A stretch of 64,000 nucleotides of DNA, taken from the NCBI GenBank assembly GCA_030390025.1, contig CM059431.1, positions 106,890,001 to 106,954,000 on the forward strand. The letters run 5' to 3'. The number at the start of each line of letters is the position of its first letter. Position 1 is the first letter of the stretch. Below, piece after piece: positions 1-64,000 of this stretch. The notes beneath the pieces were generated by a model. That model made no database searches. It worked only from the letters and a program-made list of their open reading frames with translations, and was not told the DNA's origin. Made by a program: the position numbers and the translations under genes. Source of the stretch: Squalus acanthias. Taxonomy: Eukaryota.

Positions 1-1
1 C

Positions 2-1484
2 TGTAAAGGGACAAGGAGGTGGGTTCGACCTCTGTAAAAGCAGTTTGGTTATTGCAGTTAATTACACTGTCTGGGGAACCGGGATGACCTCACTCAAGCC
101 CCAGCAGACATTAACATTTGAACAATAGACCCTGGGAGAAGACAGTCCCACCCAAAATACAGGCCCCATCAAAACCGATTACAGGGCCCATCAGAAACAT
201 GCATAATAAAACCCATTGAGGACCATTCTATAGAAAGACCGAGTCCAGCCTAGAAACCCAAACACGAAATCAATCACCAGTGATCAACCAAGGAGATCGA
301 CAGGATGCAAGCCATCCCAAAAGCCATTTGACACTTACAAAGCAGTTACTGGTAACAGGCCCGCCAAAATCAGACAATGAACTGAGCAGATTTGGCAGGT
401 AGATAAGGCCATGTTCAATGGGTGAGATTGAAGGCCTGTTAAAAATACCAGTTAACACGCTAGTAAGTCGTTACCGATTAACGAGCCCACCAAAACCAGA
501 CAATGAACTGAGTAGATTTGGCGGGTAGATAAGGCCACTTCAATTCAGTATAATTGAAGGCCCGTTAAGTAGTTCAGGGTGGTCATCAGAAGAAGAAGAA
601 GCAAGGAAGAAGACAAGCCGAGCTGGAAGCGAGTCGGCATCGCTCACCACTCACACCTGAGTCCAGCTCATGAAGATACCACCTCGACGGACCTCCAACA
701 ACGGTCCCAACACAGTCACCCGGATCAAAAAGCAGCAACAAGTCACCGACGGCTCCATGAGGTCGACCGACACACCTACCAAGGCCTAAAACCATCGCAG
801 AAACCAAAGGCCTCAAGAAACCAACAATCGCATATTACCCCCAACTGACCGGGTAATAGCAGGCCACCGCGACCAACAAAGACCAACTCAAGGGAAGAAA
901 AACCCGAAGAACCGCAAAGTTTCCACTCTACAATCTACTCCTGACTTACCCCTACGTAAGATTTTCCCAAAGACTCTAAACCCTACTGCTAAACCAAAGA
1001 AATTGGGTACTCACCAGATAGATCCAAAACGACATCCTACCGCATCAGCGGACTCGCGAAGACTGATCAGATACGCAGGTGAAGTCCTCTACCGCGTACG
1101 GGGTACGGCAGACACTAACCGCCATAAACAGCGAACCCCAAAACTGCGATTTAGCCCAACTGTCAAAGGATTGGTGAGCATTATCCCTGGTCCTTCAAAA
1201 CCTAACTTAGCTAGTAAAGTGGGGTTGGGAGGGGTGAAGTATTGTTCTACTGTCATTTCCCTTGCTTGTACCGAAGTGTTCCCCACCTTTAGAGTGTTAA
1301 GAGTGTTATTATTTGTGTCTTACCTTTTAATAAAGATTGAAGTTCTTTTCACCAAACTCAGTTGTCTGCTGCACCTTTTGTCACAACCCCCAAATAAGTC
1401 CAAGGTCTAGAACCAAGGTAGTGGGAGCGATTCGAACCGCTCAGAAGTCAGAGGTGAAGCTGACACAAACCGCCACCCCCTACA
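2..1484 (+). mobile_element. Probable solo LTR (5' end may lie outside the window)
   Basis: Begins TGTA at 2 and ends ...CCCCCTACA at 1484. AATAAA near 1329 and an internal ~90-bp tandem duplication (~365-450 vs ~492-570). No PBS follows; TSD cannot be verified at the window edge. Confidence 0.45.
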
Positions 1485-1904
1485 GCTTATCGCTGATGTC
1501 ATTCATTGACTAGTATAAAGAGGCATTTACTTGTAAATTCATAGGTATGCTGACCACCTCAGTTTGACTTTTGCCCATCCTGCATTGCAAAGTCAAAAAA
1601 GTGTTCTATTAATGCTGAGCCCAAGATTGACAAACCTGATTCTTATGCAGTGACAGGCAGTCTTTAATGACAGGCAACCACAAGGCTTGAGCATGTGACC
1701 ATTTGGTTAGAAGGCAGACAACTTTTCTACTGGGACATTTTAACAACATTATTTTTCACATTGCATAATTACCTGACATTCTTTTTGTCAGTAGAAGATT
1801 TTATCATGTCACTCTGAATGAGAGAAGCATTGATTAAACTGTTAAGGAGGTTATCTCCTTAAAGAGGACATAACAGCAGAGTGTGGGGGGGGGAGAGGGG
1901 GTGG

Positions 1905-4105
1905 GGGGCAATTTTCAACTACAGCTCACCTGAAAAAACGGGCGACCGACGGAGAGAAAATCAGGCGGGCAACGTGGGCACCCCTTTGATGCCTAAAGCC
2001 TGCCTGATTCAAACACCAAGCAGGCCTTTAAATAAGCGGACCATCGCTCCTGGCCAAAAACAGGTGGGAGGAGGCTGTTTAAATATGCAAATCGGGGTAA
2101 TATGCCGGTTGTAGGACCCCGATTGCCATTTTCATATCATGGGCGGAGCATGCACCGTGCACGCTCGGCCCAGTTGTACCAGGTGTGAGCAGTCTAACTA
2201 GTGGTCGTTAAAGGTGCTGGAGAAACACTCTTGCATAACAAGACAGTGGCTCACTGCCAGCCCATTCTTGCACCCACCCCTTCAAGATCGGCTTGCCCCT
2301 CCCCCCTTCATCGCCCAACAGGCCCAACCGGCCAGCTGACTCCATGCAGAAGTCATCTGACTGTTGGCCTTCCAAAACCGGAGCCCATTTGGTGCCCTCA
2401 GATCATAGAATGGTCACAGCACAGAAGGAGGCCATTCGGCCCATCGACCCCGTGCCAGCTCTCTGCAAGAGCACTTCAGCTAGTCCCACTCCCCCGCCCT
2501 TTCCCCGTAGCCCTGCAATTTTTTTTTCCTTCAGGTACTCATCCAACTCCCTTTTGAAAGCCACAATTGAATCTGCCTCCACCACCCTCTCAGGCAGTGA
2601 ATTCCAAATCCTAACCACTCGCTGCATAAAAAGTTTTTTCTTATGTCGCCTTTGGATCTTCTGCCAATCACCTTAAATCTGTGTCCTCTGGTTCGCGACC
2701 CTTCCACCAATGGGAACAGTTTCTCTCTTTCTACTCTGTCTTGATCCATCATGATTTTGAACCTCTCTATCAAATCTCTTCTCAACCTTCTCTGCTCTAA
2801 GGAGAACAACCCCAGCTTCTCCAGTCTATCCATGTAACTGAAGTCCCTCATCCCTGGAACTATTCTTTTAATCTTTTCTGCACCCTCTCTAAGGCCTTCA
2901 CATCCTTCCTAAAGTGCGGTGTCCAGAATTGGACACAATACTCCAGTTGAGATCGGATCAGTGTTTTATAAAGGTTCATCATAACTTTCTTGCTTTTGTA
3001 CTCTATGCCTCTATTTATGAAGCCCATGCTTTTTTAACCGCTTTCTCAAACCTGCTCTGCCATCTTCAACTATTTGTGCACATATACCTCGAGGTCTCTC
3101 TGTTCAAGCAGCCCCTTTAGAATTGTACCCTTTAGTTTATATTGCCTCTCCTCGTTCTACCTACCAAAATGTATCGCATCACACTTTTCTGTGTTAAATT
3201 TCATCTGCCACGTGTCCGCCCATTCCACCAGCCTGTCAATGTCCTCTTGAAGTCTGTCACTATCCTCCTCACTGTTCACTATACTTCCAAGATTTGTGTC
3301 ATCTGCAAATTTTGAAATTGGGCCCTGTACACCCAAGTCCAAGCCATTAATATATATCAAGAAAAGCAGTGGTCCTAGTACCGACCCCTGGGGAACACCA
3401 CTGTATACCTTCCTCCAATCCGAAAAACAAATGTTCACCACTACACTGTTTCCTGTCACTTAGCCAATTTTGTATCCATGCTGCCACTGTCCCTTTTATT
3501 CCATGTGCTTCAACTTTGCTGGCAAGCCTATTATGTGGCACTTTGTCGAACGCCTTTTGGAAGTCCATCTACACCACATCAACTGCATTGCCCTCATCAA
3601 CCCTCTCTGTTACCTCATCAAAAAACTCGATCAAGTTAGTTAAACATAATTTGCCTTTAACAAATCCATGCTGGCTTTCCTTAATTAATCCACACTTGTC
3701 CAAGTGACTGTTAATTTTGTCCCGGATTATCGTTCCTAAAAGCTTCCCCACTACCAATGTTAAACTGACTGGCCTGTAGTTGCTGGGTTTATCCTTACAC
3801 CCTTTTTTGAACAAAGGTGGAACATTTGCACTTCTCCAGTCCTCTGGCACCACCCCCGTATCCAAGGAGGATTGGAAGATTATGGCCAGTACCTCCGCAA
3901 TTTCCACCTTTACTTCCCTCAGCGTCCTCGGATGCATCCCATCTGGTCCTGGTGACTTATCTACTTTAAGTACATCGGTGAAGGTCAAGGGAAGCCCGAA
4001 CCTATAAATGGCATGGACTTCCCGACAGTAGCTTTTGGGGGAGGGGCTCCACAGATACACCGCTGACTTCACATCCGTCTTGGGTCAAAGATAAAAATTC
4101 ACCCC
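1905..4105. mobile_element. Harbinger-type non-autonomous element split by a CR1 insertion
   Basis: Imperfect termini GGGGCAATTTTC...AAAATTCACCCC flank the CR1 at 2403-3975. Confidence 0.35.
2403..3975 (-). mobile_element. 5'-truncated CR1 LINE (frameshifted RT and 3' end)
   Basis: ORF fragments KSPGPDG, NYRPVSLT, DFQKAFDKVPH, GVPQGSVLGP, KFADDT, RVVRIWNSLP; CR1 3' tail at ~2403. Confidence 0.95.
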
Positions 4106-4908
4106 CAACCCACTCCACTGTATTTAAACACGATCTTCATATCACTGGAAATTATTTCGAGTCTCGTCAGCAAAAATTACAAAAATAGAAATTATTGGTC
4201 ATGAGCGTTCTTCCACTATTTCAAGGGTTTTTCTTGTGTTTGGGACTGATGCACATTGATCGATGTACTGGGAGCTTTACATTTCACCTGATCCTGACTT
4301 GAGAGGACAGTACTTGAAAACTGATACTGAATGTAAAATAGAAAAACAAGCCCCAGTGAAATAAATCTGGGCATGCCAAGTAGAAGGTCCTCTGAAAGGT
4401 AAAAATGACGGGGCGGATTTATAGACCTTACGAAACAACCTACAAACGTCAAAAGAACAACAAGGCCGATAAAATAATGCGATCAATTACCCCGCAAAGA
4501 CTCAAGTGTGCTGAACCAGCAACTTCAGTGCTTGGATCACCCATGGAGTGCGTCCTGTGAGACACCGGAAGTACACCACGTGATGGTATAGTTCTCCACT
4601 CACAGGGGCTTCCATCTACTCGTCAGTAAGAAACGTCATTGCCATGAATAAGGAAACACACTGGCGGTCTGTAGCAGGAAAGGATGAGCCAGCACTGGCA
4701 GGAAAAGTTTGCAGAAGCATCAGTTGCATCCATTTCCGTTTCTGGAATTTCCCGTGGCAATGTGGATTGCTTTCCTTCAAGGGTACTGCCTGCATTATGC
4801 CACCCAAAAATTCTCACGATTAAAATACTGATGCGTGCAACTGAAAATATGACCGGATTACTGGCATGCACACTGTCAAAAATCGCAACTTCTACAAGAA
4901 GTAACTCA

Positions 4909-5101
4909 GGAAGTACTACTGGGCGGCCAGCTGGGGCGCTGTCCGGGGAGTATAAATACTCGGGCGTGGGCCCACCTTGGGCAGAGACAATCTGGAAACA
5001 GGAAGCTAGCGACTGCTAACTAGACCGCCATGTTTTGTTACAAGTTGATTAAAGCCTCGCTTTATGTTCAACCAAGTGCGTAGTGAGTCTTTATTACGTC
5101 A
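4909..5101 (+). repeat. Short (~190 bp) LTR-like repeat, copy 1
   Basis: Similar to 5961-6141. TATAAATA box, ATTAAA, ends TTACGTCA. Confidence 0.45.
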
Positions 5102-5520
5102 CACACTATAGATATCTCAGAGGATTCCTCATATCCAAATGGCCAGTCTTGATAGTTCAGAAAAGCGCATCGACTGATGGGATTATTTGAACATCATGTG
5201 GTACAACATAATTTATTTCTCAAAGGTAAAAGGAATGTCAATACCTTCACTGAAATTCGTGTACTCCTTGCACCGGAGTGTCCAGGTGTTTCTTGTGTTC
5301 ACAGTACCTATCACTACAGGAAGGAATCACAGCCACCTGGGGATGTGCAATGTGGGGTTTCGGTCTGGTGTGTTGTTGCTTAACACGTTCTAATGTCAGT
5401 GCGAGGAGTCCCTTGGACCATCATTGTTGTTTAAGCTCTCTTGTTCTTGAAATCACTGAGAAATCTTAGGCTGCATTTCAAATAAACTCTTGCCTTTGTT
5501 TGCAACGCTTGCTGATTTGA

Positions 5521-5905
5521 AGGGTCAGCCGTGGCTCAGTGGGCAGCACCCTCTCACCTCTGGGCTTAGAAGGTTGTGGGTTCAGGTCCCACTCCAGGGA
5601 CTTGAGCACAAAAATCTAGGATGACACTCCCAGTGCAGTGCTGAGGGAGTGCTGCTGCACTGTCGGACGGTGCCGTCTTTCGGATGAGACGTTAAACCGA
5701 GGCCCCGTCTGCTCTCTCAGGCGGACGTAACAAAAACAGATCATCTGGTCGTTATCACATTGCTGTTTGTGGGACCTTGCTGTGTGCAACTTGGCTGCCA
5801 CGTTTCCTACATTACAACAGTGACTATACTTCATTGGCTGTAAAGCGCTTTCAGACATCCGGTGGTCGTGAAAGGCGTTGTAGAAATGCAGGTTTCTCTT
5901 TCTTT
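5521..5905 (+). mobile_element. tRNA-derived Deu-type SINE (SacSINE1-like)
   Basis: Pol III A box GTGGCTCAGTGG and B box GGTTCAGGTCCC; body shared with 44405-45365; LINE-like tail. Confidence 0.8.
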
Positions 5906-5960
5906 TCAGAGCAAATGGGGCGGGCAGGTCATTAAAATGGAGTTTGACATGAATCTTGTA

Positions 5961-6141
5961 TGAAGTAATACTGGGTGGCCTGCTGGTGGCGCTGTCCAGG
6001 GAGAGAATAAATACTCGGGCATGGGCCCGGCTTGCTTAGGACATTCCTCAACAGGAACTAGTAAAGGACACAACTAGATCTCCATGTTGGAAAACAGTTG
6101 ATTAAAGCTTAGACCAAGTGCCTAGTAGTTTTCTTACGTCA
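5961..6141 (+). repeat. Short LTR-like repeat, copy 2
   Basis: TG...CA ends; homologous to 4909-5101. Confidence 0.45.
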
Positions 6142-6694
6142 GAGTTCACGTTGCGTTCCCAGCCGCCGCCATTTTTACTCACCTCAAAATCAGGCCGCTT
6201 GCCCCAGTCAGGCGGGGGCCTACCTTAAATTCAAAAGTCACGACCCGATAAAGCCATCAGCGTTGTGACGCAATTTTTTGTTCAGTAAACTGGGAGGCCC
6301 ACACGGGGCTAAACCTGACAGCCGGACCCGGCCTAGCTAAGTATGTTTATTTGACTTTTCGAAGGATTACTTGTGGGGCAGAAAGGGGCAGCGGTGCTTC
6401 CCCCTTAGGCCCTGCTGGGAGTCCTTGAGCCTCCCTGGACCGGGCCTTGCCTCTCTCTTCACAGAGCTGTAATGCTGCCAACCCTCCCGGATTATCCTGT
6501 AGGCTCCAGGAATTAAAGAATTGCTGCCGTAAGCAACCCTGGAGAAAAAAATCTTAGGGGCCTTAAGGAAAAATTGTGCTTTTAAAAATGGTGATGCGTC
6601 GTGAGCATGGCTGTGTCGGGCAACCAGTGGCGGGTGTGCGGGGGCAGGGCTGTAGGAGGCTGGAAGTCATGTGACAAAACCTCCAGGAATATGT

Positions 6695-7127
6695 CAACAA
6701 CAACAACAACTTGTATTTATATAGCGCCTTTAACGTAGTAAAATGTTCCAAGGCGCTGCACAGGAGTATTATAAGACAAAAAATTTAACACCGAGACACA
6801 TAAGGAGAAATTAGGGCAGGTGACCAAAGGCTTGGTCAAAGTGGTAGGTTTTAAGGTGCATCTTAAAGGAGGAGAGAGATGTAGAGAGGCGGAGAGGTAT
6901 AGGCAGGGAATTCCAGAGCTTAGGGGTTGAGCAATTATAATCAGTGATGCTCAGGAGGGCAGAATTAGAGGAGCACAGATATCTCGGGAGGGTTGTGGGG
7001 CTGAAGGAGATTGCAGAGATAGGGAGGGGCGAGGCCATGGAGGGGTTTGAAAACAAGGATGAGAATTTTGAAATCGAGGCACTGCTTAACCGGGAGCCAA
7101 TGTAGGTCAGCGAGCACAGGGGTGATG
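6695..7127 (-). mobile_element. L2-type LINE 3' fragment
   Basis: (CAA)n tail; PKLWNSLP...FKMHLKTYHF; matches 25200-26200 and 45737-46320. Confidence 0.85.
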
Positions 7128-7294
7128 TCCAACTAAAGTTGCCAACCCTACACTATCAGCATCTCTTTTCAACCGTCTCCCCCCCCCCCCCCCCCCCCCC
7201 CCACCACTAACTGTATGCCAGGGATCATTGGGCCTCCTGTTCTACGCTCTGTGGGGGAGTGCTCGCCCCGCACCTACCTACCCGGCACCAACCC

Positions 7295-7445
7295 ACCCCG
7301 AAACCCACCCACCCCGAACCCCACCCAGCCTGGACCCCAGCAACCCCGAACCCCACCCAACCTGGACCCCAGCAACCCCGAAACCCACCCATCCCGAACC
7401 CCACCCAGCCTGGACCCCAATAACCCCGAACCCTACCCACCCATC
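7295..7445. repeat. C-rich minisatellite (~32-bp unit)
   Basis: Repeats of CCCCGAACCCCACCCAGCCTGGACCCCAGCAA. Confidence 0.85.
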
Positions 7446-8042
7446 CTGCACACACTCCAAGTTAAAATTGGAGCTGTAAAGTTTGTTTAGCTAAACATTG
7501 TTCTTCAAATGTTCAGTTTGACGATGTCAAATCCTTTTGAAAGGCATGAACTACTAATCTCTAATGCGACTGAAATATCTTATTCACTCTTAGCTGAAAA
7601 TAAATCAATACTAAATAAACATATCAAATAAACAACACAAGGCTTTGTATTCTGTGTCAATAACTAATCAAGCTCCTTACCCCTCACAATTCACCTTGCC
7701 TCAGCTGGGCAAAGCTTGAATGGGGCTTGTAGAGATATATCACCTGGGATCTTCAAGATGACAGTCAAGATGCTGGCCATGGGGTAGAAGTTGGTTCATG
7801 TCGGCAGACCGGGGAGAACTGGGCTCAAGGAACGATCGACATTAGGCCCCAGGCCTCATTTTAATAACATTGGGCCTTGGGTCTCACTTTAATTAGACGG
7901 GCGAGCTGCGGACACTTACTGCATGTCACCAGGCAGCTCACCAGCAAAGGGATGGTGAAAGTCGGGCAACTGGCAGCAGCACTCCGGTAGGTTATTTTCA
8001 CCTTTTTGTCTAGAGAAAGACAACATGGTGCTCAGCAAATAT

Positions 8043-11000
8043 TGTAGAATTCGCAATATAATCGCGATTTTATAAATAAGGAGAAAACACATAGTTTCGT
8101 TCAAACAGCTTTATTTCAGCAGAATGCTGTCAGGTTTTCAAAGTGGACACAAGCAGCCTGTAAAATGGCCGCCACGCCTCGTGGCAGAACATTCTAGACT
8201 TTTCGATAAGCAGACAAGATGGCGTTCCAATAAACATTTGTGCGAGATCGATCAAGACTCAGCACATTTGAGATAATACACGAGACATTATGGGTTTGCA
8301 GTATACACATAAATACTGAAATCGGTCTCCCAGGTGCGAATAAGGGCTATTGTACCAAGCGATCAAGAACCCATCCAAAGACATTAATATGCAAAATCCC
8401 CACGACTCTACGATGAGAGAGCCGTTTGCGGGTAGTTACAGAAAACATTTGGAAGCCCCAAAACCCCTCCAGGGAGAATACCGACCGGTTACACATTGGA
8501 AAAGTATTAACAGGTACTCAGACAGTTACGAGTATCCCCGAAACCCATTAAAACGGAGATCACCCTATACAAGAAATTTGAGCGCCAAAACCCTAACAAA
8601 AGAAAAGACATTAAGGTTGGGCGGGAAAAGAAGAGTTTTCGCACTATAACTGTAAGCTGCAACCGTCCATCTTTCTCTTATCCTTTCGACTCCTTGCCGC
8701 TTGCCTCGTGTCTCTGCCTCTTGCAGCTTTTAAAGACTGTTGAACTTTACGATCCGCCAGGATCTGCCTCGTGGCTTGCCGCGAAGATCTGTGTGGAACT
8801 GGGCTGTGAAGCCTTGAAACGGGCACGCCATCCCGAGAAGTCGGTACACGGTGTTGGAATCGAAGGCCTGAGATGAGATGAGATGAGATGAGATGAGAAG
8901 AGAAGAAGACGACCATACATATCGCCACGGTCAGTAAGCCCCGACCGTGCCTGTAGGTCAAAGAGACACTTTCCTTGCCCAGGAAGACCATCTTTGAGTT
9001 CTACAGAACTGGCATCGGAAGACTATTCTTTGAGTTTTATCGAATCAGTGCGAGGGCACAGGAAGACTATTTTTCGAGTCGTGTCGGAACTCCGAGGACA
9101 ACACAGATCTTCATGACAGCAGACGGTCCAGTCTGTTAGCCGGAGCAGAAACGAGTAAACAAGTGGGGTACAGAGACCCCTGATCAACACGTGGGTGATC
9201 AGGTGCTGCGGTGAAAAACATCCGATCAGAGTTTTCGGAATTCTCCGAGTTATCACGAGTGGTGAGCATGAGTCTCGATCCTACAAATCTAGTTTAGAGC
9301 AGGTATTGATAGGGGAGGGTTTAAGTTTTAAGGATAACTGTAATGTGTGCCCCCATTTACGATGTGTCGTTCGTTCCTCGTTTCCCTGAAATTAGTTACA
9401 TAACTGCGTGTAAGATTGTACTGTCATTAATCTGTGCTTATGACATGTATTTCGTAATCTTGAATAATATGCAATAAAGATTTTCCATTTCGTACCATTC
9501 AACCGGGTCTACCTGAGTTTTCTCTCCATTACTGCTCTCGCATCTAAGTCCAGTGTCAGAACCGTAAGGGCGAGTGGGTCATAAGAACATAAGAACATAA
9601 GAAATAGGAGCAGGAGTAGGCCAATCGGCCCCTCGAGCCTGCTCCGCCATTCAATAAGATCATGGCTGATCTGATCCTAACCGCCAATCTACTATCTATC
9701 ACAGAACCATCTCCTGCATCTAACAGAATTGCACACACTAAATAGGAGCAGAATCAGGCTACACAGTCCCTGGGCCCGCTCCACTACCCACAGGGCCATG
9801 ACCGATCCGAACCTAGACTCATGTCCAAATTCCTGCCCGCTCCCCGTAACCCTTAATGCCCTTTACTTCTAGGAAACTGTCTATTTCTGTTTTAAATTTA
9901 ATTAATGTTGTAGCTTCTACAGCTTTTTGTGGCAGCATATTCCATGGACCTACCACCCTCTGAGTGAAGTAGTTCCTCCTCATCTCAGTTTTGAAAGAGC
10001 AGCCCCTTATTCTAAGACTATGTCCCCTAGTTCTCGTCTCACCCGTCATCGGGAACATCCTCCCCGCATCCACCCGATCCAACCCCTTCACAATCTTATA
10101 TGTTTCAATAAGATCGCCTCTCATTCTTCTGAACTCCAATGAGTAGAGTCCCAATCTACCCAACCTCTCCTCATATGACCACCCCCTCATCCCCGGGATT
10201 AACCGAGTGAACCTTTTTTGCACTGCCTCGAGAGCAAGGATGTCTTTCCTTAAGTAAGGACACCAAAACTGTATGCAGTATTCCAGGTGCGGTCTCACCA
10301 ATACCTTGTACAACTGAAGCAATACCTCCCTATTTTTATATTCTATCCCCCTAGCAATGAAAGCCAACATTCCATTTGCCTTCTTAATCACTTGCTGCAC
10401 CTGCATACTATCCTTTTGAGTTTCGTGCACCAGGACCCCCAGATCCCTTTGCACTTCAGTACTCTCCAGTTTCTTGCCATTAAGATAATAAATTGCTCTA
10501 GGATTTTTCCTGCCAAAGTGCATCACCTCACACTTTCCAGTGTTGTATTCCATCTGCCAAATCTCTGCCCACTTACTTAGCCTGTCTATGTCCCCTTGCA
10601 GGTTTTTTATGTCCTCCTCACTCACTACTTTCCCTCCCATCTTAGTATCATCTGCAAATTTTGATATGTTACACTTGGTCCCTTCCTCCAAATCGTTAAT
10701 ATAGATTGTAAAGAGTTGGGGACCCAGCACTGACCCCTGTGGAACACCACTAGTTACTGATTGCCAGTCTGAGAATGAACCATTTATCCCAACTCTTTGC
10801 TTTCTGTTAGATAGCCAATCCTCTATCCATGCCAGAATATTACCCCCAATCCCGTGATTTTTTACCTTAAGCAATAATATTTTGTGTGGCACCTTGTCAA
10901 ATGCCTTTTGGAAGTCTAAATACACTACGTCCACTGGTTCCCCTTTATCCACTCTATATGTTACTTCCTCAAAGAACTCCAGCAAATTTGTCAAACATGA

Positions 11001-11230
11001 CTTCCCCTTCGTAAAACCATGCTGACTTTGTCCTATTAAATTATGATTATCCAAATGTCCTGTTACTGTTTCCTTAATAATGGACTCCAAAATTTTACCT
11101 ACCACAGATGTTAGGCTAACCGGTGTCTAGTGCTCCCAGACTGGCTGGAGACCAGAACAGGCAACAAGGCCTAACCTCGCACTAGCACCCAGGCTGAGCA
11201 CAGAGCCACACAAGGTCAGAAACCCTTACA
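8043..11230 (+). mobile_element. Solo LTR related to the provirus LTR, interrupted by CR1
   Basis: TG...CA with ATAT TSD (8039-8042 and 11231-11234). Shares blocks such as AGCCTGTAAAATGGCCGCC, GCAGACAAGATGGCGTTC, AGAACCGTAAGGGCGAGTGGGTC and AAGGCCTAACCTCGCAC with the reverse complement of 51770-53425. Confidence 0.9.
9580..11120 (-). mobile_element. Young 5'-truncated CR1 LINE with open RT frame (9819-11105)
   Basis: 428-aa uninterrupted RT ORF (DFQKAFDKVPH, GVPQGSVLGP, FADDTK); (CATAAGAA)n tail at 9580. Confidence 0.95.
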
Positions 11231-11284
11231 ATATTCAAAAGGGAGAAATAAGGCACGTGTAGATAAACAAAGAATTACATTTAT

Positions 11285-11597
11285 ATTGCACCTCCCAAAC
11301 CCGCGACCTCTTCCACCTAGAAGGACAAGGGCAGCAGGCGCATGGGAACACCACCAGCTCCAAGTTCCCCTCCAAGTCACACACCATCCTGACTTGGAAG
11401 TATATCGGCCGTTCCTTCATCGTCGCTGGGTCAAAATCCTGGAACTCCCTCCCTAACAGCACTGTGGGAGGACCTTCACCACACAGACTGCAGCGGTTCA
11501 AGAAGACGGCTCACCACCACCTTCTCAAGGGCAATTAGGGCTGGGCAATAAACGCCTTGCCAGCGATGCCCACATCCCAGGAACGAATAAAAAAAAA
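11285..11597 (+). mobile_element. 3' end of a CR1-group LINE (different family)
   Basis: Encodes WNSLPNSTVG...FKKTAHHHLLKGN, followed by an A-rich tail. Confidence 0.65.
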
Positions 11598-12139
11598 ATC
11601 TCTCAGCAATGTCTCAAAGTGCTTCACGTACAATGAAATATTTGGAAGTGCAGTGGCTGTTGTTATGTAGATAGCGTGCGAATCATGGGATGTGCGGTCA
11701 GTCGATCTATTTTTTGATGGTGCAGATTGAGGGATTCATGTTGGCCAGCATAGATTTCTACTAGAAAAGGGATAAGGTACTGGAATCGAATTTTCCTGAC
11801 CTTTGCCCAGGGAATGTCTATTGGCCAGATGCAAAGATCAGGAAAAAGACAACAGAGACCTGTTATAACAAGTCTCTGCCCTGGGATTCCCGGAGCACGT
11901 CCTTTGCCATCATATAAATGAGGTGGGAGGGAGCATCCCTGTCTTTTCTGCCTCACTTTCTTGTGCTTTGGCTGGTTGTATATCCAGACACAGGGGCACC
12001 CGAAGAAGACGGCAATTTAAACTTGGTGACATCTTCAAATCGGGGGATCAGAGGCGAGGGCCAGGCAAAAAGTTTGGAAGGTAGATGTCCCTTTTTTTTA
12101 ATAGGTACCAGGTTGATTCTGGGACCTAGATGCCTTATA

Positions 12140-12708
12140 TAGAATTACATAGAATATACAGCAAGGAAACAGGCCATTCGGCCCAACCAGTCCATGCCGG
12201 CCTTTATGCTCCACTCGAGCCTCCTCCCATCCTTCCTCAACTAACTCTATCAGCATAACCCTCTATTCCCTTCTCCCTCATGTGCTTATCTAACTTCCCC
12301 TTAAATGCATCCATGCTATTCACCTCAACTACTCCTTGTGGTAGTGAGTTCCACATTCTCACCACTCTCTGGATAAAGGAGCTTCTTCTGAATTCCCTAT
12401 TGGATTTCTTGGTGACGATCTTATATTGATGGCCTCTAGTTATGCTCTTCCCCACAAGTGGAAACATTCTCTCTGTAACTATTCTATCAAAACCTTTCAT
12501 AATTTTAAAGACCTCTATTAGGTCGCCCCTCAGCCTTCTCTTTTCAAGAGAAAAGAGACCCAACCTGTTCATCCTTTCCTGATAGGTATAGCCTTGCATT
12601 TCTGGTATCATCCTTGAAAATCTTCTGTGCACCCTCTCCAGTGCCTCTATATCCTATTTATAATATGACGACCAGAACTGTGCGCAGTACTTCAAGTGTG
12701 GTCTAACC
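12140..12708 (-). mobile_element. CR1 LINE 3' fragment
   Basis: RLGLFSLEKRRLRGDLIEVFK...WNSLP and a CR1 tail. Confidence 0.9.
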
Positions 12709-12922
12709 TTCAGGCACGGGGAATCAGTAAAATCAGCACCATAATTTTATTTTTGTGATCAACACGCAAACATATAACAAAACATGATCCGGGAGAGCGA
12801 CTAAATATATTTTGTTATATTTTAAGCTGGTTTTCAGGCAACAGGCAGTACCACAACCAAAGGACCATATTGTTCCCACAACTCATCCTGACTGTGTTAA
12901 TTTGTATAATGTGGAGTGATCC

Positions 12923-14367
12923 TGTAATGGAATAAGTCATATTCCAAGAAATACATCATCCTATGAACAGATTTTGATATTATTAATACAAGACATACTG
13001 GGTTTAAAAGTCTGGAAAGCCTCGGAGACACAGGCTGCAAACACAATACAGGCTTTTGAGATAAGAACAGTTGATAACACAAAAGTTGTAAACACCACAA
13101 GCTTTGAAATGGGAAATGGTTATTGACACTGACACAATGGCCTATTGAAGCAAACCATTGGTGCTTCCAGAATGTCTACAGTTTGGAACAACACAATACC
13201 ATTACCCAGTTTAAAGTGTTAAAAACTAACACGTCAAACAGGTGCACAGAACATTAAAAAACCATGTGCCTTTGTAAAAGTAACATCAAATGAAACAGGA
13301 AACACGAATATATATATAACCAACTAAGATGGCTAGGAAAACAAACACCCTGGATGAAGTGTTTTTGATTTACAAATTGTAAAAGGTACAAACAGAACAC
13401 TTTGAAGATATAATATCAATAGATGACACCAAGCAATCACATTGTTTATGTGTTAAACTTGGAACACCACGGAGACAGGAGTCTGTGGTTGTAATCAGTT
13501 AGGTGGTTTTAGGATTGAATGGAAAAACTTCGATAAGAATAACATCAAATAAATACTACTGTCATATTGTTTTTTATGATGGTTTTTGAAACACCGAAAC
13601 ACAGAGACAGGATTCTAAAAGCAAACAGCTGAACTAACAGTAAGAATAGAAAGAAGTCAACAGAGTATCACTAGAGACAATTGGCTTACATCAGCAGAAA
13701 ACTTCAAAGAATATACCACTAAAAAAGAGTATAAAAATAAGAGCTTTTCAGATAGGGAGTCAGAAGTCGCTGGGAAGGGGCAGAGCGATTCTTGCCTTCA
13801 GAACCACTCTGTAGGCCTACAACTCTGAGTCTCAGGTAATCAAGGTATTTGATTTTGGTGGATATTCTGGATTAAGAAATAAGTAGAAGTGTGGAAATGT
13901 AATGAAGTTAAGATTTGAGAATAAGGATCTCTGAGAAGAAATGTAAGCTATTTGTATTTTGAACGGTTAAAGTTGCGATTGCCATAACAGCTGTTAACTA
14001 AATGTCAGTTCTTTAATAAATCTATATATTTTCAAAATTGTCTCACAGAGTAATTTCTGCATCAATCTCGCTAACTCAATTTCTGTACACTCCTTTGTGA
14101 GGAGCTGCAGAATTCTGGGGGGCTTTCCGGACCCTTATAATATCCGGAAGGTTACAGTCTAATTAAACTTGTTAAAAGTGCTATCCGGAGGACGGTAACA
14201 TCTTCAAGCCGTTCCTTTCCTTTAGGGAGAGATAGTCTGAACCTTTAGACCCAAATAAGCGTCTCTAGGATTCGGCTACTGCTAACTTTAGTTGAAGGTG
14301 AACGTCTGGGGAATACGCCTGATCTGGGGTAGCCCGAAAAGGGCTAGGACTTGTAATTATCCCTTCA
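12923..14367 (+). mobile_element. Solo LTR (second family), 1445 bp
   Basis: TG...CA with ATCC TSD (12919-12922 and 14368-14371); AATAAA near 14015; homologous to 34559-36191. Confidence 0.9.
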
Positions 14368-17117
14368 ATCCTTTTTGCATCCATTTCTGTTCATGAAGAA
14401 TGACCACATTGTGATGGCATTGACGATACAGCGAGCAGGCCAACATAATGATGAAAAATGAATGTGCTATGTCATAGCTCTCAACAGATGGAAAGGATGC
14501 TGAATTACAGGGAAATAAGTTACACGTACTGACATAAAAATATACAGCACACAAAAAAAATCAAAATCTCAGAATGTAAAAAAAAAGGAACAAAATACAT
14601 TACTGCCAATCAATGAGGTAAAAGAAATCAAGAGAAAATCACTGAAAGTTAGCGGGGGTGGGGGGGGGGGGTGGTGGAATCATGAGATTCTTGGGTTGCC
14701 AAGCAACAGGAGCCACATCCCCTTTCTCTTGAACAAGGCCCCCATTTGCTTTTTAATTTTTTTTTTAATAAGTGTGCCTTTCTAAAATACATATGTTTCA
14801 TAGCCAGACAGTTCATCTACCGCTCAGTCATAGTTGCCCCAAAATTGCTACGGTGTGAGTGTTGATCAGCAAAGTGCAGAGCAGAGAAGAACACGGACTC
14901 CGTAGGAGGTAAAGAGGGAAGAGAGAGAAAGAGAGATGGCGGATGATAGGGCGAGGAGGTGACTTCTAGCATAAACATCGATTTTTACTTCAGTAGCAAC
15001 GTTGCAATTGGCCTCAGCTTGAAAACAGATCAGACGGGTTTTTGCTATTCCATTACTCCTACCCGATATGTGTTGAGTCGGGGCAGGGTCGGACTCAAGA
15101 TAACATTCTGAGGCCATTTTATGTAATCGCTTAATTCTCCAGCAGAGGGCGATCAGTCCTGGAGGTAGTTCTATTTTTGTTAAACTGGGGTTGGAGGGTC
15201 ACTATGTTTGAGCATGGCTGCTGAATAAATTTAGCCAATTATGGGATCGTGTTGTAAAAGGAGCAATTAATCTCCAGTGTTATTCAAACCAATGTTCCAC
15301 ACACAGCATTCCTGATTTGCAATTAAAGATTTTTTTTAAAAATGAATCAATGTTACAATTAAATGCATTTCATCTTAAAATTTATTTCCTCATGGATTAT
15401 CCATTAATACTGGGAAAGCAACTTTTATAATCAGAAAAATAATAATCAGTATTTTGCTTCATTTAATTTGTTCATTTAATGAAAAATAATCTTTGAATAT
15501 TAAATAAGAAATTTCAGTCGCAATCGCTGAGTGGACCCTAACAGGTCTTCACAGGTCTAGACCCTCATGTGTCCTTAGGGACTTATTGTTAAACCAAAGG
15601 TTTTTTTAATATATAAAAATGTGAGGACAAATTCATCCCCTTAGCGCCTCCTGTTGGCACCAGCAGATGGCACTAACGGGGCGCTAGAGCAGTATCGTGG
15701 GGTGGAGCGAACCCAGAGCCACATTGCAAAATCCCGTAGTGTCGCCGTTATTGCCGGGAACATCAACGGCAGATGGATCGTGACATCAGTGAGTGTGCAA
15801 CGCTCACTGACCGCCCGTTCTGCTAAATTGATTGTCGCCTCCTACCTTAGTGCCTGGGGTAAACACCGACAGGGAGAGCTGGCGTGAAGCACCAGGAAGC
15901 CAGCTCCAGGGACATTATTTAAAGGGATCATCAGTAATGACTTGCAGCTGTCAGGTTAGTGCGGTTTCAATGGTTTCTTGTCAGTTTCACATACTCCAAC
16001 AGTTTAATTCAGTAATTTCAAGATTCTTTTGTATCATGTTCCTGGTGGCAGCATGGCCCTCACCTTAACCCAACTCTTGTGCCTTTATGCTTTCAGATAA
16101 TCAACAATCACATGAGCAGCCTGTTCCTGAGGGCACCATAGAGAGCGAGGCGGGAGAAGAGGAGGAGGAAGTACACACCATGTCACTGCATCTCTCACCT
16201 GCAGACACCAGCTCAGAAAATGGCACTACACATTCTTTAGAGGCTAGTATAGTAGCGGGATCTGCACAGGGTGAGGCACAGGGATGAGTGGGCTGCAGCC
16301 AGGCCAGGGGGAAAGGGTAGCTCAGGGACCAGCTCCCGGGAGGGTGATTTTGTGCATGAGTTCTGCTGCACAGGACTCAGATGAGGACCTCAATGGGGAG
16401 GCCTTTAGAAGAAGGGTGATGGGCATGCACACGGAGATGATAGGTGCAATGGCAAGGGTGCCCGAGAGCCTCTCGGTAATGGTAAGGAGCATGGACGAGT
16501 CCACCTCCAACATTGCACAAGGCTCTGCGCACACCATGGAGCCCATCATTTCAAGTCTGCAAAGGATGGTGGACTCCCAGAGAGACCGTGGCGACCCAGA
16601 CCTGATGCCGCGTGTGATGGGCAATCTGGCAGCTTCCATTGCAGCACAGGCAGAGGCGACGCAGCATCTTAGTGCTGTCGTGCAGTCTCAGCTTGATGCC
16701 ATGCAAGTTCTGACTGCTGCCATCAAGGTGTCGCAGTACGCCAGCAATCTGTGCTCCAACAGATTGGTAGTGATGCTGAGGTGCTGCCCCGGGGGAGTGG
16801 CAGTGGGTCAGTGGAGCAGGAAGCTGCTGTCCTCTCTCAGGATGACAGCATTCCTGCTCCCACCACAGCCACTCCGCCATTGCCCTTGTCGCTGCCTGTC
16901 ATCCAGCCAGCCCAGACTGCTGCCGTCCATGCTGAGATGGTCTACAGCCGGGCCTTCCAGGTCCAGAGCTAGTCGAGGGTGTCCTGCAAGGCCATCTGAC
17001 GTCTCCCACACAGACACTCAGCAGCCTTTCACCAGCCCTGCTGCAGCCACTGGGCCAACACTTTGTTGGAACACTAGAGTAAGCAAAGGTACAGTAACGA
17101 CAGGCACTAAGGGATTG

Positions 17118-17351
17118 AATTTAGAGGTCGCACAACACCAGGTTATAGTCCAACGGTTTTATTTGAAATCACAAGCTTTCGGAGCTATCGATCGCCCCTT
17201 CCTCAGGTGAAGTACTACTTCACCTGAGGAAGGGGCGATCGATAGCTCCGAAAGCTTGTGATTTCAAATAAAACTGTTGGACTATAACCTGGTGTTGTGC
17301 GACCTCTCAATTTTGTCCACCCCAGTCCAACACCGGCATCTCCGCATCATG
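17118..17351. mobile_element. Penelope-like insertion with inverted pLTR
   Basis: 12-bp TSD ACTAAGGGATTG (17106-17117 and 17352-17363); 97-bp inverted arms centred on 17215. Confidence 0.8.
17221..17260 (+). ncRNA. Minimal hammerhead ribozyme core (mirror copy on the minus strand at ~17170-17209)
   Basis: CAC-CTGAGGA-(GGGGC...GCTCC stem)-CGAAAGCTT-GTG matches the CUGANGA/GAAA core. Confidence 0.6.
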
Positions 17352-19299
17352 ACTAAGGGATTGCACAGGGGTGAATAGTTAATATTTTTGGTGTAAATAC
17401 GTGTTCACTAATTTTTGATAAATTTATTAATGCTGTTTGGATTCTTTTGTGGTGTGTCTCATTTCAGCTTTGCGCTGTGATATGGCCTGCAACGTGAATG
17501 AAATGACGGGGATGTGGTGAGCAACAGGGATCTGGGGTTTAATTCATTCGAACCGCAGTCTGATGAGGCAGTCACGGACCGCCCTTCTAGAAGGCCAATT
17601 GAGTGGCTGCCTCCTCCCTCGCTCCTGTTCCTCCTCCTCGTTGTCCTCCTTATCTTCCTCTTCCTCCCCCTCCTCCTCTTCCTCTTCCTCCTCCTGAGGT
17701 GGTCCTGCAATCCCTGGTGCCAAGGGCTGGGCCCTTATGATGGCCAAGTTGTGGAGCATGCAGCGTAAATGGTTCACCCGCTCAGCCGAATACTGGAGGG
17801 CTCCTCCCGCGTGGTCAAGGCAGCGGTACCGTTGCTTCAGCAGGCCGATAGTCTGCTCGATGATGTTCCTGTTGGCAGCATGGCTCTCTACGGTGCCCTC
17901 AGGGACAGGCTGCTCATGTGATTGCTGATTATCTGAAAGCATAAAGGCACAAGAGTTGTGTTAAGGTGAGGGGAGGGGGCAGAAAGGGAGAAATGCATGC
18001 ATACAGCATGATTAGCTGGAAAGTGCGAATGCTTGTGGGGTGAGGAGGAAGTGGGATGTGAGAAGAAGGAGTAGGGATGAACATACCATTTTATCCCCAA
18101 GGGGGTCAATGTTGCCGGTGGCCACAGCGCCCACCACCTGGCTAATAATCTGCAGCACTCGATTCTCCAGCTCAGACAGTGGTTGGGTGTTAGCTTGTCC
18201 CCCGCCTGTGCGCTCCTGCTCTCTCCTGTTGTGATCCACCTTGGCCTGCAAGAGAGAGGAAAGTGTAGGAGTGAGTGTGGAGCAATGTGTTTGGGTGATG
18301 TGCCTGCCATAGTTGAATAGCTGTCATTGTGTTCAAGGTGTGAGATGTGGGTGTGAGTGTTGGTAGGTAGAGATTATTGGTGGGTGAGTGCTGGGGGTGT
18401 GGTTCTTTGGGAACTATGTGAAGATTGTGGTTCAGATGGTGGTATGTAGCATTTGTTGAAGCATTGACTCACCCTGACTATCCGAGTGAGGTCATTAAAT
18501 TTCTTCCTGCACTGTGTGTGGGTCCTGGGGACCGCAGTGCTGCCCGAGACGTGCTGCACTATCACTTTCCACATGGTGTGGAAGACTTGTGGCGAGGGCC
18601 TCCTGCCACTTGCTGGTTAGAGCACCGCCCTCCATCTCTCCAGAGTGGAAACCAATGCCTTCAATGCTTCATCGCAGAATCTGCAGGTTCTCTCCCTGGG
18701 GCGTGAATCTGCCATGAGCACACCTTGTTCAGTCCTCTGGCTCCTTCTCCTTGTCCTGCTTCTTCTTGCTGAGGCAGCTGCTGCAGCATCAATGAACCTC
18801 CCCTTTCAGTACTTAAAAAAGGCTATGGCAATCATGACTCGCGATTAGACTGCAACTGATATTGGTCCAACCTTTGCGTGTAATGCCAATGAGCTTGGGC
18901 TTGAAGACTTGAATTAAGACTCCAATCACTTTTTTGAGCAGTGAGCACGAAATTTGCGTGTAGTCTAAAACTTTAGCACCTGGTGCTAATTCTCCAACTT
19001 TTCTACTGACACCGGCCATTCCTTGGCTATAATGAATTTCTAGCCCGATGTTTTTAATAAAGACTTAATTTTAAAAAAAAGTTAAATTCACTTGATTTCT
19101 TCATACCTTTTTTTTCAGAAGACCTTCCCATGGCAAAGACAGGAGTTGAACCCTGGATTAGGGTTCCAGTCTCTATTTACCATTAGGACATCTTCTTAAA
19201 TAAACTTTTTTAAAAGAAACATGAAGACCCTGCAACTAACTTGTCAGATATTAGCGTATAAATTGGCTGACGACCATGCTAAAGTAAAAGAGAGAGGGA

Positions 19300-19897
19300 T
19301 CTATTTCTGCTGGTTGGGGATTCTAGGCCAAGGGCCATAGTCTAAAAATTAGAGCCAGCCCTTTCAGGAGTGAAATTAGGAAATACTTCTACACACAACA
19401 GGTGGTAGAAGTTTGGAACTCTCTTCCACAAACGGCAGTTGCTGCTGGGTCAATTGTTAATTTGAAATCAGAGATTGATAGCTTTTTGTTAACCAAAGGT
19501 ATTAAGGGATATGGGGCAAAGGCAGGTATATAAGAACATAAGAACATAAGAAATAGGAGCAGGAGTAGGCCATTCAGCCCCTCGAGCCTGCCCCGCCATT
19601 CAATAAGATCATGGCTGATCTGATCTTGGCCTCAACGTCACTTTCCCGCCCGCTCCCCATAACCCTTGACTCCCCTGTAGCTCAAATATCTGTCTATCTC
19701 CGCCTTGAATATATTCAATGATTCCGCCTCCACAGCTCTCTGGGGTAGAGAATTCCAAAGATTCACGACCCTCTGGGAGAAGAAATTCCTCCTCATCTCC
19801 ATTTTGAATGGGGCTAGGTCACAGATCAGCCATAATCTCACTGAATGGTGGAACAGGCTCGAGGGGCTAAATGGCCTACTCCTGTTCCTATGTTCCT
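19300..19897. mobile_element. Nested CR1 3' ends (plus-strand copy interrupted by a minus-strand copy at ~19532-19810)
   Basis: CR1 C-terminal motifs and 3' UTRs in both orientations. Confidence 0.8.
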
Positions 19898-20444
19898 ATC
19901 TCAGACATTCATCTTAAGCAGTTGTATGCTAATATCCCATTTCGAATCTTAAAAGAATATTGCTCCACCCAACTTTTATTTTTTCGAAACTCGAATCTGC
20001 TTTGTTTTGCTTGTTTCTCAGAGCAGAAAGCCGGACTGCAACAGCTTTGAAAGCAAAAAAAACCGAGGAAATTAATCAATAAAAAAATTTCACCTGAAGA
20101 TAAGATTGCATGAAAAAAAATTAGAAATCAATCTGTCTATAAAGAGAATGAAAGGACATCCAGTATCTCCATGGGTGCCACAGCGGGCAAACTGAGCATG
20201 TGCAGAACATTCATGTTTCAGCTCTTAAAGAAAACACTGAAAGATCTTGAATAGCTAATAAAGCGAGGCCACCATTACAAGTCAGTGGTTCTGAAAATAC
20301 CTTCCGGAGTGCAACATTTAAGTCTTCCCTAAGCTGAATTTTAGTGCTAAAAGTGCAGAATGTATTTCTAAATGGTTACATCGGCACAACCACTGCATGG
20401 GATGAGGAGGATGTGGGTTGTCCCTGTGACTTATTTTGGCATAG

Positions 20445-21175
20445 AGAGATTTAGGTGTCCTCGTACAGGAAACACAGAGAGTTGGCATGCAGGTACAGCA
20501 AGCAATTAGGAAGACAAATGGCATGTTGGAGCTTTATTGCAAGGGGGTTGGAGTACAAGAGTAAGGAAGTCTTACTACAATTGTACGGGGCTTTGGTGAG
20601 ACCACACCTGGAGTACTGTGCACAGTTTTGGTCTCCTTATCTGAGAAAGGACATACATGCCTTAGAGGCGGTGCAACAAAGGTTCACTAGATTGATTCCT
20701 GGGATGAGAGGGTTGCCCTGTGAGGAGAGATTGAGTAGATTGGGCCTATACTCTCTGGAGTTTAGAAGAATGAGAGATTATCTCATTGAAACATATAAGA
20801 ATCTGAGGGGGATTGACATGGTAGATGCTGAGAGGTTGTTTCCCCTGGCTGGAGAGTCTAGAACTAGGGGGCATAGTCTCAGGATAAGAGGTCGACCATT
20901 TAAGACTGAGATGAGGAGGAACTTCTTCACTCAGAGGGTTGTGAATCTTTGGAATTCTCTACCCCAGAGGGCTGTGGATGCTGAGTCATTGAGTGTATTC
21001 AAGGCTAAGATAGATAGATTTTTGGACTCTAGTGGAATCAAGAGCTATGGGGATCGGGCGGGAAAGTGGAGTTGAAGTCGAAGATCAGCCATGATCTTAT
21101 TGAATGGCGGAGCAGGCTCGAGGGCCGTATGGCCTACTCCTGCTCCTAATTCTTATGTCCTTATGTTCTTATAGA
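20445..21175 (+). mobile_element. CR1 LINE 3' fragment
   Basis: LVRPHLEYCAQFWSPYLRKD...WNSLP; TTCTTATG-type tail. Confidence 0.92.
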
Positions 21176-22040
21176 TTATGTCCCCACATCTATTTCCGGC
21201 ACAAACACAATGGGCCGAATGGCCTCCTTCTAAGAACATAAGAATTCTGTGCTGTAAATTTCTAGTATTCTAGGATTCTAGGACTCTGTGATCTCTCTGC
21301 TGCAATTCTCAGTGTTGCCTCGCATAGCCACCAGATGCTTCATATGTGGTTGTGAATGGCTCTGACTTGTAACCTATCCTCCTTACGGTATGTGAGACTC
21401 CCGTGTCTGCTCGACTCAGCTGGTAATACTCTCATTGTGAGTCACAAAGTTGTGGCTTCAAGCCTACTCCAGGGCCTGAGTGCATAAACTAGGCTCACGT
21501 TCCACCGAGGCTGTACTGAACTGCTGAGCTTTGAGACGTTTCTGAGAGATGTGATCTGGCACTGTTACAAATGTAAGTCTTTCGCTATACTATTGTGTAC
21601 AATAGAGCATGCTTAATGATTTCTGCCATTTTTAGTCGTGCACGCAGATACATCACAAGGCTCCCCATACTCTCCGCTAGATTACTGTACATCAGTCATG
21701 TGCTTTGTCAGTGCCACAAGGAATTAGATTCTCTCAACAACTGCAACTGTTTTTTAATATTAGTTTGCCAATGCTCCTGCAGTGAGAAAGGTACAGAAGG
21801 TTGTAAAACATCAACGGAGGTTTTTATGATATTTTTTCAGTATAAAATAGGAGAGTACTTTAAATGAAAACCAGTCCCCTTAAACTTTCCTTTCGCTTTA
21901 ACTGGCAATAGAACCAGAGGGGAGATGAGGAGAATATTTTTTTACTCAGCTAACTGTTGTGATCTGAAATGCGCTGCCTGAAAGGGTGGTGGAAGCAGAT
22001 TCAATAGTAATTTTCAAAAGGGAATTGGATAAATACTTAA

Positions 22041-22715
22041 GGGCTGGATTTTATCAATGGGGGCGCGTTGGGGGCGGGACTGCTGCTTGTCGGGTTTCAG
22101 TCCCGCCCCCAACGACGTCCGGCCAACCCACGCTATTTTCCCTTGATTGACCTTGTTAAGCCCGCCCCACCAAACCTCGTTCCTGAGCAGAAATCAGATG
22201 GCTGTTGCATCGGAGAATGCAGCAGCCATTCTGTCATCTCTGCCGTGGAGATGAGGAGCCTCCGGATCCCCAACGATTGAAGCCTGCAGGAAGAAACAAA
22301 GGTACGGAAACTTTTTCTAACACTTTTCACTCACCTCCCATACTTACCTCTCCACACTTGCACCCATCACTCACCTCCACAGTGCACTTTTTGACCCCTT
22401 TCACTCCCGCAGACCCACTGCTCGCCTCGCTGACCCTGGCGGGGTTTCCTGACGTCGGGAAGCCCGCACTTGTGTTGGTAAAATGAGGGATAATCCTCTT
22501 AACTGCCTGTTAACTACCTGTTAACAGGCAGTTAAGTGGCTGTAATCCCCTTCCCGCCTCGAGGAGTCGGGTCCCTGCGCGAGTCGGGGACCCGCCTCCC
22601 GGGAAGATGGCACGGAGGCGGGTTGGGAGCGGGCTCGGTACCCGCTCCCAGTTTCTGCCATTTTCCCGGCAGTCCTGCCTCCATATCCACCTCCACAGGG
22701 CTGGCAAAATTCCCC
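22041..22715 (+). mobile_element. Harbinger-derived MITE, copy 1 (inside a CR1 3' end at ~21900-22840)
   Basis: Starts GGGCTGGATTTT; homologous to 36414-37125 and 47776-48620. Confidence 0.75.
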
Positions 22716-23539
22716 ACTTGGAGGGGAAACATTTTGAGGTCTATTGGGGAAAGAGCAAGGGAGTGGGACTGATTCTTTCACAGAGCCGGCACAGGCATGA
22801 TGGGCTGAATGGCCTCCTTCTGTGCTGTATGATTCTATGATAAATGCACGCACAAAAAGGGGGTCCGTGTGGAGAACTGCATTCCATCCCCTCACTATTC
22901 ATTATTCTGTAGCCAGTTTAGTGTCAGAGTGAGCTGACCACACAGGTAAGATGGTCATGGAGAGATCAACATTTGAGTGTGTGACATTAGAATGCAACAA
23001 TACAATCTCTGATTAAGGAGGACACTAAAAGAACATTGTTTTGAAATGGTACTGTATGCTAAAACTTATATTTTGCAAAACGAATTTGTGATTTCTCTTG
23101 TTTTGCTTATCCTCTAGATACTAGGATTTTTGCAACAAATAGGGAGCATTAAATTGAAGTCACGTTTTTGAAAAGCTAAGATCTTGCCCAAATGTCTTGA
23201 AAATTAAAGCTGTCAAAAATAGACACAATTAAAATTTGTAAAATTAATGGGCTGCAAAATGGAAGAGGTTTGCTGCAGTCACAGCGTGCATTGTAGACGA
23301 ACAGGTCAACAAAAGCCAACATTCAACTGATCATGATAAATGATGACAGATGCTGAGTGAGAGAGCGAGATAGAAAGAGAGAGAGAGTAAATGTATGGTG
23401 CATTTGTACGGAGAAAGAAAACGTTATATGTTTTAGTTTATGATTGAAGCAATACTGTATACAAATTGTAGTTACTTCATTTTAAAGTGATATCTTCCAA
23501 GATGTTTGGAATTTCTGTTGCCACCTTCTAAAAACATTA

Positions 23540-24390
23540 TGAAGCTGCAGACGGCAGGAAGGTATCAATGGACTGGTCAGGTGGGCAGAAAAGTGGCAAA
23601 TGGAATTCAATCCGAAGAAGTGTGAGGTAATGTATTTGGGGAGGGCTAACAAGGCAAGGGAATACATAATAAACGGTAGGATACTGAGATGGGTAGAGGA
23701 ACAGAGGGACCTTGGAGTAGATGTCCTCAGATCCCAGAAGGTAGCAGGTAGACAATGTGGTTAGGAAGACATATGGGATACTTTCCTTTATTAGCTGAGG
23801 CATAGAATATAAGAGCAGGGAGGTTATGCTAGAACTGTATAAAACATTAGTTAGGCCACAGCTAGAGTACTGCGTACAGTTCTGGTCTCCATATTACAGG
23901 AAAAATGTGATTGCACTAGAGAGAAGATTTATGAGGATGTTGCCAGGACTGGAGAATTTTAGCTATGAGGAAAAATTGGATAGGTTGGGATTGTTTTCTT
24001 TGGAGCAGGAGGCTGAGGGGAGAATTAATTGAGGTGTAAAACATTATGAGGGGCCTCGATAGAGTGGATAGGAAGGAACAATTTCCCTCAGTAGAGAGAT
24101 CAATAACCAAGGGGCATAGATTTAAAGTAATTGGTAGAAGGATTAGAGGGGAGTTGAGGAGAAATTTTATCACCAAGAGGGTGGTGGGGGTTTGGAACTC
24201 ACTGCCTGAAAGGGTGGTAGAGGCAGAAACCCTCATTGTACTTGGACATGCACTTGAAGTGCCGTATGTGCAAGGCCAGGGACCAAGAGCTGGAAAATGT
24301 GATTAGGCTGACTGGCTCTTTTTCGTCCGGCACAGACACGATGGGCCGAATGGTCTCCTTCTGTGTCATAAGCCTCCATGATTCTATGAT
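23540..24390 (+). mobile_element. CR1 LINE 3' fragment
   Basis: LVRPQLEYCVQFWSP and RVVGVWNSLP; (ATTCTATG)n tail. Confidence 0.9.
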
Positions 24391-25199
24391 TCTAGGACCT
24401 ATAGAGATATTAGGGTTGAATACCCTGAAGAGGTGCTGTAGGGTTCTTTAGAAACCACAGAGTGATTTATATTTCAGCAAGATCCCGTGGCAGGAAAGTC
24501 AGCCTAATGCAGGCTGAGCTTTGGCCAAATGAAAGAGAGAGAGAGAGTTCACTGCAGCTGGACAAAGAGGAAGACTTAGCATTAGCGGAACTTATGGCAG
24601 CTACTATCAAACCAATGGCAGTATTTGGAGCTGATACCTGACCCAAGGAGAGAAGGAAATGGTACCCATGAGGATTCTCAATGCAGGGTTTCAGGCAATC
24701 GTATTGTAGCTGAGGGGAGCTGTTTATGATCACTTAAGTACTGAATGTTCCATATGTGGACTTGGATGAGCATTCTACACGTTGAGCAGATATCTTCAGT
24801 CTCCGAAAGGTGCACAGCAAACCCTCCCTACCCCTGGATGCAACGCTTCAGGTGGACATGCTCGAAGACAGACGAGTAGATGACCATTATTCACATTAAC
24901 AATAATAAATGACGTTGTCATTCCCATTTTCATCGAATTTAATATTTTATTTTTCCACTAGTGAGACTTTGAGCTGGTTGAAGAATTGCCGGGCATGTTA
25001 ATGCATTTGTGAAAGTTGGGCAGATGAAAATCTTGCTACATCTACAACCTAGGATCTCAATCCCCAAGTCTTTGCACTGGAAACTAATAATTATATATTT
25101 TTTTGGTTCACTCTGTAAGAAATGTCGCCACACCATAAATCTTGAGACCGTAAGCCTCCGGTGAGGCATCAAAGAGACATTTATTGTTATTTATATTTG

Positions 25200-26200
25200 A
25201 GGAATTATTCTTAGAAAACGCAGCGTCAGTTTCCACATGTACGCTGCCGACACCCAGCTCTACCTCACCACCACTTGTCTCGACTCCTCCACGGTCTCTA
25301 AATTGTCAGTCTGCTTGTCCGACATCCAGTTCTGGATGAGCAGAAATTTTCTCCAATTAAATATTGGGAAGACCGAAGCCATTGTTTTCGGTCCCCGCCA
25401 CAAACTCCGTTCCCTAGCCACTGACTCCATCCCTCTCCCTAACATCTGTCTGAGGCTGAACCACACTGTTCGCAACCTTGGTGTCATATTTGACCCTGAA
25501 ATGAGCTTCTGACCACATATCCGCAGCATAACTAAGACCGCCTACTTCCACCTCCGTAACATCGCCTTTGCCTCAGCTCATCCGCTGCTGAAACCCTCAT
25601 CCATGCCTTTGTTACCTCTAGACTTGACTATTCCAATGCACACCTGGCTGGCCTCCCACATTCTACCCTACATAAACTTGGGATGATTCAAAACCCAGCT
25701 GCCCGTGTCCTAACTCGCACCAAGTCCCGTTCGCCCATCACCCCTGTGCTCGCTGACCTACATTGGCTCCCGGTTAAGCAACGCCTTGATTTCAAAATTC
25801 TCATCCTTGTTTTCAAATCCCTCCATGGTTTGCCCCTCCCTATCTCTGTAATCTCCTTCAGCCCCTCAACCCCCCGAGGTATCTGCACTCCTCTAATTCT
25901 GCCCTCCTGAGAATCTCTGATTATAATCACTCAACCATTGTTGGCCGAGCCTTCTGTTGCCTCGGCCCTAAGCTCTGGAATTCTCTCCCTGAACCCCTCT
26001 GTCTCGCTACCTCTCTTTCCTCCTTTAAGATGCTCCTTAAAACCTACTTCTTTGATCAAGCTCTTGGTCACCTGCCCTAATTTCTCCTTATGTGGCTTGG
26101 TGTCAAATTTTTTGTCTTTTAATTCTCCTCTGAAGCACCTTGGGATGTTTTACTACGTTAAAGGCGCTATATAAATACAAGTTGTTGTTGTTGTTGTTGT
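25200..26200 (+). mobile_element. L2-type LINE 3' fragment
   Basis: MYAADTQLYL...LQLNIGKTE; ITPVLADLHWLPVKQR; (TTG)n tail. Confidence 0.9.
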
Positions 26201-26527
26201 TAGATGTATTTTCTCCTCATTGTGCTGCTGAATGGGTGAAATAACCTGAGGCTGTAGAATTTTTCAGAATCACTCTCAGTCATGCTTTGCAATTAGCCAG
26301 TAGGAGGCACCTTCAAATGCAGCAATTTGGATAATGCCAGTTTTCTCTCCTGTTGACCCAAGACTGTCAGAAGCACGTGTGTAAAATAAAGAAATCAACG
26401 CCAGAGGTAACAAGACTTCAGTGATTTCTGATTTTCTTGCTTCTCAATAATCTGCTTTCGTTGCTACTAGATTGCGTTAAGCATTCCACTTCTACTGGGC
26501 TAACAAAATGATCAGGATCTGCCTTGC

Positions 26528-26865
26528 ATAGAATCATAGAATAGTACAGCTCAGAAGGAGGCCATTCGGCCCATCATGCCTGTGCCAGCTCATTAAAAGA
26601 GCTGTCTATTAATCCTCCCACTACCCTGCCCTTTCCCCATAGCCCTGCAAATTTTTCCCCTTCATGTATTTATCCGTTTCCCTTTTGGAAATTATTATTG
26701 AATCTGCTTCCACCGCCCTTTCAGGCAGCGCATTCCAGATCATCATAACTCGCTGCGCAAAACAATTTCTCCTCATCTCGCAGCTGGTTCTTTTGCCAAT
26801 TACCTTAAATCTGTGTCCTCTGGTTACCGACCCTCCTGCCACTGGAAACAGTTTCTCCTTATTTA
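26528..26865 (-). mobile_element. CR1 3' fragment
   Basis: TRGHRFKV...WNALP and tail. Confidence 0.85.
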
Positions 26866-27199
26866 CCAGCAAGACACACTAGCTCAAGTGGATTTCATTG
26901 TCATTACGAACAGCCTTGTTTTTTTCGTATTGGTAATAATTGTCACTTTACTTGCTTTCTCACTCCCTCTTGTGTACTCCTGTTTTCTGTATGTCTACCC
27001 CTATCTTTTCTGTAATGTTTCTCTTTACTTTGTCTTCCCTTTCTCACCTATTTGATACACATGTCTGGAATTCGGTCTGGGTTTTTTCCCCTTTATTCAG
27101 ATGATCCAGCAGCAGGAACAAGAGTGTCAATCGGAAGAACTTAATTTAGGGATAATAAAGCCACTGAAACATGAATGCTCTTATTATATGCACTAGAAT

Positions 27200-27660
27200 T
27201 GAACATAAGAACATAAGAAATAGGAGCAGGAGTCGGCCATATGGTCCCTCGAGCCTGCTCCGCCATTCAGTAAGATCATGGCTGATCTTCAACCTCAACT
27301 CCACTTTCACACCTGATCCCCATATCACTTGATTCTCTTAGAGTCGAAGGATAGAAGGATTAGAGGGGAGTTGGGGGGAACGTTTTTCACCCAGAGGGTG
27401 GTGGGGATCTGGAACTCACTGCCTGAAATGGTGGTAGAAGCAGAAACCCTCACTGCATTTAAAAACTATTTGGATATCCACTTAACCTACAGGGCTACGG
27501 GCCAAGAGCTGTAAAGTGGGATTAGACTGGATAGCTCTTTTTCGGCCAACGCAGACACAATGGATCAAATGGCCTTCTTCTGTGCCGTAATTTCTATGAT
27601 TCTAGTCCAAAAATCTATCGATCTCAGCCCTGAATATACTCAACGACTGAGCATCCAATT
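27200..27660. mobile_element. Nested CR1 3' ends
   Basis: A minus-strand CR1 tail is interrupted by a plus-strand CR1 end (~27345-27603). Confidence 0.75.
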
Positions 27661-29680
27661 GGAAGAAGGTGTGTGTTCACCTTGAGCATTTCTATCTCTT
27701 TGCTTTTTGGTGAGCTTCCACGTCCAATCTGGACTCCTTGATTGCTTCTGGATCTCACGCTGTGATCTCCAGGAATCTTTCTCATGTTCCTGTCCATTCA
27801 CCAGTGCACACACTTGTCCATACAGGTATCACAGACTACATTCATGATTCTATCTTCTCCGCCCTATTGCTGACCAGTCAAATGTCAACCTCCGTTAGCG
27901 ACAAGCTGATCGATATGGATAATCAATGGATTTCCTATTGTATTCAGTCAAATAATATCAACCTGAACCAAATAAATTGTTTCCATTTCATACACAGTAT
28001 CAAAGTCACAGACAAATAGCTTACTACTGAAGGTACACAAAAGCCTAAAATTAGAGTCAACCATTTCAACACTTTGACGGTGGGAGGCAGAACTGATCGT
28101 GCCCTCACTCGACACACATCTCGTAGGAGTCACAGGATATCAAGAATCCTTCTGATTTTTTTTTTAAGCTGAGGTCAATTGCAACATTCCCACTGCAGTG
28201 AAAATTGATGTTTTGATCGAAGTCACCTCCTCTCCCTATCCTTGCCCTCCACCTCCACCTCTCCCTCTTTCTCTCTCTTTCTCTATCTCTCCGCCCCCAC
28301 GTCAGACTATTCATGACGCAGAAGCATTAGGAGCCATTAATTAAAATTTAAATCACACCTTATTGAAGCAATAAATCTGTAAACCAGCCTCACGGTTGGA
28401 GTTTGCAACGTAATTTACCTGAGATTTTACCTCGGAAACATGCTGTGAAAACAGATGGGAATTGTGCAGCATCGTGTTTGGCTCTGAGCCGAGAAAGAAG
28501 TCTAAAATGCGCTCTCTTTTTTTTTTCCCCTCCACCTCTCTTCATTATGTGAACTACCTCACAGAGTCTAATTTCCCCTCTCTCTCTCTTTTTCTTTCCT
28601 CTGTCTCTCTTCCGATTTCCCCTGACAATCCATGACATAAAAAGATAAGCATCTGTTAAGTGGTGCCGCAGCCTTTAACAGCAAGCCGACTCTTGTTTGA
28701 TTTTCGAAATGGGAAAGTACCACGTCTGCATACCGAGACAAGAAATTGTTAACAGAATGCATGACAAATTAGTTTGCTCTTAACATCAATTTATCTTTTA
28801 TGACTGGGGACCAATTCAGGCACGCTAGCTCCAGAAGAGACTGCTGAGAGATAGTAACCATACCTGCAAGTTGACAATGCCCCCAGATGCAGGAGTTATT
28901 TCCATGAATATTAGCATTACTCAACCGCCCATATGAACTGCATGGAATATAAGCCCCGCGTTGGTACCTAAGGAGCAATACTATATTAGATAGGAACAAT
29001 GTTGTCAGCCACTTTATTTCTAGCTCAAATGCTATAGGACTATGAAATCAAAGTTGTGTTTTTCTTCTTCCTTTCTGCTATTATACATAATTCATATTTC
29101 AGCTCGGAAATATTGTCACCGTGGAGCAGGAGGCAAGTCCAATGGGAGTAGGAGCAGAATGGAAGTGTTGTAGTCATAGGGGATTTGACAATTAGGGGGA
29201 TAGAGAGCATCCTCTGCAGTAGCGACCGAGAGTGCAGAAGGGTGCGTTGCCTACCTGGTGCAAAGGTAAAGGATATCTCGGAGAAACTAGAGAGGAATTT
29301 GGAAAGAGAAGGGACCAATGACACGGGGAAGAAAAGGGAAGAGGTTCTGCTAAGGGAATATCAGAAGTTAGAACTAAATTTAAAAAAAAACTGGACCTCA
29401 TGGGTGCTAATATCCGGATTACTACCTGAGGCATGTGCTAATTGGGATAGGGATAGACCGATCAGGAAGGTGAATGCGTGGCTGAAAGACTGGTGTGGGA
29501 AGGAGGGGTTCCGTTTCATGGGACACTGGCAGCAGTACTGGGACAGGAAGGAGCTGTACTGCTGGGATGGGCTCCACCGGAACTGGAATGGGATCAGTGT
29601 CCCAGCGGAAAGGATAAATAGGGCTGTGGATAGGACTTTAAACTAGCAAGACAGGAGGAGGGATGTGGTGAAAATAGCAT

Positions 29681-32063
29681 GGCTGGAATTTTCCGGGGTG
29701 GTGGAGGGCGGGAATGGAGGCGGGTCGGGTGGGAAATTGGAAAAAATTGGGAGCGGGTTGGGAACCCGCCATCATCCCGCCCCCCACGCGCCTTTCCCCC
29801 AGATGCGTTTGCCGGTGTGGCAGCGACCCAACCAGCAGAGGCAGGTGACCTAATTGGAATCATTATCAGGTAGTTTACAGGCACTTAAGAGCCTTTTCCC
29901 CCCTACATTTTAAATTTCCCTGCATGGCCATGGGATTCACGCAGATTGGGAACCATGTTTGTCAACCTGAGGCGGGAGTTGAGTGGCCATTGCTCCAGTT
30001 GATTAATTGACAGCATCAAATGTAATATAAAAGCTCCCACCTCGCAGCTGATCACTTTCCTCAGGCAGAAGCTGTTGCTGACAACATTCCCAGCAAAGAT
30101 TGAGCTTTCTGCAGGCTGCAAGTCTTTCCAGCAAAGTCTCCATCCAGTCTCACCTCATTGGAAGAACCTCTCTCACCATTGACAGATTGCTTCAGTCAAC
30201 TCTACTTGACCTGCCATCTATTCCATCAGCATGGGTGCTGGTTATACTGTCTCACCTTGGTCCTCAGAATCTGACCACGATGAGGCCCAACACCAGCAGC
30301 ACCAGGCACACCAGCAGCACCAACAATAACAACACCAACCTTCTCCTCAACGCCCTGACGCTCCACAGGACAGAGGGCATCAGCGCAGGGCTACACTGTG
30401 CCAGAGGTGGCCATCATGGCACCCCATCATCACCCAGCAGTCTTTGTCAACCGCAAGGGCTTCCACTCCCTCAATGTGCAGCTCGTCTACAACCATAGGA
30501 AGATCATCATGCATGTGTGCGCCAAATTCCCTGGCAGCTGCCATGACACTTCTGTCCACTCTCCCTCAACTCTTTGCACCTCCAGAAATACCTTCCGGCT
30601 AGCTGCTTGGAGACAAGGGCTATCCACTGAAGACGTGGCTCATGACACCCTTGAGGAGGCCAAGTACTGAGGCCGAGGAGAGAGATAATGAAAGCCATAT
30701 GTCCACCAGATGTGTCATAGAGCAGACAATAGGCATGCTGAAAATGCAATTCAGATGCCTTGACAGATCTGGAGGAGCCCTTCAGTATGCACCAGCCAGG
30801 GTCTCCAGAATCATTGTGGTCTGCTGCGCCCTGCACAACATCGCACTGCAGTGTGGATTAGCACTGCATGAAGAGCAAGGTACTGAGCGCACAGCCTCTT
30901 CATAGGAGGAGGAGCAGGAGGAGGAGCAGAATCAGCTGGAAGACAAGAAGGAGCAGGAGCTGGAGGAACCTGCGGTGCAGATGGCACCAGCACTCAAGCA
31001 CATTGCTGCCCGGGAGGCCAGGGATGGCCTCATCATGGCCAGATTTACTTAACTTTACATAGTCCACCTCACAGCTACACCATTAAGCATCCCTACAATG
31101 ACCAATCATTCCTTTCACAGTCACCACCATTGATGGAGGTAAAGTTATGTCTGACCCTTCATTCCAACTAAATAAGCCACTTCCAATGGTGCACACAAAT
31201 TTGTCCAAACCCGGAAAGTTTTGAAAAGAAAGAAATTTATGGTTCACATTAAATAAACTGAAACATCACATCAACATTGAATAAAACACTCAAGTGGCCA
31301 CCCTTGTGAATCTACTTGTGTGGAATCTTTCTCTTATGCGTGCTTCTACGTGGTGCTACCCCTGTGGCTTCAGCAAAAATCGAGGCAGCCTGCTCACTTC
31401 CCTGCTGCAACTGCTTAGACACTTTTGGCAGTCGTCCTTTGGGTTTTGGAGCCTGTGATGGCCCCGCCAAAGTTTGCTCCTCCTGCGACTGTGCAGACAC
31501 GGCCAGCGCATCTGGGGCTCTGATTGAGGGGGTGGAAATGGGGGAGAAGTGTGAGTGCTTTGAGAGGAGCCCCCACTTCCATGTCCCCTCTCACCTTCTG
31601 TATTCACCTCCTCTGCTATTTGGAGCCAGGTTCCTTTTGTCTACTGGGGAGGTCTCTTCCTCCCATCAGCAGGGAAAAGGACCTCCCTGCTTGCTCTGAC
31701 TCCCTCCACAAGCATATGGAGGGAATCATCGGAGAACCTGGGTGCAACCCTCTGCCTCTGTGCAGCCATGTCTCCAACTGTTTGGAGCAATGAAATCTTC
31801 CAGTGTGCTGCCTGCACACTCCTAGAGGAACCTTCAAACGCAATATGACCATGGCCCCTTTAAATATCCCAGCTGAAAATGCGTCATGGAATACGTCATC
31901 AGACCCGCACCATTTAATTGGGCCGGGTATCACGCAGGGCGGGCTTAATAGGCCCCATTATTGGAAAGTCAATCTGTGGAACGGGATGGAGCCAGCAACG
32001 GGGTCGCAACCCGCCATGGCAGCCACCCACACCGGGCCCGCCCAGATACTGAAAATTCTGGCC
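29681..32063 (+). mobile_element. Internally deleted PIF/Harbinger transposon
   Basis: TIRs GGCTGGAATTTTC / GAAAATTCTGGCC with CAT TSD. Transposase remnants [37 protein letters not shown] at ~30400-31050. Confidence 0.9.
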
Positions 32064-33679
32064 CATGATCTCTGCAGAGAAAAGAAAAAAGCTGAGAGTA
32101 AAGGTCAGACCAAGGTAAGGAATAAGCATGACATAAATGGTCAAGGAACAAGTACAGTTATAGAACATAAGTATAAAATAACTGCTAAAAATTAAGTGAG
32201 GGGAACAATTAATAAAAACAAATTAAATTGCCTGTACAGCAATGAGCGCAGCAACTGAAACAAAACAGCAGAACTGGAGGAAATAATTTGTAGCGTAGAG
32301 CCAGATGTAGTAGGGAAAACTGAAACATGGCTACATAAAAACTTGCAATTAAATATAGCAGGATAAAATGTATTTAGAAAGGATAGGGAAGGAAGAGCGG
32401 GGGTGGGGTAGCTGTACTAATTAGAGATAACATAATGGCAGTCGAAAAAAGGGACATAACTGACATTTAAGATAGAAACAGAATCCATATGGATTGAGAC
32501 AAAAGTTAATAAGGTTTCAATTACATTAATAGGAGTAATTACAGACCGCCTAATGGTGGAGGGGAAGTGGAGGAAGAAATATGTAGGCAAATCTATGAAA
32601 TGAGTGGAAGACATTGAATAATAATTGTGGGAGATTTCAACTACCCCCAAATAAACTGGCAAGAAGAGATAGGGAAATGGGAATCGAGTTTTTACAGTTT
32701 GTACAGGACTCCTTTCTTACCCAGTACAGAAGAAAGCCAGAGAGTAATTACTGCTGGATATAGTAATGGGAAATGAACCTGTGCAAATAAGAGAAGTAAG
32801 CAGAGGGAAACATCTAGCCAATAGCGATCATAACATACGGTTTAAAAAATGATTGCTGAAAACCTAAGTAAGAAAAAGATCAAAGTAGTAGATTGAGGAA
32901 AAAAAAGCTAATTTTGAGGGGATGGGAAGGTAAACTGTCAAAATAGATTGACAGACCAAGAGATAGAACAGCAGTCAGAAATATTTCAAACAGTGATCAA
33001 TAGAGTTCAGGAGAAATATATTCCTCTAAAAAAAGAACAAACTAGCCAATGATGAAACACTATGGATGAATAAAAACATAAGGGTAAAATTGAAACTGAA
33101 GAAAAAGGCAGACAATAAGTAAATAGACAATAAAGGCGTGGATGACAAAAGGGAATACAAAGATGTTAGGAAAGAAGTCAAAAAACAATTAGGAAAGCAA
33201 AGAGGAAATAAAAAATGTAATTATCAAGGAACATAAAAATAAAGAATAAAGTATTCTACAAACACAAAATAACAAAAGACAAATCAGGCTAGGGATAGGG
33301 CCACTAAGGGATGCACAAGACAAACTCGAAGGTAATGACAGCAAAATGGCAGATATATCGAATAGTTACTTTGCCTCAATAATTCTCAGGGAAACTAACA
33401 AGGTGGGCATGACATTAGAAGAAGAGAACAACAATTATATCAGGACACGTAAGGTAGAAAGGGGGAGATAATTGATAAACTAATCAGACTTAGAGAGGAT
33501 AAGACCCCGGTTCGGATGGATTACATCCCTACATATTAAAAGAAACTAGGGAAGAGATAGTAGAGTCACTATTAAATACATATAAAAATTCTTCAGAATG
33601 GGGAATAGTGCCAGAGAACTGGTGGACAGCTAATGTGATTCCTATATTTAACAAGTGAGCGAGAATAAGTCCAGGGAAC

Positions 33680-33950
33680 GACAACAACTTGCATTTATAT
33701 ATTGCCTAACGTCCCAAGGTGCTTCACAGGAGTGTTACCAAACACAATTTGACACCGAGCCGCCATAATGAGATATTAGGACAGATGACCAAAAGCTTAT
33801 TTTAAGGAGCATCTTAAGGGAGGAAAGAGAGGTGTAGAGGTTCAGGAAGGGAATTCCAGAGCTTAGGGTCGAGGCAGCTGGAGGCAGGGCCACCAATGGT
33901 CGAACGATTAAAATCAGGGATGCGCAAGAGGCCCACAAAATCTCGGCCAT
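33680..33950 (-). mobile_element. L2-type 3' fragment nested in CR1
   Basis: Similar to 6695-7127; (CAA)n tail. Confidence 0.7.
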
Positions 33951-34558
33951 AGGAACCGAAAATATAATAAAAAGTAGTCACTACCGTTTTCAAAGGGAAA
34001 GTTCATGCTTGGCCATCTTGATTGAATTCTTTGAAGAAGTAACAGCAAGAGTAGACGAGGGTAGTGTAGTAGATGTAGCATCTTTGAATTTTCAAAAGGC
34101 CTTCGATAAGGTACTGCATAGTAGACTCATGACTAAGATCAGAGCTAGCGGAGTCAGGGGACAGGTAGCAGAATTGATAGAAAGCTGGTTACAAAACAGA
34201 AAACCGACAGTAGGAGCAAAGGGTAGCCACTCAAACTGGCAAAACGTGGGAAGTTGTGTGCCATAGGGTTCAGTGCTGGGTCCACTGTTGTTCATAATTT
34301 ACATTAATGATTTGGACTTGGGAATTAAAAGTACAATTTCAAAGTTTGTGGACGACACCAAATAGTGGGGTGTAGGTAACACAAAGGAAGAAGGCGACAA
34401 GATACAAGAGGACATTAATAAACTTGCACAATGGGTGTGTAATTGGCAAATGATTTTCAATATAGATAAATGTGAGGAGGTGCATTTTGGTAGGAAGAAT
34501 AAAGAGGCCACATATTTCTTGGATAATGACAGTTGAAATGGGGTAGAAGAGCAAAGGG

Positions 34559-36191
34559 TGTGAAAGAATAGCCATATTCAGAAAAATACACCATCCTGTG
34601 AAAGAATTCTGACTTTATTAAACATGACAAATTGGGCTTGGAAATCTGAAAGCCTCAACAAGGAAAAGCTGTAAACAGAATACAGGCTTTTGAGATAAGA
34701 TAGATTGTTGACACTGAAACAATAGCCTCATTGAAGCAGGAGATTGGAGGTTCCCGAAAGTCTGCAGCTTGAGAAAAAAGACAATACCATACGCTGGTTA
34801 AAGTGTTATAAACCAACACTTCGAAATGAATCACAGAAAATTAAAGAAACATATGCCTTCGTAAATATGACATCAAATGAAAGAGAGGAGACAATATATA
34901 AATGCAAGTTGTTGTCGTTCCCTGGACTTATTCTAGCTCACTTGTTAAATATAGGAATCACATTATCTGTCCACCAGTTCTCTGGCACTATTCCCCATTC
35001 TGAAGAATGTTTATATGTATTTAATAGAGCCTCTGCTATCTCTTCCCTAGTCCTCTCACACTAAAAGCTAGGCAGTCTCTGAGACCAGGCAGTCAGTCTC
35101 TGACCTGCAATGATGACATCATCAGAGGCGACTTTCAGACTGAAACCACTAATTGGTTCATGGGTTCCCACATGCTGGAACTCAATTGCCCAATTAAGTG
35201 AAAATTGCATCCTTCATCCACATTAATCTGGAGTCGGGGGAACAACATGAAATGTGGGTAACACGACCCCAACCCGACCCCAAGACAAAATCCAGCCCAA
35301 AGTCTGTAATACAACCAGCTGAGATGACTTAAGAATTGAATAGAAGACCTTGCTAAGAATGGCATCAAATAGATACATCTGTTACAACCGTTTTTTATGA
35401 TGAACTTGAAACACCTAAAGGAGAGACACAAGTCTGAAAGCTACAGCTGAACTAATTGTAAGAATTGAAGGGGTCAACAGAAAAATGACTAGAGATAATT
35501 AGCTTACATCAGCAGAAAACTTCAAAGGATATACCACTGAGAAAGAGTATAAAAGATTGGACTTTCAAATAGGAAGACAGAATTCACTGGAAGGGGCAAA
35601 GCGATTCTCAGACTTCAGAGGCAATCTCTGTAAGTTTTCAACTCTTTAAGTCTCGGGTATCAAGGTATTTGATTTTGGTGGATATTCTGGAATAAGACTA
35701 AGTAAGAAATGTAAAAATGTAACGAAGTTAAGATTTGAGAATAAGGATCTCTGATGATAAGAATTGTAAGCTTTTTGTATTTTGAACTGTTAATGTCACG
35801 ATTGAATCACCAGCTGTAAACTGCATATTGGTTCTTTAATAAATCTATATTTTTTTAGAATTGTCTCAAATAGTGCTTCTGTATCAAACTCGCAAACTCA
35901 ATCTCTATATACTCTGTGGTGAGGAGTTACAGAATTCTGGGGGAGTTTTCCGGACCCTCATGATATCCGGAAGGTTACAGTCTAGCTAAACTTATTAAAA
36001 GTGCTATCTGGAGGACGGTAACATCTTCAGGTCGTTCCTTTCCTTTAGGGAGAGATAGTCTGGACCTTTAGACTCAATTAAGCATCTTTAGGATCTGGCT
36101 ACCTCTAACTTTAGTTGAAGGTAAACGCCTGGGGAATACGCCTGATCCGGGGTAGCCCGAAAAGGGCTAGGACTAGTAATAATTCCTTTCA
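34559..36191 (+). mobile_element. Solo LTR (second family) inserted in CR1 RT
   Basis: TG...CA with AGGG TSD (34555-34558 and 36192-36195); homologous to 12923-14367. Confidence 0.9.
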
Positions 36192-36413
36192 AGGGATCTA
36201 GGAGTACACAGTCACAAATCACTAAAAGTCATGACGCAGGTTAAAAAAAAAGCAACCAAGCACTGGGGTTGATTTCTAGAGGGATAGAATTGAAAAGCAG
36301 GGAAATTATGTTAAACTTGTATCAAATCTTAGTTAGACCACAAATAAAAATAGAAAATGCTGGAAATACTCAGCAGGTCAGGCAGCATCATTGGAGAGAG
36401 AAACAGAGTTAAC

Positions 36414-37125
36414 GGGGGTGATTTTGTTCATGGGGACGCGTTGGAGGCGGGACTGCTGCTTGTCGGGTCTTAGTCCCACCTCCATCGATTTGTGGCCAAC
36501 CCACGCTATTTTCCCTTGATTGACATTGTTAAACCCGCCCAGTGGGCTTAGCAGGCCAATTAAGGGAAAGCCGGTTGGAGAGAACGTCAACGTATGACAT
36601 TTCATCTGTCAAAAAGACCTCATCAACCTTCTTTCTTTTACAGAAATGAGATGGTTGTTGCATCTGAGAATGCAACGACCATCTCTCATCTGCAACACGG
36701 AGGTCCGAGACTCTCCGCATACAAACCGACTGAAGCCTGCAGGAAGAAACAAAGGTAAGTACACTTTTAAAAACACTTTGCACTTACCTCAGATACTCAC
36801 CTTTACACTCTTGCATCCATCACTTACCTTCACACCACACTTTTGCACCCCCGACACCTGCAGACCCAGTACTCGCCTCGTCTCGCTGGCGTGTTTTGGA
36901 GCCTTTGGGAAGCCTGCACTTGTGAGGGCAAAAAGGGGATAATTCTATTTTCTGCCTGTTAACTACCTGTTAACAGACAGTTAATAGGCTTTAACCCCTT
37001 CCCGCCTCCAAGGAGACGGGATCCAGCGCGGGACGGCTACCCGCCTCCTAGGAAGATGGCATGGAGGCATTTCTCGGCAGTCCCACCTCCATACCCGCCT
37101 CCCCAGGGCTGGCAAAATTGTCCCC
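36414..37125 (+). mobile_element. Harbinger MITE, copy 2 (inserted in a Penelope-like remnant at ~36341-37143)
   Basis: 3-bp TSD AAC; imperfect 13-bp TIRs. Confidence 0.8.
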
Positions 37126-37425
37126 AACGTTTCAGGTCGATGAATATGGTAATGGATACTTACCTTTCTTTCTTCAGCCATTCTTAGCTCATATTCTGAA
37201 TTAAGCACAACACAATATTGTTTTAGTCTTATAGTCATAAAAGGTTAATTCAGCTTTTATGCCCATATTTTTATTTAATGTGATAATTTAAAAAAATATA
37301 CCAGAAACCTGAAAAAATATTTCATTGTAATCTACATTTACAGTAACGGATTCATTCAGGTTTACAAATACTCAATGAATCAGAAATGAATACAGTAAGT
37401 AGATAATTCCTAATCAGCTAAATAT

Positions 37426-38137
37426 TGGCCCGGATTTTGTAGTCTGCGATGAACAAATGGCTCTTGCCATTCATTACGTTTACAGCTGCCAATAGACATT
37501 TCATGGGCTTTTGAGCAGCAACTTACGGTATTTAGGGATCCTTTTCAGCGTGGCGTGTGTGAGCAGGCCAAGCAGCAGCGAGGCTCATCAACCAATCAGA
37601 TTGAAGATTCCTCACTGAGCCACGCAGAGTCTAAACAAGAAAGTGTAAGTTAGAATATTTAAGTCAATGTAAAATCATGTGCAGAAAACAAAATAAAGCG
37701 AGGGAAAGAAAGATGGGATAGAGACAAAAAGAAAAAATTAAAAATTTTAATTAAAAAAAATCTCCAACAATAATTAAAATCTGAAGGAATGAGGCTCCGC
37801 ACTTGTAAAAGTAAATTTTCAGTGCCAGAGAGTTTGCTGCGCAATAATTAAGACTTATCACCCCGTTAAAAATTCACTTACACTTGAATGGACGAACCCT
37901 AACATTTTCTGGTGTGTTTAGTGGGTAACTAATGGATAAGTAATCTAACTTCACGCCATACATGTATTTCAATGCCAAGTCTATTGGTGAGGTACCGATA
38001 TAGCGCAGCTTGTGGAGGAGCAGGGTAACTCAGACAGCAACTTCCTGATTTCCACGTTTGCTTGCTGTCCGATTTACTCCATAATAACGGTGTGTACTGG
38101 TGGCCTCCCCATTATTCCTACCGCAAAATCCGGGCCA
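37426..38137. mobile_element. MITE with TGGCCCGGATTTTG TIRs
   Basis: Perfect terminal inverted repeats at both ends. Confidence 0.75.
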
Positions 38138-38965
38138 ATATTCCAGGCACTATTTATATATTAATCATGAACTTGAAATATGACTTTTGTTGCCAAATTT
38201 CAATCCGTTGGCTCATTCTTTCTGTCAACATCCAATACTCCAGCATTGGCCATTGTAGTCGACCTACTCTACTCTTCCGTTGAGTTTGGGTATCCCCAAC
38301 CCTCCTATATAGTATTGTTCAACATTATATGACCATATCTTGATTATGAAATTGAAAATGCTGCTGTTCCTTAAATGGAAACTATCCAATCAAGTAAAAA
38401 TTTGTCATAGTACCAAAGATACTAACTGTTTTAAAACTGTAATTCATTTTCTGCAATTCTAAAATGCATTTGTAAAACTGGCAGATATTTACCTGGTAAT
38501 ACTTCAACTTATATTGACCTTGTTTGTTTGTTTTTCTCCCACTGGTGATATAAAAGAACAACTGTAGTTTGCTGCCTCACTTCTCCAACATCATATAGTT
38601 TTTAAACTTCTAATTGCTTTGTTTCTACAACTCCCTTCATAGCTGCTCCAGTCTATATCCCCAAGAACATAGGAAAGCACCAAACTAGAAAAGACAGCAG
38701 TCCATTGAGCCAGTCCCAAAAAATGAGTTACCTCTCAATTGCCCAATCCCTCAAATATCTATCCAAGTCTTCCATAATTGTTATCTTGACTTTTGCTGGA
38801 ACCCTATTTTGAGGGGCATAGTTGGATTTAATGTTGATAATTTGCTTTGTGCAAATAAAACTCAAATTATACTTGCAGCCAAGAAATTGGCATTGTAACT
38901 TTGGCAAACAAAACGTAGTAAAGTTTATTTTGCATGATTTTAAAGAGGTACAACCCTCACCAAAA

Positions 38966-41592
38966 GATATAATTCATCCACCTGATTACAAATGCTCCTC
39001 GCATTAAGACACAAAGCCTTCAGGCTTGTTTTTTTAACACTCTTAGACCTTTTAGAATTATTGTTTACTGTGTCCATGTTTGATTTACACCCTTGAATTC
39101 TCTGACTTCCACTTTTGCTTTTCTCCTTCCTGTCTTTTGCTTCTATCCTTGCTTCCCTTTCCTCTGTCTCCCTGCACAGGTTCCCAACCCCCTGCCATTT
39201 TAGTTTAAACCCTTCCCAACAGCACTAGCAAACACTTCCCCCAGGACATTGGTCCCGGTCCTGCCCAGGTACAAACCGTCCAATTTGTACTGGTCCCACC
39301 TCCCCTAGAACCAGTTCCAATGTCCCAGGAATTTGAATCCCTCCCCCTTGCACCAATCTTCTAGTCACGTATTCATCTGAAAAATCCTTCTATTTCTACT
39401 CTGACTAGTACGTGGCACTGGTAGCAATCCTGAGATTACTACCTTTGAGGTCCTATTTTTAATTTACCTCCTATCTCCCTATATTCAGCTTTTAGGACCT
39501 CATCCCATTTTTTTACCTATATCGTTGGTACCTATATGCACCACGACAACTGGCTGTTCACCCTCCCCCTCCAGAATGCCCTTCAGCCGCTCCAAGACAT
39601 CCGGCCTCTGCGCAAATAGATGTAAATGGATATGATATAATTGGGATTATGGAGACATGGCTCCAGGGTGATCAAGGTTGGGAATTCAACATCCAGGGGT
39701 ATTCAATATTCAGGAAGGACAGGCAAAAAGGAAAAGGAGGTGGGGTAGCATTGCTGGTTAAAGAGGAGATTAACACAATAGTAAGGAAGGATATTAGCTC
39801 TGATGATGTGGAATCTGTATGGGTAGAGTTGAGAAATACCAAGGGGCAGAAAACGTTAGTGGGAGTTGTATACAGACCCCCAAACAGTAATGCTGAGGTT
39901 GGGTATGGCTTTAAATCGGAAATTAGAGATGCGTGCAATAAGGGCACAGCAGTTATCATGGGTGACTTTAATCTACATTTAGATTGGGCTAACCAAATTA
40001 GTAACAATACTGTGGGAGAGGAATTCCTAGAGTGTATACGGGATGGTTTCCTGGACCAATATATCGAGGAACCAACTAGAGATCAGGCCATCTTAGACTG
40101 GGTATTATGTAATGAGAAAGGATTAATTAGCAATCTTGTTGTGCGAGGCCCCTTGGGGAGGAGCGATCATAATATGATAGAATTCTTCATTAAGATGGAG
40201 AGTGAAGTAGTAGTTGACTCAGAGACTAGGGTACTGAATTTAAATAAAGGAAACTATGATGGTATGAGGTGCGAGTTAGCTAGGATGGATTGGGGAATGT
40301 TAATTAAAGGTTTGACGGTGGATAGGCAATGGCAAACATTTAAAGATTGCATGGATGAACTACAGAATTTGTTTCTCGCTGTTTGGCATAAAAATAAAAC
40401 AAAAAAGGTGACTCAACCGTGGCTAACAAGGGAAATTAGGGATAGCATAAGATCCAAGGAGAGGACATATAAATTGGCCAGAAAAAGCAGCAAACCTGAG
40501 ATTGGGAGCAGTAGCAAAGAGTTGGAATAAATGGGTCTTTTTCTGAGTGGCAGGCAGTGACTAGTGGGGTACCGCAGGGATCGGTGCTAGGACCCCAGTT
40601 ATTCACAATTTATATTAATGATCTAGACGAGGGAACTAGATGTAATATCTCCAAGTTTGCAGATGACACAAAGCTGGGTGGGCGTGTGTGCTGTGAGGAG
40701 GATGCAGAGAAACTCCAGTATGATTTGGACAGGTTGGGTGATTGGGCAGATGCATGGCAGATGCAGTATAATGTGGATAAATGCGAGGTTATCCACTTTG
40801 GTGGCAAAAACAGGAAGGCAGATTATTATCTGAACAGCAATAGATTTGGAAAAGGGGAAGTGCAACGAGACCTGGGTGTCTTTGTGCACCAGTCGCTGAA
40901 GGTAAGCATGCAGGTGCAGCAGGCGGTTAAGAAGGCAAATGGTATGTTGGTCTTCATAGTGAGAGGATTCGAGTACAGGAGCAAGGATGTCTTGCTGCAG
41001 TTGTGCAGGGCCTTGGTGAGACCACACCTTGAGTATTGTGTGCAATTTTGGTCGCCTTATCTGAGGAAGGATTTTCTTGCCATGGAGGGAGTGCAGCGAA
41101 GAATCACCAGACTGATACCTGGGATGGCAGGAATGACGTATGAAGAGAGATTGGGTCGATTAGGCTTATATTCGCTAGAGTTTAGAAGAATGAGAGGGTA
41201 TCTCATTGAAACTTATAAAATTCTAACAGGACTAGACAGACTAGATGCAGGAAGGCTGTTCCCGATGGCGGGGGAGTCCAGAACCAGGAGTCACACTCTA
41301 AGGATAAGGGGTAAGCCATTTAGGACTCAGATGAGGAGGAATTTCTTCACCCAGAGAGTGGTGAACCTGTGGAATTCTCTACCACAGAAGGCAGTTGAGG
41401 CCAATTCATTAAATATATTCAAGAAGGAGTTAGATACATTTCTTAAGGCAAAAGGGATCAAGGGATATGGGGAGAAAGCAGGGACAGGGTACTGAATTTG
41501 GATGATCAGCCATGATCACATTGAATGGCGGAGCAGGCTTGAGGGGCCGAATGGCCTACTCCTGCTCCTATCTTCTATGTTTCTATGTTTCT
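38966..41592 (+). mobile_element. CR1 with inverted 5' segment and internal deletion
   Basis: 38966-39602 (minus) carries the ORF1 end and ORF2 start. 39605-40505 is APE endonuclease (ETWLQ, MGDFN, SDHN) and 40510-41495 is the RT C-half; TTTCTATG tail. Confidence 0.9.
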
Positions 41593-42135
41593 AAAACCGA
41601 AAATGCTAGAAATACTCAGCAGGTCAGGCAGCATCTGTAGAGGGAGAAACAGAGTTAACGTTTCAGGTCATTGACCCTTCGTCAGAACTGGAAAAAGCTG
41701 GAGATGGAACAGGTTTTTAAGCAAGTGCAGGGGCAGGGAAAGTGGGAGGGGAGGAATGAACAAAAGGGAAGGTCTGTGATAGGATGGAAGGCAGGAGAGA
41801 TTAAGAGACAAAAGTGATGATGGTGTAAGGCAAAAGGAGATGGTAGTGGGACAAGTTAAGAAACAAAAGATACAAAAACAAAATACTGCAGATGCTGGAA
41901 ATCTGAAATAAAAACAGAAAATGCTGGAGATACTCTGCAGGTCAGGCAGCATCCGTGAAGAGAGAAACAGAGTTAACATTTCAGGTCGATGACCTTTCGT
42001 CAGAACTGGAAAAAAGCAGGAAATGGAACAGATTTTTAAGCAAGTGTAGGGGCTGGGAAAGGGGGGAGGGGATGAAAGAACAAAAGGGAAGGTCTGTGAT
42101 AGGATAGAAGGCAGGAGAGGTTAAGAGACAAAAGA
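41593..42135 (-). mobile_element. Penelope-like tandem terminal repeats with hammerhead cores
   Basis: Two tandem copies. The reverse complement reads CTGACGA-AGGGTCA...ACCT-GAAACGTTA at ~41653-41690 and ~41971-42008. Confidence 0.7.
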
Positions 42136-44404
42136 TGTTTGGCAAATATGTTTTTGGCTTAGGATGGGACAAAAGTCATGCATTATTTATTTTTATTTTT
42201 ATTTTTTATTATGTGTGAAAGAAGTAATGATTCATTTCCACGCACTTGACATTGCGTTTTGTGGGCAAATGAAAAAGATTTGCCACTTTTTTTTTTAATG
42301 AAGGCAGCGTTCCTTTAAATAGTGAGTCTGTATTTTGGTATGTGTGTGGGGAAATCGGGAAGTAAAATACTGGAAGCTATACACTAATTAGATCATTTCT
42401 GATACCTACTTGCAAATTGGTGTAAAATAGCATCACATTTGCTGGCTGCTCTATAGCACCTCCTATTGCCTCATTAACAGAAGTGTTACTCTCTGCTGGT
42501 AGACCAAACGCTTGCGTTCTCGGGGTGTGGTGTATAACAGGAAAACATTGTGAAAGGGAAAGATAAGAAGAATTAAAAATGGGCGAGGAAATAAACATTT
42601 ATAGGTAGCTTTCAACAGAAATATTGGGCACTGTCTATAACTTGCTGAGGGAATTTTTATTTCTCCGAGCCTGGAAATGAACTGTTGTCATGGCAATAGG
42701 AAATTATTAGATAAATCCACCCTGTTGTCCTCCAGTTAAAAGTCTTCGTGTTCTTGCTGGGAATACTCTGATTATAGTCCATTGGGCTTAGTTTAAAGCA
42801 TGCCAAGCAAACTTTTCACCACAACATAAAAACAGGTGCGAGATGTGATCATTCTAAGATAAATTAATTTAATGGTAGTGATAAGCAGTTAGTCCGCTTT
42901 ATCATGCACTCTGAGGCAGATACATTGTTAATTCAGTCTTCTTTTTCATTTCACTTTCCAGTAATAAATTTGGATACACACAATGACTTGATCTTCGCTA
43001 CAAACCTTCATTGAAAAGTAAATAAATGAATACTCACGATACGATGTCAGCTACTATTTCACTAAATAGGCGGGGAGATGGAAGTAAACCGTGAAGAATA
43101 AGTCTGTCATGTGCCATTTTAGAGAAGGTACAATTCTGGACTGCTTTATTTTATTTTTTCTTTGTGTAGTTGGGTCTTCAGGATAAGGTAGTTAGTTTCC
43201 TGTTCTGAGAGTAAATGGATCACAGTATCTAGTTCTAATTGTGACTGTGATGGGTGCGACATTTAACGTCAGTGTGCTTCACTGATCCGGTAATCCTTAA
43301 TACCTCGGACCATGGTGCCTGATTCAGAGTATTATGTGACCTGGTGCTGATGTGATTTCTTTTTTCCAATGAGGCCAATAATCCAAACTTTTCATGTCTT
43401 CAAGCGAGGAGAAGGTGACACCTTGCCTTAATATTTAAAAGGGATTTACTTTTCAATCGTGAAATGATAATCTTATCCTTACAAGCTACAGTTTTCAGAA
43501 CGCTCTGTATATACCCGGGTGACTTTCTAATCCACATCTGCCTGAGATGAATGTTGTTTCAACTATAGGTTTCCAACATTCTTAACGTTGCTATAATATT
43601 TGCACCAAAACAATCTGTTACGTGCAGTACCTGTTCACTGCATGATTTTAAATGGGATTGATCTGTTTTACCTCACCAAATCAAATCATCAACATGGTGA
43701 ACCTTTGACACATGGGCAGAGCCGGCCTAACGCACTCTATTCACTTGCATGCAAGCAGCTAAGATTCCAAAAATGAGTGACTCTTCCTACTCCGCCCTTC
43801 AGAGCTGCTGTCGCTACTACCACCTTGATCCTGCAAAACTATTCTCATCCACAGTGGCATTTCATCTTCATAGCAACAGGAGCATTCTGAGAGCGGAAGT
43901 GAAAAGAGAGTGCCGGTGGGACCTGGGGGAGAATGGGAGTGAAGGGCGCTTGTGAGAATTCAGGGAGTGGTGGGGGGCAGGTTCAAAGTGCCAGCACAAC
44001 TGAGGGAGGGGCAGGGAGCTGAAAGGTGACAACAGAAACTGAAGAAGCTGGGTGGGGTGGGGGGGGGGGGGCTGGGGGTGCAGAGGAGGTAGGGTGAAAG
44101 ATGCCAGTATGAACTAATGGTGAAGAGTGCCAGTGCAAGTTACGAGGTTAAATCGGGGCGTGATCCTGGTGCACTGTGTGCCCCTAATGAGATCGGCAGC
44201 AGGGCAGTGCAACTTGGTCCACCGGCCTCATTGGCACGGGACCGGCGATCTGTGGGCGCATTTCGCTGCCTCGAAGGCAGGTCACCCGGTCATGGGGGGG
44301 CGGGGTGGGGGGAACAGCAAACTGGAGACTGCCTCTCCCCTTCGTACTCTCCTGAGGCTACCGGAAAAGGGGTGAACGGTGGGAGCCCGCAGTTTTTATG
44401 TGTA

Positions 44405-44870
44405 AGAAAGACTTGCATTTATGCAGCGCCCTTCACGACCACCGGATGTCTCAAAGCGCTTTACAACCAATAAAGTACTTTTTGAAGTGGAGTCATTGTT
44501 GTGATGTGGAAAACGCATCAGCCAATTTGCACACAGCAAGCTCCCACAAACAGCAATGTGATAATGACCAGATAATCTGTTGTTGTTATGTTGGTTGAGG
44601 GAGAAATATTGGCCACAACACCGGGGATAACTCCCCTACTCTTCTTCGAAATAGTGCCATGGAATCTTTTACGTCCACCTGAGAGAGCAGACGGGGCCTC
44701 GGTTTAACCTCTGATCCGACAGACGGCACCTCCGACAGTGCAGCACTCCCTCAGCACTGCATTGAAGTGTTAGCCTAGATTTTATGTGCTCAAGTCCCTG
44801 GAGTGGGACTTGAACCCACAACCTTCTGACTCAGAGGCGAGTGTGCTACCCACTGAGCCTGAGATGACAC
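44405..44870 (-). mobile_element. Deu-type tRNA SINE
   Basis: Reverse complement of the 5521-5905 family. Confidence 0.85.
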
Positions 44871-44917
44871 AGTGCGGCGACAGAAGGAATACTCCTGCTC
44901 CTCCTAGCTCTGCATTA

Positions 44918-45365
44918 GGTGTCAGCTGTGGCTCAGTGGGTAGCACTTTCACCTCTGTATCAGAAGGGTGTGGGTTCACAGTCCCACTCCAGGGACTTGA
45001 GTGCAAAATCTAGGCTAACACTTCAGTGCAGCACTGAGGGAGTGCTGCACTGTCGGAGGTGCTGTCTTTAGGATGGGACGTTAAACCGAGGCCCTGTTTA
45101 CACGTTCAGGCGGACATAAAATATCCCATGGCAATATTAGAATTAGGACAGGGGAGCTCTCCCTGGTGTCCTGGCCAATATTTATCTCTCAATCAACATT
45201 ACTGAAACAGATTATCTGGTCGTTATCACATTGCTGTTTGTGGGAGCTTGCTGTGCACAAATTGGCTGCCACGTTTCCTACATTACAACAGTGACTACAC
45301 TTTAAAAAAAGTACTTCATTGGCTGTAAAGCACTTTGGGACAACCTGAGTTTGTGAAAAGGCGCT
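44918..45365 (+). mobile_element. Deu-type tRNA SINE
   Basis: A box GTGGCTCAGTGGG; same family as 5521-5905. Confidence 0.85.
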
Positions 45366-45736
45366 TTTTTTAAGGTCCCTTTAAGGACCACTGGTTTGGC
45401 TGCTGAGGGTCTGAAGAGACTGGCGCGGTGGTGTTCTCTTGTCTTCATATGTGAGTTGTGTCTAAAACTGGTGCTAATTCCCCCTGAGCAGTAATGTGTT
45501 AAATAGCATACAAATTTCCTAGACCAGCTCACTTGCATCATTAGTCACAGTTCCAGGTGCACACCAGGTCAAGTGCAATGGGCACAACAACAATGAGAAC
45601 AGAAAATTGCCTGGAAATGAAATTTAAAGGGAAATGGCACAATCGGAGTGGGAGTGCGCAAACAATTCTGAAAGCCTTTAGAAAGGCTCGGTTGGCATCT
45701 CCACCCATTACCATCCTTTACCAATGCTGACAGGGC

Positions 45737-46320
45737 AACACAACAACAACTTGTATTTATATAGCGCCTTTAACGTTGTAAAACGTCCCAAGACGCTGCA
45801 CAGGAGTATTTTAAGACAAAAAACTTGACTCTGAGCCACATAAGGATAAATTAGGGCAGGTGACCAAAAGCTTCGGTCAAAGAGGTAGGTTTTCAGGAGC
45901 GTCTTAAAGGAGGAAAGTGAGGTAGTGAGGCGGAGAGGTTTATGCAGGGAATTCCAAAGCTTAGAGCCCGGGCAACAGAAGGCACGGCCGCTAAAGGTTG
46001 AGCAATTATAATCAGGGATCCTCAAGAGGGCAGAATTAGAGGAGCGCAAATACCTCGGGAGGGTTGTGGGGCTGGAGGAGATTACAGAGATAGGAAGGGG
46101 CGAGGCCATGAAGGGTTTTGAAAACAAGGATGAGAATTTTGAAATTGAGGCGCTGCTTAACCGGGAGCTAATGTAGGTCAGCGAGCACAGGGGTGATGAG
46201 TGAATGGGACTTGGTGCGAGTTAGGACACGGGCAGCAGAGTTTTGGATGACCTCAAGTTTACATAGGGTGGAATGTGGGAGGCCAGCCAGGAGTGCGTTG
46301 GAATAGTCAAGTCTAGAGCT
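45737..46320 (-). mobile_element. L2-type LINE 3' fragment
   Basis: SRLDYSNALLAGLP...ITPVLADLH; (CAA)n tail. Confidence 0.9.
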
Positions 46321-46599
46321 CTTGAGGCAGGGGATTAAGAGGTGACAGCCAAAAATGAAGGTGAAAGAAGCGTGATGTGCAAGCACGAGAGGGAAGCTGA
46401 CCACTTCTGTCACTGTCAGTTCATTGTGCCAGTCCTAAGATGCATGTTAGCAAGCATCTTTACAGGTGATGGCAAATACTTTCAACGTACCAGATAAAAC
46501 CAACATTTATTTTATTATGGAACAATTAGGCAATATTGGTATCAGACAGCAATTTTAAGAAAGAATGTAAGTTTTATTAAAACCAACTGTTACAAGTTT

Positions 46600-47148
46600 T
46601 GCAAAAGCAAAATAACGCGGATGCCGGAAATCTGAAATAAAAACACAAAATGCTGGTTAATACTCAGCAGGTCAGGTAGCATCAGTGGAGAGAGAAACAA
46701 TTAGCGTTTCAGGTCGATGACCTTTCGTCAGAACTGGAAAAGATTAGAGATGCCACAGATGTTAAGCAAGGGGCAGGGAAAGCTGGGAGGGGAGGAAGGA
46801 ACAAAAGGGAAGGTCTGTGATAGGGTGGAAGGCAGGAGAGATTAAATGACAAAAGGGATGATGGGGCAAGGCAAAAATAGATGGGTAATGGGACAAGGAA
46901 AGAAACAAAAGATGGGTCTAGAGGAGGTGTAAATGGGAATAGTAGAATCATCAGCAACGGCTGCCGTCTGAAAAAAAGGGGGCAGAGGTTATGATCTGAA
47001 ATTGTTGAACTCAGTGTTGAGTCTGGAAGGCTGTAAAGTGCCTAATAGAAAGATGAGGTGCTGTTCCTCGAGCTTACATTGAGCTTCAATGGAACAGTGT
47101 CGGAGGCCGAGGTCAGAGAGGTCAGAGTGGGAGTGGTCCGGAGAATTA
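46600..47148 (-). mobile_element. Penelope-like element 3' fragment (GIY-YIG C-terminus and hammerhead-bearing repeat)
   Basis: FNSPDHSHSDLSDLGLRHC...LEEQHLIFLLGTLQPSRLN; CTGACGA...GAAAC core at ~46703-46736. Confidence 0.8.
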
Positions 47149-47775
47149 AAGTTTTGCATTTGCTTTACTAGATATTCTCTTGGGTACAGCAATGCTAGTC
47201 ACTCCTGTAAGTGGTCCAAGTATCTTGTATTCAAAAGTATGTCTGTGCTGCCGAATTATACAATGGCGCAACCTAGGAGTGTAACACTAGGACCTGAACA
47301 TTGTAAACAACCGTACAAATAGTTGGCTCATTAGCACATCATATCCTCCCTGCCACAGTGCTGCAATTTGCAGTTTTCTTTTTTTTTTAAACCTGTGCAA
47401 ATCCACCTTGTTTTAAAATACAACCTTTAAGTATAACTTATTCCGAAATCCTTGCCGCTGGAATGAAGAAAATCAGAGCCAATCTGTTTTCGTGTGCCCA
47501 TTCCCCTGAACCATCACATTACTCTATTAGCTGCATTGTTCTTCTGAGGAATGGGAAACCCCCCCAAAAATGTCAAAGTTTGACCTGGACACTCCAAGGT
47601 TGAACTTCAATGCTCAGTTTTCTGACTGGCTGACAAATTGCCCTTTGACTTGTAGCTCCTACTTCTCTGAGCTACTTACAATCGCGTCAACATGTGACAA
47701 ATTTGCAGTAAAATGCTTCAATCCTGTCATACTCGACTGTGCAAGGTACTGTCACACTTTTTCATGTGCCTCCAT

Positions 47776-48620
47776 GGGCTGGATTTTGTCAGCCCTGAGG
47801 AGGTGGGTATGGAGGCAGGACTGCCGGTAAAGTTGCAGGATTTGGGGGCGGCTGGCAAACCTGCCCCCAACCCGCCACCTTGCCCTCTTGCCAGGAGGCG
47901 GGAAGCCATCCTGCCCCGGGTCCCGTCTCCTCAAGGCGGGAAAGGGATTTAAGCCTATTAACTGCCTGTTAACAGGTAGTTAACAGGCAGAAAATAGGTT
48001 TATCCCTATTTTTAGCTCCGAAGTGCAGGCTTCCCAACCTCGGAGAACCCCGCCAGGGTGTAGGAGACGAGAAGGAGGTCTGCGGGGGTCGGAGGGGTCT
48101 GAAAGTGAGATGTAGAGGTGAGTGATGGGTGCAAGTGTGGAGTGATAAGTATGTAAGGTGAGTGTTAAGTGTTATAAAATGTTCACTTACCTTTGTTTCT
48201 GCCTACAGCCTTCAGCCGCTGTGGATCCGGAGTCCCGACATCTTCATTGTAGATTTCACAGACTGGCTGTTGGATCCTCCGAACCAACAGCCAGGTGATT
48301 TCTGCAAAGTTGAAAGGTTTGATGAGTCCTGAACACAAGGGCTCATCAAACTACACAGAATGTCAGTGTTTGACAGCTTCACAGAGCTGTCAAACGCTGA
48401 TATTTCTTCTTTCAAGAAATCTTGACAGATGGCACGTCAGACATTGATGTGCTCTGTCACTGACTTCCCCCTAATTGGCCTGCTGAGCCCGCTGGGCGGG
48501 CTTAACAAGGTCAATCAGAGGAAAGTTACGCTGGTTGGCCAGAAGCTGATGGAGGCGGGATTGAAAGCCGGCAAGCAGCAGTCCCGCCTCCAAAAGCTTC
48601 CCATTGACAAAATCCAGCCC
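47776..48620 (-). mobile_element. Harbinger MITE, copy 3
   Basis: Perfect 16-bp TIR GGGCTGGATTTTGTCA. Confidence 0.85.
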
Positions 48621-51600
48621 TAAGTGTTTTCCAGATGTGCAGAGAGGAACTTGATGTACCACAACTGGCTGCAATAGATAACTTGGGAACAGATATGTGT
48701 TATAGAAAGCTATCTGGAAGGTCCACATTCAAGAATACTTACACATAACATTTTGGACCCATTTCTCTGTGCAAAATGAAGTAATTTATGTGCAAAGTGA
48801 AGTAATTTATTTGCAAAACAATTGATACTGCATTCCTAGCCACCAAGCCCCAAAACACAGGAAAAAAACCTTGCATCTAAATCAATTACCATCTTAAGGT
48901 ATTTGTCATACTTTATAATCCAGCAGCAATCATTAGGCATCCTCTCATCAATTCTGCATTAATTATTGTTTTCACAGTAATCCAAGAATGGTCTAAACCT
49001 ATCCTTTGTTTCCATACAAATTTTCTATACAAATTTTCTGATAGAAAGCGTTTGATATTCGGAGCAGATCCAAAGGATTATGAAGCTAAGAAGATCAAGA
49101 GGTTAATAAATTTAACAGTTCAGCAAAAGAGTCCAAATAATTGTGATAATTTACCTTCGATTCCATCTGACTTGACTCTCCAATTCTATTTTCCCTTTTG
49201 TGGGGAAAATGTCAAGCCTCTGTTCTCTATCTTTTCCCAATGGCACCATTGAGGATGGGAGGCCAACCTACAGGCTATTACAGGCACGAACACGCAATTT
49301 ACCACATTATGGCACAGCCGATTTTGCGCTTGGGAATCAAACTGCTCATTCTTTGTGGTCTAGCGATGCCATTTACCATTCCAGACAAGGAAAATGTGTA
49401 GAAGATTTGCTATTTGTCAGGAACAATCTGCAGTTATTAAAGATGTTTGAGACTTCTGTGGGTGGACTAGTATTGTGAGATTATGAAATGTATTAAGATT
49501 TAAGAACCTAGCTTTTGTGAGATTATAAAATGAATGAAGCTTTATGATTCTAAAATGTATCATGCTTTATGAATATTCCTTTTTTTTATGAAATCGTCCT
49601 TACTGCTGATGAGACATTACTGTTGGTGGTTATCAACTGTGCAAGGCTTAGACAAGTTTTTTATAGAAATGGTCAAATCGTGCAAGGTTCAACTATGTTT
49701 TTTGCAGAAGTGGGAATGAGATTTAGCGAGCTTGTGCAGAAGTTAGGCTTGTGGCTGCGTCCTGTTATTGTAATGAAATGTCACAGGTCAAGATGAGATA
49801 ATGGCTACATAATTGAACATGCAAAGAAGCCCTCTTGGATTAAACAGATATGGAACTGTCCCCATGACAAGAGAATGGGGAAACTTCTAGAAGTCTTGCA
49901 CCCGCCACAAATGATTGGATAAGAGGAGTCAACTGACCTCAACAAAGAGGGATAAAAAGAGACTGACCTGAGATGTAGAGATGGTACATGTGGAGATGGA
50001 ATTATGGTAGTCAAATGCACTTAATGTCTCTCTGGTACGCTGGTATTGAGGAGCGGATCCATGCTGGCGAAAGCCTAATGCTCTTCTCTGCTCGTAAGAT
50101 AACCGCTGGACTGGATTAAAGAAACAATGGAGACATCGCACGCTGCACTGTCCAGTGACCGAATTTGGTAATATCCTTTGGAACTGTAAATTACTGTCAG
50201 TTAATATTAGTCTTTTCCGGCTGTATTGATTTCCACTGTATACCAATAAAACATCTACCCATTGCCAATATGGAGTCACGTCTGAATCATTAAGTTTGGG
50301 GTGTAAAACCTCTTACAGTATTCTGATCTCCCCTTTCTACCTAAGGGAACGTGCCCCCTCCACGAGATGGTATAACCGAGATCAGAAAGCTGAGGATCAC
50401 CTTGGGGGACATGAGGGTTGACCAACCATCTTTTGAAACATGGAGGTGGACCTTATATCTTGCTACTATGACCGTTGTCTTTCCTTAGATTCTTCAAGAG
50501 AACTGAAGGTTTATCTGTTGAGAATTCATACCTTCTCTTGTGTGCAGGGTACTGAAAACGATATTCAGATCTGATCTCTCTTAGCTATAGATCTAAGATG
50601 TTACAATGCAGCTCATTCTTATTTAGTATTGGGGAGAAGTCCTGAAAAAATATTCCTCTAGTTTTTTTTTTAAGAGTCACTTTAACTGTACTTAATAGAT
50701 CCTTCTTAAATTGTCAATGAAATATACCAACTTAAAAGTTACACTATTGATTTATTTCTTTTTTGTAAGTGCACATGAAATTTGGTCACACTTTCACTTT
50801 CTGGAATTGGAATGTTAAATACCAAAGTCCTAGTAAAGCCGATCAGATCCATTCTTTCTAACAACTCTGAAGTTACTAACCAAAGTGTTATTTTGTGTTG
50901 CTCATATAAGGATATGAAGAAGTGACTGACGCAGTTCAGATAAATTGTAAGAAATTTAAGTAGTGTAAATAGTGTCTTCAGCTCCTTTCGTTCAGTAGTG
51001 AATGATGCAAGGGTTTGATTTTCGTTTTTGACTTGAAAATTGAATTTAGCTTCGAGATCCAAAATCTGGATATTTGCAAAGGAAGTTGAATCAAGTGTAA
51101 TCTCCGCCATCATTTTGAGCTAGCGTCGTGGAATTAGATAAAGGTACCGTAACGTTGCAAGTAACTGTGGGACAGGATGTTAAAGACTGTTTGGATGCTC
51201 TCAATCAAATCTGTCGTTGGCACAGTGCCGCAGCAAAAAGCTACCATAACTTGGCACAAACTCGCAATCACGTTCAGAATTATTGTAATGATAGCCAATG
51301 CGGGAAGTAGTAAAAAAGTCTTGTTGGTGCAAAGGAGGGTGCTGTTATTAAGTAGGGAAATTATTGGTGCAGATTTGACCATACTGTACCTATCCTGGGA
51401 ATACTTGATGCTGAACAACAAAAGTATCAAAAGGATTTCATTTTCTGGCATTATCATTGATCTTGATGAGGGACAACCATCAGACTATCTCCTAGTCTCT
51501 GATTGGATTACCAAGGATTTGATGGCTGCACCACAGCAGAAAGCTGTGTGACGAGCAGGTAAAGTGTGAATTAAAAATCGACTTCAACCAACTTGTCTCT

Positions 51601-51769
51601 GGGAAGAACCCATTCTCTTTTGACCACAGTGACTTGTGTGCATAATTGGTTGTACAATCAGACCGTGACAGTGTATTCAATGGGAAGTGGCTGAGCCAAT
51701 GTTCCTTCGTGGTTTCTAAACAAATGCATTAAAACAATCAAGTAAAACAAGTTGCTTGGTGGTTGGGAC

Positions 51770-53425
51770 TGTAAGGGGTTTCGGCGTGCTTGTATCGCAG
51801 ACGGTGCTGGTGCGAGGTTAGGCCTTCGTTGCCTAATACTATTGCTTGCTCTGGTCTCGGCCAGCCTTGTTGCAATAAGCACCTGTGAGTGGTTCGACCC
51901 ACTCGCCCTTACGGTTCTAACACTGGACTTAGGTGCGAGAGCAGTAATGCAGAGAAAAACTCAAATAGACCCGGTTGAATAGTACGAAATGGAAATCTTT
52001 ATTGCATAGCGTCCAAAATCATGAAGTACATGTCATAGGCGCAAATTAACGAGAGTACAAGTATACATACATTCATAAAGCTTGGTCTATGGTAATGAGG
52101 AACGCACGGCACATCGTAAAAAGGGGAACACATTATACTTTATCCTTAATAAAACCACCCTCCCCTATCAATACCTACACTACACCTAGATTTGTAGGAT
52201 CGGGAAACATGCTCACCACTCGTGATACTTCGGAGAATTTTAAAGTGAGGCACTCGGCTCATTTCGCTGCAGCGCCTGACTGTCACGTGTTTGGAGGGGT
52301 CTCAGTACCCCACTTGTTTATCTTCGCTGCTGCGGCAAGCAGGCCGGGCTCCCCGTTGTCATGAAGAACTCGACAGAACTCGGGCCCGGCTGTAGAACTC
52401 AAAGAAAAGTCTTCCTGTACCGACACCAGTTGTCGGTAGAATTCAAAGAAGAGTCTTTGACCGGTTCGTGCAATAACCTGTAGAGTTCAAGAAGTGGGTC
52501 TTATAATTTCGGGCGTGGTCGGGGTTTACTGACCGCGGCGGCACGTGGATTCTTCTTCTTTTCTTGTCATTTCGTCTTTTCCTGTTGGGCCTTCGGGTCC
52601 AGACACCGTTTACCGATTCTCGGGATGGTGCACCCGGTCACTTGCCTTTGTCGAGGCGGCTCGTTCCGATTGAGCTCCACCCAACATTCGAATAACCGTC
52701 CAGTGCGGCTAAAGTCCAGAGTCAACAGAGTCCAGAGAAACACAGAAGGCTGCTCGTCCAGCAGAGCGATACCCGAGGATCAGAATAGGAGAATAAGAGC
52801 CGATTCGAGCGAATAAGAGAGCGATGGACATTTGTTCACTATAGTTATAGTGCTGTGTTCCCTTATCTCCCGCCCAAATCTTAATGTTTGTCCTTTGTGA
52901 AATATTGGCGCTCAAAACTCCCAGCATGGGGCGATTCTTGTCTTTAACGGGTTTCGGTAGCACCTGAAACTGGCCAACTACCCGTTAATGTTTTCCTCAT
53001 TGTTGAACCGGCTAGGAGCCTCCCTGGCTGGGTTTTGGGGGCCCCCGAATACTTGTTTAATCACCCGAGAATGGCTCTCTCATTGTAGAGCCGTGGGGGT
53101 ATTTGTGTGTTGATGTGTCTGGATGGGCCTTCGATTGCCCAGTACAATGGTCCTTACTTGTGCATGGAAAACGATTCCAGCACTCATATCTTTTGCTATT
53201 GTCACAAATGCAAACAGTTTGCATCCTGTCTTATATTGAAATGTTTATTCGAACGCCATCTTGTCTGCCCACTGTAATTCTGGAAGCTTCTGCTACGATG
53301 CGCGGCGGCCATTTTACAGGCTTCTGTGTCCTTTATATCATGACAGCATTTCATTTAATAAAACTGATCAAACGAATCTGCTTCTATCTTGTTATTTTGA
53401 ATCGCGATAATTGCGAAACTTTACA
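51770..53425 (-). repeat. 3' LTR (1656 bp)
   Basis: TG...CA; AATAAA on the minus strand at 51998-52003; near-identical to 60823-62479. Confidence 0.97.
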
Positions 53426-53437
53426 GTCCCTCCTGTT
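53426..53437 (-). promoter_or_regulatory. Polypurine tract
   Basis: AACAGGAGGGAC lies immediately before the 3' LTR on the minus strand. Confidence 0.8.
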
Positions 53438-53708
53438 GATGCGAATAACTCCGCTTATCGTATCAATTAAAAATGGTGGTGAGCAAAATTATCCTGATTC
53501 TCCACATCCAAACACTCCCTTAACTTAAACTATCTATGGCCTCCATGCCGTCCTCATTTCCCAGGGAAATTACATTGTCTAAACTTAGACAAAACGTAGG
53601 CAGTATTGCCTTTAAACTTACACTGCGTATACGCCTTCCAGGTGCAAAAGGCCGATGCCTCTCGCACCACCTGTATATGCATATTTTATTACACAAGGAA
53701 AAAATAAT

Positions 53709-54452
53709 GGCCCAAAAATTAGTGAGTGAGCCTTCGTGCGAGGGTAAGGCCTTCCCACGATCTCTCACTGCGCGCTGGCTTTTTCAGTCCGAGCTCGCAC
53801 GAACTTGATGTTCTGGACAGCAGCTGTGCAGGGCTTTCGTATCCCACAGGCGTAGTTAATTCGTGCGAGCTGTGGGATCACGTGACTCAGTTAGAGCCAA
53901 TGGCAGCACACCATCTTTCATTCATAGCTTTCACAGCACGGCTGTGAAAGCAATGAACACTATACCCCCCCAAAAGAACAGCTAAACCTCAATTAAATTT
54001 AAAAAATAAACCATCACATTAATAAAATAAGTATAGTTAAATAAATTAACCATTTTAAACAAAAAATTAAATTTTTGAAAAAATTTAAAATCTTTTAAAA
54101 AGTTATAAAAATAAACTTACCTGTCTTTAAAGTCTCTAAAAAAGATATACCTGTTAAAAAAAATTCAAAATAATACTTAATTAAGTACTTACCTTGTTAA
54201 AAGAGGGTCTTACACCTCCTTTCTTTATGTCTAAAATCTTCCATGCTTACCTGCGCGTTCAAAGCACTAAGTGCACTGCGTGCGCGCAGCCTGTAGCGCA
54301 CACGCGGTTCACCTAGGAACCGCCCCCTTTTGAATTCACCAAGTGCCGGTTTTCAGCGCATGCGCAGTGCATGCAGAAAACCGGCAATTGGAGACAGAAT
54401 ACGCGAGAGTACACAGTGCGTACTCTCGCGTAGCGGCACTAATTTTTGGGCC
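53709..54452. mobile_element. Harbinger-type MITE in the proviral 3' UTR
   Basis: 16-bp TIR GGCCCAAAAATTAGTG with AAT TSD. Confidence 0.9.
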
Positions 54453-54566
54453 AATCAAAACAACCATTTTAAAATACAAAGTTCCAAACTTAGTTACACA
54501 TCTACATAACTAAACAATCAATTACAAAACACACATGGTAAAATGGAGCGGTGTCATCCTGGCCGT

Positions 54567-57500
54567 TTACGCAGCGCTTTCCTCGTTCACGCGCACGTAA
54601 CGTTCTCTCCACTCCCCTGTGTTCTCCTGCTTTGTGAGGCGTTTGCCTCTCTTGCAGTGCACGACCAATAGGTACACTACAATTATAACTTGGCACACAA
54701 CCAAAATGTGGGAGGCTATCCTGATCCATGAAGGAACTTCAATATTGGTGAACAGATCTCACCACGGTGGGATTACTATGTCCAAAAATTTCTGTCCCTA
54801 TTTCTACTGTTTTCTGTTCCAGGGTGTAAAAATGTTTTTGTGATACCGCGACGGCTTTCAAAAGCTTGGTGAGGTGTTCAGGGAGAGGGGGAATGATGTA
54901 TCCGAAATGCGCGACGAATCGCTGCAAGTCGGTGAAATTCTCTTTTACTGTAAGGTGAACAGTGGATGGTTCAGGGATCGGGACAATTCGCTGTTGTGCC
55001 ACTTGAACTTCAGCCCTGGGTTTAAAACAGAAACTGCTGTCACTCACCGGACACCGGCTGGTGTGTCCATGCTGGTAGTGTTGCGCTGCAGTGGTAACGC
55101 AATATGTTCCACCCCCTATGTATGCCACCTGCGGAGGCACATGATCCTGTGTCATTGCTTCCATGGTGCAATTCATGGGCTTCGCGCCAGCCGTTCTGAA
55201 CCCGCATTGTGGTGTTAAAAAGGCATTCAAGTGCTGGGGACACAGTATGATGTGTGCTCCCCGGCCACGACAACCCGAGAGATCGGTACCTGTCATCGTT
55301 TGCTCCCAGCGGATGACGTAAGGTGGGACCGCTGCGTAGCGAATGTGGGCTCCCCCCTGAATGACACCAATGTTCTTCACCCGTTGCACCGGGGCAGGCT
55401 TTGCCGTTTCGCCCAACACCGGCATACATAAGAACATAAGAACATAAGAAATAGGAGCAGGAGTAGACCAATCGGCCCCTCGAGCCTGCTCCGCCATTCA
55501 ATGAGATCATGGCTGATCTGATCCAACCTCAACTCTAAAGAACACAAGAAGCAGGAGCTGGATCAGGCCACTCGGCCCCTGGGCCCGCTCCGCCACCCAC
55601 AGGGCCTTGACCGATCCGAACTCAAACTTATGTCCAATTTTCAGCCCGCTCCCCGTAACCCCTGATTCCCTTTACTTCTAGGAAACGGTCTATTTCTGTT
55701 TTAAATTTATTTAATGAAGTAGCTTCCACAGCTTCCTGGGGTAGCAAATTCCACAGACCCACTACCCTCTGAGTGAAAAAGTTTCTCCTCATCTCAGTTT
55801 TGAAAGAGGAGCCCCTTATTCTAAGATTATGTCCCCTAGTTCTAGTTTCACCCATCATTGGGAACATCATCACCGCGTCCACCCGATCAAGCCCCTTCAC
55901 AATCTTATATGTTTCAATAAGATCGCCTCTCATTCTTCTGAACTCCAATGAGTAGAGTCCCAATCTACTCAACCTCTCCTCGTATGTCCACCCCCTCATC
56001 CCCGGAATTAACCGAGTGAAACTTCTTTGTACTGCCTCGAGAGCAAGTATGTCTTTTCTTAAGTATGGACACCAAAACTGTATGCAGTACTCCAGGTGCG
56101 GTCTCACCAATACCCTATACAACTGCAGCAATACCTCCCTGTTTTTATATTCTATCCCCCTAGCAATAAAAGCCAACATTCCATTGGCTTTCTTGATCAC
56201 CTGCTGCACCTGCATACTAACTTTTTGATTTTCTTGCACCAAGACCCCCAGATCCCTTTGTACTGCAGTACTTTCCAGTTTCTCGCCATTAAGATAATAA
56301 CTTGCTCTCTGATTTTTCCTGCCAAAGTGCATAACCTCACATTTTCCAATATTGTATTGCATCTGCCAAATCTCTGCCCACTCACCCAGCCTGTCGATAT
56401 CCCCTTGTAGGTTTTTTATGTCCTCCTCACTCTCTACTTTCCCTCCCATCTTTGTATCATCTGCAAACTTTGCCCATGATGGTATGATTTGACCGTCCGC
56501 AGTCCACGGGGACTGGATCCTTTAAGTGTAGTGTCATGGCCTGGTCCTCATGTAACTCAGACCCTACTACCTTGTTTTCGCTTGTGAGGATGCTTTTTAA
56601 TTGTGTTTTTAAACCATTGATCTGGGTCTGCAGCTCCACATTGTCTAGAGCGTTGACCACAGATGTTCCTGTATTAAAGGCAGTGAACATATTGTTCACA
56701 ATACCCCTTCTTTGTCTCCCCACCTGACCCAAAACTTCGTGTGGTGTGGTGTACAAGCTTGTTTTGTCAATCTCCGCAAAATCAAACTCGTAGAATTGTC
56801 TGAACATGTTTGTCAACAGGACCTGGTACAATTGTTCTGTCTCTTTGGGGCACCACTCTGGTAAACGCACCTCGGTGAGATTTAGAATCACCGAAGCCAC
56901 CGCGTAATGTACCCCTTGAAATAGTATCTGGTCTGTTGGGACCAGTACCAAACCATTCCCGGGCCCCTTAGTGGTTTTAGGGCACCCTTCCTCCTGAGCC
57001 AAAACCACCGGAATCGTGGGCGGAGCCTTGCGTGGGCGCGTGCTGAGTTCAGTGGCGTTTACCGGGATCGGGGAGAATGGAGCTCCGCACCCCTTTGTGC
57101 TGACATCCCACCTCATCCCTTTCCTGTTATCCTGCCACTGGTGTACGAAAAATATGGATATACCCTTGGGGCAAACGTACTTCGATCCCCACATACAAAC
57201 ATATATTCCCTCATCCGGTTCCCACCATTTGTCCCAACAGACTTTCAATTGTCTGTTAGTCCCCATAATTGTCCGATGGGTGTTGTTACCCAATCGCTCC
57301 CACTCAACCGAGGAATTTCTCATAGTCTTGCTTAATTTCCGTAACCACCACCATCGGCTCAATGGGACCTTCCCATTGCATGTCAAACAAATCCTTTTGC
57401 CGACGGTGACGCTGATTCTGGGTGCAATGATCCTCACTCTGGGGCACAGTAAAGAAGTCTCTTTGTAGGCAAATCCGGATGCGCTGGAGTATTCCATTGA

Positions 57501-57695
57501 ATTCGTTCCCAGCCATCCCGGCCACCTTCCCTTGTGGAAATAAATGGCAGTCTCCTCAGCCTTTCGCTCCCCGGTCCCATCCGTCGCGATGGGTCCCGTG
57601 TCCCCGGAGCAACCAAACACAACGACATCCTTGGTGAGGCCCCGATAGGCCAATCCATATCCGATCGTTGCGAGCACTATCAGAATCCTTTCCAT
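54567..57695 (-). pseudogene. env: Envelope glycoprotein, split by CR1, with a frameshift and a stop near the TM segment
   Basis: Signal peptide MERILIVLATIGYGLA; furin site RQRR (56706-56717) followed by a hydrophobic fusion peptide and heptad repeat. Cys-rich part at 54780-55425; TM IASHILVVCQVIIVVYLLVVHC then KRGKR; TAA at 54567. Confidence 0.85.
55426..56471 (-). mobile_element. Young 5'-truncated CR1 inserted in env
   Basis: Open RT C-terminal ORF at 55628-56449; (CATAAGAA)n tail; same subfamily as 9580-11120. Confidence 0.95.
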
Positions 57696-57926
57696 CTTTC
57701 CTGGTTCCTGTGATCAGATAAAATGATGTAGCCAGCCTCCCAAGAGTCTCTGGCTTTTGTGAAGGGTGAGCGGGTCCCTTGACCTCGTCTCACGTATAAC
57801 GACATGTATGCTGGATAGACTTTAACTATTCCTATCTTTAACTCCCATCATTCACCATTTACTTTTAAAATTAAAACTACAATCTTACCAAACTTACAAA
57901 ACTTAAACTTAAACTTAACCTAAACT

Positions 57927-59018
57927 TAACTGTACAGTGCCGCCCGTTCCCAGGGCGGCCTACCTAAATTCTGCGAAGGCTGCCACGAGCTTTTCCCAGT
58001 GGTGGGAGGGCACTGACCCCTTCCTTTGATCTGCCGCAGCCTGTCGCCGCTGCGCTGGGACTGGGATCTCCCTGGGCTGCCTTGACCTTGAACTTACGCC
58101 TGGGGGCCTACGGGGGACTTGACCACGACTTCCTGGGCTGGGGTGTCCGACTTGACCTACGGAGGGCTACTTTGGGCAAGATTTCCAGGGCCGACGGACC
58201 AGGAACCAAGACTTCCACCGTCGCGGCCTGTGGTCCCACCACAGCCGCTGGCTCCGTCTCCCCTGGCTCCGCCCCCCTGAACTCGGGATTTGCAGTTTCT
58301 GGCTCCACCCTACTTGGCCCAGTATGTGGTCCTCCACTCGCAATTCCTACCTCCCCCAAGGGCAAGACATCCAGGGCCGACGGACCGGGTACCGAGACTT
58401 CCACCGTCACGACCTGTGGTCCTACCACAGCCGCTGGCTCCGTCTCCCCTAGCTCCGCCCCCCTGGGCTCGGGATCTGCAGTTTCCGATTCCACCCTGTG
58501 TGGATCTCCACTCACAGCCCCTATCTCCCCTGAGCTTGAGTCGAGGACGAAACTTTCGTCCTCTGACCCCAGCACCTCTCCGATCGGGTCACTACCTTGG
58601 TCGAGCTCCTCGAGCTCTTCCTCATCTGAATCCCAACACCAAGAAAAGATCCTACACTTTTCTAGAATGTCCTCTCCTCTCAAGCAGGCTGCTTTACCGG
58701 TCTGTGTGCCCTGCGGTCCTACCCGGGGCTGCGAGTCCCCACTCGCAGTTTTGGCCCCTGTGATTGCCCCTGTGCACCCGGTTTATACAACTTGCACTGG
58801 TTTAAATCCTCATACTTCCTGCTTCTGGCTACCCTGCAGGCTGCCTTTATGTCTGCCTTTATGTCTCTAAGCTGCCCTTCCAGCCCGTCTACTTTCCCCA
58901 TTAAACGGGCGTTCTCCTCCCGTATGGCCTGCTCTTTTAACCTGGCTTCCTTACAGGAGACCCCCTCCTGTGCGTGTCTTTTAAGGGGACACAGGTAGGC
59001 AGGCTGCACCGGTTCCAG
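57927..59018 (-). pseudogene. Disrupted accessory ORF2: Gag-like coiled coil followed by an acidic/Pro-rich region with a 62-aa repeat
   Basis: ORFs 58719-59009 and 58108-58683; tandem duplication 58176-58310 vs 58362-58497. Confidence 0.55.
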
Positions 59019-60818
59019 TCAGAAGCCTGGGTGGTATGGGGCTGTTGCTACCTCCCCGTGCGAAATCATAAGAGACCGCATGGCTCCTAACATTGATTCT
59101 ATCGCATCGGGATGGATAGGCACACCAGCTCCTTTCTCAGAGACAGGCGCTTGGGTTCGGGCTGCGGGATTTTTATCCCTGGGGTCCTTCCAGGGGTTCC
59201 TACAGTTCTTACGCCAGTGACCTGTCTTCCCGCACCCGTAACAAGCACCACTGGCTTGTGGGGCGCGGTTTCCCTCCTGATGCCACTCCTTTTGAGCCGG
59301 GGCTGCGAGCCGTGCCTCATGCACCTTTCCCTTAAGGGGACGCGCTCCCGTGCTCCTAGTGTTACGATACCCTATGGTGAGTCGATTTAGGACAGACTCC
59401 TCTGTTGTGGCGGGGTTAGTGGGATCAAACCATGCTTTGGCCTGCTCCCTGACGGCTGGTAAGCTGTTGGCTACTAAACACCTGAGCCAGTGAGCTAAAC
59501 CGGCACCGTTCAGGTAGTCGTGCCCCGGCGCACCTGGGCAGCTACGCTGGTATACTGGCCACAGCCTGTCGGCGAAAACCTTCGGGGGTTCTCCCTCCAT
59601 CTGTATGGTTTGACTCAATATGACGAACGGACCTTCGTCATCCGCCCCTAACACTTCTAGGACCTCGTCCCGTAACTCCTCATAGGTTTTATTTCCCTTC
59701 TTGCTCTCGTCTGAGAGACACTGAAGGATCGAGCTATCTAACGAGAACAGCAACATTTTGGTCTTTTCCACATCGTCGCAGCCATTAATTGCTGCGGTCT
59801 GTTCTACCTCCCTAAAGTGTACGGAAGGGTCGTCTGACTCGGACAGCTTCCGTACATGGCTAATCATTGCTCTCAGCTGGTGTGAGCTGTGAGGCAACAC
59901 AAGCTGGTTCAGGACATCCCCGTCATCCCCATTGGCTGCGTTCGGGCCTCTCTTGTAACCTCGGAGCGGACACATCGGTCCCGGGCTCGACTCTACCTCC
60001 GGGGACTGTCCTACCTCGGGAACCTCCTTTTCTATTTCCACCACTTCCTCCCTTACCCAGGTTGCCGAATAGCTGGGTGGCGCGGAGGGCACAGTGGCAA
60101 ATACCTCCTCTGCTTTGTCTGGTAGGGATTTTGGGAATTCCCTACCCACCTGTGGCTGGTTTTCTGACGGGCTGATGAGGCACACCAAGCCGTTTGCCTT
60201 ATTCAGGGCCTCTCTTTGGTTCCCTATCTCCTTCTGGCAAACACTGTGGTCGGCTCCCTCATGCCTATCCTCGAGGGCCATCTTATATGCCGCCCTAACT
60301 CCCTTCAAGCTTTCTTCCTGGGCTTTTATCTGGTTAGCTAGGCGGGCACACCGTTCTCTAATCCTACCCTCGTTTAATTTCGCTTCCGTGACCTGACACT
60401 CTAGGTAATCAATTTTAGCCTCATGGTGGTTGGCTACTATCTGGTGTTCCTGATGTAACGCATTCAAGGATGCAATGAGTTTCTGTCCTCCCGTGATCTT
60501 TTCCTCCATCTCAACTTCCAAATCCCTGATCTGAGCTGCCTGTGCCACAATGACCTGGTCCGAAAGTTGGACTTGCTTCTTGTAGCACATCAGCCAGACC
60601 GCTTTCTCTACCGACTTCTTATGTTCTTTACTGCCTGTCCATTTGATGGCTGCGTCTCGCGGACGCTTATCCATCAGTAGGTCACTTATCCACCTTTTGG
60701 TTAAGTTAACCTTCCCAAACACATAGTCGGCTACCCTCTCATCCATCACATTTCGCCTATTCACACCAGGGTCTAAAACATTACCCTCTCGCTGCCAGTG
60801 TCCTGCCACGGTCGCCAT
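59019..60818 (-). CDS. gag: Gag polyprotein, 599 aa
   Basis: Open frame from AAAATGG. N-terminal coiled coil, PSAPPSY, capsid-like region and CCHC knuckle CYGCGKTGHWRKNC (59202-59243). Confidence 0.92.
   Translation of the reverse strand: MATVAGHWQREGNVLDPGVNRRNVMDERVADYVFGKVNLTKRWISDLLMDKRPRDAAIKWTGSKEHKKSVEKAVWLMCYKKQVQLSDQVIVAQAAQIRDLEVEMEEKITGGQKLIASLNALHQEHQIVANHHEAKIDYLECQVTEAKLNEGRIRERCARLANQIKAQEESLKGVRAAYKMALEDRHEGADHSVCQKEIGNQREALNKANGLVCLISPSENQPQVGREFPKSLPDKAEEVFATVPSAPPSYSATWVREEVVEIEKEVPEVGQSPEVESSPGPMCPLRGYKRGPNAANGDDGDVLNQLVLPHSSHQLRAMISHVRKLSESDDPSVHFREVEQTAAINGCDDVEKTKMLLFSLDSSILQCLSDESKKGNKTYEELRDEVLEVLGADDEGPFVILSQTIQMEGEPPKVFADRLWPVYQRSCPGAPGHDYLNGAGLAHWLRCLVANSLPAVREQAKAWFDPTNPATTEESVLNRLTIGYRNTRSTGARPLKGKVHEARLAAPAQKEWHQEGNRAPQASGACYGCGKTGHWRKNCRNPWKDPRDKNPAARTQAPVSEKGAGVPIHPDAIESMLGAMRSLMISHGEVATAPYHPGF
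60801..60817 (-). promoter_or_regulatory. Primer-binding site, tRNA-Arg(UCG)-like
   Basis: TGGCGACCGTGGCAGGA lies 5 nt after the 5' LTR. It is complementary (one mismatch, from recalled sequence) to the vertebrate tRNA-Arg(UCG) 3' end TCCTGCCGCGGTCGCCA. Confidence 0.75.
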
Positions 60819-60822
60819 TTTC

Positions 60823-62479
60823 TGTAACGGGTTTCGGCGTGCTTGTATCGCAGACGGTGCTGGTGCGAGGTTAGGCCTTCGTTGCCTAATACTATTGCTT
60901 GCTCCGGTCTCCGGCCAGCCTTGTTGCAATAAGCACCTGTGAGTGGTTCGACCCACTCGCCCTTATGGTTCTAACACTGGACTTAGGTGCGAGAGCAGTA
61001 ATGCAGAGAAAAACTCAAATAGACCCGGTTGAATAGTACGAAATGGAAATCTTTATTGCATAGCATCCAAAATCATGAAGTACATGTCATAGGCGCAAAT
61101 TAACGAGAGTACAAGTATACATACATTCATAAAGCTTGGTCTATGGTAATGAAGAACGCACGGCACATCGTAAAAAGGGGAACACATTATACTTTATCCT
61201 TAATAAAACCACCCTCCCCTATCAATACCTACACTACACCTAGATTTGTAGGATCGGGAAACATGCTCACCACTCGTGATACTTCGGAGAATTTTAAAGT
61301 GAGGCACTCGGCTCGTTTCGCTGCAGCGCCTGACTGTCACGTGTTTGGAGGGGTCTCAGTACCCCACTTGTTTATCTTCGCTGTAGCGGCAAGGAGGCCG
61401 GGCTCCCCGTTGTCATGAAGAACTCGACAGAACTCGGGCCCGGCTGTAGAACTTAAAGAAAAGTCTTCCTGTACCGACACCAGTTGTCGGTAGAATTCAA
61501 AGAAGAGTCTTTGACCGGTTCGTGCAATAACCTGTAGAGTTCAAGAAGTGGGTCTTATATTTTCGGGCGCGGTCGGGGTTTACTGATCGTGGCGGCACGT
61601 GGATTCTTCTTCTTTTCTCGTCATTTCATCTTGTCTTGTTGGGCCTTCGGGTCCAGACACCGTTTACCGATTCTCGGGATGGTGCACCCGGTCACTTGCC
61701 TTTGTCGAGGCGGCTCGTTCCGATTGAGCTCCACCCAACATTCGAATAACCGTCCAGTGCGGCTAAAGTCCAAAGTCAACAGAGTCCAGAGAAACACAGA
61801 AGGCTGCTCGTCCAGCAGAGCGATACCCGAGGATCAGAATAGGAGAATAAGAGCCGATTCGAGCGAATAAGAGAGCGATGGACATTTGTTCACTATAGTT
61901 ATAGTGCTGTGTTCCTTTATCTCCCGCCCAAATCTTAATGTTTGTCCTTTGTGAAATATTGGCGCTCAAAACTCCCAGCATGGGGCGATTCTTGTCTTTA
62001 ACGGGTTTCGGTAGCACCTGAAACTGGCCAACTACCCGTTAATGTTTTCCTCATTGTTGAACCGGCTAGGAGCCTCCCTGGCTGGGTTTTGGGGGCCCCC
62101 GAATACTTGTTTAATCACCCGAGAATGGCTCTCTCATTGTAGAGCCGTGGGGGTATTTGTGTGTTGATGTGTCTGGATGGGCCTTCGATTGCCCAGTACA
62201 ATGGTCCTTACTTGTGCATGGAAAACGATTCCAGCACTCATATCTTTTGCTATTGTCACAAATGCAAACAGTTTGCATCCTGTCTTATATTGAAATGTTT
62301 ATTCGAACGCCATCTTGTCTGCCCACTGTAATTCTGGAAGCTTCTGCCACGATGCGCGGCAGCCATTTTACAGGCTTCTGTGTCCTTTATATCATGACAG
62401 CATTTCGTTTAATAAAACTGATCAAACGAATCTGCTTCTATCTTGTTATTTTGAATCGCGATAATTGCGAAACTTTACA
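60823..62479 (-). repeat. 5' LTR (1657 bp)
   Basis: TG...CA; followed by the PBS on the minus strand. Confidence 0.97.
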
Positions 62480-64000
62480 GGACAGTTTGTTTAAAATATT
62501 AATGTGCAGATTGACAGACAGCAGAAGAGATGATTTCAATCTGTCCAGATATTGAGCCATTACGGGAAAAGTTCAGAGGAAGTGACTGAATCCAGACATA
62601 CTCATAAGGTGTGACATCTTTTGTTTATTAACATCAAGGTAGTGGCTCTAAACATGAAAGATGTCCCATGGCATAAATCACAGTTGGTTAGATTCAGTTC
62701 TGGCAGGAATTTATAACTGTCTGGATAAACTGGGATTTGCTTCATCCATTTACAACATTGCCTCTGTAAAGTCCTGCAAAAGACAAACCTGCTTCATCCT
62801 GTTGTTTATTTGACTTTTTCCAAGAAATGTGTTCTTAAAAGTGTATATTATTCTCTCAATTCTAATTATTTTTAAGTATTGTGCTGATTCAACGCATTGC
62901 TGCATTGGCTTCTGCGGATTTATTCTGTAAAAATAATTCCACCGAGTAGTTTTAGCCCAACACACTGGCTGATCAGTGCATTTTCCACCCTTTGGAAGTG
63001 GCAGTAGAATTCGATGGGCGTTTATCCACAATTAGGGGTCAATTGTTAAATCTGGGCATGTTAAACCATAACATGGCATGCATTAGCACAACAGATGTTG
63101 GTTCCTATGAAACATGGTCTGCTCATTGTAGCTGCTTTTGCTACGAATAAAGTGTTGAGGAAAAATCCCAAACTGTAACGGGCCCCATAACTCGATTAGA
63201 TTACCATGTATGTATCTGATGCATATTCCAGCAGGAGCTGGAGGCCCAGCTGCGATCTGTTACTTTTCTTCCTGACTTAAAACAAACAAAGTTTAAGAAA
63301 AATAACTTTTTGCCGTGTTGAATCTATCAACAGATAGCAGATGCTTGTTCGCCACTTGCCAGTATGGTGGGGTAGCTTACAGTATGTAAAACATGGCACA
63401 GTATACATGCTTTTGTGCCACCTTTTAATGAGGCAATCTGGCTTGAATTAGGAAACACCTGGGCATATTTTTGACAAAACCTGATATGCAATAATTCAGG
63501 GTACTTTAGTTTATAATTCAGCTGTGATATCACTTGTATGCATTATTTCCATCAATTAGTACAGTTAAAAGCTAAATAGATTTGAAAATGTTGTTATTGT
63601 TCAATCTTCAATAATTGTTTTGAATTAATTGCGCTCGTCAATGAACAAAAACTATCCCCAAGGATTGGTTTGGACATTCAAATTTTGATGGGCCTTCCCC
63701 ATAACCTTGCAGTACGGTGCTTTCAGGAGACAATTTAATGCTGGGGGTGGGGGGGGGGGGGGGCGGGTGGATGTTAAAAGCCAAATTTCAATCTTCAGCA
63801 TTCAGTAGAAAATCATGGGCAATGCACGCTCAATTTTTCAATATGTGCGCCCTATAACGCAAAGCACTGTGCTGGAAGCACTGAAAACAAAAAATTACCA
63901 GCTGGCTGAAAGAGTGGCACAGGTTGGAAACCCATTTAAACTATGAGGGTAGATTTTATGTGTTTGTGCTCCCATTGTGAAGCTTCGCATGTCAGTATAT

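Follow-up and report, generated by a model that had tools for sequence, protein, structure and literature searches.

The analysed window, a stretch of 64,000 nucleotides from the shark Squalus acanthias, carries a dead env gene on its minus strand, and we consider it highly probable that this is one of the many copies of an endogenous retrovirus that was recently active in a cartilaginous fish and whose family Env is a class I fusion glycoprotein of the F type ('class Ib'). The gene runs from an ATG at 57695-57693 to a TAA at 54569-54567 and is enclosed by a minus-strand LTR provirus with a 4-bp target duplication at its ends (Table 1). A 418-codon open frame (56457-57713, minus strand) contains SVTVGKRICLTC, WWW, DEGIYVC (at 57215-57195, exactly where the D-x-G-x-Y-x-C signature had been predicted) and RQRR followed by GIVNNMFTAFNTGTSVVNAL and LQTQINGLKTQLKSIL, and the Cys-rich stretch, the second helical stretch and the hydrophobic anchor all lie in 55430-54567. 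All the features that the original prediction listed for this copy are present in their places.

It is clear that this copy is dead and cannot work, because half of heptad repeat A is gone and what remains is broken up by part of a LINE, by a frameshift and by a stop codon. About 86 codons (~394-479 of the intact gene) are missing, and the anchor and tail can be read solely in the shifted frame; both the one-base frameshift in a run of T and the in-frame stop had been foreseen and were confirmed. The inserted LINE fragment, which we take to be CR1-like from its tail repeat, is ~1.04 kb long, and its bounds, close to those first proposed, were refined to the positions in Table 1. Further LINE copies, both with RVT_1 and endonuclease domains, are present in the window at 9580-10801 and 40513-41474. 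The reconstruction first proposed, in which the two parts of the gene are joined to a protein of ~690 aa with a post-cleavage subunit of ~360 aa, overlooked the missing codons; since the window copy lacks them, the intact family protein is longer than proposed, 783 aa, and its post-cleavage subunit has 453 aa. Pfam and PDB searches with the window gene's own pieces returned nothing significant.

Table 1. Features of the provirus and its env gene, in window coordinates
Feature	Position	Strand	Basis
Target-site duplication GTCC, 5' LTR side	62483-62480		ends inspected in sequence
5' LTR, TG...CA	60823..62479	-	self-BLAST, 98.55% identity over 1659 nt to 3' LTR; ends inspected
gag, ~600 codons; coiled-coil-like stretch at N-terminus, single CCHC zinc knuckle	59019..60818	-	open frame; zf-CCHC E 0.005
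pol 3'-end remnant: acidic, Pro-rich C-terminal extension with 186-nt tandem duplication	57910..58802	-	aligns to positions 8046-8937 of full-length copy L013
Start of env with signal peptide (residues 1-19)	57639..57695	-	sequence; N-terminal helix 2-17 in model
Probable Ig-like domain of N-terminal extension, residues ~88-175	57171..57434	-	Cys106, Trp115-117, DEGIYVC ending in Cys167; model strands 93-169
F2-like segment, residues 238-330, closing with furin site RQRR (56717-56706)	56706..56984	-	alignment of model with F begins at 244/245 (F residues ~25-34)
Fusion peptide with beginning of heptad repeat A (residues 331-393)	56518..56705	-	sequence, model, alignment to intact copy
Short env piece, codons 480-496, between internal deletion and LINE	56467..56516	-	
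Inserted LINE 3' fragment, presumably CR1-like (ORF2 tail and 8-nt-repeat tail)	55431..56466, ±6 nt	-	
Beta-rich F1-like domains I/II, with six conserved Cys, then heptad repeat B; codons 497 to ~711	54789..55430	-	
Frameshift (one-base length difference, T run 54788-54784) and premature stop (54761-54759)	54759..54788	-	
Membrane anchor (about 54728-54654), 31-residue cytoplasmic tail, stop codon	54567..54728	-	63-aa frame
MITE-like insertion, 746 nt, perfect 17-nt terminal inverted repeats, between env and 3' LTR	53708..54453	.	
Polypurine tract AGGAGGGA, ahead of 3' LTR	53434-53427	-	
3' LTR	51770..53425	-	self-BLAST; ends inspected in sequence
Target-site duplication GTCC, beyond 3' LTR	51769-51766		

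The window copy has also lost the protease, RT, RNase H and integrase regions of pol, with ~4330-8046 of L013 having no counterpart in it. Its gag shares 93% identity with that of a full-length copy. The MITE-like insertion is not retroviral, and it is missing from two other copies of the provirus. Comparison of Gag with PDB gave weak zinc-knuckle matches only, and the region 51500-62700 had no match in Rfam at gathering thresholds. Short contigs of seven runs (their kind was guessed), when compared with 56473-62480, revealed related copies in two organisms and no usable splice joint.

The env family is represented by at least 102 copies in the same genome, at 94-97% identity, and a 789-codon open frame without a stop in the match is present in 37 of 102 scored copies (counted from the copy table). 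Two intact copies, L003 and L007, encode the 783-aa Env, in which a signal peptide and an N-terminal extension of ~220 aa are followed by a complete F0-like module (residues 238-783) with the RQRR furin site at 327-330, fusion peptide, heptad repeats A and B and anchor. The residues after RQRR330 are GIVN(D/N)MFTAFNTGTSVV. Helices were modelled at residues 352-444 and 681-712, the heptads are hydrophobic at 67-78% of a/d positions in the best register (compared with 32-45% overall), and a single hydropathy peak above threshold, in 19-residue windows starting at 728-740, was read as an anchor at about 730-752. The protein has 11 N-glycosylation sequons, and no RX[KR]R sites besides 327-330 and one in the cytoplasmic tail (757). 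Ten cysteines are conserved, in proportions that range from at least 26 of 30 up to 35 of 37 aligned relatives; Cys238 is kept in 23 of 23 and Cys282 in 23 of 26. Env is under purifying selection: over residues 396-728 dN/dS was 0.15, a value pooled from non-independent pairs among 10 copies (one of 11, L012, with an unalignable 3' half, was excluded), and this region lies outside residues 1-395, for which the copies had been picked as best protein matches. The share of full frames together with this low dN/dS leads us to conclude that the envelope was needed during the spread of the element.

Relatives of Env occur in cartilaginous fishes and frogs. A phmmer search yielded 47 of them in the databases and word-based homology searches added 2, 11 and 2 proteins, while an IMG/VR search with Pol patterns for exogenous relatives gave nothing. 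Distant relatives match residues ~221-760 only, and in one relative (P0038) the signal peptide runs straight into the F2-like part, without the N-terminal module. The number of genome copies and database relatives led us to reject a chance open reading frame, and a host gene with a viral-looking domain was rejected since at least 102 copies of the gene are flanked by LTRs on both sides.

The original prediction proposed an Env fusogen that resembles paramyxo- and pneumovirus F, and this part of it is strongly supported. An AlphaFold2 monomer model of a natural intact copy, built with 58 natural sequences, reached pLDDT 85-96 over residues 240-310 and 420-650, with a mean of 63 and values below 50 in the fusion peptide, at the start of heptad repeat A (314-392) and over most of the N-terminal extension. 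Given the 783-aa sequence alone, AlphaFold reached pLDDT 32. When the model was compared with PDB by Foldseek, 228 matches were found at E<=1e-3 and the top ones were all paramyxo- or pneumovirus F: hPIV3 (1ztm, 4.9e-10), PIV5, RSV, Nipah and Langya. These alignments cover 280-335 residues, collinear from F2 to domain II, and the fold of domains I-III of the model is collinear with F. Global superposition is poor, and since TM-scores on the query are 0.2-0.3 and rmsd is large in many rows, the match should be regarded as domain-wise. In BFVD the model matched lispi/arlivirus glycoproteins, baculovirus F and paramyxovirus F0, and also walleye epsilonretrovirus Envs (1.6e-10 and 1.5e-8) and feline foamy virus gp130 (8.5e-5). 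Foamy Env was absent from the best 50 Foldseek-based matches and present in a wider structure scan. A family sequence profile compared with PDB matched foamy Env at E 0.002, 0.0087 and 0.012. Pfam gave nothing significant on the 783-aa Env, with no match to PF00523 or TLV_coat at E<=10, and none of 17 relatives matched PF00523 at E<=0.1; two divergent in-genome relatives did so at E 0.036 and 0.086 (12.8 and 11.6 bits), all PF00523 matches in the family being under the gathering score of 29.8 bits. One relative (P0035) had a weak Baculo_F match (E 0.0011).

The F-likeness could be attributed to a thin alignment producing a generic class I helical model whose long helices then find matches. The 58 rows, many of them fragments, and the pTM of 0.49 would fit such an artefact. 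The confident parts of the model, however, are beta-rich domains and not helices, the alignments with F are long and collinear, and the structure-free sequence profiles likewise indicate foamy Env and PF00523, which together make it very improbable. The membrane subunit of gamma-type Envs is known to carry CX6CC together with a motif of the immunosuppressive domain. An ordinary Env of this (TLV_coat) type, diverged beyond recognition, would be in accordance with the one CXXC of the surface subunit (CLTC, residues 103-106) and with the RT of the element, which among solved structures is nearest to gammaretroviral RT. This CXXC, however, is situated inside the Ig-like domain, the 453-aa membrane subunit carries F-like beta domains and TLV_coat has no match. 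A pattern search of the full-length family protein found neither CX6CC nor an ISD-like motif, as had been predicted from the window copy, and CC was absent too. We therefore rejected a gamma-type Env, which is contradicted by the fold results and of almost negligible probability, and the expectation that the protein is not of the TLV_coat type held.

The F-like retroviral Env could also belong to another kind of element, an env-bearing Ty3/gypsy-type (errantivirus-like) LTR retrotransposon that took its F-type env from the invertebrate/baculovirus F lineage. Full-length sister copies encode gag, protease and RT-RNaseH-integrase in one frame (RVP, RVT_1, RNase_H, rve), and ESM Atlas placed Pol in generic RT/RNase H clusters only. 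In PDB, Pol finds its best match in the Ty3 Gag-Pol polyprotein (3e-66), a weak SH3_Tf2-1 match follows the integrase, gag starts 4 nt past the LTR end without a leader, and the baculovirus F matches in BFVD and the Baculo_F match of P0035 point in the same direction. The RT part alone, on the other hand, scores MLV RT (8wus, 174.8 bits) above Ty3 RT (4ol8, 125.8 bits), and in Pol a tether-type RNase H-like domain is accompanied by another RNase_H domain, an arrangement described as typical of vertebrate retroviruses in the accessible text of a report (PMC13524379). The same text states that intact vertebrate endogenous retroviruses homologous to invertebrate errantiviruses were not found (PMC13524379). 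An errantivirus-like origin is thus improbable, and we prefer to regard the element as an endogenous retrovirus.

The Ig-like domain proposed for the N-terminal extension of Env is moderately supported, by profile matches which are sub-threshold but consistent. Cys106 (strand B), Trp115-117 (strand C) and DEGIYVC ending in Cys167 (strand F) form an Ig pattern of canonical spacing, and C-x(8-16)-W-x(35-65)-D-x-[GA]-x-Y-x-C, a pattern chosen after it had been seen, occurred in 12 of 20,000 shuffles of the 783-aa Env. A profile of the N-terminal domain gave 60 matches in PDB, 58 of which are Ig-superfamily by name (titin, contactin-3, JAM-A, CD8 alpha, antibodies and TCR among them; best E 6.9e-5). 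Pfam Ig_3 matches six of eight N-terminal segments, and the V-set and I-set models match too; all these are under the curated cut-offs, with a best Ig_3 E of 3.8e-4 for the eight segments, while the window family reached E 0.017-0.74 (16 bits, the cut-off being 30 bits). The model shows seven beta strands in the right order over residues 91-170 at pLDDT 38-75 (52-75 in the strands at 93-169). The Ig part of the model is barely probed by the fold searches. The UniRef automatic name of one relative (P0013) is 'Ig-like domain-containing protein'. The domain could instead be some other small beta domain in which the Cys/Trp/Cys pattern is coincidental, with the core still F-like. The low pLDDT and the sub-threshold Pfam scores agree with this, and so do the presence of only two invariant columns across the eight aligned segments, the lack of a Pfam Ig match in P0012 and several in-genome lineages, and the ESM Atlas result, where the N-terminal part fell into Ig-type clusters at 0.80, a level which shuffled proteins reach too. 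Two frog relatives (P0037 and P0056) are without both Ig cysteines. Set against the PDB profile matches, the Ig_3, V-set and I-set matches, the rarity of the signature in shuffles, the strand order and the name of P0013, a non-Ig domain seems rather unlikely, and we refer to an Ig-like domain below.

The order of parts in the shark Env, i.e. F2-like segment, furin site, fusion peptide, heptad repeat A, domains I/II, heptad repeat B and anchor, is shared with paramyxo- and pneumovirus F0 (PF00523), in which the F1 subunit is also similar in size. It differs from F0 in lacking a Pfam match at the curated threshold and in coming from a reverse-transcribing LTR element and not from a negative-strand RNA virus. 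Paramyxoviruses require a separate attachment protein, whereas the shark Env has its N-terminal extension with the Ig-like domain. Foamy virus gp130, its best PDB match by sequence profile, is likewise a retroviral Env with an F-like core, and it carries its own receptor-binding module on the F scaffold, as the shark Env probably does. The structure of gp130 was solved in 2024 and such proteins were named 'class Ib' fusion proteins; according to the accessible text, the leader peptide of foamy Env provides a second membrane span, and the domain that binds the receptor is an insertion within the F2-equivalent (PMC11468914). In contrast, the signal peptide of the shark Env is an ordinary one, its ectodomain has one furin site, there is one anchor and no membrane-spanning leader, and its extra residues precede 238-245, where the F and foamy alignments begin. 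The shark element also differs from foamy viruses in the CCHC knuckle of Gag and in having gag-pro-pol in one frame.

Lokiretroviruses are a further group for comparison. As described by Wang and Han, their Env has a signal peptide, an RXKR-type site, a fusion peptide, a coiled coil, an anchor and likeness to PF00523 (PMC7947760). It also comes from vertebrate endogenous retroviruses, with amphibian hosts in common, and the ~600-aa shark Gag with its N-terminal coiled coil recalls the Gag of the BHIKHARI lokiretrovirus (PMC12067270, accessible text). PF00523 was matched by lokiretrovirus Env at E 2.2e-7 (PMC7947760), compared with 0.036 at best here and no match for the window family. Lokiretrovirus hosts belong to five classes, sharks or cartilaginous fishes not being mentioned in the main text, and in the same source, a comparison by description only, no Ig-like domain is described for Env (PMC7947760). 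Predicted structures of the Envs of walleye dermal sarcoma virus and walleye epidermal hyperplasia virus match as given above, and epsilonretroviruses share fish and amphibian hosts with the family examined here. Their Env is neither gamma- nor beta-type according to the accessible part of a preprint (10.1101/2021.11.23.469661). These Envs are 1159-1317 aa long, a length absent among the 47 phmmer relatives, and in BFVD several F-type proteins of RNA viruses and baculoviruses score better than they do. Baculovirus F (Ld130) and errantivirus F-type Env, with BFVD matches of 3.6e-11 to 4e-8, are examples of an F-type fusogen on DNA viruses and LTR elements, but unlike the shark Env they are found in invertebrate hosts.

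By analogy with these proteins, the intact Env would enter the ER through its signal peptide and would be cleaved behind RQRR330 by a furin-type protease. Cleavage would expose the hydrophobic fusion peptide at the N-terminus of the 453-aa membrane-anchored subunit. Behind this peptide a long heptad repeat A is predicted, then the F-like domains I and II, and finally heptad repeat B with one anchor. The protein presumably forms a metastable trimer. Upon a trigger heptad repeat A would extend, so that the fusion peptide enters the target membrane, and heptad repeat B may then fold back onto A into a six-helix bundle, as in paramyxovirus F. The N-terminal extension with the Ig-like domain most likely binds the receptor.

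The novelty implied in the original prediction was overstated. An F-like retroviral Env is not new as such, since it was recognised by sequence in lokiretroviruses in 2020 (PMC7947760) and is also published for foamy viruses (PMC11468914), so the shark family is a third, well-populated example. What sets it apart is the N-terminal, probably Ig-like module ahead of a complete F0-like unit, and at least one natural relative is without it. This difference in placement and the relative that lacks the module support the idea of F-type fusogens as a scaffold for swapped binding modules. A literature search, covering largely open-access papers in their main text, found no F-like Env from a retrovirus that has an Ig-like domain, and no description of this Env family in cartilaginous fishes. 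Receptor binding in foamy viruses is solved by a domain inside the F scaffold and in paramyxoviruses by a separate protein. It is speculative, and rather doubtful, to hypothesize that the F-type ('class Ib') Env was the ancestral or a major ancient envelope of vertebrate retroviruses, linking the foamy, epsilon-like and lokiretrovirus lineages, and that the family in elasmobranchs and frogs represents a branch which is infectious still, or was so very recently, with a third solution, i.e. a host-derived Ig-superfamily domain fused to the front of the F scaffold. If this were true, the dozens of intact genes in one genome would be a tractable system for a receptor-binding module that triggers an F-type fusogen. 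Natural intact env genes are in any case available for structural and functional work. Current domain libraries miss these genes, and gene predictors fuse env relatives to host genes, under labels such as cadherin-related, Niban, zinc-finger and fbxo15.

The intact form of this env family is a 783-aa protein laid out as a class I fusogen of the F type (residue numbers refer to this protein). No curated library recognises it, and folding it without an alignment was unsuccessful. The alignment given to AlphaFold2 consisted of 58 natural sequences, both database relatives and open frames of divergent in-genome copies, while P0003, P0009, P0015, P0017, P0023, P0026, P0027, P0035, P0039-P0041, P0045 and P0054, relatives that were host-fused chimeras or a few short matches, were left out. 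The model has a mean pLDDT of 63, with values of 85-96 at residues 240-310 and 420-650 and low confidence across the fusion peptide and into the beginning of heptad repeat A, as well as over most of the N-terminal extension. Foldseek returned 228 matches in the PDB at E<=0.001, and every top match listed is a paramyxo- or pneumovirus fusion protein: hPIV3 (1ztm, 4.9e-10), PIV5 (2b9b), RSV (3rki), Langya, Nipah, Hendra and NDV. With VIA-align, model residues 244-652 ran parallel to F residues ~25-432, a stretch that begins with F2 and closes with domain II. Matches among predicted viral structures were lispi- and arlivirus glycoproteins, baculovirus F, paramyxovirus F0, toro- and coronavirus spikes, the Envs of two walleye epsilonretroviruses (1.6e-10 and 1.5e-8) and feline foamy gp130 (8.5e-5). 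Sequence profiles by themselves point weakly the same way: foamy Env at E 0.002-0.012, PF00523 in two relatives from the genome (0.036 and 0.086), and Baculo_F at 0.0011 in the relative P0035.

The order of the parts along the protein is listed in the table together with the main elements of the provirus. In the helices 67-78% of the a/d positions are hydrophobic, compared with 32-45% overall. The protein has 11 N-glycosylation sequons and contains no CX6CC, CC or ISD-like motif.

Features of the intact 783-aa Env (residues) and of the provirus in the window (nucleotide positions)
Feature	Position	Remarks
Signal peptide	residues 1-19	
N-terminal extension	residues 20-237	
F2-like piece	residues 238-330	Cys238 and Cys282 conserved
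RQRR furin site	residues 327-330	
Fusion peptide	from residue 331	
Heptad repeat A helices	residues 352-444	
Beta-rich domains	residues 477-645	six conserved Cys
Heptad repeat B helix	residues 681-712	
Trp-Trp	residues 719-720	
Membrane anchor	residues ~730-752	
Cytoplasmic tail	last 31 residues	
LTRs	51770-53425 and 60823-62479	~1657 nt each; TG start and CA end, read at the ends
gag	59019-60818	downstream of 5' LTR; one CCHC knuckle
MITE-like insertion	53708-54453	746 nt, perfect 17-nt terminal inverted repeats; between env stop and 3' LTR

The copy in the window is a broken one. Its ATG at 57695 (-) starts a 418-codon open frame with a hydrophobic N-terminus, followed by SVTVGKRICLTC, WWW and DEGIYVC (57215-57195), and by RQRR (56717-56706) with GIVNNMFTAFNTGTSVVNAL immediately after it and then the heptad stretch LQTQINGLKTQLKSIL, so every element quoted in the original prediction of an F-like Env with an Ig-like domain in front is present in this frame. 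The other half, 55430-54567 (-), codes for a region rich in Cys, then a helical one, a hydrophobic anchor and a short tail that stops at TAA (54569-54567), and the two halves are split by a LINE fragment (~55431-56466). Longer copies of this LINE elsewhere in the window bear reverse transcriptase and endonuclease domains; LINE open frames were seen at 9819-11126 (-), with reverse transcriptase (E 1.5e-27), and at 39496-41495 (+), with endonuclease and reverse transcriptase. Compared with intact copies, codons 1-393 align gap-free at 97.5% identity, codons ~394-479 are missing, codons 480-496 are kept ahead of the LINE and the frame restarts at codon 497; there is also a one-base length difference in the T run at 54788-54784 and a premature stop at 54761-54759. 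This comparison bore out the LINE interruption, the frameshift and the premature stop proposed earlier. The 86-codon gap had been overlooked, which explains why the lengths first proposed (~690 aa in total, ~360 aa after cleavage) fell short of the family values of 783 and 453. Since this gap deprives heptad repeat A of its second half, the window copy would be dead even without its other lesions. The window consists mostly of repeats, with no host gene among open frames of at least 180 codons.

When the 3.7-Gb assembly was searched in six frames with the first 407 residues of the window env, at least 102 matches were scored at 94-97% identity, from 8196 first-look candidates; 37 of the 102 sit in a 789-codon open frame without a stop within the match (our own count of the table). 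Two natural intact copies, unaltered, both encode the 783-aa protein with identical architecture. Many older, more divergent lineages of this env type are found in the same genome, with 33-80% identity to the Chiloscyllium relative, at least one of them (L019) as a 784-codon open frame. Among 1.84 billion representatives, searched exhaustively with phmmer at E<=0.001, 47 protein relatives were found, the named hosts being sharks and a skate (Mustelus, Chiloscyllium, Scyliorhinus, Heterodontus, Pristiophorus, Rhinoraja) and frogs (Xenopus, Pelodytes, Lithobates). Distant full-length relatives align to query residues ~221-760 only, the first ~220 residues differ among lineages, and in the relative P0038 the signal peptide leads directly into the conserved core. 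Several relatives are gene models chimeric with host genes; P0003, P0008, P0009 and P0035 join env pieces to cadherin-related, Niban 1-like, zinc finger ZFP2-like and fbxo15 genes. Such fusions in public models are probably annotation artefacts from unmasked env copies.

The variable front of the protein carries, at residues ~88-175, a probable Ig-like domain, an assignment that we hold to be well short of certain. Cys106, Trp115-117 and DEGIYVC, with Cys167 as its last residue, form a signature that, as a pattern written post hoc, occurred in 12 of 20,000 shuffles. Pfam Ig_3 scored E 0.33-0.74 on whole proteins and 0.017 on the segment alone. Among eight N-terminal segments from sharks, skate and frogs, Ig_3 was hit in six (best 3.8e-4), I-set in two and V-set in one (0.0015), all under the Pfam cut-offs. 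A profile built from these eight segments matched 60 PDB sequences at E<=1, 58 of them Ig-superfamily members by name, led by titin (6.9e-5), contactin-3 (2.4e-4) and JAM-A (1.2e-3), with CD8 alpha, NCAM2, CRTAM, antibodies and T-cell receptors further down. The Chiloscyllium relative is automatically named 'Ig-like domain-containing protein' in UniRef. The alignment of the eight segments has only two invariant columns and both cysteines are missing from the frog versions; seven strands were modelled in this region at pLDDT 38-75, and the fold searches scarcely probed it.

From the fold and the layout we infer a fusion scheme of the usual F kind. A furin-like protease would cleave after RQRR, Env would form a metastable trimer, heptad repeat A would extend so that the fusion peptide inserts, and heptad repeat B would then fold back. 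In paramyxoviruses the attachment protein is separate from F. The extra module of the shark family precedes a complete F0-like unit, which makes the N-terminal extension a natural candidate for receptor binding; this differs from foamy virus Env, where the receptor-binding domain is inserted within the F2-equivalent (PMC11468914). Pooled pairwise dN/dS was 0.15 over residues 396-728 of 10 copies, a region that had no role in choosing the copies (one of 11, with an unalignable 3' half, was left out; the pairs are non-independent and tree-free), and 0.06-0.12 in the N-terminal parts, values biased by how the copies were chosen. The former value supports a requirement for Env during the spread of the family.

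F-like Envs in retroviruses have been published for lokiretroviruses, by sequence (PMC7947760), and for foamy viruses, by structure, in a paper that also has the term 'class Ib' and the concept of receptor-binding inserts as modules (PMC11468914). F-type Envs of invertebrate errantiviruses are also in print (PMC13524379), and a virosphere-wide survey notes N-terminal extensions on such scaffolds (PMC12583693). As far as their texts describe, one study of shark ERVs demanded a recognisable Env (PMC4422223), another detected no Env domain (PMC10699275) and a survey of anamniote Envs was limited to the gamma type (10.1101/2021.11.23.469661). Our literature search, of incomplete coverage, returned no description of this env family or of any F-type retroviral Env bearing an Ig-like module. 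The family is real and interesting; its central idea no longer surprises specialists.

Among solved structures the RT part of Pol scores best with gammaretroviral RT (8wus, 174.8 bits, against 129.8 for foamy and 125.8 for Ty3 RT), and the integrase is nearest to that of foamy virus. In the full-length provirus L013, which has RVP, RVT_1, RT_RNaseH_2, RNase_H, Integrase_H2C2 and rve domains, gag, protease and pol (1244 codons) share one reading frame with stop codons between them, an arrangement reminiscent of gamma- and epsilonretroviruses. The weak PF00523 signal, a Gag of ~600 aa with an N-terminal coiled-coil-like stretch and frogs among the hosts are reminiscent of lokiretroviruses and their BHIKHARI relatives (PMC7947760, PMC12067270); the lokiretrovirus paper names five host classes, and neither 'shark' nor 'cartilaginous' occurs in its main text (PMC7947760). 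Our tentative preference is a lokiretrovirus-like affiliation, an epsilon- or gamma-like one is somewhat less likely and any other less likely still.

In the window, the direct repeats flanking the env region are 98.55% identical over 1659 nt, a GTCC target duplication flanks the provirus and a polypurine tract precedes the 3' LTR. Only 4 nt separate the gag ATG from the end of the 5' LTR (60816-60823), so that a primer-binding site, if any, overlaps the gag start and no leader exists beyond the 1.66-kb LTR; such proximity is unusual for a retrovirus. The window gag is 93% identical to that of L013. Protease, RT, RNase H and integrase are absent from the window provirus, where all that remains of pol is the 3' end of its frame (57910-58802). 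A 341-nt probe of the deletion junction (58760-59100) was matched over 335-341 nt in 27 other places among 40 scored in the genome, several of which adjoin open env frames. The gag and env provirus (57910-60818) thus looks like an amplified non-autonomous subfamily needing Pol in trans.

In full-length copies, pol ends after the integrase in a long acidic, Pro/Ser-rich extension (window 58108-58782; L013 8046-8937), which no family matched and in which 186 nt are duplicated in tandem (58174-58311 and 58360-58497, 89% identical). Neither the window nor the second gag-env copy examined has the 778 nt that directly precede env in full-length copies (L013 8937-9715; 506-1284 in the intact-env copy L007). 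The inverted-repeat insertion behind env, a MITE-like DNA transposon, is missing in two other provirus copies. At 8050-9580 lies an older related LTR, inverted and with 72-79% identity to parts of the provirus LTR; it adjoins a copy of the LINE family that interrupts env.

Follow-up and report, generated by a model that had tools for sequence, protein, structure and literature searches.

What takes the place of pol in an endogenous retrovirus that has no pol enzymes? This question is raised by a minus-strand provirus of Squalus acanthias, located in a stretch of 64,000 nucleotides on contig CM059431.1 (hereafter the window), in which the reading frame continues behind the stop codon of gag. 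Neither a provirus without pol nor readthrough of gag is new in itself, but the literature searched yielded no high-copy family whose readthrough slot was refilled by a frame-keeping, Gag-derived gene.

A pol-less endogenous retrovirus

The provirus is bounded by two LTRs of 98.6% identity, i.e., 1.4% apart (23 mismatches in 1,657 positions, K2P 0.014), and its features are listed in Table 1. The first-pass annotation had described pol as missing from its slot, and this is borne out by a six-frame motif scan of the provirus, in which motifs of protease, RT and RNase H were absent and no integrase-like motif appeared in any plausible frame; likewise, a Pfam scan gave no pol domains among seven ORFs. 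No tRNA was found in the 64-kb window, and Rfam returned zero matches across the provirus. Judged by its position, a stretch next to the 5' LTR may act as primer-binding site. Featuring paired LTRs with a target-site duplication, a putative primer site, a purine tract and no pol enzymes, the locus is a pol-less (non-autonomous) endogenous retrovirus.

Table 1. Features of the provirus in window coordinates, ordered along its minus strand.
Feature	Position	Strand	Remarks
4-bp target-site duplication GGAC	62480..62483; second copy 51,766-51,769		flanks inspected
5' LTR	60823..62479	-	1,657 nt, ends TG...CA
Primer-binding-site-like stretch (putative)	60800..60817	-	begins TGG; 5 nt from LTR; overlaps first gag ATG
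gag	59019..60818 (coding 60,818-59,022, stop TGA 59,021-59,019)	-	599 aa
gag stop in TGA-CTG context	59016..59021	-	candidate readthrough site
ORF2	58719..59018	-	99 codons, gag frame
ORF2, first 23 codons	58950..59018	-	weak or no Gag match, outside profile match
Gag-homologous coiled-coil piece	58806..58949	-	ORF2 24-71, corresponding to Gag about 145-190
12-nt tandem duplication	58,842-58,865	-	inside coiled-coil piece
Frame-shift place in window copy	58760..58785 (near 58,765)	-
ORF3	58108..58782	-	224 codons
Further open codons past in-frame TAG	57964..58107	-	47 codons; 6- and 39-nt length variants between copies
AT-rich spacer ahead of env	57700..57930	-	GC 0.38
env 5' part	56473..57695	-	signal-like start, Ig-like stretch, RQRR at 56,717, fusion-peptide-like stretch, heptad repeat
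5'-truncated LINE inside env	55427..56472	-	90-97% to another copy at 9,580-10,663
env 3' part	54567..55426	-	Cys-rich region, then transmembrane piece in other frame (break near 54,750)
746-bp insertion	53708..54453	.	perfect 17-bp terminal inverted repeats
Purine-rich tract ahead of 3' LTR	53426..53437	-
3' LTR	51770..53425	-	partner of 5' LTR by alignment

In the structural model of Gag, a long helix (residues 68-183) stands in front of the capsid, which carries an N-terminal beta-hairpin at 286-307 (predicted strands 286-290 and 302-307), so that the N-terminal Pro plus beta-hairpin typical of orthoretroviral capsids is found in the model. One CCHC knuckle lies at residues 526-539, where the Pfam zf-CCHC match stays under the cut-off. 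The protein is 59% identical to proteins of Rhinoraja longicauda and is nearest in fold to the Gags of WEHV2, the Rhinella marina ERV (RMEV) and WDSV (E 2e-7 to 7e-7), with the MLV capsid as top match in the PDB (E 2e-3); features of the ESM Atlas point elsewhere, namely to a Ty3/PEG10-like Gag. Relatives of this Gag were absent from 18 viral and 265 metagenome-contig pattern matches, and none of the 33 matches of a representative protein search (longest match 636 aa) was a Gag-Pol fusion.

The env gene is split by a LINE, which we take to be of the CR1 type. Its Ig-like stretch reached only E 0.7 with Pfam Ig_3, pieces related to its 5' part occur in whale-shark gene models, and its layout and a GPGxGxVL stretch resemble, by eye, the starts of Loki Env proteins. 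PF00523 (Mononegavirales F) matched neither env piece at E 10, the ESM Atlas gave no usable env match, and a single-sequence model (pLDDT 33) was too poor for use. The motif CX6CC, as carried by gamma-type env, was not seen by eye in the translated pieces of the broken gene. The window copy is dead for env as well as for the ORF2/ORF3 gene, the latter by a frame shift and an in-frame stop.

These properties connect the element with two groups of viruses. The first comprises WDSV, WEHV2, SSSV, ZFERV and the Rhinella marina ERV, among which the best Gag fold matches lie and with which it shares the CCHC knuckle; SSSV, ZFERV and the frog ERV have an in-frame UGA after NC, as at the shark gag end, according to a 2026 review (PMC13517186). 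Unlike these epsilon-like viruses, the shark element is without pol, has its slot filled by a Gag-derived gene and has an env with a long Cys-rich part past RQRR and no CX6CC in the pieces read; identity is only 11-17%. Lokiretroviruses likewise have a coiled coil ahead of the capsid, the "smc" of their smc-gag-pol genes (PMC7947760), a feature that is not group-specific, as well as an RxRR site and a long fusion subunit; the screen of Wang and Han 2021 recorded them in none of six chondrichthyan genomes (PMC7947760). Their zebrafish relative BHIKHARI is pol-less and Gag-only, and in its Bik-1 Gag the position of the shark zinc knuckle is taken by a glycine-rich patch (bioRxiv 10.1101/2024.03.25.586437). 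Neither for lokiretroviruses nor for BHIKHARI has a second Gag-like piece past the stop been described.

The open frame behind the gag stop

Behind the gag TGA the sequence reads CTG GAA and, as the first-pass annotation had stated, the frame remains open, here for 99 codons up to a TAG at 58,721-58,719. Frames of at least 99 aa made up 64 of the 4,865 stop-to-stop frames at positions 1-50,000 of the window, and shuffled ORF2 DNA stayed open in 129 of 10,000 cases. ORF2 residues 24-60 align with Gag 145-181 at 15/37 identities (E 2e-4), and the pairwise score of 63 was reached by 0/2000 plain shuffles and by 3/2000 and 0/2000 heptad-preserving ones. Profiles built from 9 or 10 Gag rows, with ORF2 left out, scored residues 24-71 at 28.8-31.0 bits, while none of 1000 plain and none of 1000 heptad-preserving shuffles exceeded 18.1. 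The alignment proposed at first pass outperforms shuffled coiled coils.

A generic coiled-coil likeness is in keeping with the pairwise scores for three skate Gags (P0001, P0003 and P0004), which lie within the shuffles (for P0001, 296-740 of 2000 shuffles were as good), but we reject it as very improbable. None of the 2,000 shuffles run for each profile reaches the profile score, which is also above the scores of two true but distant Gags, P0013 and P0018; the motif RDI.A.....ACR/K common to ORF2 and the Gags is not a heptad feature; and the best unrelated coiled coil in the PDB reached only E 2.7. A crude heptad score, which failed to tell the coiled coil from other Gag regions, was left out of account. 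On these alignments, we regard ORF2 24-71 as a true homologue of the Gag coiled coil.

The first-pass view of ORF2 as a duplicate of the Gag N-terminal domain, taken from the element's own Gag, is right as to homology with the Gag family, and needs correction on extent and source. The match spans only about 45 residues and not the N-terminal domain, and five Gags of sister subfamilies outscore the own Gag (84, 76, 72, 68 and 67 versus 63). A tree places the piece inside the close Gag family (support 98/95); no donor can be named, because 8 of 10 inner branches are open in this tree of 63 columns. At the DNA level, ORF2 showed no likeness to its own gag (8/300 shuffles, best match elsewhere in gag). 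The first 23 codons, whose LC/PLK motif resembles MC/PLR at the capsid start, are probably a remnant of a pol start. A complex prediction for Gag 100-212 with ORF2 15-80 scored 0.01, which is uninformative either way.

A longer gene, broken in the window copy, probably has ORF2 as its initial third and ORF3 as its remainder. The span down to 57,927 given in the first-pass annotation takes in both the second frame, that of ORF3, and an in-frame stop. ORF3 consists of an acidic tract, two 62-codon Pro/Glu/Ala-rich repeats (58,174-58,497, 89%) and a basic end; between the repeats, 10 codons differ non-synonymously and 4 synonymously out of 47, giving no sign of purifying selection. Against the Gag profile ORF3 scored -2.6 bits, and Gag homology therefore stops at about ORF2 residue 71. 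No Pfam family matched ORF3, and weak searches for longer related proteins yielded none among 7,793 candidates of 393-2,000 residues for ORF3 and none among 524 candidates of 175-2,000 residues for ORF2.

Sequencing runs showed that the ORF2/ORF3 segment is family-wide and not a one-off: all 30 bins were covered in four of four runs from three organisms, with 1,780-6,606 contigs per run over the segment and a share of 0-0.02 continuing into unlike sequence. The differences listed comprise 24/612 loose ends, 40/503 substitutions and 12/22 indels; contigs continuing into pol may therefore be hidden. None of the contigs listed, which are short, spans the whole segment or joins gag sequence across the stop. 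At the frame break, length differences from the window copy occur in contigs of each of the four runs; they account for just 7-42% of the depth summed at this place, and broken copies may therefore be common.

Between 57,964 and 59,018, variants of 6, 39, 69 and 186 nt and the 12-nt duplication are multiples of three, and one of 38 nt is not, so that 5/6 of the length variants listed keep the frame (P 0.018 for one third by chance; 5/7, P 0.045, if the break of the window copy is counted as a miss). In the spacer ahead of env, 6/6 listed indels are single-base. Among the listed substitutions, 4/6 in ORF2/ORF3 are synonymous (P 0.04, weak) as compared to 2/13 in gag, and since gag has so few, the sample mostly reflects the window copy's own decay.

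The gag stop as a candidate readthrough junction

The gag stop had been proposed at first pass to be leaky on account of its UGA-C context. By itself this context is a weak signal, because 369 of 1,904 TGAs are followed by C (41/1,904 by CTA or CTG). Nevertheless, three comparisons let the stop resemble a gag-pol junction and to this extent uphold the proposal. In one diverged contig (run X6), TGA-CTAG and the LEPxQP frame are preserved although the sequence ahead of the stop differs. The Gags nearest in fold belong to fish and frog retroviruses that are recorded as users of readthrough. Furthermore, TGA-CTAG-G stands in frame with pol in four published lokiretrovirus genomes (Loki-Ofa, -Cne, -Pyo and -Sau; frames counted by eye), which makes an old site of gag-pol readthrough the probable origin of the gag stop, and we treat it as a candidate.

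The type II readthrough motif known from alphaviruses consists of UGA-CUA or UGA-CGG and a 3' stem-loop (PMC3159437). The shark stop shares the UGA-C context and a predicted stem about 14 nt downstream, and differs by CUG in the window copy instead of the canonical CUA; the stem-loop was not significant (z -1.64 and -1.54, with 11/200 and 16/200 shuffles as good), and the first 60 nt past the stop gave z +0.35 (123/200 shuffles). Type II sites have their stimulatory stem-loop 8-12 nt downstream. UGA readthrough sites are recorded for SSSV, ZFERV and the frog ERV in the accessible part of the 2026 review (PMC13517186), which does not list the UGA-CUAG junction of lokiretroviruses; the main text of PMC7947760 does not mention it either. 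Scans for the junction motif led to nine metagenome and three genome loci, none of them related by tblastn, and to one chance blastn match of 23 nt. Frameshifting as junction mechanism was rejected, as the two slippery heptamers within 58,700-59,400 (59,274 and 58,806) do not lie at the gag stop.

Origin and possible function of the extension

We give about an even chance to a helper-dependent retrovirus family with UGA readthrough into a Gag-derived, acidic extension of low constraint. Such a family of cartilaginous-fish ERVs would code for Gag and Env, would lack enzymes of its own and would be copied with Pol provided in trans. The gag-pol junction of its parent would have been retained as a UGA in CU(A/G) context plus about 20 pol-start codons, to which recombination would have attached a coiled-coil piece from a Gag of the same wider family, with an acidic, a proline-rich and then a basic tract behind it. 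Most ribosomes would end at the UGA, and a few percent would continue to give Gag with an extension of about 300-350 residues, a fusion made at the usual Gag-Pol ratio that could enter particles via its Gag part. Across copies, the open frame would be kept while length and sequence drift. In MLV, readthrough past the gag stop shields the unspliced RNA from nonsense-mediated decay. Bringing ribosomes past the gag stop to the same effect could be the main job of the largely disordered shark extension, and its coiled coil may offer a second oligomerisation site.

A further-reaching and rather doubtful version assumes a long-lived, satellite-like shark lineage, in which pol was replaced by a selected Gag-derived protein that arises through UGA readthrough and enters particles at the Gag-Pol ratio, its coiled coil acting on the own or the helper's Gag lattice, e.g., by recruiting helper Gag-Pol or by favouring the own RNA. 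The parent would be an undescribed virus combining an epsilon-like Gag with an Ig-plus-F-like Env.

Alternatively, the extension could be a passenger, which we consider rather unlikely: one template switch onto the gag of a sister lineage, amplified passively together with a leftover readthrough signal, would yield an inert product. Defective ERVs of this family indeed often join distant parts, as reflected by the fused gag-env gene models P0016, P0019 and P0032 and by the joints 60,827-57,450 and 58,854-60,564 in single contigs; moreover, large duplications are tolerated and the ORF3 repeats are free of amino-acid constraint. An inert relic is, however, harder to reconcile with length variants that mostly keep the frame, as opposed to the single-base indels of the spacer, with a diverged copy that retains both stop context and frame, and with the presence of the segment in three organisms.

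Expression of ORF2/ORF3 as an accessory gene via a message that is spliced or starts internally, the gag frame being inherited or due to chance and readthrough playing no part, appears quite unlikely. Donor-like sites exist upstream, the Gag-like piece is closely preceded by an acceptor-like site at 58,978 (pyrimidines at 11 of 15 nt, but AAG) and an ATG follows at 58,901, and fish foamy-like ERVs have an ORF between pol and env under purifying selection (PMC5210030). The acceptor is weak, though, the ATG stands in poor context, and the diverged copy preserves TGA-CTAG and the next codons, which lie upstream of this acceptor.

Unlikelier still is an origin of both the coiled coil and the low-complexity tract in the native pol 3' end (or a gene fused to it) of the autonomous parent, left over when a deletion took protease, RT and integrase from between the pol start and this tail. 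The order of tail, spacer and env matches that of pol and env, the first 23 ORF2 codons resemble a pol start, and the ORF3 end LRRSxR..P..R resembles the tails of many Ty3/Gypsy integrases. Against this origin speak the empty, if weak, searches for longer ORF2- and ORF3-related proteins, and in the literature searched no integrase was followed by a copy of the Gag coiled coil.

Further known systems share single features with the shark element. The plant Copia element SIRE1, a Sirevirus, expresses a coiled-coil, envelope-like ORF past a suppressed stop; in contrast to the shark element this stop is UAG, and the ORF follows an intact pol and is not Gag-derived. Defective, helper-dependent elements are further represented by ETn and VL30. 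Like the MoMSV-type viruses named in PMC13517186, they have kept LTRs, primer site and purine tract, have lost pol and spread with helper enzymes, whereas the shark element retains gag and env and drew its replacement from gag rather than from the host.

RT-based screens, the approach taken in surveys of shark ERVs (PMC4422223, PMC7947760), miss this family because it has no pol. If the proposed reading is true, a retrovirus has built an accessory protein from Gag, possibly a new route by which a helper-dependent retrovirus acquires a further protein. The family also points to a parent virus, as yet undescribed, in which Gag and Env are unusually paired.

Anatomy and affinities of a provirus without pol

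The window carries a minus-strand provirus that has lost pol and is arranged as LTR, primer-site-like stretch, gag, ORF2, ORF3, spacer, env and LTR, with the target-site repeat GGAC on both flanks; a motif scan found no enzyme motifs within it. The LTR pair differs at 23 of 1,657 columns (K2P 0.014) and, given the uncertain shark substitution rate of 2.2e-10 assumed by Han 2015 (PMC4422223), the provirus would be about 32 million years old. Env is interrupted twice, by a LINE and by a break of frame; behind it lies an element with inverted repeats. Since the first ATG of gag and the primer-site-like stretch overlap, either a leader would lie inside the LTR or translation starts at the second ATG; gag codons 1–24 are partly conserved among relatives.

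Features of the window, in window positions
Feature	Position	Remarks
LTR, upstream	60,823-62,479	minus-strand provirus, by pairwise comparison; long (1.66 kb), each LTR with frames open over 91-155 codons
Primer-site-like stretch	60,800-60,817	overlapped by first gag ATG, just 5 nt behind LTR
Second gag ATG	60,746
gag stop (TGA)	59,021-59,019	minus strand
ORF3	58,782-58,108	224 codons
Env	54,567-57,695	N-terminal stretch Ig-like (Pfam Ig_3, E 0.7)
Element behind env	53,708-54,453	746 bp, within provirus; perfect 17-bp terminal inverted repeats, internal hairpins
LTR, downstream	51,770-53,425	as upstream LTR
Open frame	16,275-17,210	311 codons, no assigned kind
Perfect hairpin, 97 nt	17,118-17,312	beside the 311-codon frame
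LTR-like pieces	8,050-9,580	72-79% identical to LTR, opposite orientation; adjoins LINE at 9,580; probably solo LTR of a sister subfamily
C-rich tandem array	7,261-7,452	16-nt period

Gag has named relatives in a skate (59%), a catshark, the horn shark and the whale shark, and on this basis the host is regarded as a cartilaginous fish. The family cannot be classified, since it is without RT: Gag appears epsilon-like by fold (model match) and Ty3-like by language-model features, Env is not gamma-type as judged by eye, and an F-type Env was not provable in a Pfam search of the env pieces. Behind its Ig-like stretch, Env resembles lokiretrovirus Env by eye; together with an epsilon-like Gag this makes an unusual pairing. 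Wang and Han (PMC7947760) recorded lokiretroviruses in none of six chondrichthyan genomes, and our search of mostly open-access literature turned up no account of this arrangement.

The gag stop and the frame behind it

Gag (599 aa) ends TTC TGA CTG GAA and the same frame then stays open for 99 codons, bearing out the first-pass annotation of a TGA-C stop with an open frame behind it. Among 4,865 background frames, 64 reach that length, as do 129 out of 10,000 shuffles. TGA-C is common (369 of 1,904 TGA), TGA-CTA/CTG is not (41/1,904), and the stem predicted behind the stop is weak.

Type II readthrough is defined by UGA-CUA or UGA-CGG followed by a stem-loop on the 3' side (PMC3159437). PMC13517186 gives UGA sites for SSSV, ZFERV and one frog ERV, with none of the epsilonretrovirus sites experimentally verified, and an in-frame TGA is also given for XtERV-S (PMC8278194); the best viral matches of our Gag model belong to this epsilon-like group. 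Among lokiretroviruses, the supplement of PMC7947760 contains TGACTAG at no fewer than 17 places, four of them gag stops in frame with pol and 13 not. The four are the consensus genomes Loki-Ofa, -Cne, -Pyo and -Sau, which read TGA-CTAG-G, the strong readthrough motif (frames by eye); the separate gene entries for Loki-Bsp give TGA at the close of gag and CTG as the opening codon of pol, and other Loki genomes have a single fused smc-gag-pol frame, smc being the coiled-coil front of Gag. The main text mentions neither readthrough nor frameshift, and a literature search found nothing pairing lokiretroviruses with readthrough. As in these four genomes, one contig of sequencing run X6 matching the ORF2 start reads TGA-CTAG (n = 1; letters before the stop differ, 21 loose letters), whereas the window's copy has TGA-CTG.

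Gag homology of ORF2

ORF2 residues 24–60 share 15 of 37 identities with Gag 145–181, and the pairwise score against own Gag was attained by 3/2000 and 0/2000 heptad-preserving shuffles; scores against three skate Gags were not significant. Two profiles of the Gag N-terminal block, one of 10 rows and one of the 9 that remain once the window's Gag is removed (the two most distant of 12 rows served as controls), gave 31.0 and 28.8 bits, beating every shuffle (maximum 18.1; 2,000 per profile). The match to Gag proposed earlier thus holds: residues 24–71 are of Gag origin, a homology that is real but short. Of 37 proteins scored against ORF2, five sister Gags surpass own Gag (84, 76, 72, 68 and 67 vs 63), and a tree places ORF2 within the close Gag family (98/95) on a long branch, singling out no donor. 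We infer from scores and tree that the piece either is an old duplicate, as first suggested, or was acquired from a sister lineage. In the Gag of the database relative P0002, the corresponding coiled coil carries an internal duplication of ~18 residues; the region duplicates readily. The feature is real and the first-pass reading largely right, with a putative origin and mode of expression.

Other copies and the role of ORF2/3

Part of the stretch is contained in 20 of 22 listed sequencing runs. The contig comparison is based on four runs from three organisms, all covering 30/30 bins with 1,780–6,606 contigs each, of which 0–2% continue into unlike sequence; the depth does not translate into copy number, and among the contigs listed none spans the stretch (listed rows: 24/612 loose ends, 40/503 substitutions, 12/22 indels). 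The segment is present in many copies and three organisms, and the layout is probably family-wide. Three gene models among the relatives (P0016, P0019, P0032; two from whale shark) fuse gag pieces to env pieces and are further deleted or spliced family derivatives.

ORF3 opens in a different frame and overlaps the last part of ORF2. At this overlap, each of the four runs has contigs of another length than the window's copy (7–42% of summed depth), which fits a single gene broken in the latter; ORF2 and ORF3 would thus be one gene in other copies. Among the variants listed, ORF2/3 lengths differ by 6, 39, 69 and 186 nt, a 12-nt duplication in the window's copy is also counted, and one 38-nt variant in a single contig breaks the frame. 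Five of six therefore keep the frame (P 0.018), or 5/7 (P 0.045) if the break in the window's copy is counted; four joints with inserts of undefined size were omitted from the indel count. Listed spacer indels are all single bases (6/6). The two 62-codon repeats of ORF3, which lie between an acidic tract and a basic end, differ by 10 non-synonymous and 4 synonymous codons of 47, so purifying selection is not seen. The reading of ORF2/3 as a relic, which these repeats favour and the frame-keeping lengths oppose, appears unlikely. That it is an accessory gene expressed from a spliced message seems improbable. A native pol tail is about as improbable; ORF3 has no family match in Pfam and no relative in a weak search for longer proteins.

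We favour an extension of Gag: ribosomes may read through the gag stop, yielding a Gag + ORF2/3 fusion that would be packaged and in which the coiled coil may play a role. The extension would be under low constraint, its open frame protecting unspliced RNA, and the provirus family would be helper-dependent.
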